Origin: Oikopleura dioica
Taxonomy: Eukaryota; Animalia; Chordata
NCBI GenBank assembly: GCA_907165135.1
Contig: OU015567.1
Location: forward strand, 11,656,001-11,720,000
Length of the DNA stretch: 64,000 nt
Direction of reading: 5' to 3'
Shown here: piece after piece, positions 1-64,000 of the stretch
How the letters are laid out: each line of letters starts with the position of its first letter
How positions within the stretch are numbered: the first letter of the stretch is position 1
Program-made: the position numbers and the translations under genes
Notes under the pieces: model-generated
What the model was told of the DNA's origin: nothing
The model's database searches: none
What the model saw: the letters and a program-made list of their open reading frames with translations, nothing else

Positions 1-143
1 ATAGAAAAGTTGGAGAAAGCTTGCTTAAAACGAAGCACGGTCACTTTTGGTTTCGCGAAGTTGGTTTGAACTTTAAGTCGGTTGGAGTTTGGATTGCCAT
101 TTGGATCGTTTTTTGTACAGAAGGAGTTTTCTTCTTCAGTCGT

Positions 144-1561
144 CTATTTGATCAGCAGAGGGCGGGGAATGTCGTAAATCTGAACAAAGCGAAATTAGAT
201 TATTTAATCAATTAGGTTAATTAAGAGTAGCGGGATTGATAAATTTCGATCGATTTCGACCAGAGAAGTTGACCTCAGCGGTTTGGCCGTGTCAACATGA
301 CATTTGAGCGAATTAATTAATTGCCCCCTTTTTTCTAATTAACAAAATTTAGAAAGTTCCGATGATCGAAAAATAAAGAAGAAAGTTCATCCGAGCAAAT
401 GGTAAAGCAAATAGAAGGCGCTCGATCATTCATTTTTGAATTGGGTGTGATAAATTGCCCAATTTCTACATCAATCGCTTCACTTTTGAAGCTTCCGGTA
501 GTCAGAGAACATAATTGCCCATTTATTTGACGATTTTTTTACTTTACTTTGACTCATTATGACAGGCTTTTAGTAATTGCGGCCAATTTTCCTTTGAAAT
601 TTATATTCTCATGATCGGTATCTGTTTTCTTAATATTTTACACGAGTGAAATATGGGACAATAGCCGTTGAATCGATTTTCGAGCTCAACTCGCCTCAAG
701 ATAACGGTGATCTCGCCCTAAACAGCATATGGTGCAGCTCGCCCTCCTGCTGAGCGCAAATTTGATCCTGTCAGAGAAAATTGCTTTTCGCTGGCTAATT
801 GCACTCCGAATAATGTGAGACGCAAATTTATCTTGCGCCACGGTCCCGCTTGGAATTCGCGAAAATTTTTCGGTAATAAAATCTTCGAAAAAGGAATTTT
901 CAGGTTTTATTAACCTTTCGGAGGGTTAAAAGTTGGGGCAATTAATTTATACGTCCAAATGTCAAGTGCCGAAAATGATTTTTCAAGTACTTACATCGTC
1001 CTCCTCTTCTTCAACTTCCGAGATGATTCGATGAGGCCGCGGGATGTCATATTCGTCCTCTTCTTCCTCCTCAAGAATCTTTGTCGTCGAGCCAAAGGGT
1101 CGAGGAACGTCGTAGTCTTCGTCATCCATGAAGTTCTCGGCGGGCTGTCCGTCTGGAACAACGCGGGCGTTCGGGCTAGTTACTGGGACATCGTAGTCCT
1201 CCTCGTCGTCGTCGTATTGGTTAAGCGATGCTCTTGGTGTCTCCGTGCTGACTGGGCGCGTCTTCTGAGCTGGCAGCTGATCGTAATCTTCGTAATCATC
1301 CTCTTCGTCGACTTCGTATTGGTCCGAGAATCCCCTCGAGCTTCGTTCGGAACCGATTCCAGAGGTGCTCGCAGATCTTGCCGAGTAGATATCTCCACTC
1401 AAACCTTTGCCATTCGACGATCCACCCTTTGTCAAGTCGATGACGGAACCGAGAGTTTCTTCAATCTGCGCCTTGATGATCTCTTGCTCTTCGGCGGTAG
1501 AATGTCTCTTCTCGCAAATCTCTGAGTCTTCTTTAGTTCTGCAGCTAACGCAAGCTCCCAT
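144..1561 (-). CDS. Two-exon ~200-aa acidic, disordered membrane adaptor-like protein (N-terminal MGxC acylation signal, repeated YDxP motifs)
   Basis: Exon 1 (1561-995) starts MGACVSC and ends EEEEDD at a GTAAGT donor (994). Exon 2 (179-144) follows a TTCAG acceptor in phase 0 and reads IYDIPRPLLIK*, continuing the repeated motif (EDYDVP, EDYDVPRP, DEYDIPRP). Confidence 0.7.
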
Positions 1562-4500
1562 TTTTTCTGATTTCTGTTTGAGTTACTCTTCGAGTACAAT
1601 TCTGTATTGTTCGTTTGAAAAATATATTATGATTGCGTGAAGATCTTGCGCGGGGTGTATTATTTCGCGCAGAGTGCGCTGCGCGGGGCACCCCCAGCGC
1701 GCCATCCACGAGCAGGCGCTAAGGTGCGATCTCCAACCAGCGGCTTTTGAGCTTTTCGTTCATCTGATGGTCAAGTTGCGAGGCGGCTGGCCACCTGCTG
1801 CGTGTAGATGGGGACTCTAAGAATCGGTAGCAAGGTTAATTATTGATACGGAACAAGATGGCAACAGGACAAGGTGGTTTTCTACGAACAGGTCGATAGA
1901 ATTCAACTGCAGGAAGTTTCAGTCTGCCTTGAAGCTTGTCTTCTCTTCCAAATTGTAGATATATATTCAGGATCCTTTATTTTGAGGAAGAAAAAGTAGC
2001 GTTTTAAATGAAAAGAAACGGGCTTTGAAATTAAAATGGGTTCTTCTCTACCTTTTACGGCATAAAAACAGACGAAAGAAGAAAACAACGGTATCAATAA
2101 AAACTTTCGACCTTGTTATTCTGCTCTTCTCAAAAGAAACGTCGGGATAAACAAAAACTGCAGAGATCAAGGTACCTTGTCACCGATTCAAGCCGCGTAA
2201 ATATTTATCCCTGTCAATTTGACCTAGTTTAACTCCAATAAATGATTGATACTATCATCGCGCGGCCGATTGAATCCGTCTGATAGTCCCTTTTTATTGA
2301 AAAAAGAAGTGGGTCCTAAGTGCAAATTGCGGGCTAAAGAGTCGCTAATCTCTATTGAGAATCCACAGACTCTTGAAAGACAAACAGTGAGTGCCAGAAA
2401 AGAGGATGAGAAAGTGACGTATCAGACAGTTAGGCGGGAATAAATCATTCAAAAGTGAGCTCCTGTGTATTCATCAGAACACTGAAACACTTACTTTGCG
2501 CTTCTGGGACAACGCTAGGCCACTTGACCTGCTCACGGGCCAGCCGACGAGCTGAATTTCGCGACAGTTAGCTACTTGACTCTTCCCAGATGCTCGTCAA
2601 GTGTATAGCTTTTTTCGTTAGTTGAGGGGAAAGCGTCTTTTCCACCTGACAAAAGCCTGTGACCTCTTCTGAGTCAACCATCCATGAATTGATTCCCCAA
2701 AAAAGAGGATGATAAGCTCCAGCACTAAATAACTAAACGGATCTATTGAAGCCTAAAGTCCCCGTTTTGCGAACAAACAGCTTATAAAAATACTCTCCAA
2801 AGAAAAGTTTTAATTCAAAAAGACTTTGAAAAGAAAGTATCGCTTCTTTATTTTCTCAGAAAACATATAAAACACGATTCTTGCTGTTTCAATCAATGGC
2901 TCACGGAGTGTTCAGCAAATTTTGTAATGATAAGGTCAGTTACTTCAAATTTTCCGCCACCCGGTAGTGCCAAGAATTGTATTTTTACGATGGAATTTAT
3001 GCCTCCCGGAAGGCTGCAAAAAGGCCATGTTGTCTATTCAAGCGCGTGAAATCTTCCCTCCTGTAGAAAATTGCTGATGGACTGGAAATCTAGTTGAGTA
3101 ATACAATTTTCCATATTCTTGGTATTTTTGCATGAGAAGACAAAAACAAGGGCTCCTAATCATTGATTAGATCGACTCCCAGGGATTGAAACAGACGCTG
3201 AAAAATGTCTTATCAGAAGATGATATGAAGCAGCTTCAGTCACAAACTGATTCCGATGCGACAAAACTTGAGCATTTAAAAGAGCCCACCCGCGGGCTGG
3301 CATTTCCTCCTCTTTTCCCATACTAATATGCATTTTCTGATGAATAGGATCATTTCGCAATTGTCGTTGATTGAGAGGACTCCAAGGACAACTGGAAGAT
3401 GTGGTACCGCCAATGTCCAAATGCCAAACATCGATTGTCCACGCGCCGCGTTTGATGCATTTTCAATTTTAATTTTAACTTGAATAGAGAATGAAATAAA
3501 AACTCAAAGGCATATACCCTCCTTTTCAAGTCTGTATTGATTATATTATCTTTTTTGATGGCTGTGTTCCATGTTATCGTTAAAAAAAAAGAATAATTGA
3601 TCTGGTGATCAAATGATCGAAAACAAGGCATTTGCACGCAACCTCACTTGTCCCCAGATTCTAGGAAAATTATTGCCATAATAGACATTTAGCATTGATA
3701 ACTTATCAACACAAGGGGAATTGAAGTTCCGCCTCGCCAATTTGGTCTCAAACATTTTCGATTTTTGTGTGATATTTTGAGCATATTTTCAAAACAATTT
3801 TAGTTTGTTAAGATCCATCTGCTCAACTAAATACATGGATGTTATCACTGACGCATTTTTAAAATAAACAGTTGGGATTTAAAAACGCCCTAAACACAAC
3901 ATAAGAAAACATAAATATCATTTTCGTTCTCAGAAAATCGTTTAGAGGCCTAGGCCTTTTTGGAATGGAGATTTGACAGGGCGGAAGAAATCTTCGACTC
4001 CTGCTGGGAAACTATTTGTTTGGAAAAAAATCCTTTGGCAATTTGAGAGCTCTGACGGGGGGCTGACTTTATGCCAACTCAGAACGCGCAAGGAGTGATC
4101 TAAAGGACCGCTTCCTGAAAAACTCCTTTGAGCGGGTGCCAACGAAAGGTCAATTAGAAGACATAAAAGACTCACTCGCACGCTTTCGCTCTTGAATCAT
4201 GATTATTTAGATAAAGAAATAAAATAATATAAATTTGCCTTTTTAACTTGTTGACAGACGAAAGATTATTCACACTTAGAAAGTTCCCATCAAAGTGCGC
4301 CTAAGTCGCCATAAATAGTGGTACAGGTGCTAAACACATACAGCTCAATACTCTCAGAGAGGCATCAAGTTGAGCTGGAAAAACGGGATCAAAAAGGGCA
4401 GGGAAACAAAATGACAGCTGAGGAGTTTTCTAATGGATTGTATAAACAGAAACCTTTCATAAGTTATTTACGTGAGGAAATTGAATCCAAACGGAATAAA

Positions 4501-5507
4501 TTTCAAAAGAAAATGCTCTTCAACTTCGGCTTCAAAAATGGGCTAAGTTTTTCCATAATTATGATAGCAAAAGCCATGCGCTTATTTTTGTTGGGCTGAT
4601 CTTATAATTTGCACCCTCTGTAGCCTGTTGGTACGTTGTGATTGAGAGCTAAGGATATGATGCGGAAATTTGCGGATTATCCGCCAGTTGGGCTATTGAT
4701 TGTTTATTGCGAGCATCGGAAATGAAGGATTTGCCTATTCTAACGCCACATGTGTCCAGTACCCGTAACGGGTTAAATCCGTTTTTCCTCGGCCTTGAAT
4801 ATCCAGTTGACCAGCGCACGGGAATACAAGAAAATCCGGAACGAGCGTGAAATTAGCCCATGATCACGCGGAAAAGAGGGATGAAATTGATGGGAAAGAT
4901 CCGAAATCGATATAGTCATCCTTATTATGTCTTTTGGAATTTTAGGTTTTAGCGACAAGCCGACCCTGAGCTCACTGATGTGGACGGAACAGGTGCGCGC
5001 CGCTCGATTTTCCTTTCATTTTTTAAATTCCAGTTCCATTCGCCTCAGAATATTTTAGCATGAAATTAAAATCATGTCTTTTTTGATAGTTTCTTCGATA
5101 AAAATACATATTTTTACAGGGCTAAGTGACCTAGCTAAATTCATTGAACTATTCTCTCAATGCTCGAGTAGTACCAAATTGCTCTTTGATCGAGAACATT
5201 TTTTGAAAGGATCAAAAAGCCCTTCGTCTCAGATAAAAGCTCAAGGTTGTCACGGATCAATTCCTCCTTTCTCCCCCTCTTGACCGGAAATTGTCTTTCG
5301 TCGAGAAAAACCGCTTTGCGCAATTTTGAAATTGACTCTTTTTTGTCCGGTCAATTGTTTTTGAGGAAATATTGCGCTGTTTGATTTCAGCGAAGACGGA
5401 TCACTTTCTTGAAGATTAAGATACTTCAAAGGCTATTTAATAATTATCAATCACAATCTCCAACAAACTTATTTCAAATAAGTTATTTGAAGCTTTATTC
5501 AATTGAA

Positions 5508-7002
5508 CTAAACATAGCATTTTTCAGCGTTGATAGAAATCGGCGGCTCCAAAACACCATCGGCGACTTCTGGATTCGGTGAGTCTTGGAAGTAGTGGTA
5601 CTCTTCAAACTCCCTTAATCTCATTAGCAAAAGAATTTGTATAAGATAACAACCTGTAAAGAACATTCTCAAATGTCAATCCTGTGATAGGATACTCAGG
5701 AGTCCCAATAAAACAGCCAGCTTGTCTGAACCCTCTTCCTTGCAAATTTCTCATGGTTATATCATAAAACTCCGCGATGCTCGTTTCGTTTCTTTCATTT
5801 GACGATGAATAATAAATCGTCGACATCTTCACCGGTCCATTACAATTTCGGAAAGTCAAGTCTTCAAAAGTGATGTTGAAGACTTTTCCGCCTCGACCAA
5901 TAGAGCTCTTGAAGTCAATCCCTGCATCAAACAACTCGTCAGAGTCGAAGTTTCCAAAGACACAGTTTCTAACTACAATATCCTTTTCCCGCGCTTGAAA
6001 GAAATTCCTTTTGAAATCAAGGAAGAACTCCATGATCAACAACCCTTTCAAACCCTGCCTGAACACCACCGCTCATTTCGCTCCCAACAGCAAAGTTTTC
6101 ATTAATAAAGACTGAATTTTCCACGAGCACATTTTTCGTTGGCATACCAAATTCTCTACCACAGTAGTCAAAGCCGCTCTAAAATTTGTTCTTTGAATGA
6201 TCAAAATCTTTATTGCCTTTAGCGCAATAACATCATCTCCAACATCAACGAATACATCGTGGATATGAACATTTGAGGTGCTATCAATGTCGATTCCATC
6301 GGTATTTCGGCTGAAACCTTGGAATCATAGAATAGATTCTTTCCAACCTGTTGTGCTGAGCGAGAATGGCAACATCAGAAATCTCGATATTCTCAGAGTA
6401 AACAAAATGAATCGTCCAAAAGGGTGAATCCTTCCATGTGAGCTTTTCGATCTTGACATTTTTGCATTCAAGACATTGAAAAAGCCTTGGCCGTTCGAAC
6501 TTCAAGGTTTCCGAATTCCTCGTCCACCAATTTACGCCTTCTCCATTTATGACTCCTTTGCCCGTGAAGAATACGTTTTCAACTTGCGAGCCGTAGAAAA
6601 CCGAGCGGTAAAGTCCACTCTTGCTCGCTGCTAGTCCATCTCTTGCGATGCAATAGCTCGGTAGAGTCGGCATGACCTGATAATCATCTTCGTTTTCTGA
6701 TGCAATTATCTCACAACCCTTAGGGAAATGATAAGTTCTTGAAGCAATTTATAAATAGGTTCAGAAAGTGATCCAGCTTACGTATTTGTGGAAAGTGTTA
6801 GCGATGCAATTTTCATTTTTTCGGCTGGAAAATTTACGACGAGATGTGCGTGTGGATCTTGTTCTGCGCATTCTTTGATCTGAGTACTCAAGAACGATGT
6901 CAATTCAACAGGTGGTAGAATCTCTGTTGGGAGAATTAGGTCGCATGTTTGTGTGACTTTAGAGTTAATCACTCCTAAGAAGAGGAAAATTAAAGAGTTC
7001 AT
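5508..7002 (-). CDS. Secreted glycoside hydrolase family 28 (polygalacturonase-like, pectin-lyase fold), 6 exons
   Basis: Hydrophobic N-terminus MNSLIFLFLGVINS. The spliced reading gives GKGVINGEGVNWW, ERPRLF, DSPFWTIHF, RNTDGIDID, VGDDVIALK|SGFDYCGREFGMPTK, AVGSEMSGGVQ|DIVVRN and GIDFKSSIGRGG, all typical GH28 motifs. Introns at about 6739-6781, 6311-6347, 6179-6216 (GC-AG), 5983-6058 (GC-AG) and 5614-5653. Stop TAG at 5510-5508. Confidence 0.9.
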
Positions 7003-7203
7003 CGTGCATTTGATTCCCTTGGAATATGAATAAGTTTTCTCGTGAGTAGGAACATGTGTTGCTATCGCAAGCATCTCCCCTCCCACTCTTTGCTTCTTTA
7101 TTCTCTACCTGCAATAACGAAAGAAAACTTAATTTTATATAGTTCTATTTTATTCATTCCAATAACGCGGGCGTTTGACGAGTATGATTTGACAGTTGAA
7201 AAG

Positions 7204-8282
7204 CTACTCGTGGATCTTGATCATCGTTCCCTCGTAGAACCATTGTCGGCAGTGTGGACAACGCCCTCTTTCGTCCTCGTCATCATCGTTGTAGATAATT
7301 TGCTCGAGGCATCTCCTGCAAGCAACATGACCGCATCCTCTCAGCACCATCTTGTTCTTGAACCAGTCATCGCCGTACTCTTCCATGCACACCCGGCATT
7401 TTTTGCCTATAATAATGGCCACATCTAACTATTCTCTATTTTACATTATCGTACCTGCGTTCTCGTTTTCGTCCGCCTTGTATTCTTGGCAGCTGACGCC
7501 GTAGTATTCGTAAGAAACCTGCTTGTACCGTTTCGCGACGAATTGCAACTTTTCGTCTTTCTGCTTCAAGATTTCCTCTGTCTTTTCCTGAACTTTCTTC
7601 GTCTCCGCGATTTCCTTGTCCGTTTCTTGGATTGTCTTTGAGATTTCCCTGATCGTCTTCTTTCGATAGACCTGAGAATTCTCTATCTCCTCGATCTTCT
7701 TCTTTTTATCATCCAATTTGTTTTTCGCTTTTGTTTTCTCTCCTTTAGCTTGGACATGGAATTCCCTGATGACGGCAAGCTTCTTTCTCTGGGCTTAAAT
7801 TCACATAAAATCATTTGAAGAGTATAAAAAGTTACCTTTTTCATTCGTTGTTAGCCACTTGGAGGCCTTTTCGCAACATGATCCGAGAAAGAATTCACGA
7901 AATGAGATCTTCCTCGATTTGCAGCTTCCGGTTTCGGTAAACGATGGACATTTGAACTCGGCATCGGACTTCTCAAATTTGTAAAAAAGAGTTGTTTTGC
8001 TTATGCTATGCTTCGTTTTCGCACACTTTTCGCAGAACCTCTCGTTGCCTATTTTGACCGTTTCTGATGGTACCCTGAATAAAGGAATAAAATTATTTAG
8101 TCAACAAAGGTCTAAAAATCGTACCCGTCGCAGTCAGATCCTTGGCACATCCCAAACTGACCGTAGGAAGTGATCGCACCAGGAAAGATCTCCTCGAATT
8201 CGTTCAGCTTTTTTTCTGTTCTCGCTCTCTTGGGTGTCGTATTGGGAACATCGTCATGGGTTGACCGGGATCGAAGCTTCAT
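7204..8282 (-). CDS. RING-finger protein (N-terminal Cys-rich region, coiled coil, C-terminal C3HC4 RING); putative E3 ligase
   Basis: C-terminal CRVC...CGHVACRRC...CPHC, Lys/Glu-rich coiled coil (ORF 7441-7716), Cys-rich exons upstream (CQGSDC, CEKC, CPSF, CCEK). ATG at 8282 follows a TTTCTAG acceptor. Confidence 0.8.
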
Positions 8283-11200
8283 TTTGCTAGAAACAAACTT
8301 TTGTTTCAGTTTAGTTAAAATATCTCTATATTTTTAACAGTTTACTCATTCAAAAAACATTTTTTTAATTATATTTTCTCACTTTTTATCTTCTCTTTTT
8401 CGGGCTGCGACGAAAATGATTTTTTCAGAAATAGAAATTTCGAAACAATTCTCGAAAAAAACTTGGATTTTTATCTTTTTATCGACTCACGCTTCGAGTC
8501 AAATTCGGAAAAGGACGTCCAAAAACTCATATCAACCTGATTCCGAAACGCAAATGAATCATCTCGATCGCGAAAAGTTTTCGCCAAAAATAGCGAATTT
8601 TCTAGGAATCAAATAGGAATATCGAATGTGAATTATCAAAAAATTCTCTAGAACTTATGTTGTTGTCTTTTCTAAATTGATCATTTTATCAGTCCGTGGA
8701 CTTTGGTGGTCCGAAATAGTGAAAATTCAAGGTACGTTTCAAGGTTTACTGTTTTCTGTCCACTGTTTTTCTTTGTTTACTCGTTCATTTTAGAGCTGCG
8801 ATAAAAAACTGCTGCGAAGCACAGAGAAGAGTTCTGTGGGCAATTTCAATGGAGAGAAGATTTACTTCATTGCTGGGAAACATATGCCCAGATTATGTTG
8901 CAGAAAGCAATAAAAACCTATCAAATGTCTCAAAATCATTCTACTGTGTCTTTCTTAGCAGGATGTTAGCTTAGATGCCGGTAGTCAGCGGTTATCATGA
9001 GGTTATGAATGTCGTTGTTGATTTCAGTAGTTCTAATTTAGTAGTAGATTCTTAATTTTTGAACTTCTTAATGCGATTGATCTTTGTTCTATTAATAGAA
9101 ATCTGCTTTCCAAGGCAAATATAATTTATTTAACAATTTTAAATAAATGACGTCAATCCAAACCATGTAGAGGCAGTTCAATTAAAGCTGCTAATTTGTC
9201 GCTCTGTGTACCTGACAATCATTCAAATCCACTAAAGGCTAGTGCGCTACGCACTTGAAGCGTCGTGATCGCACAAATCTGTAGTCCACGTTTTGACGCG
9301 CTAGAATTAACGGGAACAAGTTCAAAGAACACTTTGCTTTAGGAAATAAAAGATACGAGGTCGTTCTCATCATAAACGGTTATTTACAAGCGCCAATTTG
9401 GTGCAAATATATCTGGCTTGGTTAATAAACAAATTAATTTCAGCGGCTCTGAGTCTGAAATAAGTGCAAACGTATACAATCAGTCTCAATAAACGCGGCC
9501 AGCGTCACAGTACGAGAGCCGTCAGCACAAGGAGTGTAGTCACCGCTCCCTGCCCCCGAGCGAGTGAAAGCAGCTTCTCCTCCGCTTTAGTCGATGACTG
9601 AAGGGAGAGAGACTGCGGTGCGTGTGTGTATCCTTAGTGTGGTAAGGAGGTAACACGCGCGCGCGCCCAACAAAGAGAAGAAAGAAAACGAAGCTAGACT
9701 GCCGTAGTGCGTCGTGCTAGGGTTAACGCACTAACTCTACACGGCCCCTATCACCCAGGAGCATAATTGACAAACATTCTTTTCAACAGAAAAATTGATT
9801 ATCCACTTTTTTGGCAGTAAGAGATCCCTTGAAGACAGAAAATAAACAACAAAGAGATAAAAGCCGAAATCAACGAGGAAGACTTCCAGTAAGTCGTAAA
9901 ACTAATTCGTGAGCAAATTGTTTTATGGCCTTTGCAAGCAGCCGATCCGTTCTTCTCGTGATTTGATCATGTGATGCCCTGTTAATTTTATCTTTCTAAA
10001 GTTATTCTTTGACCTTGAGACTCATCGTTGATATCAAAAGTGCCAAAGCCAAGAAATAGCATTTTGACCTTATCAAGGGGCAATTTTATTTTCCATATAA
10101 AAAGTGTGTAATCTATTGACCAAGTGCTGTTTAATACGATTTCCACTATTAAATGACGTCGCATAGGAAAGGGGAAATAAAAGCAAATACTAACGAGAGG
10201 AGGACAATGGAAAACTCACCTCCATAGTCAGATTTATATCAGGCGTCTTACTCTTTAGGCACACACAGTGAATACAGGGCCCATTTTATCTACGCTGACA
10301 AACGGAAATTGTAGGATTAATTGAGCCACGCTTGAAACGTTCAAAAAGGACAATGCTTCCAACATAGAGCTTTTTATAGAGCCAAAATTTGAAGAAGACC
10401 CTGGGTTAATATTTTACGAAATGTAAGTTTTCAGAAACAACTTGAGTTGCCCTCAAATAACCTAGAATAGTTTGAAAGGAAATTTTCCTTTATTACCATT
10501 AATAAATACGTTAATAATCGAGTGATTCGAATCCATTAAAAATGAAAGAAACTGACGGGCTGGAAAATTTCATTGTTCAGTTAAATTATGATAGAGAACG
10601 AAGCATTTGTTTGAAATAATAACAGAATCAAAGAGAGAACGAGACACTTGATTCTGTGAGTTCGGGCGAACTCGTCCTCTCGATAGCACTTGTTCCCACG
10701 AATTGAACGTCGTTGGGCGTCGCTTGGCCTTTCCAGCCGACGTTCTGGGATCACTTTCAGCTGTCCTCCAAACGTCCATCAAAATACGTAGTCACAATTC
10801 CAGGGAGACGTTCAGATAATTAGGGGTACGTTCACTTACGCTTTTAACTTTTTAAAAAAGATCAAATCAAGATTTTTTTGAAAATGAAAGATCATTTTTG
10901 AATGTTTTCGATTAAAGCTCTATTCAGAAAATGTATAATTATTTCTTAGTTTAACTTATGGTTGAGAATCTAATTGTGATTCTACAATAAAAACGTTTCT
11001 GCAGATTCTGCAGCGCAGAATCGATTGCGGAATAAATAATTAAGGGTTGCATTATTGGCGCTATTAGATTCGTAGTCATAAAATGAAAGTAGAATGACTG
11101 GAGCGCGATATTATAGCAATGATCAAGGTCGTGAGCCAGGGAAGCCAACGTAACGATGAGCGCACATCGTTAAAAATGCAACGCGGCATAAATAAGAAAC

Positions 11201-12253
11201 GTGCCCGTGTAGCAATCATCTTAGAGGCAAAATGCAGAGAAAAACCCCAGCCGCACAGTAAACCATCGAAAAAAAGTAAAAAAGAAGAATAATAAAATTG
11301 CTATTAATCTTTTGAAATTAGAATTATTTTATGTCACTGGTTAAAGTTTTATTGCGCCAGACTGGAACATCCTTGAAAAGATAATTAACTGACGATTAAA
11401 GAATAATTACAAACGTAAAGCCAGATTCTGATAATATTATTTATTTTATTATGCCTGGTATTGCAAGCAATTGTTTTATATTCCGCCTTTGCCGCACGAT
11501 TTTCCAAGGATTAACAGCGTAAAGACTCTCTTGAAGACAACACTCATTTCGTTCACGAAAAAATAGCCCCGGCCGATCTGATTAGTTAATCATCGGAATC
11601 TACAGTTTCCCCCATTTCCTCGTATTCTCGGCGCTTCTCACGTTGCTTGAAGAGCGCTTCTGTGCGCAGAGTAGGCTCGGCGGCACGAGAGCACCGTCAA
11701 ATTGGTGTCAGATTTGGTGAAAACGGGTTTCGGTGAAATCATCAAATCGACTTCGGATGATGCTCGAGCACTTGATTCGAGAAATTAATAAAAATTAAAC
11801 GCCCCATACTTTTTTCTTGCCTCCACTTTTTGGACGAGAGACGATGGTCGAACTGCTTCGGCCGACGATAGACGATGAGGGCCATTCGCCCTCTCAGCGA
11901 TATAGTCCAATAGTAAACATAACTACAAGCTATTTTCTTGGGAGACCTCATTTCTTTAAATGGCTTTATATCTTACAATAACCAAGGCTTTCTCAGTAAC
12001 CCTTCCTCTCAGATCGACGAGCCATCATTCGGGTGGTGGAAGAACATGGAAGTCTCCATTCCACCCGCGCTAGAATCAAGTTCCGCGACGACTATCGACA
12101 GCCAAAAGTAATCGGGGTTCAATCGATTAATTTTGAAAATCTACGAGGGATAAGTTTACGTCCACAAACGTAACATTTAAGAAATATTTTCCCCGGAAGA
12201 ATTATGTCAACATTCTTCACGTTTCAAAGTTCTCGAATCGTCGAAATACAAAG

Positions 12254-14999
12254 ATGGACAATTCTCTAAAATCGATTTTCAGTGCGAAAGAAATGGACAC
12301 AAGCAGTGATCCGGAAGAAGTGAATGTTGACATGAACTCCCCGAAGCAAGAACCCGTCGATGCAGAGGCTTTTCAAATGTAAGTGTTGCCATGGATTGGA
12401 AGAGCTCACTTTCCTAGAGACAGCTTGTAAGAATCTATCCTTTCTTCCGTGAGTTTGGTCAGTGAATATCAGCGGCTCTGTAACGCATTGTCTTTTACGA
12501 GCTCGTCAAATAAACGGGGCCTCAACGTAGTAGCATCAGTAGCTGCTAAAGTACAATTTTAAGGGAGAGAACAGCCACTTCCTCGCCCATCACAAGTTCG
12601 GCGCCGTCGCTTTCGGCGACTTCATCGCCAATGTCATCTCATGGCAACTTCCAGCCGCAGAGAAATGTCCCTTCAGGAAGTTATCAACAGCAAGCAGTGA
12701 GTGAACTGTTGAACGCGAAAGAAAGAAGACGACATTTTCTCAACTCGGTAAGAATTTGTTCAATGATTTTTGGAGGGAAAACAAACTCAGTCATTTCAAA
12801 TGGACGTAAAGTCACGTAAAACTAATCAGGGCTCAATCGATAATAAGTCAGAAAATTTATTTTATGGACAATAATAAAATGTCTAAGTGTTTTTCCTTTT
12901 TATTTGACTTATCGATTCTATGTTTATGACTAGATTTTGAGCATATCTTTTTTTCTAAGAGAATGGTAATTTTTTGAATTTTAATTATTTCCAATTATTG
13001 CGAATTGATTTTCCCGTCATTTTTGGGAGTCCAAGCTGCGATTTGAGCGTCATCAGAGCGCTTTATTCTCCTTCGCCAGTTTTACGACTACACGGCGATG
13101 CGTTACGCACGATGTCGCCTGAGTCTCTCCGTCTATATATCCCTTGATTATAGATTCATTCGTGTTCTAGAGTATGACACCAACTTTCAACACGATCCGC
13201 GAAACATGCGAGCTCAAGCGTCAGACATCTGATCCGATCAAGTTCTCGCCGCTGGATCCGCACTTGAGCAGATTGAGCGATCGTCTTCCAAAGCAGCACT
13301 CTGATCCGCACCCGATCGACACCCGCGCGACGATGCAGTCTCATCTCTTACAAAGACTTCTTCAGCGTGATTCCGGTAAGTCTATCACATGGACTATCCG
13401 TGACGTAAAATTATATATTTAATCTGGCACGCAAATATTGATCGATGTCGTAAAGGCGCACTAATTATGATTTAGCTTTCAAAAAGCCCCACTCCTTATC
13501 TATATTTTCAGACGGAGAAGAATTCTTCAAAGTCACATGTGGGATCATTGAAGCAAAATTGATCTGGAAGCTATTCCGCTGCCCCGGAATCAGCCAAAAA
13601 TGCATCCGAATGTCAAACGGGGAAATGATCACCCCAAAGGATCTGGTAAAGAGCGCGGGGAAACAGACGCTCAAAGACTGGAAACGGGCGATCCGAATAA
13701 ATAACACCATGCTAAGGTTTCTCTTACTAAATTCATACGAATCTTATTTTGATTCAGAAAGCACATGAGTGAGGAAGGCGGTGGCTTAGACTACTATCTC
13801 CACGACCAGCACTGCTCGAATACTTGCAAATCGTCGAAAACAATGTCCGATATTTCAATGGGCAACTCTGTCGGTTCGAATCCATCGATGGGCTCTTCAT
13901 CAACTTCCACATCTTTTGATGATCCAACTGTTCGGCCTCTCTCCCTCGCAAATCAGCAGAGCTTCAAAAGAGGCTCGTTCGAGCGCTCATCGTCAGAGGA
14001 CTCGGGAGATCTTCTATCGCATACGGATGATGATCAGGCCAGTGAAGCCAGTTGTCAGACATTTTGGCAAGGACTTAACTCGCAAGCAGATGTATCTGGT
14101 GATATCTTCGGTGCAGTGATGCACAAGATACAAGAGATACAGCTTCGAATGAGGAGTAATCCGACCCCTTCTCCATCTGGTAACAGATAGCATTTCAGCT
14201 TTTTCTTACTTTTTCTTCAGACGCCGTTGCGATGACAAAAATCCTCGACAACCTAGGAATGATGTCATCCGTTCAAGAGCGCCTTCGAGGTGTATCTCAG
14301 CAGCTTGCGGATCAAGATAATCATGTGAAGCAAAGCTCTAAAGGTAGTTTTTTGGTGATAGATTTCCAATAAGACAAATTTAAGATCTTCAAATGAAACT
14401 GGAACAGCAGAAGCGTCAAGAATTGGACATCAAGACAAAGAAACGCGCTATTGAAGAAGCCCTCAATGCTGCACCAATAACGAAAAAACCAAAAACCCGC
14501 CCGCTGGTCCGCCAGCTGCCGCGACAAAAGGCTATTGATGCTAGTCGCAACGCGTACTCGCCGCAACGTAAGTCACTTTTTGTCTGACGTGGCTATTAAA
14601 AGACTTATCTTCAGGTCTCCAGCCTTACTCGCATATAATGCCCCTCGGACCGGAGTATTCACGCATAGATCCCCGCCTATCCGGCTGGCACCCTCACCTA
14701 TTCGTCTCTCTTCCATATACGACACCGAGTTCACGGTTTCCACCAGAGTCGGCGCCTCCTCTCGCTCTCAGCTCATCCCAGAGTCCCATTCCTCCTCCGA
14801 TCGAGGAAGTTCTTCCTAAGTAAGTTTTCAGACTGACGCTGCCTTAGCGTTAGATAATCGAGTGTTCTAATCTTAACCTTTCACTTGTCAAAGCGAGACA
14901 TTTATTGTCATTTTCAGCCGATTCGACGAAAAGTGCACGATCCGATCTTCCCCCGACCATACGATACGTTCCATTTCGCCTGCCGCTGAGCGACAGTAG
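12254..14999 (+). CDS. GMEB: GMEB-family SAND-domain transcription factor; 5' exons uncertain
   Basis: Exon ~13512-13712 reads FKVTCGIIEAKLIWKLFRCPGISQKC...AGKQTLKDWKRAIRINNTMLR and splices to KHMSEEGGGLDYYLHDQHCSNTCKS, matching the GMEB1/2 SAND domain and its H..CSNTC zinc motif. A coiled coil follows. Stop TAG at 14997-14999. Candidate upstream exons at 12254, ~12570 and 13174. Confidence 0.8.
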
Positions 15000-15986
15000 T
15001 TATTCTATTCATCTTCAAATATCTCTCCGCTTTCCAACTAACCGGTGATTCTCCTGATGCCAAAAATGCACATTCATAAAAGGAAAGGACATTTTCCTTT
15101 CTTCTCCGAATAATGGCGCTATTTCGTTTATTAATATTTTTCCAAAAAGTTCAAAAACAAACATACTCTTCTCCAAATAATCTTCCCAGGCGCGTATGAC
15201 AACTAATTTTCTTCTCTTGGATATCTTACATGCGTCAAGTCTTCATCACTTCCATGGAAAATATTTTCGTCGTCGACAAATCTCGAAGTTTTCCCATATT
15301 TTGGGCTTTATCTATTTTGCTCATTTAGTTTAACTTAGCTAACTTTTGATTGACTTTTTCTCGTGAAAATTTTGAGAGGAACATTTCTCAAAATTTTTAT
15401 CGAGAAAACTTTTTATCTCGACAAGGTCTGACCATTTTGTCGACGGGTTTGGACCGGGTCGAGGTCGTGCCCTCTGCTCCAGGTCCATGGGACGTCGACA
15501 CCCATGGACAGGAGCTTCTTTATCTTGTACAGTTATTTTTAACGAAACTACAGTAGCTTGAAGCACTCATGTTTTAACTCAACTCGTAGCGACATCTTTG
15601 CCCCTTCCCGTATCTCTGTGAGATCAGAATTTTACTGGGAGCTCCTCTTATATCTTTATATTGTAAGCAAGAATCAACTTATGACACCGCATCGACTTTT
15701 CGATAAAGTGAAATTTTTCCTGTTTCTCTCGAAAGTTCACTGAATAAACTACGGCAAAATTAAAGCAATGGATATTTTTACCGTCTTTCAAAGAAAAAGT
15801 CTTATGACCATGTTTTTTTACAAGAAATTTTGGATTCATTCTTTGTCATTTATTCTGAGTCTATTGAATATTCATTATGAATTGTTTGTTTCCAGCGAGA
15901 TATTTGAAATATTGTGCAGGTGTAAGGAAATTTACAAACTGAGAGGAACTGTACAGGTCATTTTCTAACTTGTAACTTTTCGGTTT

Positions 15987-18900
15987 TTATCCATCAATGT
16001 CTTGTACTGAAAAAACGAAATTGATTATGATATTAAAGATTTAATCCTTACCGCATTTGGTCGCTCCGATTTCATCGACTCCCTGCCAAGAAGGAACTTG
16101 TAAACCTCTGCAGATTTGTTTCGCCGGTCCTTGGCGTCTTCTTCCCGCGTTGCATTGAATCGTACACACAGACTTGTACATGTTCGAATCTGTGCAAGAC
16201 ATCGACGCACCGTTGATTCTTAGCTCTTCGCATTTGCTGACTAAAATTTCTTTCGTAAGCAGACTTTTTGTTCGATTCTCGTTACGTGACACGAATATAA
16301 TGTCAGAGAAGATTATTTTGTCATTTTTAAATACCAAAAATAATCTATGGGAATTTTCTCGGAGGAAAAAGAAAAAAATATCTTACATTGACATGTTGGC
16401 ATATTCGTAGAATCCTGAAGAAGACGCTCTTCTTCTTGAACAAGTTCGGGGCTCTCGTTGTACTGCCAGGTTAGTTGCCCATCAACGAGCACGCATGATA
16501 CCTGAACAGAGTTAAGAAATGATGAAGATTTGAGCAAGGACATACGATAAGTTGATCTACTGGGGTGACTCGTTCTTTGAAAGTAAGAGAGTATCCCTGG
16601 TTGCAAAATATCGAGCAACTCGATCCATACTCCTCGCCCAAGCTGCATGACGTAACACCTTCTATTGGATTGTCGAGAATAAACGGGCATCTTTTGACTA
16701 TGAAAAGAAAGGAAATATTAATACGGCTCTTGAATCGCTTGAGAATTTGAGCTTACTTTCGCATTTTGGATACGCGTTATTGATAAGCCCACTCCACTTG
16801 CCACTGCCAGCGCAATTTATTGCTGTTGAATCTCCTTTTCCGCCGCTTTTAATTAAAAAAAATCAGGGTGGATATCTTCAATGTCATTTGTTACCTGATG
16901 GTGAAACCTTCATCGCAAGTAATTGTGCATTTAGAATTGGTTTTCTTTCCATTTGAGCAAGAAACAGTTCCATTAAGAGGCTTCAAGGTAGGAGCTAAGT
17001 CGCAATCTTTCTCCTCAACGACGCCTGAAATTTCCTTTCCTTTTTGGTTTCAACTTGTTCGATTTACCTAAGCATGGAAGCTCGGCAGCATTGCATAAGT
17101 CATCCATACAACAGCATCGGCAAACGCTTTCGAACCAATCTGGCTGACATTGTTTTCCCCATCTTCCGGAATAATTATTCGATTTTTGCTGAATGTGACA
17201 GGAGTTTTTGTCTTTGCACTTCTTTGAAATGAGCTTTTCGCCGTAGCCAAAGTTTCTGACTTCTGTCATGCACGACGCATCGGCTAGCTAAATTTATGCA
17301 TGACTGTAAAATTATTCCAAAAAGGAGCATTACTTGACAGGTGGTTTGTCCTGCAGCATTGCACTCGTCGTTCGTTTTCGCATTGACACATGTGAAGCAC
17401 TGTATTTCACGTTTGTACTGGCTTGGCTGCTCTTTTTCTGAAAAAAAAGATGCTTGGTTTTTGGTTGATTCTTGATGATGAATTGGCAAAAATTAGATGT
17501 GTTGAGTATAGATGTCAGGATTCCTGACAAGGCGTGTTAAAAAGTCTGGTATAATTTTAACTTACGGGGGCTCTGGCCTGGTTGGGCAAGTTCTGAAAAC
17601 GTTAAGAAAAGTTCTGCTCTTTATAAATTACTTTATAAAACTGAAAAAATTACCTGGATATCTTCCTAAAGCGGCCATATACTGATCCCATTTCTTCTGC
17701 TTCTCTGGCGGCCATTCTGGCTTCGGTGGCAAATAACCCGATCTTGTCATCCGAACCAATGCTGTTGATTTTTCTTGAGTCTCTGATATTTCTTCGGAAG
17801 GATCATTGTTCCCTTCGATTTGTCTTTTTACGTTGTTTCTCGTCCTGTCTCTTTTTGGTCCCTTCGTTCAGGGGTCTGGATTCGCTTTGCGAAATCGCCA
17901 TATAGCGAAGCGAAGCGAGGCGAAGCGAATTCGCTTCGCTTCGCTTTCGCTTTTGAAAATTTCAATTCGCTTCGCTTCGCTTTCGCTTTTCAAAAAAATT
18001 TCGATTAGCTATTATTTGATAATTAAAATATTAAAATCTTTTCAAATAAATCCAAAGCTTTCTTCTCGAAACCCCTAAAACCATCATTTTTGGTCATATC
18101 CAGCCACTAGGAATTTGCTTAGATTTAGAATTAAGAATAAAATCGTTTTTATTTATTTTATTGTTCATTGAATTTTTTAATTTTTTTTATATTCAAGTTT
18201 GATTATTGTGACATCTTTAATATTTTTACGTAATAACACCACCACCTTCGGGCCGTCTCAGCCCCGTCCCTGGCTTTTTAATTTAAATGGGCTTGATGTA
18301 GGCTGGGATAAGAAGATAGTTTAGAGATGATCAGTCTCAGTTCTATCCCCAACCCCACCCACACCTATTTTTTAATGAACCCCAGTTCATTCATCCCGAA
18401 TTTAAATTATGGTTTTACATAGTATTCTGTGGGGCCTTTCATGACTTCAAATGAATTACCATAGCAAATTATTTTATAGCAAAATTTTGTTAACGTGACG
18501 AGAAATTTGCTGAATGAAGAATTCCCTTCAAGAAGATTATTCTTCTTTCAATTTAAAATTCTTCCACCAGGAGGGGTCCTCCAGGCATGAAAAAACGAGG
18601 CAAATGCTCGCTTGGTGTCGCTAATTCGGGCTTTAGTTTTCGGGGCAATCATCAAAAATCATCGGTATAAAGAAAAATGTATTTTATTCATCCAAAAAAT
18701 GATGAAAAAATTTCGCTTTTTTTCGCTTTACAAAGAAAATTTTCGCTTCGCTTCGCTTTCGCTTTTGAAATTTTAATTCGCTTCGCTTCGCTTTCGCTAA
18801 AATTTTTTAAAAAATTTTCGCCTTCGCTTCGCTTTCGCTTTTCACTTTCGGGCAAAATCCAGACCCCTGCTTCGTTTTCTCTGGATTGTTGTTTCCAAAT

Positions 18901-19026
18901 GTTAGAATTGGGAGAAGCAAAAAAACTGTTTTTGAGGTGAGAAAAAATAAAGCTAAAGTAGTAGGTAGTTTTGCAAATAAATAGATTTTACGTGCTTCTG
19001 ATCATAACACCTCTAGCTTGTCGCAT
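15987..19026 (-). CDS. Secreted protein: signal peptide, basic/Pro-rich spacer, Ly6/three-finger domain and three sushi (CCP) domains; exon 2 interrupted by a MITE
   Basis: ATG at 19026 (MRQAR) splices to a hydrophobic stretch (VFLLLPILTFG). The Ly6 domain reads CFTCVNAKTNDEC...CMTEVR...KKCKDKNSC...CRCCCMDDLCN. The sushi repeats are CDLAPTLKPLNGTVSCSNG...CTITCDEGF, CPFILDNPIEGVTSC...CSIFCNQGY and CEELRINGASMSC...CTIQCNAG...W. The last exon is VQDIDG* (TAA 15989-15987). Confidence 0.75.
17869..18869. mobile_element. Non-autonomous DNA transposon (MITE), 1001 bp, CAGGGG termini (hAT- or P-like)
   Basis: TIR CAGGGGTCTGGATT...AATCCAGACCCCTG; 7-bp direct repeat CTTCGTT at 17862-17868 and 18870-18876; subterminal arrays of TTCGC/GCGAA repeats; no ORF of note. 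Confidence 0.9.
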
Positions 19027-21889
19027 CTCTTAAATTTCGAGAAATTTAGCTCGATAAAATTCATTCCTTTTTAGAAGTCATCTGACAGCGTTCGCAGATT
19101 GGAGAGCGTGAGGACCGACTGGTGCCGCGCAGCTTTACCAAACTCAATAATTCATCAAGACTGAATATCGATCTACAAATGGGATGCCCTTCACTTCAAA
19201 AGAAGCATCTACTTGATTCAGGTGAATCAAGCAATTGTTTCTTGCTTAATAAATAAACTGCTTGGATTTTTGAACTAAAGGACATTTTGCAGCTAGAATG
19301 CTTGACAGGTTCAAGGTTGAAACTATTTAAATTGCGAGTTCTAGACTAGAACTTCTAGCTGATGAGATTCCTAGCAGTCGCATTCGTCCATCAAAAAATT
19401 TTCGTTTTCAGTCAAGGAAGAGCAAAAGACTGCCAACATCTAAATAACTCATTCAATAGGAATCATGGATGCTGTGAAAATATTTCAAAGAGAGGACTCT
19501 TCGTTGATTTCAATGGAGTCATCTCCGTCATCTTACATGATTTAACCTGACTTGGACAACTACTCGTGCAATTTCGCTACTGTCAATACCGGTAGCCAAT
19601 TGATCTTCGAGAAACTATTTCTAACTCTGAAGTATCTACTCCAAGGAAACGCATGTTATTATACCTAAAGATTCAGATCGCTGAAGTTGATGCTGATTTT
19701 AGAACTGCGTCAGCCAGACACTTGAGCTACTGTGGAATCAACGTTAATACTTGATGACCAGCGACACTCGTATCGAATGGCGATGAATAGTATACGATGG
19801 CTATTCACGATGCATTTCGGGCCGCGTTTTTGGTCTTGTCCGATTAATTCTTGATTAGTGAGAGTGTCGAACATGCAGCCAGTTTAGCGCAAAACGAGAT
19901 TCTACTCATGTTTTATTAACTGCGATCAAATAATCTGGTAAAATTGCGTCAATTCGGGACGAACTTGCTAGAAGAATAATCCAGAAATAACTTGATTGCG
20001 TCAAAACTCCTCCTTGTCTTCCTGCTCAATTTTTACCTGTAGAAAGAAAATGAAAGAGGTGTTATTTCAGTAATGAATCATTACTAATGATATTCATGTT
20101 CAAAGATAAACAGGGTACAAACAGATAAAGGCAAATTCAAAAATAATGATCAGGAAGAAAAAACAAAGCAGGAAAATAGCAACTTTTAGCCGTTTCAAAA
20201 CTTAAATCAAATAAAATGATTATTGGTTGATGAAACACGTTCCTGGGTTCGGTTCGGGTGCAAACGATACATGAGCCTTTTTCAAAATTGTCAACGCAGA
20301 TCCTTCTTCACTTTCTACAGCTGCCAATCCGTGTTTATCAGCTTCAAACAGGGGTGATTTTCCTTTAGAAAATCCCGGTGGGAGCCGCATGACGAGGGCT
20401 ACCACAGCTTATAAAATCGTTTAGGATTATTCTTCTTCTGTTAAAACTATTTTATTTGCCCAAAACGTTTTCCTACGACGAGAAGAAACGTAACAATCAA
20501 AAGAACTCGGTAAATCACACTCAGAATTCGACATTCTTTCTTTTCTCTCTGCCCGATTCGGTGCTGAACATTGACTGTAATCGAGATTACTGATTTGTCT
20601 TTACTTTTAATTCTTTTGCGACGAGCTTTTTCGTTTTCATTTTCTCAGTACTGAGCGGAAATCAACTCTTTTCAATGGGATTTGCATTCGTGATGATAGC
20701 CCCTTCATCGGGAATATTTTCTTCGAAAAAGTCGAAAAATCTGCGAAAAAACATTTCAAAACTGGAATAATCTCGAGAACATGTCGCTTACTTGTGTTGG
20801 ACACAACACCCCGGGCCAGTTTAGTTTCTTTCTTTGCCTGTGGCATGTGAAGACCCCCCAAAAGTGCCGCATTGAGAAGTTATATGTTACTTCCCTCGCT
20901 ACCTGTAGCAGATCCCTTCAACGTTTTTCGAGAATACACCCACGCAGCCACAAGTTCTCATTATTTTCATCACTTATCAGCAGTCCCGTCTTACCATTTC
21001 CAGAGTTATTCCAGGTAATCAAGCGCGTCAGTCCTTTCTATTCGGTACTCCTCCTTGAAATACCCTCTCATTTGCGAAAATAGCAGTAAACATTATAAAC
21101 TCTTGAAGAAATAAGGAGTAAGGTCAATTCTAGCGCTGGAATCACGCCCTGCAACCCTGCACCAGGCATCGGCGATCTCTGCGACCCCAACAAGCGCATC
21201 GTTTTCATCTTCGCGCCGCTACCTATCTTCGTCCCGTGGCTCTTCCTTTCTCCACCAACGATTATCTTACCAATCGTTCCCAGCCCAGCCAGTGCCGAGA
21301 TGAATTCCAATGATAGCGACAAGAGGGACAAGACAAAAGTTGGTGAGTCATTAAAACACTAGCCTAAGGTTCGAAAAAATGGGCTTGCTTATTGGCCGGT
21401 AAAACGTTGCACGAGGGGGACAGATTCCGAAAAGCGCAGAGCTTTGATTTTGTTTTCTTCAATTTTTCAATTTCCGAAACTAGAGATGCATAAAAAAGAC
21501 TCTGAGTCTATTTCAACTGACTTCCAAGAATATGGTAAAGAGATTGCGACGATCGAAATTGAAGCTACTTGATAATAAATCATTTCACGCTAGAAAGTGA
21601 AAGCTTATTTAACACTAAGAAATTTCATTTAGCCATCCGATCTCAACTTCTGTGCTTCAAAGAAGGCCTGACAACTACTCAGCTGAACAACTGGTATCGC
21701 AGTTTCTTCAAAACAGTAAGTTTCGAAACGGGTGTTTTCAAGTCCGACAGACTTTATCGGACCGGGCGTGGGAATCGCATTTTCTCGAGAACTATCAATC
21801 CAATTGGTAAATTTAAAAAGTGACTCAGCTAAACGAAAAAGGTTAGCATTTTCATTTGATTTTTACAAAGAGATTTTTGGGAAAAAAGA

Positions 21890-24172
21890 ATGTCAAGCAA
21901 GCGAGAATTGGTCGAGGATCCATGGCGCAAGCCAGCGTGCTTTTACGATACTGACGAACTCTTTTCGGGGTCCGATACCGAACCCCTATTCGGAGAGGTT
22001 TCAGAAAGCAAGCGCTTCGATCTCAGTTATCTAAAACGCCATAATGAGTCGCTCACGTCCGATAACAGTAACCAACCTGCAACTCAACTTGGGCCCTCCG
22101 ATTCGGGAATGATCTCGGGCGGATCTGAAGCTCCAGAAGTCAACCCCCCGAAAGGTGGGTTGTCAAAACTTCGTTGTATGCAAGACCCGCAATACGAAGA
22201 TATTAGAAAGGCGGTTCAAGAGTGGGGATCCAATATTTTCATTTTTTTTCTTTAAAGAATTTCTTTTTGATCCCCTTTTTGAATACAGCGAAAAACAAAA
22301 TTTGCCCGGTCCAGACTCTCTCGAATTCGGCTGCCCACTCCCGAAGGATTACTACAAAAATAATCCCGATTTTCAGCCGATAGCGCAGACGACCGGCGAA
22401 ATCGAAGCTTGGCTGACCAAGCAGACTGATCTCTGCCGCTCGAAAGGCAAGACTGTTAGTGGTGAAAAACTTTGGGTGGGTATTCCGACTCAAGAGACGA
22501 AGCATGTGTCTGACTTGATTTCTCATCAGAAGAGTGCTAAGGAAAGATTTAAACAATCGAGCAACAATTAAGTTATTAGCCATTAAAAATCTTGCAAAAG
22601 CCGAAAAAGACTAAGAAGATCGCGCGCCAGTCCGCTAAATTCGCGAAGTCTATCGAGCAGGCTCCGCCGGCGCAGAAGGGTGCTAGCAGTTCCGCCTCCA
22701 AGAACAGCTACCGATCGAGCTACGGTCGAAAGACATCAAAGCCAAGTCTTTCGCGACGATCTTCAAATGCTTCCAACACGAGTCAAGCGTTCCAGCGAAA
22801 GCCTGTCAACAGCCCTGTTGTTCCTGCTTGTGCTGGAAACTCGATGAAGAAGTCGTATGAGTTTGACAGACGCACGGATCACACTCGGGTATTTAACGGT
22901 TACAATTTGGTAAGGCTCATGCAAAAGAGCCGGATCTGAAAGTTCTTTTCAGGAAGAAGACCGCAAGGAATACGAAACAAACACGATCACCATCAAACGG
23001 CCACCCAGCGTTGTCGAGAAATCGTACAGCTCGACTCCTACCACTGATAGCAGCGATGAAGAAAGTAAGGATTGCTTTACTTGCTCAATTTTTAAAGAGT
23101 TTTTTCAAGGCTACGACAAAAATGCGATCATTTCGTCGATTAAAAAAGCGCACGAACAAATGAGACGAAATGGAAGCATGAAATCTTCTTCCGAAAATCA
23201 TGAGCCAAGGCCTGAAAGCATCAGGTCAATGAAAGATGAGGCTAGAGTCGGAAGCGTGGCTCGCACTGACAGCATCCGATCTGCATACGATCTACCGCCA
23301 GCTTGCGTCGATCGTAGGACGCCCATGTCATCCTCCGTACTCGGAGAGCCTAAAGAGGCCAAACTTGAGAGCCTTAGGGATGACACTTCGTAAGTCTATG
23401 ACTATTTACTCTCTTTATCGTCAATTTTAGAGTCGCAAAGAGCGAGGTCAGTACAATCCGAAGTCGCAAGTATGGTATCGATGAAATGCGGTAAGAATCA
23501 AACTTCGAATTCCTTGCTTAACATATAATTAGGCAATTCATTGGGTTGGAGCTCAAGAGTCACGGCGACAGCATGTCGATCTCCAACATTCTTGGGCTCT
23601 TGAACGATGATTTCATGAGTGGCGTTCTGAAAAGACCTGGACTCTCTAAGGAGAAATTTCTCAACGTCCTTAAAATGTTCGAAGGTAAGATTTATTTGCT
23701 GTTTTCTCTCATTAACTGGTCTTCTTTGAAGAGTTCTACGTAGAGAACGGCAGAGTATTTTTGCAGAACGCCGAGTCAACTGAGGAAGAAGAGGACACTG
23801 AAGAGGATAGTTCGGAGTCAATCTCCGACAGTGGCACCGATGTCTCCGAGCTTGGAATGTTTGGCGTTCCTAAGCCGCAGACAACCCTTCAAAACACAGC
23901 AAAACCTGCACCTGCGATCGAGAGCGAGCCAATGTCTAGCATGGCGAGACAAGTGGTATGTCTTTATTTCTTGAGCTTATCATCGATCATTTATTTAGTA
24001 CGACGCCAAACAGGAGCTCGCTGCTCTTCGTCTTCGCGACGCTAACCTCCACACTCAGCTGGTGCAAATCCAGAATCGCATCGCTGAAAACAAGGAGGAG
24101 ATGGAAGCGGCGCAGGAAAAGTACGAACAACTTGCTGACGAGTTCGTCGAAGGATTTATGAAAGCTTTCTGA
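21890..24172 (+). CDS. Multi-exon hypothetical low-complexity protein (Ser/Lys-rich, acidic tract, C-terminal coiled coil); 5' end uncertain
   Basis: Chain of ORFs (21890, 22155, 22592, 23160, 23546, 23761) separated by short GT-AG introns. The last exon reads ...ELAALRLRDANLHTQLVQIQNRIAENKEEMEAAQEKYEQLADEFVEGFMKAF* (TGA 24170-24172). No recognisable domain. Confidence 0.5.
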
Positions 24173-24458
24173 TTCGTGAGAGAGCTTTCACTGCCACTTT
24201 CTTCACTCCTTTATCTGCCACTCATATTTTTCACAAAAATATATTTATCGTATATTTATGCTAAAACACGTGTCGTTTTCTTCCTTGATTTCGCAGGGCA
24301 TACAGAATTACGCTAGATCAATTTGTTATCAATGTCTCCCAGAGGCTCAAGCTGAAATAAAGGTGGTGGAAATCTCTAGAGCTACGCAAGAAAATTGTTG
24401 TTTGATGATTTTTGCAGGAGTTCCTCAGTCTGACTTTGCAGTTTTCAAGACAAGAACG

Positions 24459-25980
24459 ATGATGGAAAGCGAAAAGGTTACTCCTTTTGGGTAAGTCAAT
24501 TGTTAATCGTTTGGTTCAACAGGTCTACTAGTCGGGTGGTCCATTTTTTAATATTTCTTGCATTCAAACTAGGATTTGTTAAGATCTACGCAGATTGTAT
24601 TTATAATTTAAAATTTAAGCGACATCTCAAATACGGTTCCCCGTAAAGAAAAACGGGAGCAAGCCCCTATAAAGATTGGCCCAGGTGGAGACAACAACGA
24701 GAATGATAAGGAAAATGAAGGAAATTCGAAACAAAAAGTTTTCAAGGTAAGTATTGATGAAGAAAGCATTTACCCGAGCATCATTTATCATCCATTTATT
24801 AAGGCAATCATTTATCCTGCCGGAAATAGTCGGACTGAATCGGTAAAAGGTTCAGCTGGCAGATAAATAACAACTTGCTCTAGAAAAAGACACGGGGCAC
24901 TCGTGGAGGACGCAAAAATCGTGAAAAGATCGCCCGGACATTCGAAAAGAACTTTTCGTCAAAGACTTTGCCAAAGTTAAAGATCGACGCTCCCATGAAA
25001 CTCGACATCAGTTTGAGTTCCGCAACAGAAAGCGAAAAGTCCTACAAATATTCGGTTGAAGAACTTATTTCTTTCCGAAAGAGCTCAATTGCAAAGGTAC
25101 ACTTAGTACAAAAAAACTCTCCTAGCCTTTTTAAGTCGGAGCCGAAGTTTCTTTGCGAATGTCCACTTACAAAGAAAAAGTCCGGGCTTGAGGAAGTCAA
25201 GATCCTTCCAGTCCCATACCAGCAAGACGGAACGGTAAATGACTGATCGGTACTAAGCTAAATTAACTTTTTAGATCGGAAATATCATCGCAAAAATTCT
25301 TAACAGGGACGCGATTGAACCGATCAAGGGCGATCTACCTCACTTTGTCCGCCGCACGAGCATCAGCCCATCGAAAGTTGAAGCAAGAACTGAAATGGTA
25401 AGAACTATCGAAAAGCGCGGAGTAATACCGATGCATTCATCAGGATAAACCATCTGTGTGCAAGAGGTCCGAATCCCGAGAGTCATTTATCCGCGAAGAC
25501 GCTCCACGAAAGCATAAGATGCGGCCACCGACCGCTCAAGCTTTCCAGCCCTACGAGGTCGCCGAGGATTATGACATCGGATACAACCAAAATTACGAGT
25601 ATGATCCGAACGTAGAGGTACTACTTCTATATTTTCATATCTCCCATCTAGTTTTTAGTATTGTCCAATGCCGGTCTATTACTACGTTCCATACTTCGTG
25701 CCAGCTGTGCCTGTCTACGCGGAGACCCCAACTATGTCTAACTCTAGGTAAAATATGGACAATTAGGTCATCACCAATTTATGCATTCAGCTCGCTCTCA
25801 AGCATCTTCTCTCGAAGCGAGAGCATCCCTGAGTTCATCCCGAACTCAGCTCGATCTGCTCCTCCTACTCCAAAAGAAGATGACGAACCTTTGGCTACAC
25901 CACTAGAAGACTCTCTCGACGAGATCGAAGAGGAGGAAGAGATTAAAGAAGAGGCCAAGGAAGAGCAAGAGAAAGTATAG
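24459..25980 (+). CDS. Multi-exon disordered protein with a YxxxxL-phi (eIF4E-binding-like) motif and a PAM2-like motif
   Basis: Short exons with GT-AG introns starting at MMESEKVTPFG; YKYSVEELISFRK at ~25043-25081; SESIPEFIP at 25816-25842; acidic C-terminus ending EEQEKV*. Confidence 0.5.
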
Positions 25981-26724
25981 CTTTTCGTAGAAGTCACCCG
26001 CATGGCGCGCCGAGAACAATTTGCGGATCATTTACCTGTACTATTCTGATTTTATTTATCTTTTTCTGTATTTAACCCCCGAAAACTGCAATCGAACAGA
26101 TCCAGACGCAAAATATAGATTTGTTCACCAAACCAAATCATAACAAAAATCACAATTCGTAGGAAAAATCTTCAGAATTGTGTTTTATTCTTGTTGAATT
26201 AATGTAGCACTCTTGTTTTTATTCATATTGTAGGTAGAGAATTGAAAAGGTCTGAGGAGGTGAATTTGAGAAGTTTTATAATTTAACGAGAAGCGATCGG
26301 AGTGCCAAAATTTGAGTTTTGAAGAGTTGTCCAGTTTATTATCGGAAAATGTTAAATATTGAACCGAAAAGGAAATGAAATAATAAATAAATGTATTAAC
26401 AATGAAAATCGCTTGCCCGGTATACTTGGACAAAAAGCCTGAATATTTACAGAAGTTGTATATTCACTTAAAATCTCTGGTTCATGTTGTAACGAAAAGG
26501 TTTGACCGAAATTCAAGCTGAAATTAAGAATATACCAGAAGGTAGGGAAATAATTAGGAAGCTTTGTTAATACAATTTCTTGATAGATATTAACTTGAAC
26601 GCGCTATTAGAATTGGTGAGAATAAGCCTCGAAAAAATACGCCGTTGATTTCATTAGAGGGGATATCTTTTCGAGGAGCTCGAGTATGAATTTGAATTAG
26701 GATCAGAAAAAGGAGCACTTTGCG

Positions 26725-27603
26725 TCAATCGTCCTCGTAGTCTTCACTATCCATGTCGTCATCATCATCATCATCGTCATACCAAAAGTTTTCGGATTCG
26801 ATTTCTTCGACGGTCTCTTTCTCTGGCGCCCATTTTATGCAGTACTCATCTAGTGTCGTTGGAACTAAAAATATGTTATTTAACGGAAAGAAACGTTCAA
26901 ATGTATAACTTTAAATAATATAACTTGATACAAATATCAATACTTATTCAACTCATGGTTACTTTTTACGCCATCTCTTTTGGCATCTTCTTGTGACTTC
27001 TTGACCTGCGCAACGATGATAGTCTTGTACTCGTCCTCTGCGCCCCCGGATTCTTTCCATTTTCGATACATCACAGAAGCGTCAACATTAGCTGAAGAAG
27101 TAGATTTTCAGAAAAGAGAGGATACCGATGATTCTACCTGGACTATAAGTATTTGGCTCATTCAGTAAAGATATCACGGACAGTAGAACTGTTCGGACAT
27201 TTTGCGTTGGGTTCCATCGCTCGGAAGGGAGCTCGCCGGATTGAGGATCGTCGACTGGAGGGTGTAAAATTGAGATACAGACGTCGCCATTCTCGTATAT
27301 GTTTGGATGCCACATTTCCGTTCGAAAACGAAACGTTGGTGGGCTAAACTTGAGTTGATATGGGTCGCAAACAACAAGGAGTACTTCAAAACTTTACCTG
27401 TAAGGATAGTCTTTGGGGAAAGTCATTTCTGCCTTGAAATATCCACCTTCGTAGAGCGTCTTTGGAGGCCCAAAGATCACGACTTTCCATTCGTACATGT
27501 TGTGATCCGATTTTAAGGATATACTAAACCCCTCGACTGGCTCTTTTGTGAGCTTCGTCAGCTCTGTCGAGAGAACCTTCGCCGACGATGCAGCTGAACT
27601 CAT
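26725..27603 (-). CDS. CDC34: Ubiquitin-conjugating enzyme E2 R (CDC34/UBE2R), 4 exons
   Basis: FGPPKTLYEGGYFKA, MWHPNIYENGDVCISILHPPVDDPQSGELPSERWNPTQNVRT (catalytic Cys plus acidic loop), and an acidic tail ending DSEDYEDD*. Confidence 0.95.
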
Positions 27604-27708
27604 CGACACTAAATTAAAAGGTTTCAGTTTTCCTTCTTTCCGTGTTGCTGTAATTGAGATATTATCAGGATTATTTCAGTGCTGGTCAGTGAGTAACGAT
27701 GTTTTCAA

Positions 27709-30700
27709 TTAGAAATCAGTTGGCTTGAAAAGCTGCTCTTGGATTTCGCGATATTCTTTGACGAAGACAATTTCGATTTCTTCCTTGATGACGTCGTCGA
27801 GCTTGTTGTACTCGTTCAAACAGTCAACGGGCAGGAAGACCTTCTTGATTTCAGCTCGTTTGGCAGCGAGAATCTTTTCTTTGATTCCTCCGACAGCAAG
27901 AACCTAGATAATTATTTGCGAGATTAATTATAGAAAAACGAGCCTTTTTATTTAACGAGATTTCTCCAGTCATCGCGACATCCTGAATTGGAACTCCAGT
28001 GGCAAGAGACAACAGAGCTGAAACAATCGTCACGCCGGCGCTTGGGCCATCCTTTGGCGTGGCGCCTTCTGGGAAGTGAAGATGCAAGTTGTTGTTTTTG
28101 AAAAAGTCGGCGTGCTTTGTGCCGGCAAGGATGTTCTTTGCGACAGTATAAGCAATCGACGTAGACTCTTTCATGACGTCTTTGATGTTCCCGGTCACCT
28201 TGAGAGTGCCTTTTCCGTCACTTGATTCAACGATGGCAGTTTCGACGTAGAGAGCCGATCCGCCCATGGATGTCCAAGCCAGACCACAAACAGTACCAGC
28301 TGGTGGGTCATCATACATGCGATCCTAAAAATCATCTTTGAAAATCACAAAAATCTGGTAGCTTTTGCAAAAGAAAGGTTGAAGGTGTGAGATACTCAAA
28401 AACATTCTAGAGCAATCATCACATGATTTATTTTTCAGAATACGAACCTTGGTAAAGACAGCAGGTCCAACGAAGTCTTTCAAGTTGTCCACTGTTACTT
28501 CCACTTTCTCTCCATTTACGACTGAAGATTGATTTCATTTCATTACTACTACTTTAATTTTCACCTTTTCGCGAGGCCTTTCTGAAGATCTTCTCGATGT
28601 GTTTTCGCAAGTTTCGGACACCAGACTCCCGACAATGCTTGTCAATAAGATACACTAGCGCCTCTCGGCTGAACGAAATGTCTTCCTCCGTGATTCCTGT
28701 TTCTTCGTGCGACTTTGGGATTAAATATTTCTTTGCGATTTCGACCTTTTCATCGGTGATGTAGCCCGCGACTTCGATCATTTCCATTCGATCACGGAGC
28801 GGCCCACTTAAAATTTTATTAGAAAACGATGCTTAGCCGGCTAATACCTGATTGTGCTAATATCATTCGCCGTGCAGATAAACAACGCCTTAGACAAGTC
28901 GATTGGAACATCCAAATAATGATCGAGGAATCCAACATTCTGCTCCGGATCGAGCAACTCCAAAAGAGCGGAGCTAGGATCGCCTTGATATCCACGGCCG
29001 AGTTTGTCGATCTCATCAATAAGAATCAACGGGTTTTCTGACTGAGTCTTTTTCAAACATTGCACGAGTTTTCCAGGCATTGCACCGACATAAGTTCTTC
29101 TATGTCCTTTTATTTCAGCTACATCTGACATTCCACCGACAGAAAATCGGTAGTATTTGCGACCCAGTGAGCGAGCGATAGACTAATGACTATGATTACG
29201 TCTTTAATTCTTAGAGGAAACCCTACCTTGGCGATAGAGGTTTTACCGGTACCAGGAGGACCATGAAAACAGAGAATTTTACCCTGGACACTTCCTCTTA
29301 GTTGTGATGTGCAGATAAACTCCAGTATTCTATCTTTTACATCCTTCATTCTGAGAAAAAGTTAATAATGTATGAAATAAAAATGAGTAGTACCCGTAAT
29401 GATCTTCATCAAGAATAGTTTGAGCGGCATTTTGATCCAAAGTGTCCTCAGTTTCTGTTCCCCATGGCAATACAGTAAGCCAATCTTTAATTGCTAGTTA
29501 TTCGTATATTACAAAGATTAATAACCTAGATAATTCCTTGCTACTTGGAACTCAGAGGCTGCTGGTTCCAAAAACTCGAGTCGTCCGAGTTCATTATCAA
29601 TCACCGTCTTCACAGCTTCTGGAATCACCTTATCCTTGATAGCATCTCGGAACTTTTGAATGACGGTTTCTTTATCGTCTTTTTCCATTCCTAACTGCTT
29701 CTTAATGACCTTGAGCTGTTCGCGGAGCATGTGATCTTCGTGCGCTTTTCGAACTTTTTCCTCGACTTTCTTTCCGATGTCCTGTTGTATTCGTGAAAGC
29801 TGCAGCTCCTTTTTAATTTGCTCGAGGGAGAGCGCAAGTCTGACTTCAATATTTTTCTCCGTCAAGATCGCCATCTTCTCTGCTGTATCGCCACTGGACA
29901 AGGCGCCTCCGAAATCGGCCAAAAACGCGGCATCATCGACAACCCGCACTCCCTGGCTCAAAATTTGATGAACAGCTTCTCGGTAAAGTTGATTAATTTG
30001 AATTAAATCACGGCAACTTTGAATGATTTCCGCGCTCAGTGCTTTTGTCTGCTCGTTGATGATTAGATTTTCTTTCACATTCGAAACGTCACCCCAGAAA
30101 ATGCGATTGTTGTTGTTTTCGATTTTCATATTACGTTCGGCATTGGCGCCGTCGAGGGTTAGTCTTCGAATGCCGCTGATTAGAAGGCGAAGGGACGATT
30201 TCATTTCGACACATTCTTCGATCTGGACCAAAGTGCCAGTAGTGTACAATTCGGAAACAGAAGATGCCACGTTATCATCTTAATTCGGAGCTTAAAGATG
30301 AAAAACAATCATAGAATTACCGATAGTGTCGTCTTGTCTAACAAAAATGCCGGCATATGGAAACTTGAGGCCGATATTCTTTAAAATAAGTTTTTGCAAC
30401 ACTGGATCGTTAACTTCTATGATTCGCTTAAACTTGGGGAAGATGGGATTCGACGTTGCGACGATGATAGGAACTGTAGGAATGTTGGTTGGAATCACGG
30501 GACCCATATCAGGCAGAGCATCATTGTTTTGCTCATTTTCTTATGAAAAACATAGCATTGAAAGACGAAAGAAATAAATTACCGATAAGAAGCCTCTCAA
30601 TGACCTTTCGATGAGACATTTCATAAGCAAACAACGAAGGCGCCCGTTTTAAATCAATTATATATTTCTTTTCTAGCGCAGTAAGCTCCGCAGAAATTGC

Positions 30701-30778
30701 AGCTCCGCGGCGCATGCATGTTCTTGAGAGAAACAGATTCCTCTGGAAGCCTCGAATCAAATCCCTCCGTCCGAACAT
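27709..30778 (-). CDS. LONP1: Mitochondrial Lon protease
   Basis: Arg-rich presequence [11 protein letters not shown], Lon N-domain, Walker A GPPGTGKT, Walker B ILIDEIDK, catalytic PKDGPSAG and GGIKEK. One GC-AG intron at 27904-27943. Confidence 0.95.
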
Positions 30779-30949
30779 CTGAAGATATTCACAGTCAGTT
30801 TCGAACGATTTTTATTGTTATCTGTATGTGCGGGATTGAAGAAAGAGTGACAAGTAAATGATTTGTGAAAAAATAGAGCATAAGTGGAAATACAGTTTGT
30901 TTTTTAAGACAGAGTATATTTTTAAAATGACTGAAGAAAGATATCATTT

Positions 30950-33402
30950 TTATTGAGTAGGCTCAGGCTCTTGTACTGGATTTTCGACGGGCGCGGATTC
31001 ATTTTTCTCGTTGGTTGCTGGGGAGTCAAAGTATGAGCGGACTCTTCGGGTTGAGTTTTCTTCTCTTTCCCTTTCATTACTTTCTTCTGTTTCGTCTTTG
31101 CCCGTGAAAACTTCTTCACAAAAGTCAATGTCCGGGAGGTCATCTCGCCAGAACTTGTTCTCTAAGTGTTGAAGAGAAGATGTCGAAGTAGTCATACTAT
31201 TGCAATTAATTAGGAAGATCACAAATGGACTATTTTCTAACCTTCTCTGGGGAAAGAAGAAGTCAACGATTTCCGCCATGGAGCTATAATTTGTCTTGAA
31301 TATCTTTTGGAGCGAAGGATCAGAGTTTTTGACGACGCCTTTTTTACTGATTGTGAATATCCTCTTTTTTGGGATTTCAACCTTAAATGAAATGTAATAA
31401 TCTTTTCGTAAGAGATGTAATCTACGTGTAGATAGGAAGTCTCATCTGTCATTTTGTTCCCGAAGCCGGCGTAGAACGGCGTCGGGTAAAACTCAGGGAA
31501 TAAGTTTCTGATTCCAGTGAGGCAATCGATTTTGAACTCTTCTGGATTACGAGTCCATACTTCGCGCAGCAAGGCCGAAACCAGTGATGAAGGATTTAAC
31601 AAAACAGGCCCCTAGGATCATTAAATTGCTGAATTAATGATTGGTCTTACCTTTGGTAGATATTTTCCGTCTTTTTCTGACCAATTGATATAGGTCTTTG
31701 TCATGTGACTTTGGCTGATGGCCCGCGAGCTTACATACATGAATTTGTAGTTATTTCTGAAAGTCATTTTGAAAATATGCGACATAATTATTCTGGATAC
31801 CTGGCAATGTTCTGGTACAATTGGTGGATCCCGGCGTGCGAGTACTCGACGTGAATAATGTTTGAGACTTGGCCTACCACATCACTTTTGGTTATTGTTC
31901 CGTCAATATCAGAAACTGGGAGAGACAGATAAGAAAATTATAAATATAATTTCCAATTGGAAACTTGAATTACCAATAATTTTGTCAGTATGGTGCCATA
32001 AGTAAATGCTCGCTTCCGCATACCCAAGGCCTTGCATTTTTGAGCAGACCTAGAATCAAAATTGTATAAATCTGACATAATGAAGAGCTTACAATAAACT
32101 CCACTTTGTTTCTTCCAGGTTTGAGATTTAATTTGACCAAATCTTCGTGCTCTAATGTCAGTGTTTTTCCTTTGAATCTGTCGAATGTATTCGGCTTCGT
32201 TGGTGATGTACTATTCTCCTCATTTAACGAGTCATCTAACGAGTTATTTTCATTATTGTTTGCTATCGAAGATCTGCTGTTCTGCTTGCTTTTGCCGAAG
32301 CCGAAGAACCATGGGCGTCTCGCTGGAGTTTTTAGTTTCTGTATTGTTTCTTGGTCCAAATCACTTTCGAAGAAGATTCTGGCCACGAGAATGGATGCCA
32401 CTGTAAGGAAATTCATGTATCGATCGTTTTCGCGAATGACGAGTCTGGGATTCTCGATGATGCTTCTTGGATCTTTCGAGTAGGTCTCCCAGCTAACTCG
32501 GTAGCGATCGAACTGCTCCGCTGTTATTTTGTCTTCTGGGACTCCCGGGCCTCCGCAAAGAGAAATTTGAACGCCGCAGCCGAAGAAGGGCTCCGTCTCT
32601 GTATTACTATCTTCGTCATCTTCCTCTTCATCGTCCGTGGAATCGATCATCGAATCAGCATCATAGCCAGATGGTTGCTCGATATTCTCGCTTGGTCCAG
32701 AGGATGGCTCAGGCACGCTACTAATTACCGGGTCGCTGTTTGATGTGCGTACTTCGAACTCTCTTGACGTCGCGCTTTTGTACGAGTGCTCAGACTTATT
32801 GCTTGTCGATGAGATGGACTCTTCCACTGGCAACTGGCCCCACTTCCAAACTTTAACGTGGCTTGGTGTCGGAGGAGGTCGCAGGGCGGATGAACCGAAC
32901 TCGATTTCTGGGTCGGATAAATATCCCTGAATCAGATAAACATGTGGCGTAGAAATAATTATTTACCTGTATATTTGGGCGACTTGTACATTCGATCTCG
33001 GAATCAGACAACGCTGATGCCGGATCAAAAACAGGTTCCGAGTTGCTATTTTTCCTCCTTCTAGCGTGATGGTGGTGGAATCCCTTTTTAGGCGTTTCTG
33101 GTGGTGAAATTATGCCATCTTCATCGATGTTTACAAAAAATGCGTCGCCTCCACGTCCGAGCTTCATCGTCACTTCCGTTCTTTCGCCATTGACATTGAT
33201 GTTGACGGTCCGACCGGCAGGCCGGGTCGAAGTCGCGAAGCCAATTTGGACATGGAACGGAGAAGCGCGAAGGGTACCATCTATTGGTTATTTATTAGTC
33301 TTATTGAGCCAAAATTGAGATGTTACCTGGCTGTTCAATACAGACAATGTCGATGGCCGAACTCAGCGGACTGAAGTTCGTGAAAAAGTCGAGAATGCCC
33401 AT
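30950..33402 (-). CDS. LPIN: Lipin (phosphatidate phosphatase)
   Basis: N-LIP domain (SPLSSAIDIVCIEQP|DGTLRASPFHVQIG...MKLGRGGDAFFV) and C-LIP domain with catalytic SDIDGTITKSD, GPVLLNP, PEEFKIDCL and FYAGFGN. Confidence 0.92.
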
Positions 33403-33889
33403 CTGGCTAACTTCTCTTGCGGCCGCCCGACGGCAACCCGATTTTCACCACTTATTCTTGAAAAAACGAAAGTAGACAATTGCGTTTTTGATTTTTGGGC
33501 ACGAGACGTCTGTTATTGCACGAAGTGAGTAATAGTAAAAATAGTTGTTTGAATAGAGCTAAAGTAGAAATACAAAATGATGATAATCTGCGTAGATAGG
33601 AGGGAATGAAGATTGAATCATCAACAGTCGATGATTTAAAATTGACCTCTGACCTTTTTATGTGGCTCAGATGAAAATATTTTGCAACGTTGCATCAGCT
33701 TTCTCAAAAACAAGTCATTACCCAAGGGCACTCAGAATCATAATTTGAGCCTTTCCTTAAGTTTCATCTTCTGAGCGAGGGGAGCTTCGGCAGCTCGATA
33801 TTCTTGAGTTCATTTTTCAAATTTGGCAGTTCGATACTCTTCAGCGCGCCGGCCACCATTGACGGTGTTTTGGAGAAGCCGATCTGCAT

Positions 33890-34313
33890 CTAGGGTCGGC
33901 ACCGACCACCATTTTCCCAGGTCGGGTTGGTCGGTCTCCCAAAAATTTGGCGAAATCCGTGGTCGTTTTGGTTGGTCGGGTCGCCTTACTTTTTGGTCGG
34001 TTTTTGGTCGGTCGGTGGTCGGTTTTTGGTCGGGTCGGGTCGGTTTTTATCCAAAAGAAATAATGATCCGCTGTTAGTTTTCATTTAAATTATACTCGAT
34101 GAGTGAAGAAAATGAATAGGTTTCCGACCAAAACCGACCAACCCGACCGTCAACCGGTCAATATCCGACCAAAACCGACCAAAAACCGACCAAAAACCGA
34201 CCATCGACCGACCATACCCGACCACCGACCAAACAAAGAATAAAAATCACAGGTTGGGTTGGTCGATACCCAAATCAGGTCGGGTTTTGGTCGGTGGTCG
34301 GTGCCGACCCTAG
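33890..34313. mobile_element. hAT-like MITE (~424 bp)
   Basis: TIR (C)TAGGGTCGGCACCGACCACC...GGTGGTCGGTGCCGACCCTA(G). Flanking direct repeat ATCTGCAT (8 bp; reads as 10-bp GATCTGCATC if the element is taken to start at TAGGG). Internal GGTCG/CGACC arrays in inverted orientation. Confidence 0.9.
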
Positions 34314-34513
34314 ATCTGCATCATTAATCATTTATTTTTGAAGACATGGAAGAGAACAACAAGTTACGACGTGCTGTTACCGATGAGCAAATACATACAG
34401 TACAAACAGTTGGATAAATGCGTAAATGAAGAATTGGAATCGAACGGCGTCAATTAAACAGGCATTACATAAATAGCACCAGATTTTCACAAGCTCTAGA
34501 ATCCAGAAAGGAG

Positions 34514-35604
34514 CTAGTGCAGAAATCCAAACTTAGGCATTTTTATACTCGAGCGGCCTCTTGCAAGCGAGTCCTTGAGACCAGGCAGAATACTCGTCTA
34601 CAAACATGACAATTGGACGGACAACGGATAAATGATTTTGAAATTGTATAACTGATGGTTACACAACATGCGACTTTTCATACCTCCTGTTTACAGATTT
34701 TCTCCTGCTCGTGATATCTGCTCACGATTTCGTGAAGACTTGTTTCTACAAGGATTGAATACACAATCGACTGTACAACGAGGTTACCTAAGACCATTCC
34801 GCCCATAATCATTTCGTTCAAAATAAAATGCACTTTGTCCATGTGAAAGATCAAATCCAACTCACAAACATTTTCGAAACATCTGTCCAGAACTTCCACG
34901 AGAACCTGCAATTGAAAGAAAGACCCAAAAGCGTCAGTGATTCGTACCTGTATCAAATCCAAAATACCAAGCTCAGATTCGGACGAGTCAACGCAAAAGA
35001 TGAAATACAAGGTTGCGTAGTGTCGGTAAATCAAGCGGTAATCAGATCCGCCGACTAATTTGCCGCCCTCGAGAAAGCTGCACACACCTTCTTCTCTACG
35101 CGAAACCAAGTTGAAAATTTCCTAAAGAAATAATACAGAAACTGCGGGATTAATTTATTTGATGGTAAATGCGTTAAAAGAACTACCTACAGAAGAAAAG
35201 GATTCATCTTATAATTTTATAATCTTTATAATAATAGATCCTTCTGAGGGATCCTTTTTAGTTGTGTGGCGATCTTATTTCCCAATTTCTGTTTTATGCA
35301 ATTATTCATCAAAAGAGGGCGGGCAAGGGACGTCGCAGCGGGATGTGATCGACTAACAGGTTCGAACCAACCCATCAAGGCTTGCGTCCCTTCGTCTCCT
35401 ACCTAAATGCTCTTGGGGCTCTAGATGAGATCACCACAATGGTACGAACGCTTCATATAAAATTTCGATCAAACTTATAAATACACGTAGTACACGTATT
35501 GTTACCTCAATAATCGATTGTTGATCTTGCTCGCTGTAATGCTGATAGAACTTCGTAACTCTTGGCTTGCCTTGGTTGTTGAATATAAGAACAGCTTTGA
35601 TCAT
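34514..35604 (-). CDS. AP3S: AP-3 complex subunit sigma
   Basis: MIKAVLIFNNQGKPRVTKFY, LIYRHYATLYFIFCVDSSESELGILDLIQ, FENVCELDLIFHMDKVHFILNEMIMGGMVL. Confidence 0.93.
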
Positions 35605-35665
35605 TCTAAAAATTCTATCGTGAAATAGTTCAGTATTATTTAGTATAGATTTCAATTTGTCATTT

Positions 35666-36540
35666 TCAGTATCCAGCAGACTGCAACTCAGCCACCTTGG
35701 CCGATTCCTCCAACAAAGCATTCTGCTTTTTCACATTTTCTTTCATCTTTTCTTTCATTTGTTTCAATTGATCCATAATGGACAGTTTCGTCGGCACAGC
35801 TTCGCTCGCTTCTTTTACTCTTTCCTGGAACGCCTTTACTTCTTCCTCCACCATTTTCTTTCCTCGCTTGTTGCAGGTATTTCTACAGTCGTTTTGCGTC
35901 AGTCGATTGGGATTCAGAGCTCGTCTGTTTGTTTCCGCCTTGGAAAATGTTAATATTTGAATAAAAAAGTGTAAATACAATTATATCCTCGGTAAATAAC
36001 TCCGGCTGCGTTGGTAAGCTATCCATGAGCATATCAAGAGTCGCCGCGGTTCCTCCCTTTTCCTTTTTCTCGCTGAAATTCAGCTTTGACTATCGATAGT
36101 AAAAAGATGATCACTTACACATAATTTTTCATATCCTGCTCGACTTGTTTAGAAATATTCAACCGCTGAATAAGAAACTCTCGTCTGGCTTGCCTTCTTT
36201 GCTTTTTCGTCACATTCTAAAGAGTAAAATAGAAACAAAATCAAGGAGCATCAAGGTACCTTTCCATCTCCATCCCGACCAAGCCGGGAAGTCGAGCTTC
36301 GAGAACTCATTCTTGAAGACGCCATTGACATTCGATCATCCTCCAAGGTCTCCCCAGAGAAAGGATTCTCCGTCAATAGAGGAAGCTTTGGCGGCGGGAC
36401 TAAGCAATTAAAAAAACGAGGATAAATATCTCCTTACTTTTGAAGACGAGTCCAAGCTCTTTGAGATCTTCATCGTCGCTAGAATCGGCCTTTTTCGCCG
36501 CGTGATGGTATTTGGTCCGCTCTTTCTTTACTTTTGGCAT
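35666..36540 (-). CDS. SLX9: Probable ribosome biogenesis protein SLX9/FAM207A homolog
   Basis: MPKVKKERTKYHHAA, TKKQRRQARREFLIQRL, TLDMLMDSLP and MVEEEVKAFQE...IMDQLKQ resemble SLX9 motifs. Recognised from memory only. Confidence 0.6.
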
Positions 36541-36726
36541 TCTAGGAATAAAAATATAAATCAGGGAGGTAATTAAATAAATAATTTATTGAACAGTTCA
36601 TTGATAGTCTTTGTGAAAACTGGATAGAATTGCGAAATTGTGTTCCTGTGAAAATAAATGAAGAAGTGATGATTTTGAAAGATTTTCTTAATTCCTTTTT
36701 GAATTGAATATAATAGCAGCTTGATT

Positions 36727-39700
36727 TTAGTTCGTTTTCATCTTTCGGTAGGCTCGTTTGCGCACTTTTTCGTGCATTGAAAATAAAAGCTTGTTTTGAA
36801 GAAAGGCTGGAATGTTGGTGACAAAAGCGTGCTGCAAATCGTGGAAGAAGTACCCGCATGTGCTCTAGAATTCTCTTTGAAGGCGTTGTCAATAGCAGGG
36901 TGGCTATTTTGGACTTGGGGGTTAGTTGGAATTGGATTGGATCCAATCCAATAAGGTTTGGATGGAATTTGGATGGCCAGGGTATCGGATTTTATTGGGT
37001 AAAATTGGGTAATTGGGGGAAATTGGGGATTGGCGACATTGGAAAATTGGATCTTCTTGGGGAATTGGCAGTTGTTGGCAAGATTTGATCCGAGAAAAAA
37101 TTGCGAAAAAATGCTCGACCAATCAGGTTTGTTCTCAACCTACACTCATCACGCGCAGTCTACCTTTCTCAGACGGATAAATACTGATCATTAGAGAGTT
37201 TTACTGCGATTTAAATGGCATTTTCTTTTCTTTTACTAGTCAACCTTTTTTCAGAAGGGATGAGTCCACCTGCCAAGCGTTCCAAGAGATGCATTTATGT
37301 GGCGAGTGACGAAAAAGACAAGGATAAACGAAAAGAAGAGGTTGATAGAAAGAAAGCGGAAATTACTGCTGATGAAAAAAGTGAGCAACCGACTGGTGAA
37401 TGGAAGAAATGGACCCCTACAAAACTACAAGACAAGATTCGAGAGCTCAACCTTGAATTTGAAGAGTACTATTTCGAGGGATTTCCGACTTGCTACTTGC
37501 GCTGCGCAAGAATAGATGGAGCTAAGTGCAAAAAATGCAGAGGAGAGGTAAAATTTGCATTTTGTAAAAATTCTTAAAAAACCTTAAGCCATTCCATACA
37601 TACGATCAAAATACAGATGTCTATAAAAAGACTCTCGAACCGATTGTGGATCGCCACGCGCAAGCACCAGATGAGCAGAGAGTACTCGCGCTTCTGAATA
37701 ACACCAAGGACCACAGAGTTGATGTCCAGAAGAAAGTTCTGCAAGTCATGCGCGATACCGGAACAAGCTTCCGGTTTTGGTCACATGACTCTGTCAAGGC
37801 CCTGATGCGCTGCCTTCTCAAAAATGTATCCTTTAGCCAGATGCTCATCAATCAACTTTGCCTTTCGAAGGATGCCATCAAAATATACATGAAAGAAGAG
37901 GCAAAGAAAATTCGGGAGCGCCTTCAACAGATTCTTCCGGAAATGGCAAAAAAGGGCCGCCTGTCAATTTCTCTAGGATAAGGATTTCAAAGTTTCTTTA
38001 AAAATTTTTGAATAATTTGTCTTATTAACAATTTAATATCCTTTAAAGACCACAAATACGTGAAAACTAAAGAAAATACGCTCTGGAAGATACTCGGGGT
38101 TGAGGTCAATATTCGCTGCAAAAACGGATTTTGGAACTGTTTGATCGGTTATGTTCCGATGCCGGACTCAACTGCGGATCACACCATAGAAAAACTGAAG
38201 CAGATATTTGAAGAATACAACCTTACCGATGCGATAGAGAAAAACTTGGTCTGCATTGTGAGCGATCAGGCAGCAGAGTCCGTGCCCGAGCATTTTACGA
38301 TCAACCGTAGCATTTGCGGAAGTCATTCAATGTGTTGCAACCTTAAGAGAGCGTGCGAACAAAATCTCAGACCAGGTGGACCGAAGGATAAGAAGTACGA
38401 ATCACTTGAAAAATTCATCGACAAGTGTGAAGCTACAGTATCGGCGAGTGATCTTCCGGCTGGTGTCGGATACAAGTCAATCAATGCGTTTTTGATTTCT
38501 CAAGAAGTGACTAATCGCTTGCTTATAAAAGAGTTTTATAATGCAAAAATAAAAGCGAGTACTGAAATTCTTGAAGACGATCAAGTCAAACGACTTGTTG
38601 AAGAAAAGACGGATGCATTCCTCAACAGAAAGGAGAAAGGGAAGGCCATCGATCGAATTTCCGGCTCCACGCGCTTCCGGAAATTAATCTATGGAGTTCA
38701 GCGTCTCCTTTTGAGCGAAGATAGCCTAAACAACCTCTTTTCTATCAACCACCCTCAACGCCATCTTCTCGCTGAGTGTCCAGTCCCAGATCTGCAGTTT
38801 GCGCGATCGATCAACCCTCTTCTTATCGAAATTCATCGCAGTATCAATATTCTCGAGTCTGACTCGCTTGCCTGCGGATCAGCGTACTACAAGCAAATCG
38901 AACGAATAATGATTGAGTGCGTCAATCGAATCACAATCAGTCGGACCGAGGAATCCAGATTTGCGAAGGCTGTGCTCATCAGTGTGGTGGAACAGGTTAC
39001 AAAAAAGCGGATTGATATGAATGGAAACGATGTCCCATGTCAAGTACCCCTTCGTTTTACCAACAAAGACTTGGCAAGCATTTACCTGGCACCCGACTCT
39101 ACATCGATAGCGATGAATTTTCATCCAGTCGTCGCCAAAATGAAAGATTCCCGAGTCCCCTTCATCTCCAAAATAATGGTATGTATTTATCTTCATGCCA
39201 AAAAAATTAAATAATTCAGAAAGTACTCGTCGACGGAACCAAGGATTGGCTCGAAAAAGCGAAGAACTGGATCACAGAGGTTGATCGAACAATGGAAGAC
39301 GACGAGCTGACAGATGAACAGTTGTTACAGCTCCTTGAAGCTGGCGTTAATAATGTTCAATGTGACAGCCAAAATAACGCTGTTGGCCCACTTAGTCACC
39401 GCCGCGGACTAGGAAAGCCAAAAGAAATCCGTTCCAAGATCGAAGAAGAGATTGCTCAGTACGACGAAGTAAATGATACTGATATAGAAGCGCGTAAGTA
39501 ATTTTCATCATTAATCTACTTAATTTGAAATTAGACAAGAAGTATTGCGCAATGAAGAAGGTTGCGGAAGATGATATTGTTGGAGAGTTCTGGCGGCGAT
39601 ACGCTGAAACCTTGCCAAGATTGAGCAGAATCGGATTAATGGTTCGGTTTTTTTGAGTTTAAAAATAAAGCATTTCTTAGCTTCATCACTCTTCCGTCTC

Positions 39701-42052
39701 AAGTTCAAGCCTGGAGCGAGCCTTCAGTTTCACGACATTGATGCGATCTATTCGACGCCATAAACTTGCTGCCAGCACAATCCTAGACATTGCCCTTGGA
39801 TCTACAGAAATAAACTTTGAAGAATAAGTATTGTTTGTTTGATTTTTTTTGAATTTGCTAGCTGGAAAATATTGGAAATCCAATGGAATCGGGGCATATT
39901 GGGAATTGGGAAAAGTTGGAATTTTGGAAGAACTTGGAATTGGATTTTAGTTGGGAATTGGGCGAAAATTGGATTGGATTGGATTTTGGATGGATAGACC
40001 CGGTTAGAAATTTTTTGGATGGAATTTGGATGGATAGACCCCTATTTTTTGTCCAAAATAGCCACTCTGGACTTGGCAAGCATTTACCTGGCACCCGACT
40101 CTACATCGATAGCGATGAATTTTCATCCAGTCGTCGCCAAAATGAAAGATTCCCGAGTCCCCTTCATCTCCAAAATAATGGTATGTATTTATCTTCATGC
40201 CAAAAAAATTAAATAATTCAGAAAGTACTCGTCGACGGAACCAAGGATTGGCTCGAAAAAGCGAAGAACTGGATCACAGAGGTTGATCGAACAATGGAAG
40301 ACGACGAGCTGACAGATGAACAGTTGTTACAGCTCCTTGAAGCTGGCGTTAATAATGTTCAATGTGACAGCCAAAATAACGCTGTTGGCCCACTTAGTCA
40401 CCGCCGCGGACTAGGAAAGCCAAAAGAAATCCGTTCCAAGATCGAAGAAGAGATTGCTCAGTACGACGAAGTAAATGATACTGATATAGAAGCGCGTAAG
40501 TAATTTTCATCATTAATCTACTTAATTTGAAATTAGACAAGAAGTATTGCGCAATGAAGAAGGTTGCGGAAGATGATATTGTTGGAGAGTTCTGGCGGCG
40601 ATACGCTGAAACCTTGCCAAGATTGAGCAGAATCGGATTAATGGTTCGGTTTTTTTGAGTTTAAAAATAAAGCATTTCTTAGCTTCATCACTCTTCCGTC
40701 TCAAGTTCAAGCCTGGAGCGAGCCTTCAGTTTCACGACATTGATGCGATCTATTCGACGCCATAAACTTGCTGCCAGCACAATCCTAGACATTGCCCTTG
40801 GATCTACAGAAATAAACTTTGAAGAATAAGTATTGTTTGTTTGATTTTTTTTGAATTTGCTAGCTGGAAAATATTGGAAATCCAATGGAATCGGGGCATA
40901 TTGGGAATTGGGAAAAGTTGGAATTTTGGAAGAACTTGGAATTGGATTTTAGTTGGGAATTGGGCGAAAATTGGATTGGATTGGATTTTGGATGGATAGA
41001 CCCGGTTAGAAATTTTTTGGATGGAATTTGGATGGATAGACCCCTATTTTTTGTCCAAAATAGCCACTCTGGTCAATAGGTGGGTTTTTACCTCGAGTCG
41101 GGTGGCGGAAGCAAGGGCGCTTTGGACGAATTTCTTTGGAGAGGGCTGAAGAAGGCCTGCTCTGACTTTGGACATTTTGGAAGACACGAGGTGAGGAGAA
41201 ATGAGCTGGACTTGAATTCCGTGATCTTCGTATTCATATCGAAGGCACTTGGTAAAATGGTGAACGTAAGCTTTCGTGGAAGCGTAGAGCGAGAGCAATG
41301 GGCAAACCAAATCGCCAGTTCCAGAGCCAATGTTGATCACAAGTCCTAAAACAAAATTAACTGGCTGTAAAGAGCTTCATTTGTACCTGTTTTTCGCTCG
41401 GACATGGGACCAATAACGGCGGCAGTTGCCTGGACCATCGATGCGCAATTGACGTTGACTAATTGATCCAATTTCTCCGCCGAATTCGGAATCATATGAA
41501 AGAATTCCGGAAAGTCGTAGCTCACCCCCGCGTTGTTCACCAATACGCCGATTTGCTTTTCTCTCGCGAGTTCTTTCAGTTTATCGGCAGCTTTTGCCGT
41601 CTCGTCCTTTAATTTTTACAAATTTTTCACGAGTTTATCTCTTTACTTGTTTAGATAAATCAGCGCGAACGAGCACTACTTTCGCGGAAGTTGCTTCAGT
41701 AATTTCTTTCTCCATGTTTTCAAGCTTCATTTGATTTCGTCCGACGATGATGATATTTTGACCTGCTTTCGCAAGCTGACGAGCGTATTCGGCCCCAATA
41801 CCATCTAAAAATGCGCTCTATCGAACATCTCTTCTGAAAACAAACCTGTTCCGCCAGTAATAACCGTCCAATCTCCAAACTTTCCGAAATCAACCGGCTT
41901 TGAGAGACCAAAAACCCACAATCTCGACAAAACCCACGAAGCTATCTGAAAACTCAATCAAAAACAGCACTAAAACCCTTAATTCCAACCTTCAATGCGA
42001 AGAAACCCAGCGCTAGATATCCAACTTTCTCTATGCAGTCACACTCCACCAT
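36727..42052 (-). CDS. HSD17B12: Very-long-chain 3-oxoacyl-CoA reductase / 17-beta-HSD12-like SDR; last intron contains the hAT element
   Basis: TVITGGT|DGIGAEYARQLAK, LVNNAGVSY, INIGSG, catalytic YASTK. The last exon STCGYFFHDLQHAF...HEKVRKRAYRKMKTN* (36864-36727) joins in phase 0 to the donor at 41091. Confidence 0.88.
37260..39827 (+). CDS. hAT transposase, 6 exons, apparently intact
   Basis: NLS-like MSPPAKRSKR, Cys-rich N-terminal region, first catalytic D in SISL|DHKY (across GA-AG intron 37977-38048), second D in IVSDQ, CxxH motif CGSH, TRF motif, and C-terminal FWRRYAETLPRLSRIGLM|LHHSSVSSSSLERAFS with the catalytic E. No in-frame stops in the manual splice. Confidence 0.88.
39068..41071 (+). 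repeat. Direct tandem duplication of the terminal 1002 bp of the hAT element (39068-40069 and 40070-41071)
   Basis: Identical ORFs offset by 1002 (39292/40294, 39520/40522, 39686/40688, 39883/40885). The right TIR ending at 40069 joins directly to GACTTGGCAAG, the sequence found at 39068. Confidence 0.95.
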
Positions 42053-42164
42053 TCTAAAAATACAGCACAACTCAAATTTCGCTCAGAAAATCAATTTTTT
42101 CAACAATTTATTGGGAAAAGAGGGCTTCTCTCTGGGGACAAGGCGAAAAAATTGATGCGAGTCG

Positions 42165-42183
42165 CAGCGCGCTCTGATTGGCT
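42165..42183 (-). promoter_or_regulatory. Candidate CCAAT box with a GC-rich motif upstream of the operon-like gene train
   Basis: Minus strand GCCAATCAGAGCGCGCTG, ~125 bp upstream of the HSD17B12 ATG, in the gap after the guanylyl cyclase stop. Motif only. Confidence 0.35.
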
Positions 42184-42291
42184 ACGTGCCTGGAAATCCT
42201 GAAGATCCTTGGTAGCCAGAAAGAACTGGAATTTTCTGCCTTTTTATTTATATTCGATATCTATAAAACAGTATCATTATTTTAGTTTTAT

Positions 42292-44930
42292 TCAGCGCGA
42301 AAAACTTCGTCTTCGTAAATGAACGATTTCATCGTCAAACATAATTGTTCTCTTCGTTGTTCGCTTCCTTCCCGTTTCTCGAGAATATGGAGTCGCCCTC
42401 GGGCCTTTTCTAGTGCTTTCTCTTTGTGTGACGAATCTCGACGCCCTCATCTCACTTGAAAAAAATGACATAAATTTCACAGAAGAGTTTACCTGAAATC
42501 ATCCTCAAAAATGTCTCCAACGGAATCGGCAGTTGCTCTGTAAGTGGGAAGCCTCGCGTCTGAAGCTCTCCTGTTGGACATTCGTGACAGGCGTTTATCG
42601 GAAACTCTGCCAGTAATTCTTCCTGTTACTCTAGCCCCGATACTAAAGAAAAATTTTAGCACCTCTTTGCAGTCTTCCTTGATTTCGAACCTGAAAACGG
42701 AACTTCTCCGTGTTTTACGACCTCCAGAAGAAGAGGCGGAATTTGTGTGTGTTCTTTTGTAGCTTTTTCCTCGAGAAAAATTATCCTTTATCAAGAAGAA
42801 AGTTTTTCCGCCAAGAATCTCACGAGCCTTGACTGCTTTTGCGAAACCTTTTCCAGTGATTTCTCGTTCTCGGATGGTGAAGCGGGCTTTTTCGTTGGAA
42901 AAGAGTCCAGTTTGGCTTTTTGCTTTTGCAAGGATATCCGCTAGAATTCCCATGTTAAGAATTACTAAAACGAAGAACTACCGATGGCCTGGGTAAGATG
43001 AATTTGATCCGGTACCCCGTAAGTCTCGCAGTTCTCCACAATTTTCACATTTTCCCCGAAAAGACACCACTTTGGCATGATTTTGCCAACAACCGCAGAT
43101 GTGACCGGTCCAGTGTGAAGTCCGATTCTCATTTGGAATCGATCATTGGGTAAATGAGGAATTTCGAAGTCGCAAATGTAGCGGTTTCGAATTGACAGCG
43201 CGAATTGGGCGATTTCCGAGGCATGAAACTCGTATTCCGCGGGACATCCTGAGACAGCAAAGTAAGCGTCGCCAATAGTTTCGATTTTTTGGCAGTTGAA
43301 TTCAGCAATCGTCTCATCGAAGAGTTTGAAGAGTTTCCCGATCATTTGCATCACCTGAGTTGGCGTGCTTCTTTTTCCTGAATATTCATTTAAAAAATTC
43401 TTTAGAAGGGAAAATACCAAGAGAAGTAAAGCCGCAAATGTCAGAGAAATAGAGAGAAACATTTTCATGATGTCTAGCAAAAGTATTGGTAGAGTCTCCG
43501 TACTTCATGTTTTCAACTATTTGAGCTGGCAACAGTCTTTGGTTTGGCTTTATCAAGTAAAATATTCTCGAAGAAAATATATTTAAAGCCGATCATAAAG
43601 TTTATATCGTCAGCTCTTTGACGCTCTCTTTCATATTCAACCTTTTTAGCAGCTATTTGCCGTTCCAGGTCGCGAGAATAGTACTCAAGAGTATCAAGCA
43701 TAATTTCAACAACATCTCTTTTGACAACAAGCCCCCTGGTATTCAAATCTGAAAGGGCGGAAGCAGCAGATTGGTACCGCAACGACGGATCTGCGTGGAG
43801 ACACCTCTCAAGACTAAATTAAGATAATTATTATGAATGACAGTTTATGATATCGAAAATGTTTTAAAGTACCTATCTCTTTGAAATCGTGTCAATTCAA
43901 CTCCGGAAAAATTTTGTTTCACTAGAACAAGTTCATTTGTCAACATCTTTGCCACTTTCTCTTCGATGGTTATAATTTCTGCTGTGAATGCCGGTCCCTG
44001 AGCAAAAATCAACTCCTGAAGAATGATTCCAAAGCTGTACATATCCTCCTCCGGGTACTTCGATCTTGGGAGATTTGATAGACCTTGACGATAATTCCAA
44101 AAAGAGAAATCATTTCTAATAAGCACTTCTGGCGCTATCCAGAGCAGTTTTTCTTCTTCCAGATCATGATAGTGGCAATTCTCCGCACAAAGCCCTTGCC
44201 TTCGTATCCACCGGTCACAGGTAGCCAAGTCGAAGTCCCCGATTCGAATGTGAAATCTACTGTCGATCATGCAATTTCGAGAGGTAAGGTTGCCGATAAT
44301 TTTAACAGGGCTCTGATGGATGTAGTTTATTCCTAAAAGAATCTCTCGCACAAAGTTGATCTTTGTTTCGATTGTTAGATTGAGACTTCTGTTAAGATAA
44401 AGAATGTCGTATAAGGACCCTTTGCGTAGTTTTTATGAAGTTTTCGCACGAGCGCTATTTTGCAATATAAAAACTGTTCCTTTGTTGTAGTAGTCCCAAA
44501 CGCGCAAAGCAGAGCCCGGAAGAGAATCTTTGACGACGCCGTGAAATTTTGCTACATTTGGATGGTCCAATTTTATCTTTTAAATGAGTTCTTTTATATT
44601 TAATTTTCGCTTAGTTGAGAATATAGAAAACTCTAACAATTCTCGAGCGAGACTAATTGAAGCTTCATTGTACGGCATATTTATATCAACTTGCTTAATT
44701 GCTACTAGCTTCGCCAGATCACTTTTATTCTCCGGCTTCAGAATAGCCCATTGGTAGTACTTCCTCTTCGGAAGGTGCACTTGGTCGAAGACGTTCATCG
44801 AGTCGGCCATCTCTTCACTAGAAGAAAGCTTCTTCGACAGCTGTTTGATAGACTTCGGGTCCAAAATTCCACCTGCTCTTCGAACATTTCGTCCGCCACG
44901 ATGATTAATTTCCGCCCTTACTGGGTTGAA
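42292..44930 (-). CDS. Guanylyl cyclase-like protein (kinase-homology domain, coiled-coil hinge, cyclase domain, low-complexity tail); 5' end unresolved
   Basis: KHD: LDHPNVAKFHG, GINYIHQS...GNLTSRNCMIDSRFHIRIGDF, LLWIAPEVL, DMYSFGIILQE. Cyclase: SLYFSDICGFT, KIETIGDAY, MRIGLHTGPV, MPKWCLFGENV. GA-AG intron at 44420-44479. Confidence 0.85.
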
Positions 44931-45668
44931 AATAAAACGATTTCTGTCTAACTCGATTTTTCTTTTCTTTGAAAGTCAAATAAGGATCATCGTTTTTTTA
45001 TCTTCTGAAAATATGGCGCGGTATGTTAAACGATTATGCAAAACGTATTCGAAAATTCTCTGATCCCCTGCCCAAATCGACTAACTGCGGAAAGAACGAC
45101 GCAAGAAAAAAGTATGAAGCATACTGCAAAGTCTATCATATCTCCTTTTTCTGGTCATGTTGAGCGAGACTTCTTTTGAATGAATTTTTTTTATTTTACG
45201 GCGAGATGCAAATAAAGTGCTTGAAGTGCGTATGTCAAAGGAAATCATCAAGCTTTGTTCAAAATGGTACAGTTGACAAGTCATACTGTATTTTCTTATC
45301 TCACGAAAGGTGATTTTAAGAGAAAATTCTAGTGCAGTGCAAATGCATAAATGATCATCTGCGTAAATCATTACGGAGTCAATTGCTTTAATTTTTTGAA
45401 AGGAATTATGCAGGCTCAATTATCGGAAGATGTGTATAAAAACATGAGCGTTCGGTGCATTTCGAAGCACAAGAGAAGATCGCCAGTGGACGCAAATTCT
45501 AGGATCAAGAGTTCTAGAATCTCCCGTCCAATATGGCTGGCGACAATGGAGGGAACTCCAGGAGAGGCTTAAAATAAAGAACCATAAGTTGGTTTTCTCG
45601 GAGGAAATAGATTTATAATAGATAAAAGTTTATTGGCCGTTGAAATTAAGTTTTTGAGCTTCATAAAG

Positions 45669-48600
45669 GAAATACTTGTCGCTGGTTCTGGCGATGTACG
45701 CGATCAAGCTCAAGTCAGACACCGAGAACCAGCGTTGTATCAACGATCACGTGGGTCACAACACGAAATCATGGCCCGACATCGACTGTCTCACGGAGCC
45801 GGACATGTGCCGTACGAGAGAGACAGAAGTGCCCGAGGAATGCGACATTTTCTGCTGCAACGAACAAGACGTCGATTTCATCTGCCACGCTGTTGCTTAT
45901 TCGATGAGCAAGGGAATGTGCAGAATGTACGGCTTCAGGATGGAGGATTATGATCAAGTGGCGAAGGAGCGCGGCCTTGTCGCGAAGAATGGAAAAGGAG
46001 ATGACTGGATGTATTTTTACAGAAAATGGGACAGTCAGCTCCATGACATTATCAATTTAACGATGAAAGAGGAGAGCGAAGACATCAAGACTTTCATGCG
46101 GCTCGATTGGATGGATGTCTACAAGGCCGATTGCTACATCGTTGATTTTGAAGGTGAAAACATGGAGGAGAAAAAAGTTATCCCGAACATCATGTCGAGC
46201 GAAATTGAATTCAACACGAGAATTCTGCCTTATAATTCTCGGTTGAATATGTCAATTACGGCTGGAAACGACAAAACTAACAGTGCTCCTCACATTGTGG
46301 AACTTTTGACCCGCCCTCCTCCGATTGACAACCTGACCATCATCGCCTCAGACGTGGATGTTGATTACTCGTGGAAAACTGTGGAAGGCTCTGAATCATT
46401 CACGATCAAAGTCATCGAGCTAGAAACAGGTGCTGAAATTGCAGCATCTCAGGAGACAAAAGACTTCAATTTCAACCACGCTGTCAAGCCAGTTACTGGA
46501 TATCAAATATTCATCCACTCAAACGCGATCGACTTCTACGGCAATGCAACGGAGGGTACAACTCGCGAAATGACATTCTATTCCGAGTTCCCCAAGATTA
46601 AAAAAGTCAGCATCGATGCTGTTGATTGTGACGAAGTGAGATTTTCGTGGGAAGATGTCGGCTACGGCGCAAAATACAAAGTACAAGTCTACGACCTCGA
46701 CAATGGGCAAAGCGTTTTCCTTGAAGATGTTGATGGAACAAATGCACGAGTCACCGGTCTTGAGAACGCAAGAAAGTACCAAACAATCGTTTACGCTTTT
46801 GATGAAAACACGAGAGGTGATCCAGCGGAGATAGTTTTTATCAGTGAACTCTGCAAGGCTGAGGATCTCTTCTCACCGAACCAAGAAGATACTGCTTTCG
46901 AACTATCTTGGAACCCAGTAGTACTCGCTCAAAAATACAAGATCAAGATCGAACCCTCTCCTGCCGATGGTCTCACGAGTAGATATGTTCAATCAGCTGC
47001 AGCTTACATCGAAGCTCTCACTCCCGGAATTCAATACAAAGTCTCGATCACTGCGATCATGAAACGAACCGACAAAGTTGAAATTATCTCAAAAGAGGCG
47101 CTTCTTTTCCAATATACAAAACTTCTTGCTCCAGAAGATCTCTGCATCCCAAATAAGAACCTTCATAATTCAAGTGCTACGCTCACGTGGACGATTATGG
47201 AAGGCGCTGATCTTTACTACCTGGCCCTCGCTACCTGTCGACCCGTGAACAACTTTCTCATTCGCCCCGGATTCTACCGCTCTAAGGGGCAAAACTGCCC
47301 CAGATGGCGATCAGAAGGGGTGAAAAAATGCGAAATAAAATCGGACTGGGACCAAGGATCAAAATATCTGATGCAGAATATTTCCAAAAATGCGGTAGAC
47401 AAGCACGAGCAAATTTTTCAGCTGACGGCGGATAGCAAAATGACACTAGACGGACTTGAGCCAGGAACAATCTACATGTTCTGGCTTGGAGGAGTCAACA
47501 AACAAACTTATTCGGAAAGAGCGGAAATGACCTTTATCACTCGATTGAAGACAACTGAACTGGCTGAGTTCTTCGATGTAACGCATGATTCTGTGAAGGT
47601 AAAATGGAAACTGGTTAACAAAGCGGACAGATACTCAATCATCGTCACCCACGATATTGCAAGACGAAAGCGAGTCCAGCGATTGACGACCAAATCCGAC
47701 TCAACGGACATAATTGATCTTCATCCAAACTCTCCGTATCTCATAGAAGTCATTGCCGAGAACAAAATCTCTTTTTCGTGGCCGTTTCCACTAAAAATGC
47801 GAACAAAACTGGCGCCGACAAAGATTCTCTCTCCTTTCAAACCACCACGAGGAGATGAAACCGGTGACGATTATTTTGACATTCAATGGACACCAGTAGA
47901 AGGCGCTGAAAGCTACGAAATCGAAATAACTGATGACCTGGATCATGATAGAAAGCGCCGAGAAGGAGATCATAGTTCTGATCGACCACCTTTCCATCTG
48001 ACTCACCGAGTCCGACCAAAGAATCTCGAAGAGCATCAGTTCTTTGCTGCGGGCATGAATCATAATACTGAGCATGAAATAAAGATCACAGCTCACAATC
48101 GTTTCACGGATGGATCAGTTACGACCGAGCGCTTCTTCACTCGGCCGCACACTCCCGAAAACTTCCGAACTGTCGAAGTCTACGATGATCTTGTCAGAGT
48201 TGCGTGGGACGCCTGCGAGGGAATTTGGGATTATGACATCAATGTCTACGATGACAATAATCACGTGGCGAAGGTCGTTCTTCATAACAAAACTGAACAT
48301 GAATTTAAAGAGTTGATTCCCAACCATCATTATATTTTCGTCATCCGTGCTTATGGGCACGTCGTTTCTCATCCGGCAACGATCAAGATCTTCACAAAGA
48401 TCCAAGGAGTCGATTATTTAACGATGACAGAAGTTTACGATGATACAATGAAATTGGATTGGAAAGAAGCGAATGGAGCGAGCCATTATCTTGTGTATTT
48501 CAGCCATCAAGAAGACCCCGAAGAACGCGTTGAACGAACAGAAACAAGTGACGTGACTCTGACGGATCTGACACCAAATTCGATTTACACCATCAAAGTC

Positions 48601-51600
48601 GTCGGTATGAATGCAAATACAGAGGGAATGCCAATGTTCACGACTGTTATTACAAAACTTGGATATATCAAGAAACTGCGTCAGGACATACCGGCGTCGA
48701 CGGATAAAACAATAATGATGCGCTGGCTTCAAGTTCCCAATGCGGATCATTTCATCCTGAAAGTCACAAGCAAACGGACAAACAAGCGTATCCAAGTGCA
48801 CAAGATTCCTGCAAAGGACTCTTCTCTTCTCATTCGCGATCTTCGACCGGCAACTATCTATGTGATCGAGATTCAGGCGTTTTCTGATATTTCTGACTCC
48901 TATCCTACGGATTTCAGCCCGCAAACTAAAATCACGCCAATCAAGGGATTCTCTGTTGATTTCACCTCAGACATCCTTCTTCGATTGATCTGGAATTCAT
49001 TCACTGATAACACCTATCACATCGCAGGAGACGGAAGATACTGGAAAATTGACACGAATGACTTCCAATGGATCCCCGACTTGGTCGCCGATACAAATTA
49101 CAACTTCACAATTTGGGCAACCAAGGACATCTACTACTCTGACAACACGACTCTCACTGCTCTGACGCACATGTCCGCACCGACTGTAAATGTCGACTCA
49201 CGGACTCATACAGTGATCAAAATCAGCTGGACACAAGTACCTCGTGCAGACCAATATCGTATTCAATACGTCGACACGCCGACATTCAAAAAAATCGTCG
49301 ATTCTGGCCGCGAGAAGACTTTCCGAATGCGCTATCTTCTCTCTGAAGATCAAAATATCAGAGTTCGAAATCTCGATCCGTACACTGAATATCTTTTCTT
49401 TGTCCGAGCAGAACGGGGTCAGCAAATTGGTGAGAATGGAACTGTCACTGATTACACCAGACTTTCACCAACTCAAGCGATTGAAATCAAGTCAAGAACA
49501 GATAAGACCTCCCAGTTGAGTTGGGCCTCTGTTAACGGAGCAAAAGGGTACACGATTAAATACCAAGCCCAAGAGCCCGTTCAAAATGAAGAACTTTCAA
49601 TTTATGTCGAGCAGACTAAAGAAAAGCTGGTCAATTTGCTCCCTGGATCGACCTACAAACTCGTCATCATTGCTGAAGCGCCAGAAACAAGTGGCCAGCC
49701 GGCAAACGATGAGTTCGACACCTTCCTTGAAGCTCCTGAGCAAGTCACTACAAAGATCTATGACACTTACACTAAAACAATCTGCTGGAACCCAGTTTTT
49801 ATGGCTGAAGGATACACGATGAATTACGCATCGATTGAGCCAGAAGACAAAGTTTCTCGGGCAAAGGACTTTACCGATTTTGTAGAAGGAAGTGAGACCT
49901 GTGGATACATCGACGACCTTCTTCCGGGTTTAAAATATCAAATATCAATTTGGGGCTGGAATCAGCGATATGACGGAATGAAATCAAAATACAAGTCGGC
50001 GACATTGTTGGAAGCGCCGGAAGACTTTGAAGTGAATTTCTACAACAACACTCAAATTGAAGTGGTTTTTGCGCCCGTGACTCGTGCTCTTCGATACGAG
50101 CTGGCTCATGCAAAGATTAATTCTTCCGATTGGGTCATCGACGGAGAAACATCAGACCTCAAATTCCCCATCAACTCTCTGACTCCATTCACCGAATACG
50201 ACATAAAAATCAACCCGATCAACAAAGTCACTCGAGGTTACGAATCGAAACTGGCTCACTGGAGCAAGCTTAATCCAATTTCCAACTTCCAGCGAATAAA
50301 ACTGACTCCTAACCAAGTCACATTGAAATGGGATCCAGTCGAACACGCAGTAAAATACAGGGTTTTCTATGTCTCCGAAGTTTCTAATTTGACCCTCCAA
50401 GAAACTGATTATGCTGGAATCATCATCACTGGGCTTGAAGAAACAACTCTTTACAATATTTCCGTTGAACCAGTTGCTGAAAACGAAGTTCCCGGTGTAA
50501 TGACTCTTTATCCGGTCATTACTGAAGCAAAGACAGTTGAAGATCTAGTCATTGAAGACATCGAGCCCTGGCGAATGATTTTGACATGGACTGGAACTGA
50601 AAAAGCTATTGCTTACGAAGTGCACGTCAACTCGACTGAGTATTCCTACATCATGCGAGTTCGAACAAACCGCGCTTTTATCCGTCAATTAGAGCCTGGA
50701 ATCAAACAAAATTTCAAAGTCTATGTCATCACGAGAATCTCACGCTCTCAGCCCGTCCCCGTCGCTGGATTCACTACACTTCCTCTGCCGGATTCCGCTC
50801 GAGTTACCAAAATCACCCATTCGAAAGTCATGACAAAATGGAACGCTGCTCTAGAAGATTGGGCCCCGGCTTTCGACGATCTGTACTATCGATGTGTTTT
50901 GATCAAGGACTACTCAAACGAGACCGTGGTGAACACGACAACGACGGAACTTGGATTTGATTTCACGAATCTAGAGTTGAACACTCGATATACCATCATT
51001 CTCAGCTCCGAGAGTCCTGACACATCATCAGATGAGCGAATTATTGAAATCAGAACACTTTTGCCGGATTCACCAGATTTGGACATGAATGAAATCAACG
51101 ATGACAACGTTGTTTTGACATGGAATAAAACTGTTGGCTTGAACTACGCTGTCTATGTAAAACCCTTAACATGCCCGGCTGACAAAGTTGTTATTTGCGA
51201 CATCGCAGAGACGGAAAATGTCGTGGTGGAAGGACTTGTACCTGCTTGCCTCTATGATCTGGTCATTTATGGACAGATTTGTCCAAAAGATAGAAAACTG
51301 ACCATTGAAGATGATCGAAAACGAATCGCGAATCAGATGTTTTATACAAAACTCGAGTCTGTTACCGATATCGAAATCATAGAAGAGGATCGTATTGCCA
51401 ATTTCAGCTGGTCACGTGTCCCAGAAACAAGTTTTTATGTAATTCAGTGGACGTCGCCGGAACTAATTTCCGAAAATGTGACAAAAACCAGCGAAGATGA
51501 ACGAATAGTCGCACAAAATCTTCAGCCGAATACGCTTTACGAAGGATCCATTTGGGGAACAAATCCAGATACAAAGTCGAATCCTGCTCCATTCTCACTT

Positions 51601-54600
51601 CATACAAAAATGACAAGAGTAAATGCGACTTTGAGACAATCCGGGCCTGATTTCTTGGAATACGCATGGGACAAAGTAAACGGAGCAGAGCGATATGATT
51701 TCAATGGCATGCCTCAGTTCCCGGGAGAGGATCCTTTTGCTAAATCAACAACATCAACTTCAATCAAATTCGATCAACTCATTGATGGATCCTTATATCT
51801 CATTGAAGCAGAAGCTGTCAACGAAGACACAACATCTGTTCTTTCGCAGTATTACGTTTGGACACGTCTTTATGAGCCGGATGTTGTAATCTCAAATGTT
51901 GAGGACACTTCCCTCGTTCTCTCTGTAGAGCACGTCGATAAAGCGACCAGAATTGTCGGAAAAATAAACGATGCGCCAATAGACTTTCCATTGAACTCAA
52001 GTGAGAGTCGAACTGAAATCGTCCTAGATAACCTAGAACAAGGTTCAATGCAATCTGTGAAGATTCAAGCTGTCAATGATAACTGCACCTCCCATTTCGT
52101 CGAGAAAAATGTCATGCTCTTACTGACTACGCCAACGAATATAACTGTTCTTCCTTCAGCAGATTCAGTCACTCTCGAGTGGTCCGCGATTTCGAAAGCT
52201 TCGAATTATCTCCTCACCCTCACCGCAGAAAACGGAGAAGCAACTCAAATAGAAGTGAGGATTCCTCAGTATACCTTTTTTGGCTTATCAGCTGGAACGC
52301 TATACAAGATTACCATCCAAGCGGTCAATGAAGAGACAAAATCAGCAGAAGCGCTCATCGAAACCTACACTAGACTTGACACGCTTTCTCAAGTAGATCT
52401 GATTGAAATCGAACCGACAAGTCTGTCCCTCGAATGGAACACTGTCGACGGCGCAACTGGTTACGAAATTTCAGTCAAGCAGCATTATGATCAAAAATTG
52501 AATCTCACGGAATCTACTTTGCTTTTTCACACAACGAATAGCAGCTATCAAGTAACAGGACTTGTTCCTGGTGCAAAATACAGCTACTCAGTCGCTGGTA
52601 AAAATCTCAATACGCTTTCCGACGCAGAAGTTTTCACAATCTACACTGAGCTTGAAAATATTCCCGAAGTAGCAGCTGTTCAGGTTCACCATAATGACAT
52701 GACTGTTTCGTGGGGCTTTGTTCCGAACGCGGTGGAATATGTTGTTGAATTATCTGATAGCGCCGGACGACAAATTCACTCCGAAACTGTCCAAGCTCAA
52801 GAAACAGAATGGATCGCGAATTCGATCGAATTGAAAAATCTTCAGCCAGGTGCTTTTTACAACGTCAGTCTTCAAGCTTTCAATGATGTTACAAAATCTA
52901 ACGTTGCTGTGCTGAGCCACTACACCTTGCTTAACCCATTCAACCCCCGAGACGTGGTCATTTTCGAAAAGCGACCAGAAGGAATTGTTTTCTCTTGGCA
53001 ACCGATTGACGGCGCAGATTCATACAAAATTATAATTGATAAGGACTTTGAATTAACGTATTTCATGGACCGCGGTGAGGAAAACCCTCGCGAGCTCATC
53101 ACTAACGAGACTTCCTACGATGTCACCGATCTACTCCCCGATACGAAGTACAAATACGAATTGATCGCCTTCAATCAAAAGACATTCTCTGAGTCTTTCT
53201 ACGGCTACGAAGCGACTCTTTTGCCAGATATCGAGCTAGCCGAAATCGTTGAAAAAACTTACGCAAGTTTCAAGGCTCAATGGTCGAACGTTCCCGGGGC
53301 CGCAGATTATCTCGTTCAGCTGAGATATACAAACGGACAAGTCTTATTCTTGACGTCCTTGTTCAAGGCTGAAATTGACCTGCGATTCGGATCACTCTTA
53401 CCTGGCGTTTCGTACACTCTAAGTATCATCGGTCGAAATGAAATCACGGAGACAAGGTCAAAATCACTCTCTGTTTGGACTAAACTTTCTCCAATCATCA
53501 ACTTGAGAAGCAACGACGATGAGCTGCAAGAAGACAAAGTGGTTCTAGAGTGGGAAGATGTCCCCGGAACAGCCCACTACCACATTGTCGTTCTCGAAGT
53601 TGAAACAGATGTAGTTGTATTCACTGAGAACATCACCGAAAACAAGTATGAGAGAAGAAATCTCACGGCAGGGACTAAATACCAGTTCACGATCCATGCT
53701 GTAAACGAGTTTACCGAGTCCGACACTGAACAAATCGCTGTAGCAACACCTCTCTCGAAACCAACTGACTACCAAATCAGCGTATTCCACCCTTATCTCA
53801 TCAAAGGCTCATGGAAACTAGGAGATGCACTGGCTCCTCGGCACAGGCGAATCACCTGGCGATGCGGAACTGATGATCCAAAATACTGCGATTGTTCCGA
53901 CTTCGAGGGATGCCCTGGCCATTATGTTTTGAAAAAGATCCGGGCTGATGGAGAAAAATCTTGGACACCCGAAATGCTCGGCGGCGGAGACGTTATTGAG
54001 GATTCCATTCAATTGGACAATGACATGGTTTACAGAATGTGCATCCGTGCTGAAAACCCTCAGACTGGCGAGAATTCTCGGCCATTTTGCGTCACTCTTA
54101 AAACCGGAATGATCGCTCAAGAAGCTGCAGAAGACCAGAAGCTGTGCATCCAACGAGATGTCAACTGGATCAATCCGCTTGAGATGATTCCAGCGATTTT
54201 GAACAATGGCGAATGGACCTACGAGCAAACTCCTAAAGGAGTCATTCCAAGTTACAATGCCGACTTGACCGCAACGTGCAAGAAAATCGGAAAAGTATAC
54301 AGTTGGGACTTGAAAGATTTTATCCGAATTCATCAAAAATCTTGCTCACCAGGTTGGATAAGCATCGACAACGATTTCCCTGGAGTAGTTGTCCAATGCC
54401 TTTTCCCAAAACACAAGTCGGGCACGCCTATCTTTCCAAAATCAATGATCGAAGTCAACTACTGCGAAAAACGAAGCGTAGATCCGAAACGACCTTGGAT
54501 CGCGCTGAGAAACGTTGCTAACGGCGGTCGCTGCGGATGCCACTATCTTAAAGCTTGCGAAAGATGGGACTATAAGCCTTTCCCTGGCTTTACTGTCCGA

Positions 54601-57600
54601 AACGCAGCGCCGATTATAACGATGCCGCTTGTGAAAAATGAGCAGGCTTGCTTGAAAAAGTGCGACGTTCAACGAGAACGAGAATGCGCAAAGATTCCGC
54701 AAGTAGTAAAAGAGGGAAAGACAAATTGCGTCTGTAAGAACTGCTGTCTGATGACCACTTTGTCAACTGAAGACGGTTGCGTTCTCTTCACATCATCTCT
54801 GAATCGAACGTCGACGAGAATCGAAGCGAGGGATCAGACAACTGTCTTCACGAACTTCCTCGGCGCGCAAGGATCCCCCGGCTTCCGCCTCCTTGATTTC
54901 ACCAACAATGGGGTGGCAAGGCCGGAAATGGATTACGAAGTGACTTTGTCATTTTCCTACGCTTCCGAAACCTGTGTCAGAATAATATTCGATCAGAACA
55001 ACGTTACCGAAGCAGTTTATCATGACATCATCATTCGAAAAGGACGAGATTATTCGAAATCAAAACCCTGCATGGAGACATATCCAACATTGAGCTTCTA
55101 CCCGGTTGAGCACGTGATCGATTATGATCTGGAAGAAGGTGAAACAATCAAGATTGTTGAAACCTATTCTTACAGCGACTATGGCATTTATGACAGCATC
55201 GTTGAAATAACATCGACGGATGATGATCAAGCCGGTGATAATATCGTAAAAGACCAAATGATTCAAAAGAAAATCGGCATCAACCAGTTTGGCTGCCAAT
55301 ATCCAGCGATCAAGATCGAAGGCCCGTGGCTCGCGGACGAGACGAAAACAATTACGCTTCCGAAGTCGAAGAAATTGATTCTTTCGGCAACCAGTGACAT
55401 TCAATGCGAAGTGAATCCAGGCTACAGTTTCCGCTGGACAGCAAAACTGATTGGTTTCGACCATAGCTTCGACAACATGGTTATTGACGGAAACATGACT
55501 TTGGAAGATCACCTTGAGCTCATCGAAGAGTCTTCCGGAGATGTCGAAAATCTGGAAGGCTCTGGCAGTTACATCGAACTCGTTCTTGCTGAAAAACTTG
55601 AAGCTGCTCTGCAGCCACGTGATTTAATCGAAGGCTTGTGGAAAGTAACAATTGAACTGGAATTCAACGATTTGGACTTTTTGGTTGAAGACGTTGTCTG
55701 GATAAATGTCATTCCAAGTCCACTCGAAATCGACATTGAAGGTGGCGAAAAACGAACTGCTGGACATGGAAAAACCATTCAATTTAAAGCTGATGCAATT
55801 GATCCAGACGAGTCAAGCTCTGACCAAACCAAAGGAATTGAATTTGAGTGGTTTATTTTGGGTACAAACGCGACAGAAACAATCCCTATCGATGCATATT
55901 TTGAAGAGCTTTATGCAAATCAAAGCCTTTTGCCGTATCACTGGGAGGACAAACCAACTGAAGAGGGCAAATTTGATCTTTCAGACATGTATCAAATTCG
56001 ATCTAAATCCGAAGTCTGGATCAACACCGACTTCTTTTACATGAACGAGCCATTCAAAGTCATACTCGTCTGCAGCAAGGATATTCGAGAGGCGATTTTC
56101 GAGCAGACTGTTACGGCCGTTGCAGGTGATCCGCCAGATTTCTTCATCAAGTGTGTGGAAAACTGCAAGGATAAATTGAATCGAGGCGAAGTTCTTTCTC
56201 TTATGATAAAATGCAAAAATTGTGTTCGCGGAAGATCGCCTCGATTTTTCTGGAGCTTCAGTCTTTACGACCTTCCAGAGGAGGAAGAAGAGGATGAATA
56301 CTCTTCATATGATGAGCCCGATGAGCCAGGATCAGCAATCGTTGATGATGTTCCATCCATGACGGCAACGTTCAACCAGAGAATTATGAAAGTCCACAAG
56401 AACTATTTCTTGCCCGGGCGAGAGTATTCGATTGACGTTTCTGTATCTATGGACGGATACGACGAAGAACTCGACCAAATCGTTCGACAAGAGGCTTCCA
56501 ACCAAATTGTCCGAAAAGTGAACCTTCCACCAATTGATGGTCATTGCGTTGGAATCGGAGGCGAATCTACCTGCGATTACATTACCCAAGAGCAATATGA
56601 ACTGGTTCCAAATGAGAATGCCACGGTTATTTTTACCGAAGACATTCCGGAAGCAGAATGCTCAGAAGCCTGTTGTTTCGGTGAAGCAATCAACTGTCTT
56701 GGATATCAATTTACCGCAGCTATCAATGAAACGAATGGAAACTGCACCCTTTTCGATATTGCCGAGGACGATGAAAATGTTGAGCTTCTGTATGTTCCTG
56801 AGGATTCTTATTTCAGCCGATACAATCGCCGTGTTTTCGCAAAAGTAGAGGCGGTCAAAGGCGAAGTGAGTTTTCAATGCCAAGACTGGTTTGATGAAGG
56901 AACTTTTCTGAACTACGAGGAAGCTGCTGGTCGCCAGCCTCAGCTTATGTACCGATTTACGACAAAACCGATCAATGAATCAATTGATCCTTTCCTGCTC
57001 TACCACGGTCCGTCCCCTCAAACACCAAAACTCTCCCTCCCGCTCGGCAACAAAGACTTCTTCTTCTTTGGTCTCCGAGTTGTTGCTGAAATCTGCGATT
57101 TGTACGGAGAATGTGTTGACTCCAACGAAATCCTCGTCCAGTCCTTCCCAATGATCTCTGTCGACGTGGGCGGAGACTTGATGAACGCTGTTTCTGGAAA
57201 TAGCTCGAAATTGCTTACAGCAGTGAGCACTAAGAATCCGAAAATTGTGGCATCCATCACTGGCGCTGTTTCTAGCTATTTCATTCAAAACATTTCGGAT
57301 ATTTCGTCCGATACCTTGATCACAACAACCGCAGCTTTGACAACCGTGGCGGCCACAACAAGGCGATTGATTTTCGCAAACAACATGCCAACTCCAAATC
57401 CAATTGTCGAAGGACAGCCAGAAGAGCCACTGTTCGATCTTTCTCAAGTCGTCGCGAGACCAGTAGAAACTGATGGAATCGCAGCGGAAGAAGACTCAGA
57501 AGAAATCGCAAAACAAAAAGCTGAAGAAGCGGAACGAGTCCGTCAGTGGACACTTCAAATGGCTGCTGAGGCATCAAACTTCTTGTCATCCGGTTCTCTC

Positions 57601-60600
57601 GAAACGCAGAGCTCGCTTTCTCGAAGAAAAAGGCAAGTTCGAGATTTTATCCGAAAACGAGCAAGGCGATCTGCTGATTATTTCTACGACGAGTATCAAG
57701 GCGGGTCAGACAATTCATCCGATTATGAAATGTACGAATTCTCTGGAATTTCCGAACAGCTTTATGGACCGACTGAATCGCCAATTTATGTCACGACAAT
57801 GTCTGCTTATGAAAATGATTTGTCCTTGGAAGTCGAATCGTCCGTCAAAAAGGGGTTGAAGAAAGAACTGATGAACGCGATGGGAAGCATTGTCGATGTA
57901 ATTGTCTCGCCTGAGTCATTGATGCAAGTATCAGCAGCGGTTTCTACTTTCACTGAGACAGGAGATGATTTGGACGACGAAACGCAGCAAAAAGGCGCTG
58001 ATATGGCAGCGTCAATGACTTCCAATCTCAAAGGCTTCACTGAAGAAGCGAACAAAGAGCAACTGAGCAAGATCGGAGGAAAAGTCATGGCCAGTCTATC
58101 CGGTATCGTTTCCACTTCGACTCCAGACGATCAAGTGCTGAAAGAAGACAAGCTCGCCGGAAAAGAGCCGAATTTCGACCAAATGGAAAAGCGAGACATC
58201 AACCCGATAGAAAACGAATGGATGAGAAAACTCGCACGACTTGAAAATCGAAAGAACATTGCCGAAAAAGCGCCAGCAGCGAAAAATATCACCTCAAAGT
58301 CCCTTGGCTCTGTTTCTGACCTGACAGGAGCGTTGACTACCAAGCAGATGGGAGGTGAAGAAGCGACTGAGGTTGAGTCAGGAGATCTAAGCGTCAACAC
58401 TCAGAAAATCAGCGCAGAGGATGCTTCAGGAGCCCAACTGAGGAACAAAAATGGCGTTTCCATCAAACTCCCGGAAATATCCGAAGCGACTACAGCCGCG
58501 CTTCTCGAGCAGGGTCAAGAAGAACTCGATATTCAAATGTCGACTTTTGGCAAAAACCCGTTCAAATATGATGATAACGCTTCTCTAGTCAATTCTGCTG
58601 TCACTGTGTTAAACATGCCGAACGGAACTGATGATATTTTGAAATCTGGAATGGGTCTCGCGATCCCCAATGATTTCAGCGCAGATAATCAAATGATGGA
58701 ATTGCATTTCCCCGACGAGGGAGTTCTGCAAGTCTCTCGTTTCGAAATCGTCGGCCCCGGTAATGCCATTCTGATGGTTTACGAGCCCCCACATCTGGAA
58801 GACACAACTGTTCATTATGAAGTGTTCATTAGAAACGGATCTGCGCCGGTTTTAGGATCAACTCCAGATGAGCATATTTTCGATTTCAAATTCTCTTTGC
58901 CTTTGAATCTTGAAATCTGGGAGATGGAAAATCCTGCGATCGACAAATACAAAGTTTTCATCCCAGAGAATGACATCGAATGCGAAGTTTATCCTTGCAG
59001 TTGGTTCGTTGGAAGCATGTACACTACATCCAACATGACTACGCCGCAACAAAATCGACGAAAACGACGATCACCTGATCTTCCTGACACGACGCACCAT
59101 CTTTTCCTCTCCACACCAGGCTGCAGAGTGCTCAATCAAGAAACCGGAAAATGGTCAAGCAACGGCTGCCATGTCGACTCTCGATCAACGCCAGAATACA
59201 CCGAGTGCTTCTGCAAGGATCTCCCTCAAAAAGCCATTTTCTCTGCTGAATTCTTCGTCCCTCCCAACAAAATTGACTTTTCCACAATTTGGTCAAAATT
59301 CTGCATAACATGCAATGCTGGAGTTTTCAGCTTCGTCATTGTTTTCCTTGCTCTTTGGCTGATCGCAGCTTGGTTTATTTTGAAAATGGACAAGAACGAT
59401 GCCATCAAGTGGGCTTTGCGAAGTCTCATTGACAATCGACGAGAAGACAAGGTACTGTATCAGATTTCTGTAACAACCGGTGGCGGAGGCGACTCATCAA
59501 CAAAGTCCAAAATCTATTTCCGTCTGGAAGGCATGCGAAAACGATCTAGAGTTCGAAGGTTAGGCACAACTAAAAACGCTCAGTTATTTGAGCGCGGTAC
59601 TAATAAGCATTTCCTCATGCGAGAAGCAGTTGACCTTGGCGAACTAAAAGCTCTTCAAATATGGCACGATAATTCCGGACGGGGAGCTTTGAAAGGCTGG
59701 TACTGCCAACAAGTTGTCGTCACTCATGTTCAAAGCAACAAACGCTGGTTCTTCATGATTCAAGATTATCTAGATGCGGCACGATCCGATGGCAAATGCG
59801 AGCGACTCGTCCCCCCAGCTGATCCCGATGAGAAGCAAAACTTCAACAAGCTCTTTGCCGCCACAAGTTGGTCGAAACTCTCCGATGATCATATCTGGCT
59901 CTCGACTTTTCATCGACCAACTAAATCTATCTTCAAGCGAATGGAACGTTGGTCTTGTTGTGCTTGTTTAACCTTTATTACCATGCTCACGAACATGATG
60001 TTCGCTGGACAAGAAGATAGCTCAGAAATGATCAGAATCGGTCCTTTCCGGTTCTCACCGAGCGCGATCTACATTTCCGCCATTTGCTCCCTCATCGTTG
60101 TTCCTGCTACGCTCATTCCGATCACCCTTTTCAAAAAAAGAAAGTCAAAAGCAAACGATGGCACAGATAACCGAGCAAAGGGTTTCCTACCTTGGTGGTC
60201 AAAATACGTTGCTTATGGGCTCAATTTTTGCGTAACAATCATCTGCGCCTTCTTTGTGATTCTTTACTCAATGGATTTTGGAAAGGCAAAATCTGACAAG
60301 TGGCTTCTCAACGAACTCATGTCCTTCTGTGTTAATATCGTTGTAGCTGAACCAATCAAGGTCGTTTTGATCAGTATGTTCATCGCTTCGATCCTCCGAA
60401 AGCTCGATCAATCGTTCTTGGACCTAATTGAAAACACGGAAATCGAGCAAGAAGACAAGCGATTCTTGGATCTGTGCTGTATCGAAGACGACTCTGGAGA
60501 AGCTCCTCTGATTACTCCCGCGCCACCAAATGAAAATGACCTGAACGCGGCGAAAGAATTGAGATACAAAGAAGAAAAAATGGTCGAAATCATTTGGGAC

Positions 60601-62454
60601 ATCATCGCTTACTTCATTTACATCTGTATCGTGATCTTCCTTGCTACAGGCAATCGAGATCCAATGGCATTCGCGCAAAACGAAAACATCAAAAACATGC
60701 TTTACTACGACAAGTTCGAAAAAGTCGAGTCTGTGGACGATTTCTGGAACTGGATAAATAGCTCTGTCCGGGACAGCATCTATCCAACACATGCATACAA
60801 CGGACGAAAACTCAACTGGCGAGAAAGAGCGTTTATGGAAGATGGCGCAAGTTTCCGTGTTGGACCGGCGCGAATTCGCTTGCAGCGCGGCGATCCATGG
60901 TCTTGTCGCATGTATGATGAAGAAACCGACTTTCCTGGGTCACCTGAGCCGCGAAAACGATGCGATCATGGGGACGAAATCAAAGGAAATTACGACACTG
61001 GATGGCACAATGAGATTGACGCCAGTACTGTTGACGTCGATGATATTTTCGAACAAGCGTGGATCTACCGCAGCTGGAAAGAACTCAACGGTGCACCATT
61101 CCAAGGAGACATCGGAATCTACAACGGTGGTGGTTATTCCGCCGAGTTAGGAGTCAACCCTGAGACATGCTCCGCCATCGTCAAGTATCTTCATCAAAAT
61201 GCGTTCATTTCGCACACAGCTTCAGCGTCTTTTGTCGAGTTCACTATCTACAACACTGCTTCCAACCTCTTCAGCAAGGTGCAATTCGTTTCCGAATGGC
61301 TTCCCTCGGGAAATTCGGTAAACAACTTCAAAATCGACACTTTCCGACTGTATCACTACGAAGGAACAGTTGGATCGATGATGGTGGTTGCGCACATCTT
61401 CTTCATTGCTCACATGATTTTCAAAATCGTCTCGACAATCAAAGACGGATTCTGCAAGTTTGGATTCTGGGGCGTTGTAAAGGACAATTGGAAGCTTTTC
61501 GAAGTTATAATGATCCTTCTGGACATTTTAATTCTCATTTTCTACTCGGTCCGAATGATGGTCAGCGACAAACTCATCGATCTTTTCAAGGATGACAAAC
61601 GCTCCTTCGTGAACTTTGACCCAGTTGTGGCGGCAGATTCGACGTTAGGTTGGATCATTTCTTTTGCGGTTTTCTTTTCCATTCTCAAATTTGGCAAGTT
61701 GCTTCGATTCAATCAACGAATTGAAATGCTTTCTTCCGTTATCAAGAAGATCGGACAGGAGTGGTCGGGATTCTTTGTGATGTTCATGACAGTTCTGATG
61801 AGCTTCTTGTCCATGGCAATGATTATGTGGAACAAGTACTCAAGGAAAGGATCAAAAAATATATTTATTTACTTTTATCTAAAGATGTCACAGCGATTCG
61901 AGATATCGATTTGAGAATGATACTGATCCTAAAAAAGCTACTTCTCAAACATCATCCGCGGATCTGAAACCCTCCTTGACGGAATGCTGGGCGGTTTGCT
62001 CTATAAAACTTTGACGGAGCGATATCCTGTCTTCGGTGCCTGGTATTACCTATTCTTCTGTTTCACGATGATGTTCCTTATTTTGAACGTACTCGTCGCG
62101 ATTATCAACACTTCATGCGAGTTGGGAAGTGAAGAGCTTTTGAGCAAATCGAATGAGTTTGAAATAATGGAATTCATGATGAAATCGTTCAAAACGAAAA
62201 TTTCCTGGCTCTCTGGAGAACAAGCCGATCCAGAAGTAGACGATGTTACTGCTGAAGTCCAGCTTAGAGTTGAAAAACTCAAGAGCTCAAGAATTAACAG
62301 ACTGCAGAAACAAGAAGCTGAAGCAATGAGCACTTTTGAAAAATCGATGAAAGCGCTGAAACGACTCGACAACGTCAACTTCGAGAGGAGCCTTGGTATC
62401 AACCCGGAAATGAAGTACAAAGCATCGACTTTACGAAGACGACCCTCCAAGTAA
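45669..62454 (+). CDS. Giant polycystin-1-like (PKD1L/REJ family) protein: PAN-like, ~28-29 FN3, PAN-like, REJ, GAIN/GPS, TM1, PLAT, 11-TM polycystin channel region
   Basis: 5412-aa ORF with regularly spaced FN3 W/Y motifs; REJ-like FFIKCVENC...LNRGEVLSL...C..C; GPS-like CRVLNQETGKWSSNGC...CFC; PLAT YQISVTTG...LGELKALQIWHDNSG...WYCQQVVV; MERWSCC; TOP domain GGYSAEL...FVEFTIYN...LF; LLRFN. The final exon (from ~61938) reads YFSNIIRGSETLLDGMLG...YPVFGAWYY...MMFLILNVLVAIIN. Confidence 0.92.
46080..54100 (+). repeat. Tandem array of ~28-29 divergent fibronectin type III domains
   Basis: Counted by eye from ~90-aa periodic motifs of the type 'L.W..V.GA..Y.I...L.P.T.Y.I.V.A.N'. Confidence 0.8.
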
Positions 62455-63213
62455 ACTGAAAATTATTACCGGATTTTATGCCTGAAAAGACAATGATTAT
62501 GGACACGGACACTGTTTTTGTACTGTAGTTTGTAGTTCCTTTACTTTCTTCTGCATTTCAAAATAAATTTTCTTTGTGAATTTCCTTTTCAAATTTACAA
62601 TTTTCCACAATTCAAGTTCTCGGTTGTCAAGTCAACCACTCTTATCTCAAGATGAAATGTTCCCTTTTTGCCTGAATGCATTTTCCTTGCTTCAAAATTT
62701 GTCATAAAATTCTCATCAGAAAAATACTTGTGATCAATCATCGTCCGCCAGACAAGTAGCAAAGTGCGCTTATCAAAAAGGCCTTTCGATTCCATCATTC
62801 TTGCGTACGCGCTAATGCATGAAATTGATGAACAAAAAATTAATCTCCGCGCGGCGCAGACAAAAAAATCGCCGACCACTCGTGGCGCAATTCGACGCCG
62901 CCTCGCTGTACCCACTCATGATGTTCCTATCATTCTTCTCGGATTCCGTTTTACCCGAGTTTCTTTTCGAGTTATTTATGAAGAATTCACTGCTATAATA
63001 ACCAACAAGAGAAAGAGAGAGAAGTAAAAATGGCCTATCCCGGCATATGGGCGAATTCTTATGGCCAGATGTACCAAGGTAAAGCTATTAAATCGAACAT
63101 TTTTATCATATGCACTAATCTTGACGACAATTGTTTATGGCACATTTATAGAACATTTTTATGGGTCATTCATGATAATATCTCGATGGTGATTCTTCAT
63201 ACATTTAATTTAA

Positions 63214-63967
63214 GGATATAGCCGTTCTCAAGGCACTTTCGTAGCGCCGAAATGGGGCGATAAAATTTTTTCATTTCAAGACAGGTCCTACCTAAAATTA
63301 TGTCTAGAATTCGATTCTGATGTTTTTTAAAATTTTTTTCAAAGAAAATTTCTCTCTGGAGCGATTTGAAATCTTACGATCACTTTTTCTCGAAATTTTT
63401 CAATTAAATCGCTAAAACTAAACCGTGTTTTATTATAAATAACTGCTAATCTATCTTCCTAAGGCCTCAAAATTTCAAAACCCGAGCAAATTTTCATTCT
63501 AGCGTCCTCTTCTTTTTGGCTTTTCTTTTTCATAAATGCTGCGTTCAGGGCGCTGGGCCAATCAGCGCGCTCTTTCACATGCGCGCCTCACCGCGCGATG
63601 GAGGAGGGCGCCCAGCGCAGCAAACCAGAGCGCTGTCTGACGCTTCGGCTTACTCAAGTAAGCCTCATAAAAATGGCTCTAGAACCATAAATAATTTGAA
63701 TCTATTAAACTTTAAGCCCTAGGAATGTAGAGAAAGGTCCAAATTTTTAATTTATCAAAAAAACTCGACCGATTTAATGGAAAATTCTCGAGAAAAAGTG
63801 ATCGTAAGATTTAAAATTGCTCTAGAGAGAAATTTTTCCATTTAAAAATTAAAAAGAACACTAGAATCGGGTTTCTTAGGCAATTTTAGGTAGGGTTCCT
63901 TTTGAAATGAAAAAATTTTATCGTCCCCTTTTCGCGCTACGAAAGTGCCTTGAGAACGGCTATATCC
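63214..63967. mobile_element. Kolobok-like MITE (TTAA TSD, GG...CC termini, long imperfect TIRs)
   Basis: TTAA at 63210-63213 and 63968-63971; termini GGATATAGCCGTTCTCAAGGCACTTTCGTAGCG and their reverse complement; imperfect inverted similarity over roughly 250 bp; GC-rich centre. Superfamily inferred from the TTAA + RR terminus rule. Confidence 0.8.
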
Positions 63968-64000
63968 TTAATAGAAAACAAAACCTTTTCCCCGTTAGAC

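What the first reader, a model, noticed from the sequence alone, without database searches (positions are those of the whole stretch)
5508..7002. Intron-bearing GH28 polygalacturonase in an apparent chordate: candidate domesticated horizontal transfer
Seen: a complete secreted GH28 gene with NTD and GDD catalytic motifs and the SGxDxxG..FGMPT / GSEMSGG signature of bacterial- and plant-type exo-polygalacturonases. It is split by five host-style mini-introns (two GC-AG) and sits between ordinary animal genes, so contamination is unlikely. Known: GH28 is generally absent from chordates and was acquired horizontally in some insects, nematodes and rotifers; tunicates already carry a horizontally acquired cellulose synthase. 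Inference: a role in digesting algal or pectin-like polysaccharides, or in remodelling the larvacean polysaccharide house.
Basis: partly seen in the sequence, partly recalled or inferred. Interest (0 to 1): 0.78.

Follow-up and report, generated by a model that had tools for sequence, protein, structure and literature searches.

The report
Protist-type GH28 pectinase-like gene in Oikopleura
A small planktonic relative of vertebrates carries a working, intron-bearing gene for a pectin-cutting type of enzyme. Its nearest relatives are in protists and plants, not animals, so it was probably picked up from a microbial eukaryote long ago.

Summary
Window 7002..5508 (minus strand) is a complete six-exon gene for a 419-residue GH28 glycoside hydrolase. 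It has an N-terminal hydrophobic leader, the NTD and GDD catalytic aspartates, GSEMSGG, and a poly(A) signal.

It is host DNA. The introns are 37-76 nt, codon use is host-like, and an animal RING-finger gene lies 200 nt upstream. That linkage is repeated on an independent metagenome contig. Three other diverged Oikopleura-like lineages carry the gene. Against the one full-length copy, dN/dS is 0.046. One intron is GC-AG here, GT-AG in a second lineage and exactly absent in two others.

The nearest relatives are 37-44% identical and eukaryotic, not bacterial. They form a plant/protist "probable polygalacturonase" subfamily found in Fabomonas, Andalucia, Gefionella, Difflugia, Ploeotia, the choanoflagellate Salpingoeca urceolata and land plants. 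The split from bacteria is fully supported. The position inside the eukaryotic clade is unstable because the branch is very long.

Transfer from a microbial eukaryote is the best reading (about 0.6). Ancient vertical descent with many losses is only marginally rejected (AU p 0.038). The joined protein was neither searched nor folded. No paper in the library mentions this gene.

The parts
6782..7002 (-). Exon 1: ATG 7002-7000, hydrophobic N-terminal leader, and the diverged first coils. Fast-evolving: 49% identical in L088.
6738..6781 (-). Intron 1, 44 nt, GT-AG, phase 2. Kept in L001 and L088.
6348..6737 (-). Exon 2: LPSYC motif, NGEGVNWW, RPRLFQC, SPFWTIH. PF00295 profile positions 50-135.
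6311..6347 (-). Intron 2, 37 nt, GT-AG, phase 2. Kept in L001, L087 and L088.
6217..6310 (-). Exon 3: NTD (Asp208, 6300-6298) and GDD (Asp229/Asp230, 6237-6232), then VIALK.
6179..6216 (-). Intron 3, 38 nt, GC-AG, phase 0. GT-AG in L001; exactly absent in L087 and L088.
6059..6178 (-). Exon 4: SGFDYCGREFGMPT and GSEMSGG (6085-6065), then VQ.
5983..6058 (-). Intron 4, 76 nt, GC-AG in the homology-favoured model (alternative GT donor at 6064). It has an internal stem pairing +6..+14 with -11..-19, kept with compensatory changes in four lineages.
5654..5982 (-). Exon 5: GIDFK (Asp298 in place of the RIK arginine, 5916-5914; Lys300, 5910-5908), GRGG, and N-glycosylation sequons. No amino-acid change against L001 over 109 codons.
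5614..5653 (-). Intron 5, 40 nt, GT-AG, phase 2. Kept in L001.
5508..5613 (-). Exon 6: C-terminal 34 residues and the stop codon TAG (5510-5508).
5494..5499 (-). AATAAA poly(A) signal 9 nt after the stop codon, kept in L001.

Best explanation
Window 7002..5508 (minus strand) is a functional nuclear gene of an Oikopleura dioica-type larvacean. It encodes a 419-residue, probably secreted, inverting glycoside hydrolase of family GH28, of the exo-polygalacturonase-like kind (GSEMSGG instead of GHG).

Shown:
- Gene structure, family membership and retention of the catalytic Asp208, Asp229/Asp230 and Lys300.
- Residence in host DNA.
- Conservation under strong purifying selection in several diverged lineages.
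- Membership of a eukaryotic (protist and plant) GH28 subfamily rather than any bacterial group.

Inferred:
- The gene entered the larvacean lineage by horizontal transfer from a microbial eukaryote, plausibly ingested prey, before the O. dioica lineages split.
- It was then domesticated: it gained host mini-introns, a poly(A) signal and host codon use.
- It evolved fast, as Oikopleura genes do.

Most likely role (inferred): a secreted digestive enzyme that removes uronic-acid residues from acidic, pectin-like polysaccharides of ingested algae. Its substrate contacts may have changed, because the arginine of the RIK motif is an aspartate here.
For: Structure and family.

Catalytic residues against 77 homologues and against PDB polygalacturonases.

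Host residence:
- A RING-finger gene ends 200 nt upstream on the same strand. Its C-terminus also precedes the gene on the independent contig L001.
- GC3 is 0.42 against 0.47 for a host ORF. The RSCU correlation is 0.50 with the host and -0.06 and -0.26 with the nearest relatives' genes.
- Mini-introns include a non-GT class typical of O. dioica (PMC7072748).

Functionality:
- dN/dS is 0.046 at dS 0.55. There are no frameshifts, and exons 3 and 5 have no amino-acid change.
- A fourth lineage, at 72% nucleotide identity, keeps the first 55 residues of exon 5 100% identical.

Eukaryotic affinity:
- HMMER over 1.84 billion representatives finds only Oikopleura-like fragments above 43% identity.
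- The labelled nearest relatives are Fabomonas, Gefionella, Difflugia, Ploeotia, Andalucia, Salpingoeca, MMETSP sequences and plants.
- The best bacterial matches are 25-34% identical over the longer matches; two matches of about 50 residues reach 40-46%.
- Bacteria split off with SH-aLRT 100 in two taxon samplings.
- The LPSY motif is shared with 58 of 60 eukaryotic homologues, while bacteria have TRWEG.

Against vertical descent:
- Holding Oikopleura with the choanoflagellate costs 30.3 lnL, AU p 0.038.
- No intron position is shared with Selaginella.
Against: - The eukaryotic subfamily spans many supergroups and includes a choanoflagellate, so ancient presence in the animal stem lineage is possible. 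The AU rejection is only marginal.
- The Oikopleura branch is very long (2.2-2.4 changes per site), and its neighbours change with taxon sampling. No donor can be named.
- Absence from other tunicates and animals was not shown exhaustively. Only about 40 of the relatives could be labelled.
- No expression data were available.
- The organism's name comes from intron features and earlier AI notes, not from a named sequence match. My attempt to get one failed.
- The Arg-to-Asp change at the RIK motif, not seen in any of 77 homologues, leaves the substrate uncertain.
Confidence: 0.6

Rival explanations
1. Ancient eukaryotic GH28, present in the holozoan ancestor, was inherited vertically. It is kept in larvaceans (and in the choanoflagellate S. 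urceolata) but lost in the other animal lineages sampled.
For: - The subfamily occurs across eukaryotic supergroups, including a choanoflagellate.
- Oikopleura nests inside this eukaryotic clade.
- The internal topology is poorly resolved, and the long branch could hide a true sister relationship.
- AU p 0.038 is not well below 0.05.
Against: - The free tree never places Oikopleura with Salpingoeca, and forcing it costs 30 lnL.
- No other animal sequence was seen among the labelled relatives.
- It would require many independent losses across Metazoa, including other chordates.
Confidence: 0.22
2. Direct transfer from a bacterium, as for stick-insect pectinases or tunicate cellulose synthase.
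For: The GSEMSGG exo-polygalacturonase signature is shared with bacterial enzymes such as Thermotoga 3JUR. NCBIfam bacterial models match weakly.
Against: - Bacteria separate from Oikopleura plus eukaryotes with SH-aLRT 100 in both trees.
- Bacterial identity is 25-34% over the longer matches, against 36-44% for eukaryotes.
- Oikopleura has the eukaryotic LPSY motif, not the bacterial TRWEG.
Confidence: 0.04
3. Contaminant or assembly chimaera: algal or protist DNA joined to host sequence.
For: Larvaceans eat microalgae, and the closest relatives are marine protists.
Against: - Host-type mini-introns, including non-GT ones.
- Host codon use, unlike the GC-rich relatives.
- The RING-finger-to-GH28 linkage is reproduced on an independent metagenome contig.
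- The gene is present in four diverged Oikopleura-like lineages.
Confidence: 0.01
4. A resident gene whose product no longer cleaves pectin-like substrates. It may be a neofunctionalised hydrolase or binding protein acting on the animal's own extracellular matrix (the house), not on food.
For: - Asp replaces the RIK arginine that contacts the substrate carboxylate in classical polygalacturonases. This residue is seen in none of 77 homologues.
- The N-terminal PF12708 motif has been lost.
- Constraint on exons 3-5 is very strong.
Against: - All three catalytic aspartates, the lysine and GSEMSGG are retained.
- The RIK arginine position is variable in this subfamily anyway (His, Tyr, Lys or Asn in about 45% of the eukaryotic members).
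- No expression or localisation data exist.
Confidence: 0.13

Closest known systems
Plant and protist 'probable polygalacturonase' GH28 subfamily (PF12708 + PF00295; e.g. Selaginella, Physcomitrium, Andalucia godoyi ANDGO_08222)
   Same: - Best overall similarity: 37-44% identity over about 300 residues.
- Shares LPSY[GC], NTDGID, GDDxIAxKSG, the CGxxFGxPT region, GSEMSGG and KxxxGRGG.
- A signal-peptide-like N-terminus.
- Falls in the same clade in both trees.
   Different: - Very long branch.
- The N-terminal DFGAxGDG/PF12708 motif is not detectable.
- The RIK-position residue is Asp.
- Intron positions are not shared with Selaginella.
- The host is an animal.
Bacterial exo-poly-alpha-D-galacturonosidases (Thermotoga maritima 3JUR, Yersinia 2UVE)
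   Same: GSEMSGGV, the SG-D--GR--G-P region and the catalytic aspartates align.
   Different: - Lower identity.
- The bacterial TRWEG motif stands in place of LPSY.
- Separated in trees with full support.
Horizontally acquired GH28 polygalacturonases of beetles, mirid bugs, stick insects and root-knot nematodes
   Same: An animal carrying a GH28 gene absent from its close relatives, integrated and intron-bearing (literature: PMC4876471, PMC4943190, PMC3511272, found).
   Different: According to those papers, those genes are fungal- or bacterial-type enzymes in terrestrial herbivores. This one is a protist/plant-type exo-like subfamily in a marine filter-feeding chordate. I did not align those sequences here.
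Tunicate CesA and GH6 genes (horizontally acquired carbohydrate-active genes)
   Same: A precedent for foreign carbohydrate-active genes domesticated in tunicates (PMC7464555, PMC10334666).
   Different: - A different enzyme family.
- Those have bacterial donors and are shared by all tunicates.
- The GH28 has so far been seen only in Oikopleura-like sequences.

Membership tests
Glycoside hydrolase family 28 (Pfam PF00295) | Profile match above Pfam's gathering score, colinear along the protein | tested here: met
   Exon 2 scores 48.5 bits and exon 3 scores 25.9 bits (cut-off 22.9). Exon 5 scores 22.4 bits. Profile positions 50-135, 139-168 and 215-304 are in order.
Glycoside hydrolase family 28 (Pfam PF00295) | Three catalytic aspartates (NTD and G-D-D) | tested here: met
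   Asp208 and Asp229/Asp230 align with invariant columns in 77 homologues and with ADPG2 and PehA.
Glycoside hydrolase family 28 (Pfam PF00295) | R-I-K substrate-binding motif | tested here: inconclusive
   Lys300 is kept. The arginine is Asp298 (GIDFK aligned to GVRIK of 7B7A and 7B8B). This position is variable in the subfamily (Arg in 33 of 60 eukaryotic homologues), but Asp is seen nowhere else.
Glycoside hydrolase family 28 (Pfam PF00295) | Right-handed parallel beta-helix fold | not tested
Glycoside hydrolase family 28 (Pfam PF00295) | Hydrolysis of alpha-1,4-galacturonosyl or related linkages | not testable with these tools
   Needs a recombinant enzyme assay.
Eukaryotic exo-polygalacturonase-like GH28 subfamily | GSEMSGG in place of G/QHG, and the LPSY[GC]xxR[DE] motif | tested here: met
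   GSEMSGG at residues 267-273 and LPSYCIARD from residue 99. LPSY is present in 58 of 60 eukaryotic members, and the bacterial homologues lack it (TRWEG instead).
Eukaryotic exo-polygalacturonase-like GH28 subfamily | N-terminal PF12708 (pectate_lyase_3) coil with DFGAxGDG | tested here: not met
   Exon 1 has no Pfam hit at E up to 1. The region is positionally equivalent but diverged.
Horizontally transferred gene in an animal | Physical integration next to bona fide host genes | tested here: met
   (RING-finger linkage, repeated on the independent contig L001).
Horizontally transferred gene in an animal | Well-supported nesting within a non-animal clade | tested here: inconclusive
   The gene falls inside the eukaryotic clade with SH-aLRT 100 against bacteria. 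Its sister group is unstable, and union with the choanoflagellate gives AU p 0.038.
Horizontally transferred gene in an animal | Absence from sister animal lineages | tested here: inconclusive
   No animal was seen among the roughly 40 proteins I looked up or among the source-named hits (all plants or protists). No direct survey of tunicate or other animal genomes was possible.
Horizontally transferred gene in an animal | Expression in the host | not testable with these tools
dN/dS of 0.046 is indirect support only.

The most novel reading that the evidence does not exclude
The enzyme is not digestive. It is secreted by the house-building epithelium and trims an acidic polysaccharide of the larvacean house. 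That would make it a second foreign carbohydrate-active gene, after cellulose synthase, co-opted for a tunicate-specific extracellular structure. Its unique Arg-to-Asp change would reflect a new, non-pectic substrate.
Probability: 0.12. Interest if true: 0.8.

Novelty: new member of a known kind. Interest (0 to 1): 0.55.

Why it matters
GH28 enzymes in animals are so far a story of terrestrial plant feeders that took genes from bacteria and fungi. This one is in a chordate, in the sea, and its relatives are protist and plant enzymes. It therefore points either to eukaryote-to-animal transfer, perhaps from prey, or to an old eukaryotic digestive enzyme that almost all animals lost.

It gives a concrete, testable candidate for how larvaceans, major grazers in the ocean carbon cycle, break down algal acidic polysaccharides.

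The lineage-to-lineage differences in its introns (present or absent, GT or GC) also make it a small natural experiment on intron gain in a foreign gene.

Tried and rejected
1. An alternative splice model for intron 4 (GT donor inside GCAGG|GT, acceptor AAAAG|G). Rejected because that acceptor is not AG in L001.
2. The GT donor 6 nt upstream of the favoured intron-4 donor. Not rejected. It would delete Val-Gln, which no homologue lacks (0 gaps in 60 eukaryotic sequences). However, L088 reads TT at the favoured site.
3. A word-index search with exon 2. It found only two clusters of Oikopleura-like fragments because of the length filter.
4. Naming the organism through the 5412-residue neighbouring ORF. 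Nothing at E 1e-20, so the search was wasted.
5. An ESM Atlas look-up of exon 2. It gave only generic GH28 clusters.
6. Rfam and folding on the conserved block downstream. Nothing found.
7. Shared intron positions with Selaginella. None found.
8. Literature searches for Oikopleura or tunicates with GH28 or polygalacturonase. No relevant paper.
10. The joined protein was not sent to any search or fold tool. In local scripts the exon translations were placed in one alignment row with X at the three split codons.

Full report
**What is there.** Reading the minus strand of window 5400-7100 in three frames gives a gene that starts at ATG 7002 and stops at TAG 5510-5508.
- The six exons are 7002-6782, 6737-6348, 6310-6217, 6178-6059, 5982-5654 and 5613-5508. 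They sum to 1260 nt, or 419 codons plus the stop.
- The five introns are 44, 37, 38, 76 and 40 nt.
- Searched exon by exon, Pfam Glyco_hydro_28 matches exons 2, 3 and 5 in colinear order. Exons 2 and 3 each pass the gathering score alone. NCBIfam polygalacturonase and rhamnogalacturonidase models match weakly.
- There is no second copy in the window.
- AATAAA lies 9 nt after the stop codon.

**The gene model is confirmed by comparison.** ORF fragments 87-98% identical to exon 2 exist only on short marine metagenome contigs.
- Contig L001 (2346 bp, 87% nucleotide identity) spans the whole gene. All exons stay in frame, and the only exonic indel is 3 nt. Exons are 85-92% identical and introns 58-84%.
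- dS is 0.55, dN is 0.025, and dN/dS is 0.046. Exons 3 and 5 have no amino-acid change.
- Two further lineages, L087 and L088 (about 70-72% nucleotide identity to the window and 85% to each other), also carry the gene.
- Intron 3 is GC-AG in the window, GT-AG in L001 and exactly absent in L087 and L088. This fixes its borders and shows intron turnover inside the host lineage.
- Intron 4 starts GC, GC, GA and TT in the four lineages at the homology-favoured site. A GT 6 nt upstream is common to all. Using that GT would delete Val-Gln, which none of the 60 eukaryotic homologues lacks. The exact donor needs RNA data.
- Intron 4 also has a stem (+6..+14 paired with -11..-19), kept in register with compensatory changes. 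This fits earlier notes of this scan on non-GT introns.

**It is host DNA.**
- The window carries RING-finger, lipin, LON-substrate-binding and guanylate-cyclase domains.
- The RING-finger ORF ends 200 nt upstream of the GH28 ATG on the same strand. L001 begins with the last 34 residues of the same RING protein (79% identical) in the same arrangement.
- GC3 (0.42) and codon preferences resemble a 5412-codon host ORF (r = 0.50). They do not resemble the GC-rich genes of the nearest relatives (r = -0.06 and -0.26).
- Mini-introns and frequent non-GT donors are a hallmark of Oikopleura dioica (PMC7072748). Earlier notes of the scan also call this genome O. dioica. I could not confirm the name with a labelled sequence.

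**Active site.** I aligned the protein with 60 eukaryotic and 17 bacterial homologues and with solved polygalacturonases.
- Asn206-Thr207-Asp208, Gly228-Asp229-Asp230, GSEMSGG (267-273), Lys300 and Arg305-Gly-Gly are all kept.
- The arginine of the classical R-I-K motif is Asp298. This position varies in the subfamily (Arg 33, His 10, Tyr 6, Lys 4 and others among the 60 eukaryotic homologues), but Asp occurs in no other sequence.
- The N-terminal PF12708 motif of the subfamily is not detectable in exon 1.

**Relatives.**
- HMMER with exon 2 against 1.84 billion representatives gave one hit above 1e-30, an Oikopleura-like fragment. All the rest are at or below 48% identity, and at or below 43% for matches spanning most of the exon.
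- Summing per-exon BLAST scores, the best full-length relatives are 37-44% identical.
- Those that carry labels are eukaryotes: Fabomonas, Gefionella, Difflugia, Ploeotia, Andalucia, Salpingoeca urceolata, an MMETSP transcript, Psilotum and many land plants annotated "probable polygalacturonase". Others sit on marine metatranscriptome or eukaryotic contigs.
- A scan of 185,579 prokaryotic genomes gave at best 25-34% identity over the longer matches; two matches of about 50 residues reached 40-46%.
- In trees of 79 and 46 sequences (LG+C20 PMSF), bacteria separate from all eukaryotes plus Oikopleura with SH-aLRT 100.
- The Oikopleura pair sits on a branch of 2.2-2.4 changes per site, and its neighbours change with sampling.
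- The LPSY motif (58 of 60 eukaryotes; bacteria have TRWEG) is shared by Oikopleura.

**Origin.** Two readings remain.
- Transfer from a microbial eukaryote needs one gain.
- Vertical descent needs an ancestral holozoan gene, which the choanoflagellate copy makes conceivable, plus losses in essentially all other animals.
- Forcing Oikopleura with Salpingoeca costs 30.3 lnL, AU p 0.038. This is a marginal rejection, and it is made under a long branch.
- No intron position is shared with Selaginella. That fits intron gain after arrival, but Oikopleura reshuffles introns anyway.
- I put transfer at about 0.6 and vertical descent at about 0.2.
- A bacterial donor and contamination are effectively excluded.

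**Function.**
- Shown: an intact GH28 catalytic apparatus under strong constraint.
- Inferred: secretion, from the hydrophobic N-terminus kept in three lineages and the N-x-S/T sequons.
- Inferred: an inverting mechanism, with Asp229 and Asp208 activating water and Asp230 as the acid, by analogy with characterised GH28 enzymes.
- Inferred: exo-type action, from the GSEMSGG class.
- Inferred: a digestive role on acidic algal polysaccharides. Many subfamily members belong to phagotrophic protists, which suits a digestive role.
- The Asp298 substitution may mean a changed substrate. A role in the house is possible but has no evidence.

**Limits.**
- The joined search and the fold of the joined protein were left out.
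- In local scripts the exon translations were combined in one alignment row with X at the split codons.
- Only about 40 relatives could be labelled taxonomically.
- No paper in the library mentions a GH28 in Oikopleura or tunicates.

Noticed in passing
window 5226-5440: A block just downstream of the GH28 poly(A) signal is 212/215 identical to contig L001, although synonymous sites of the gene differ by dS 0.55 and introns are 58-84% identical. It has no Rfam match, no folding signal (z = -0.11) and is single copy in the window. It contains an inverted repeat, TTGACCGG...CCGGTCAA. Unexplained conserved non-coding element.
   Followed up: partly
window 5983-6058 (intron 4) and its counterparts in L001, L087 and L088: A 7-9 bp stem pairs intron positions +6..+14 with -11..-19. 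It is kept in the same register in four lineages, with compensatory changes (G10-C becomes C10-G). The donor dinucleotide at that site reads GC, GC, GA and TT. This fits earlier scan notes on stem-closed non-GT introns.
   Followed up: partly
window 6179-6216 (intron 3): Presence/absence and GC/GT polymorphism of one intron among Oikopleura-like lineages: GC-AG here, GT-AG in L001, and exactly absent in L087 and L088.
   Followed up: yes
window 7204-7716 and 7002: A RING-finger and coiled-coil gene ends 200 nt upstream of the GH28 start on the same strand. The two could form an operon-like pair, as is common in Oikopleura. Not tested.
   Followed up: no
window 45676-61914: A single uninterrupted ORF of 5412 codons. 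Residues 4700-5200 found no relative at E 1e-20 among proteins of 2977-9471 residues.
   Followed up: partly
L083 (NCBI GCA_977009605.1 contig, gene 3001-4350): In the 79-sequence tree one of the three unresolved neighbour groups of the Oikopleura pair (P0042; SH-aLRT 85, flagged as a possible long-branch join). It is an intronless GH28 gene on a eukaryotic contig, two genes downstream of a Rho-GDI gene, with GC3 of 0.59. The organism is unknown.
   Followed up: no
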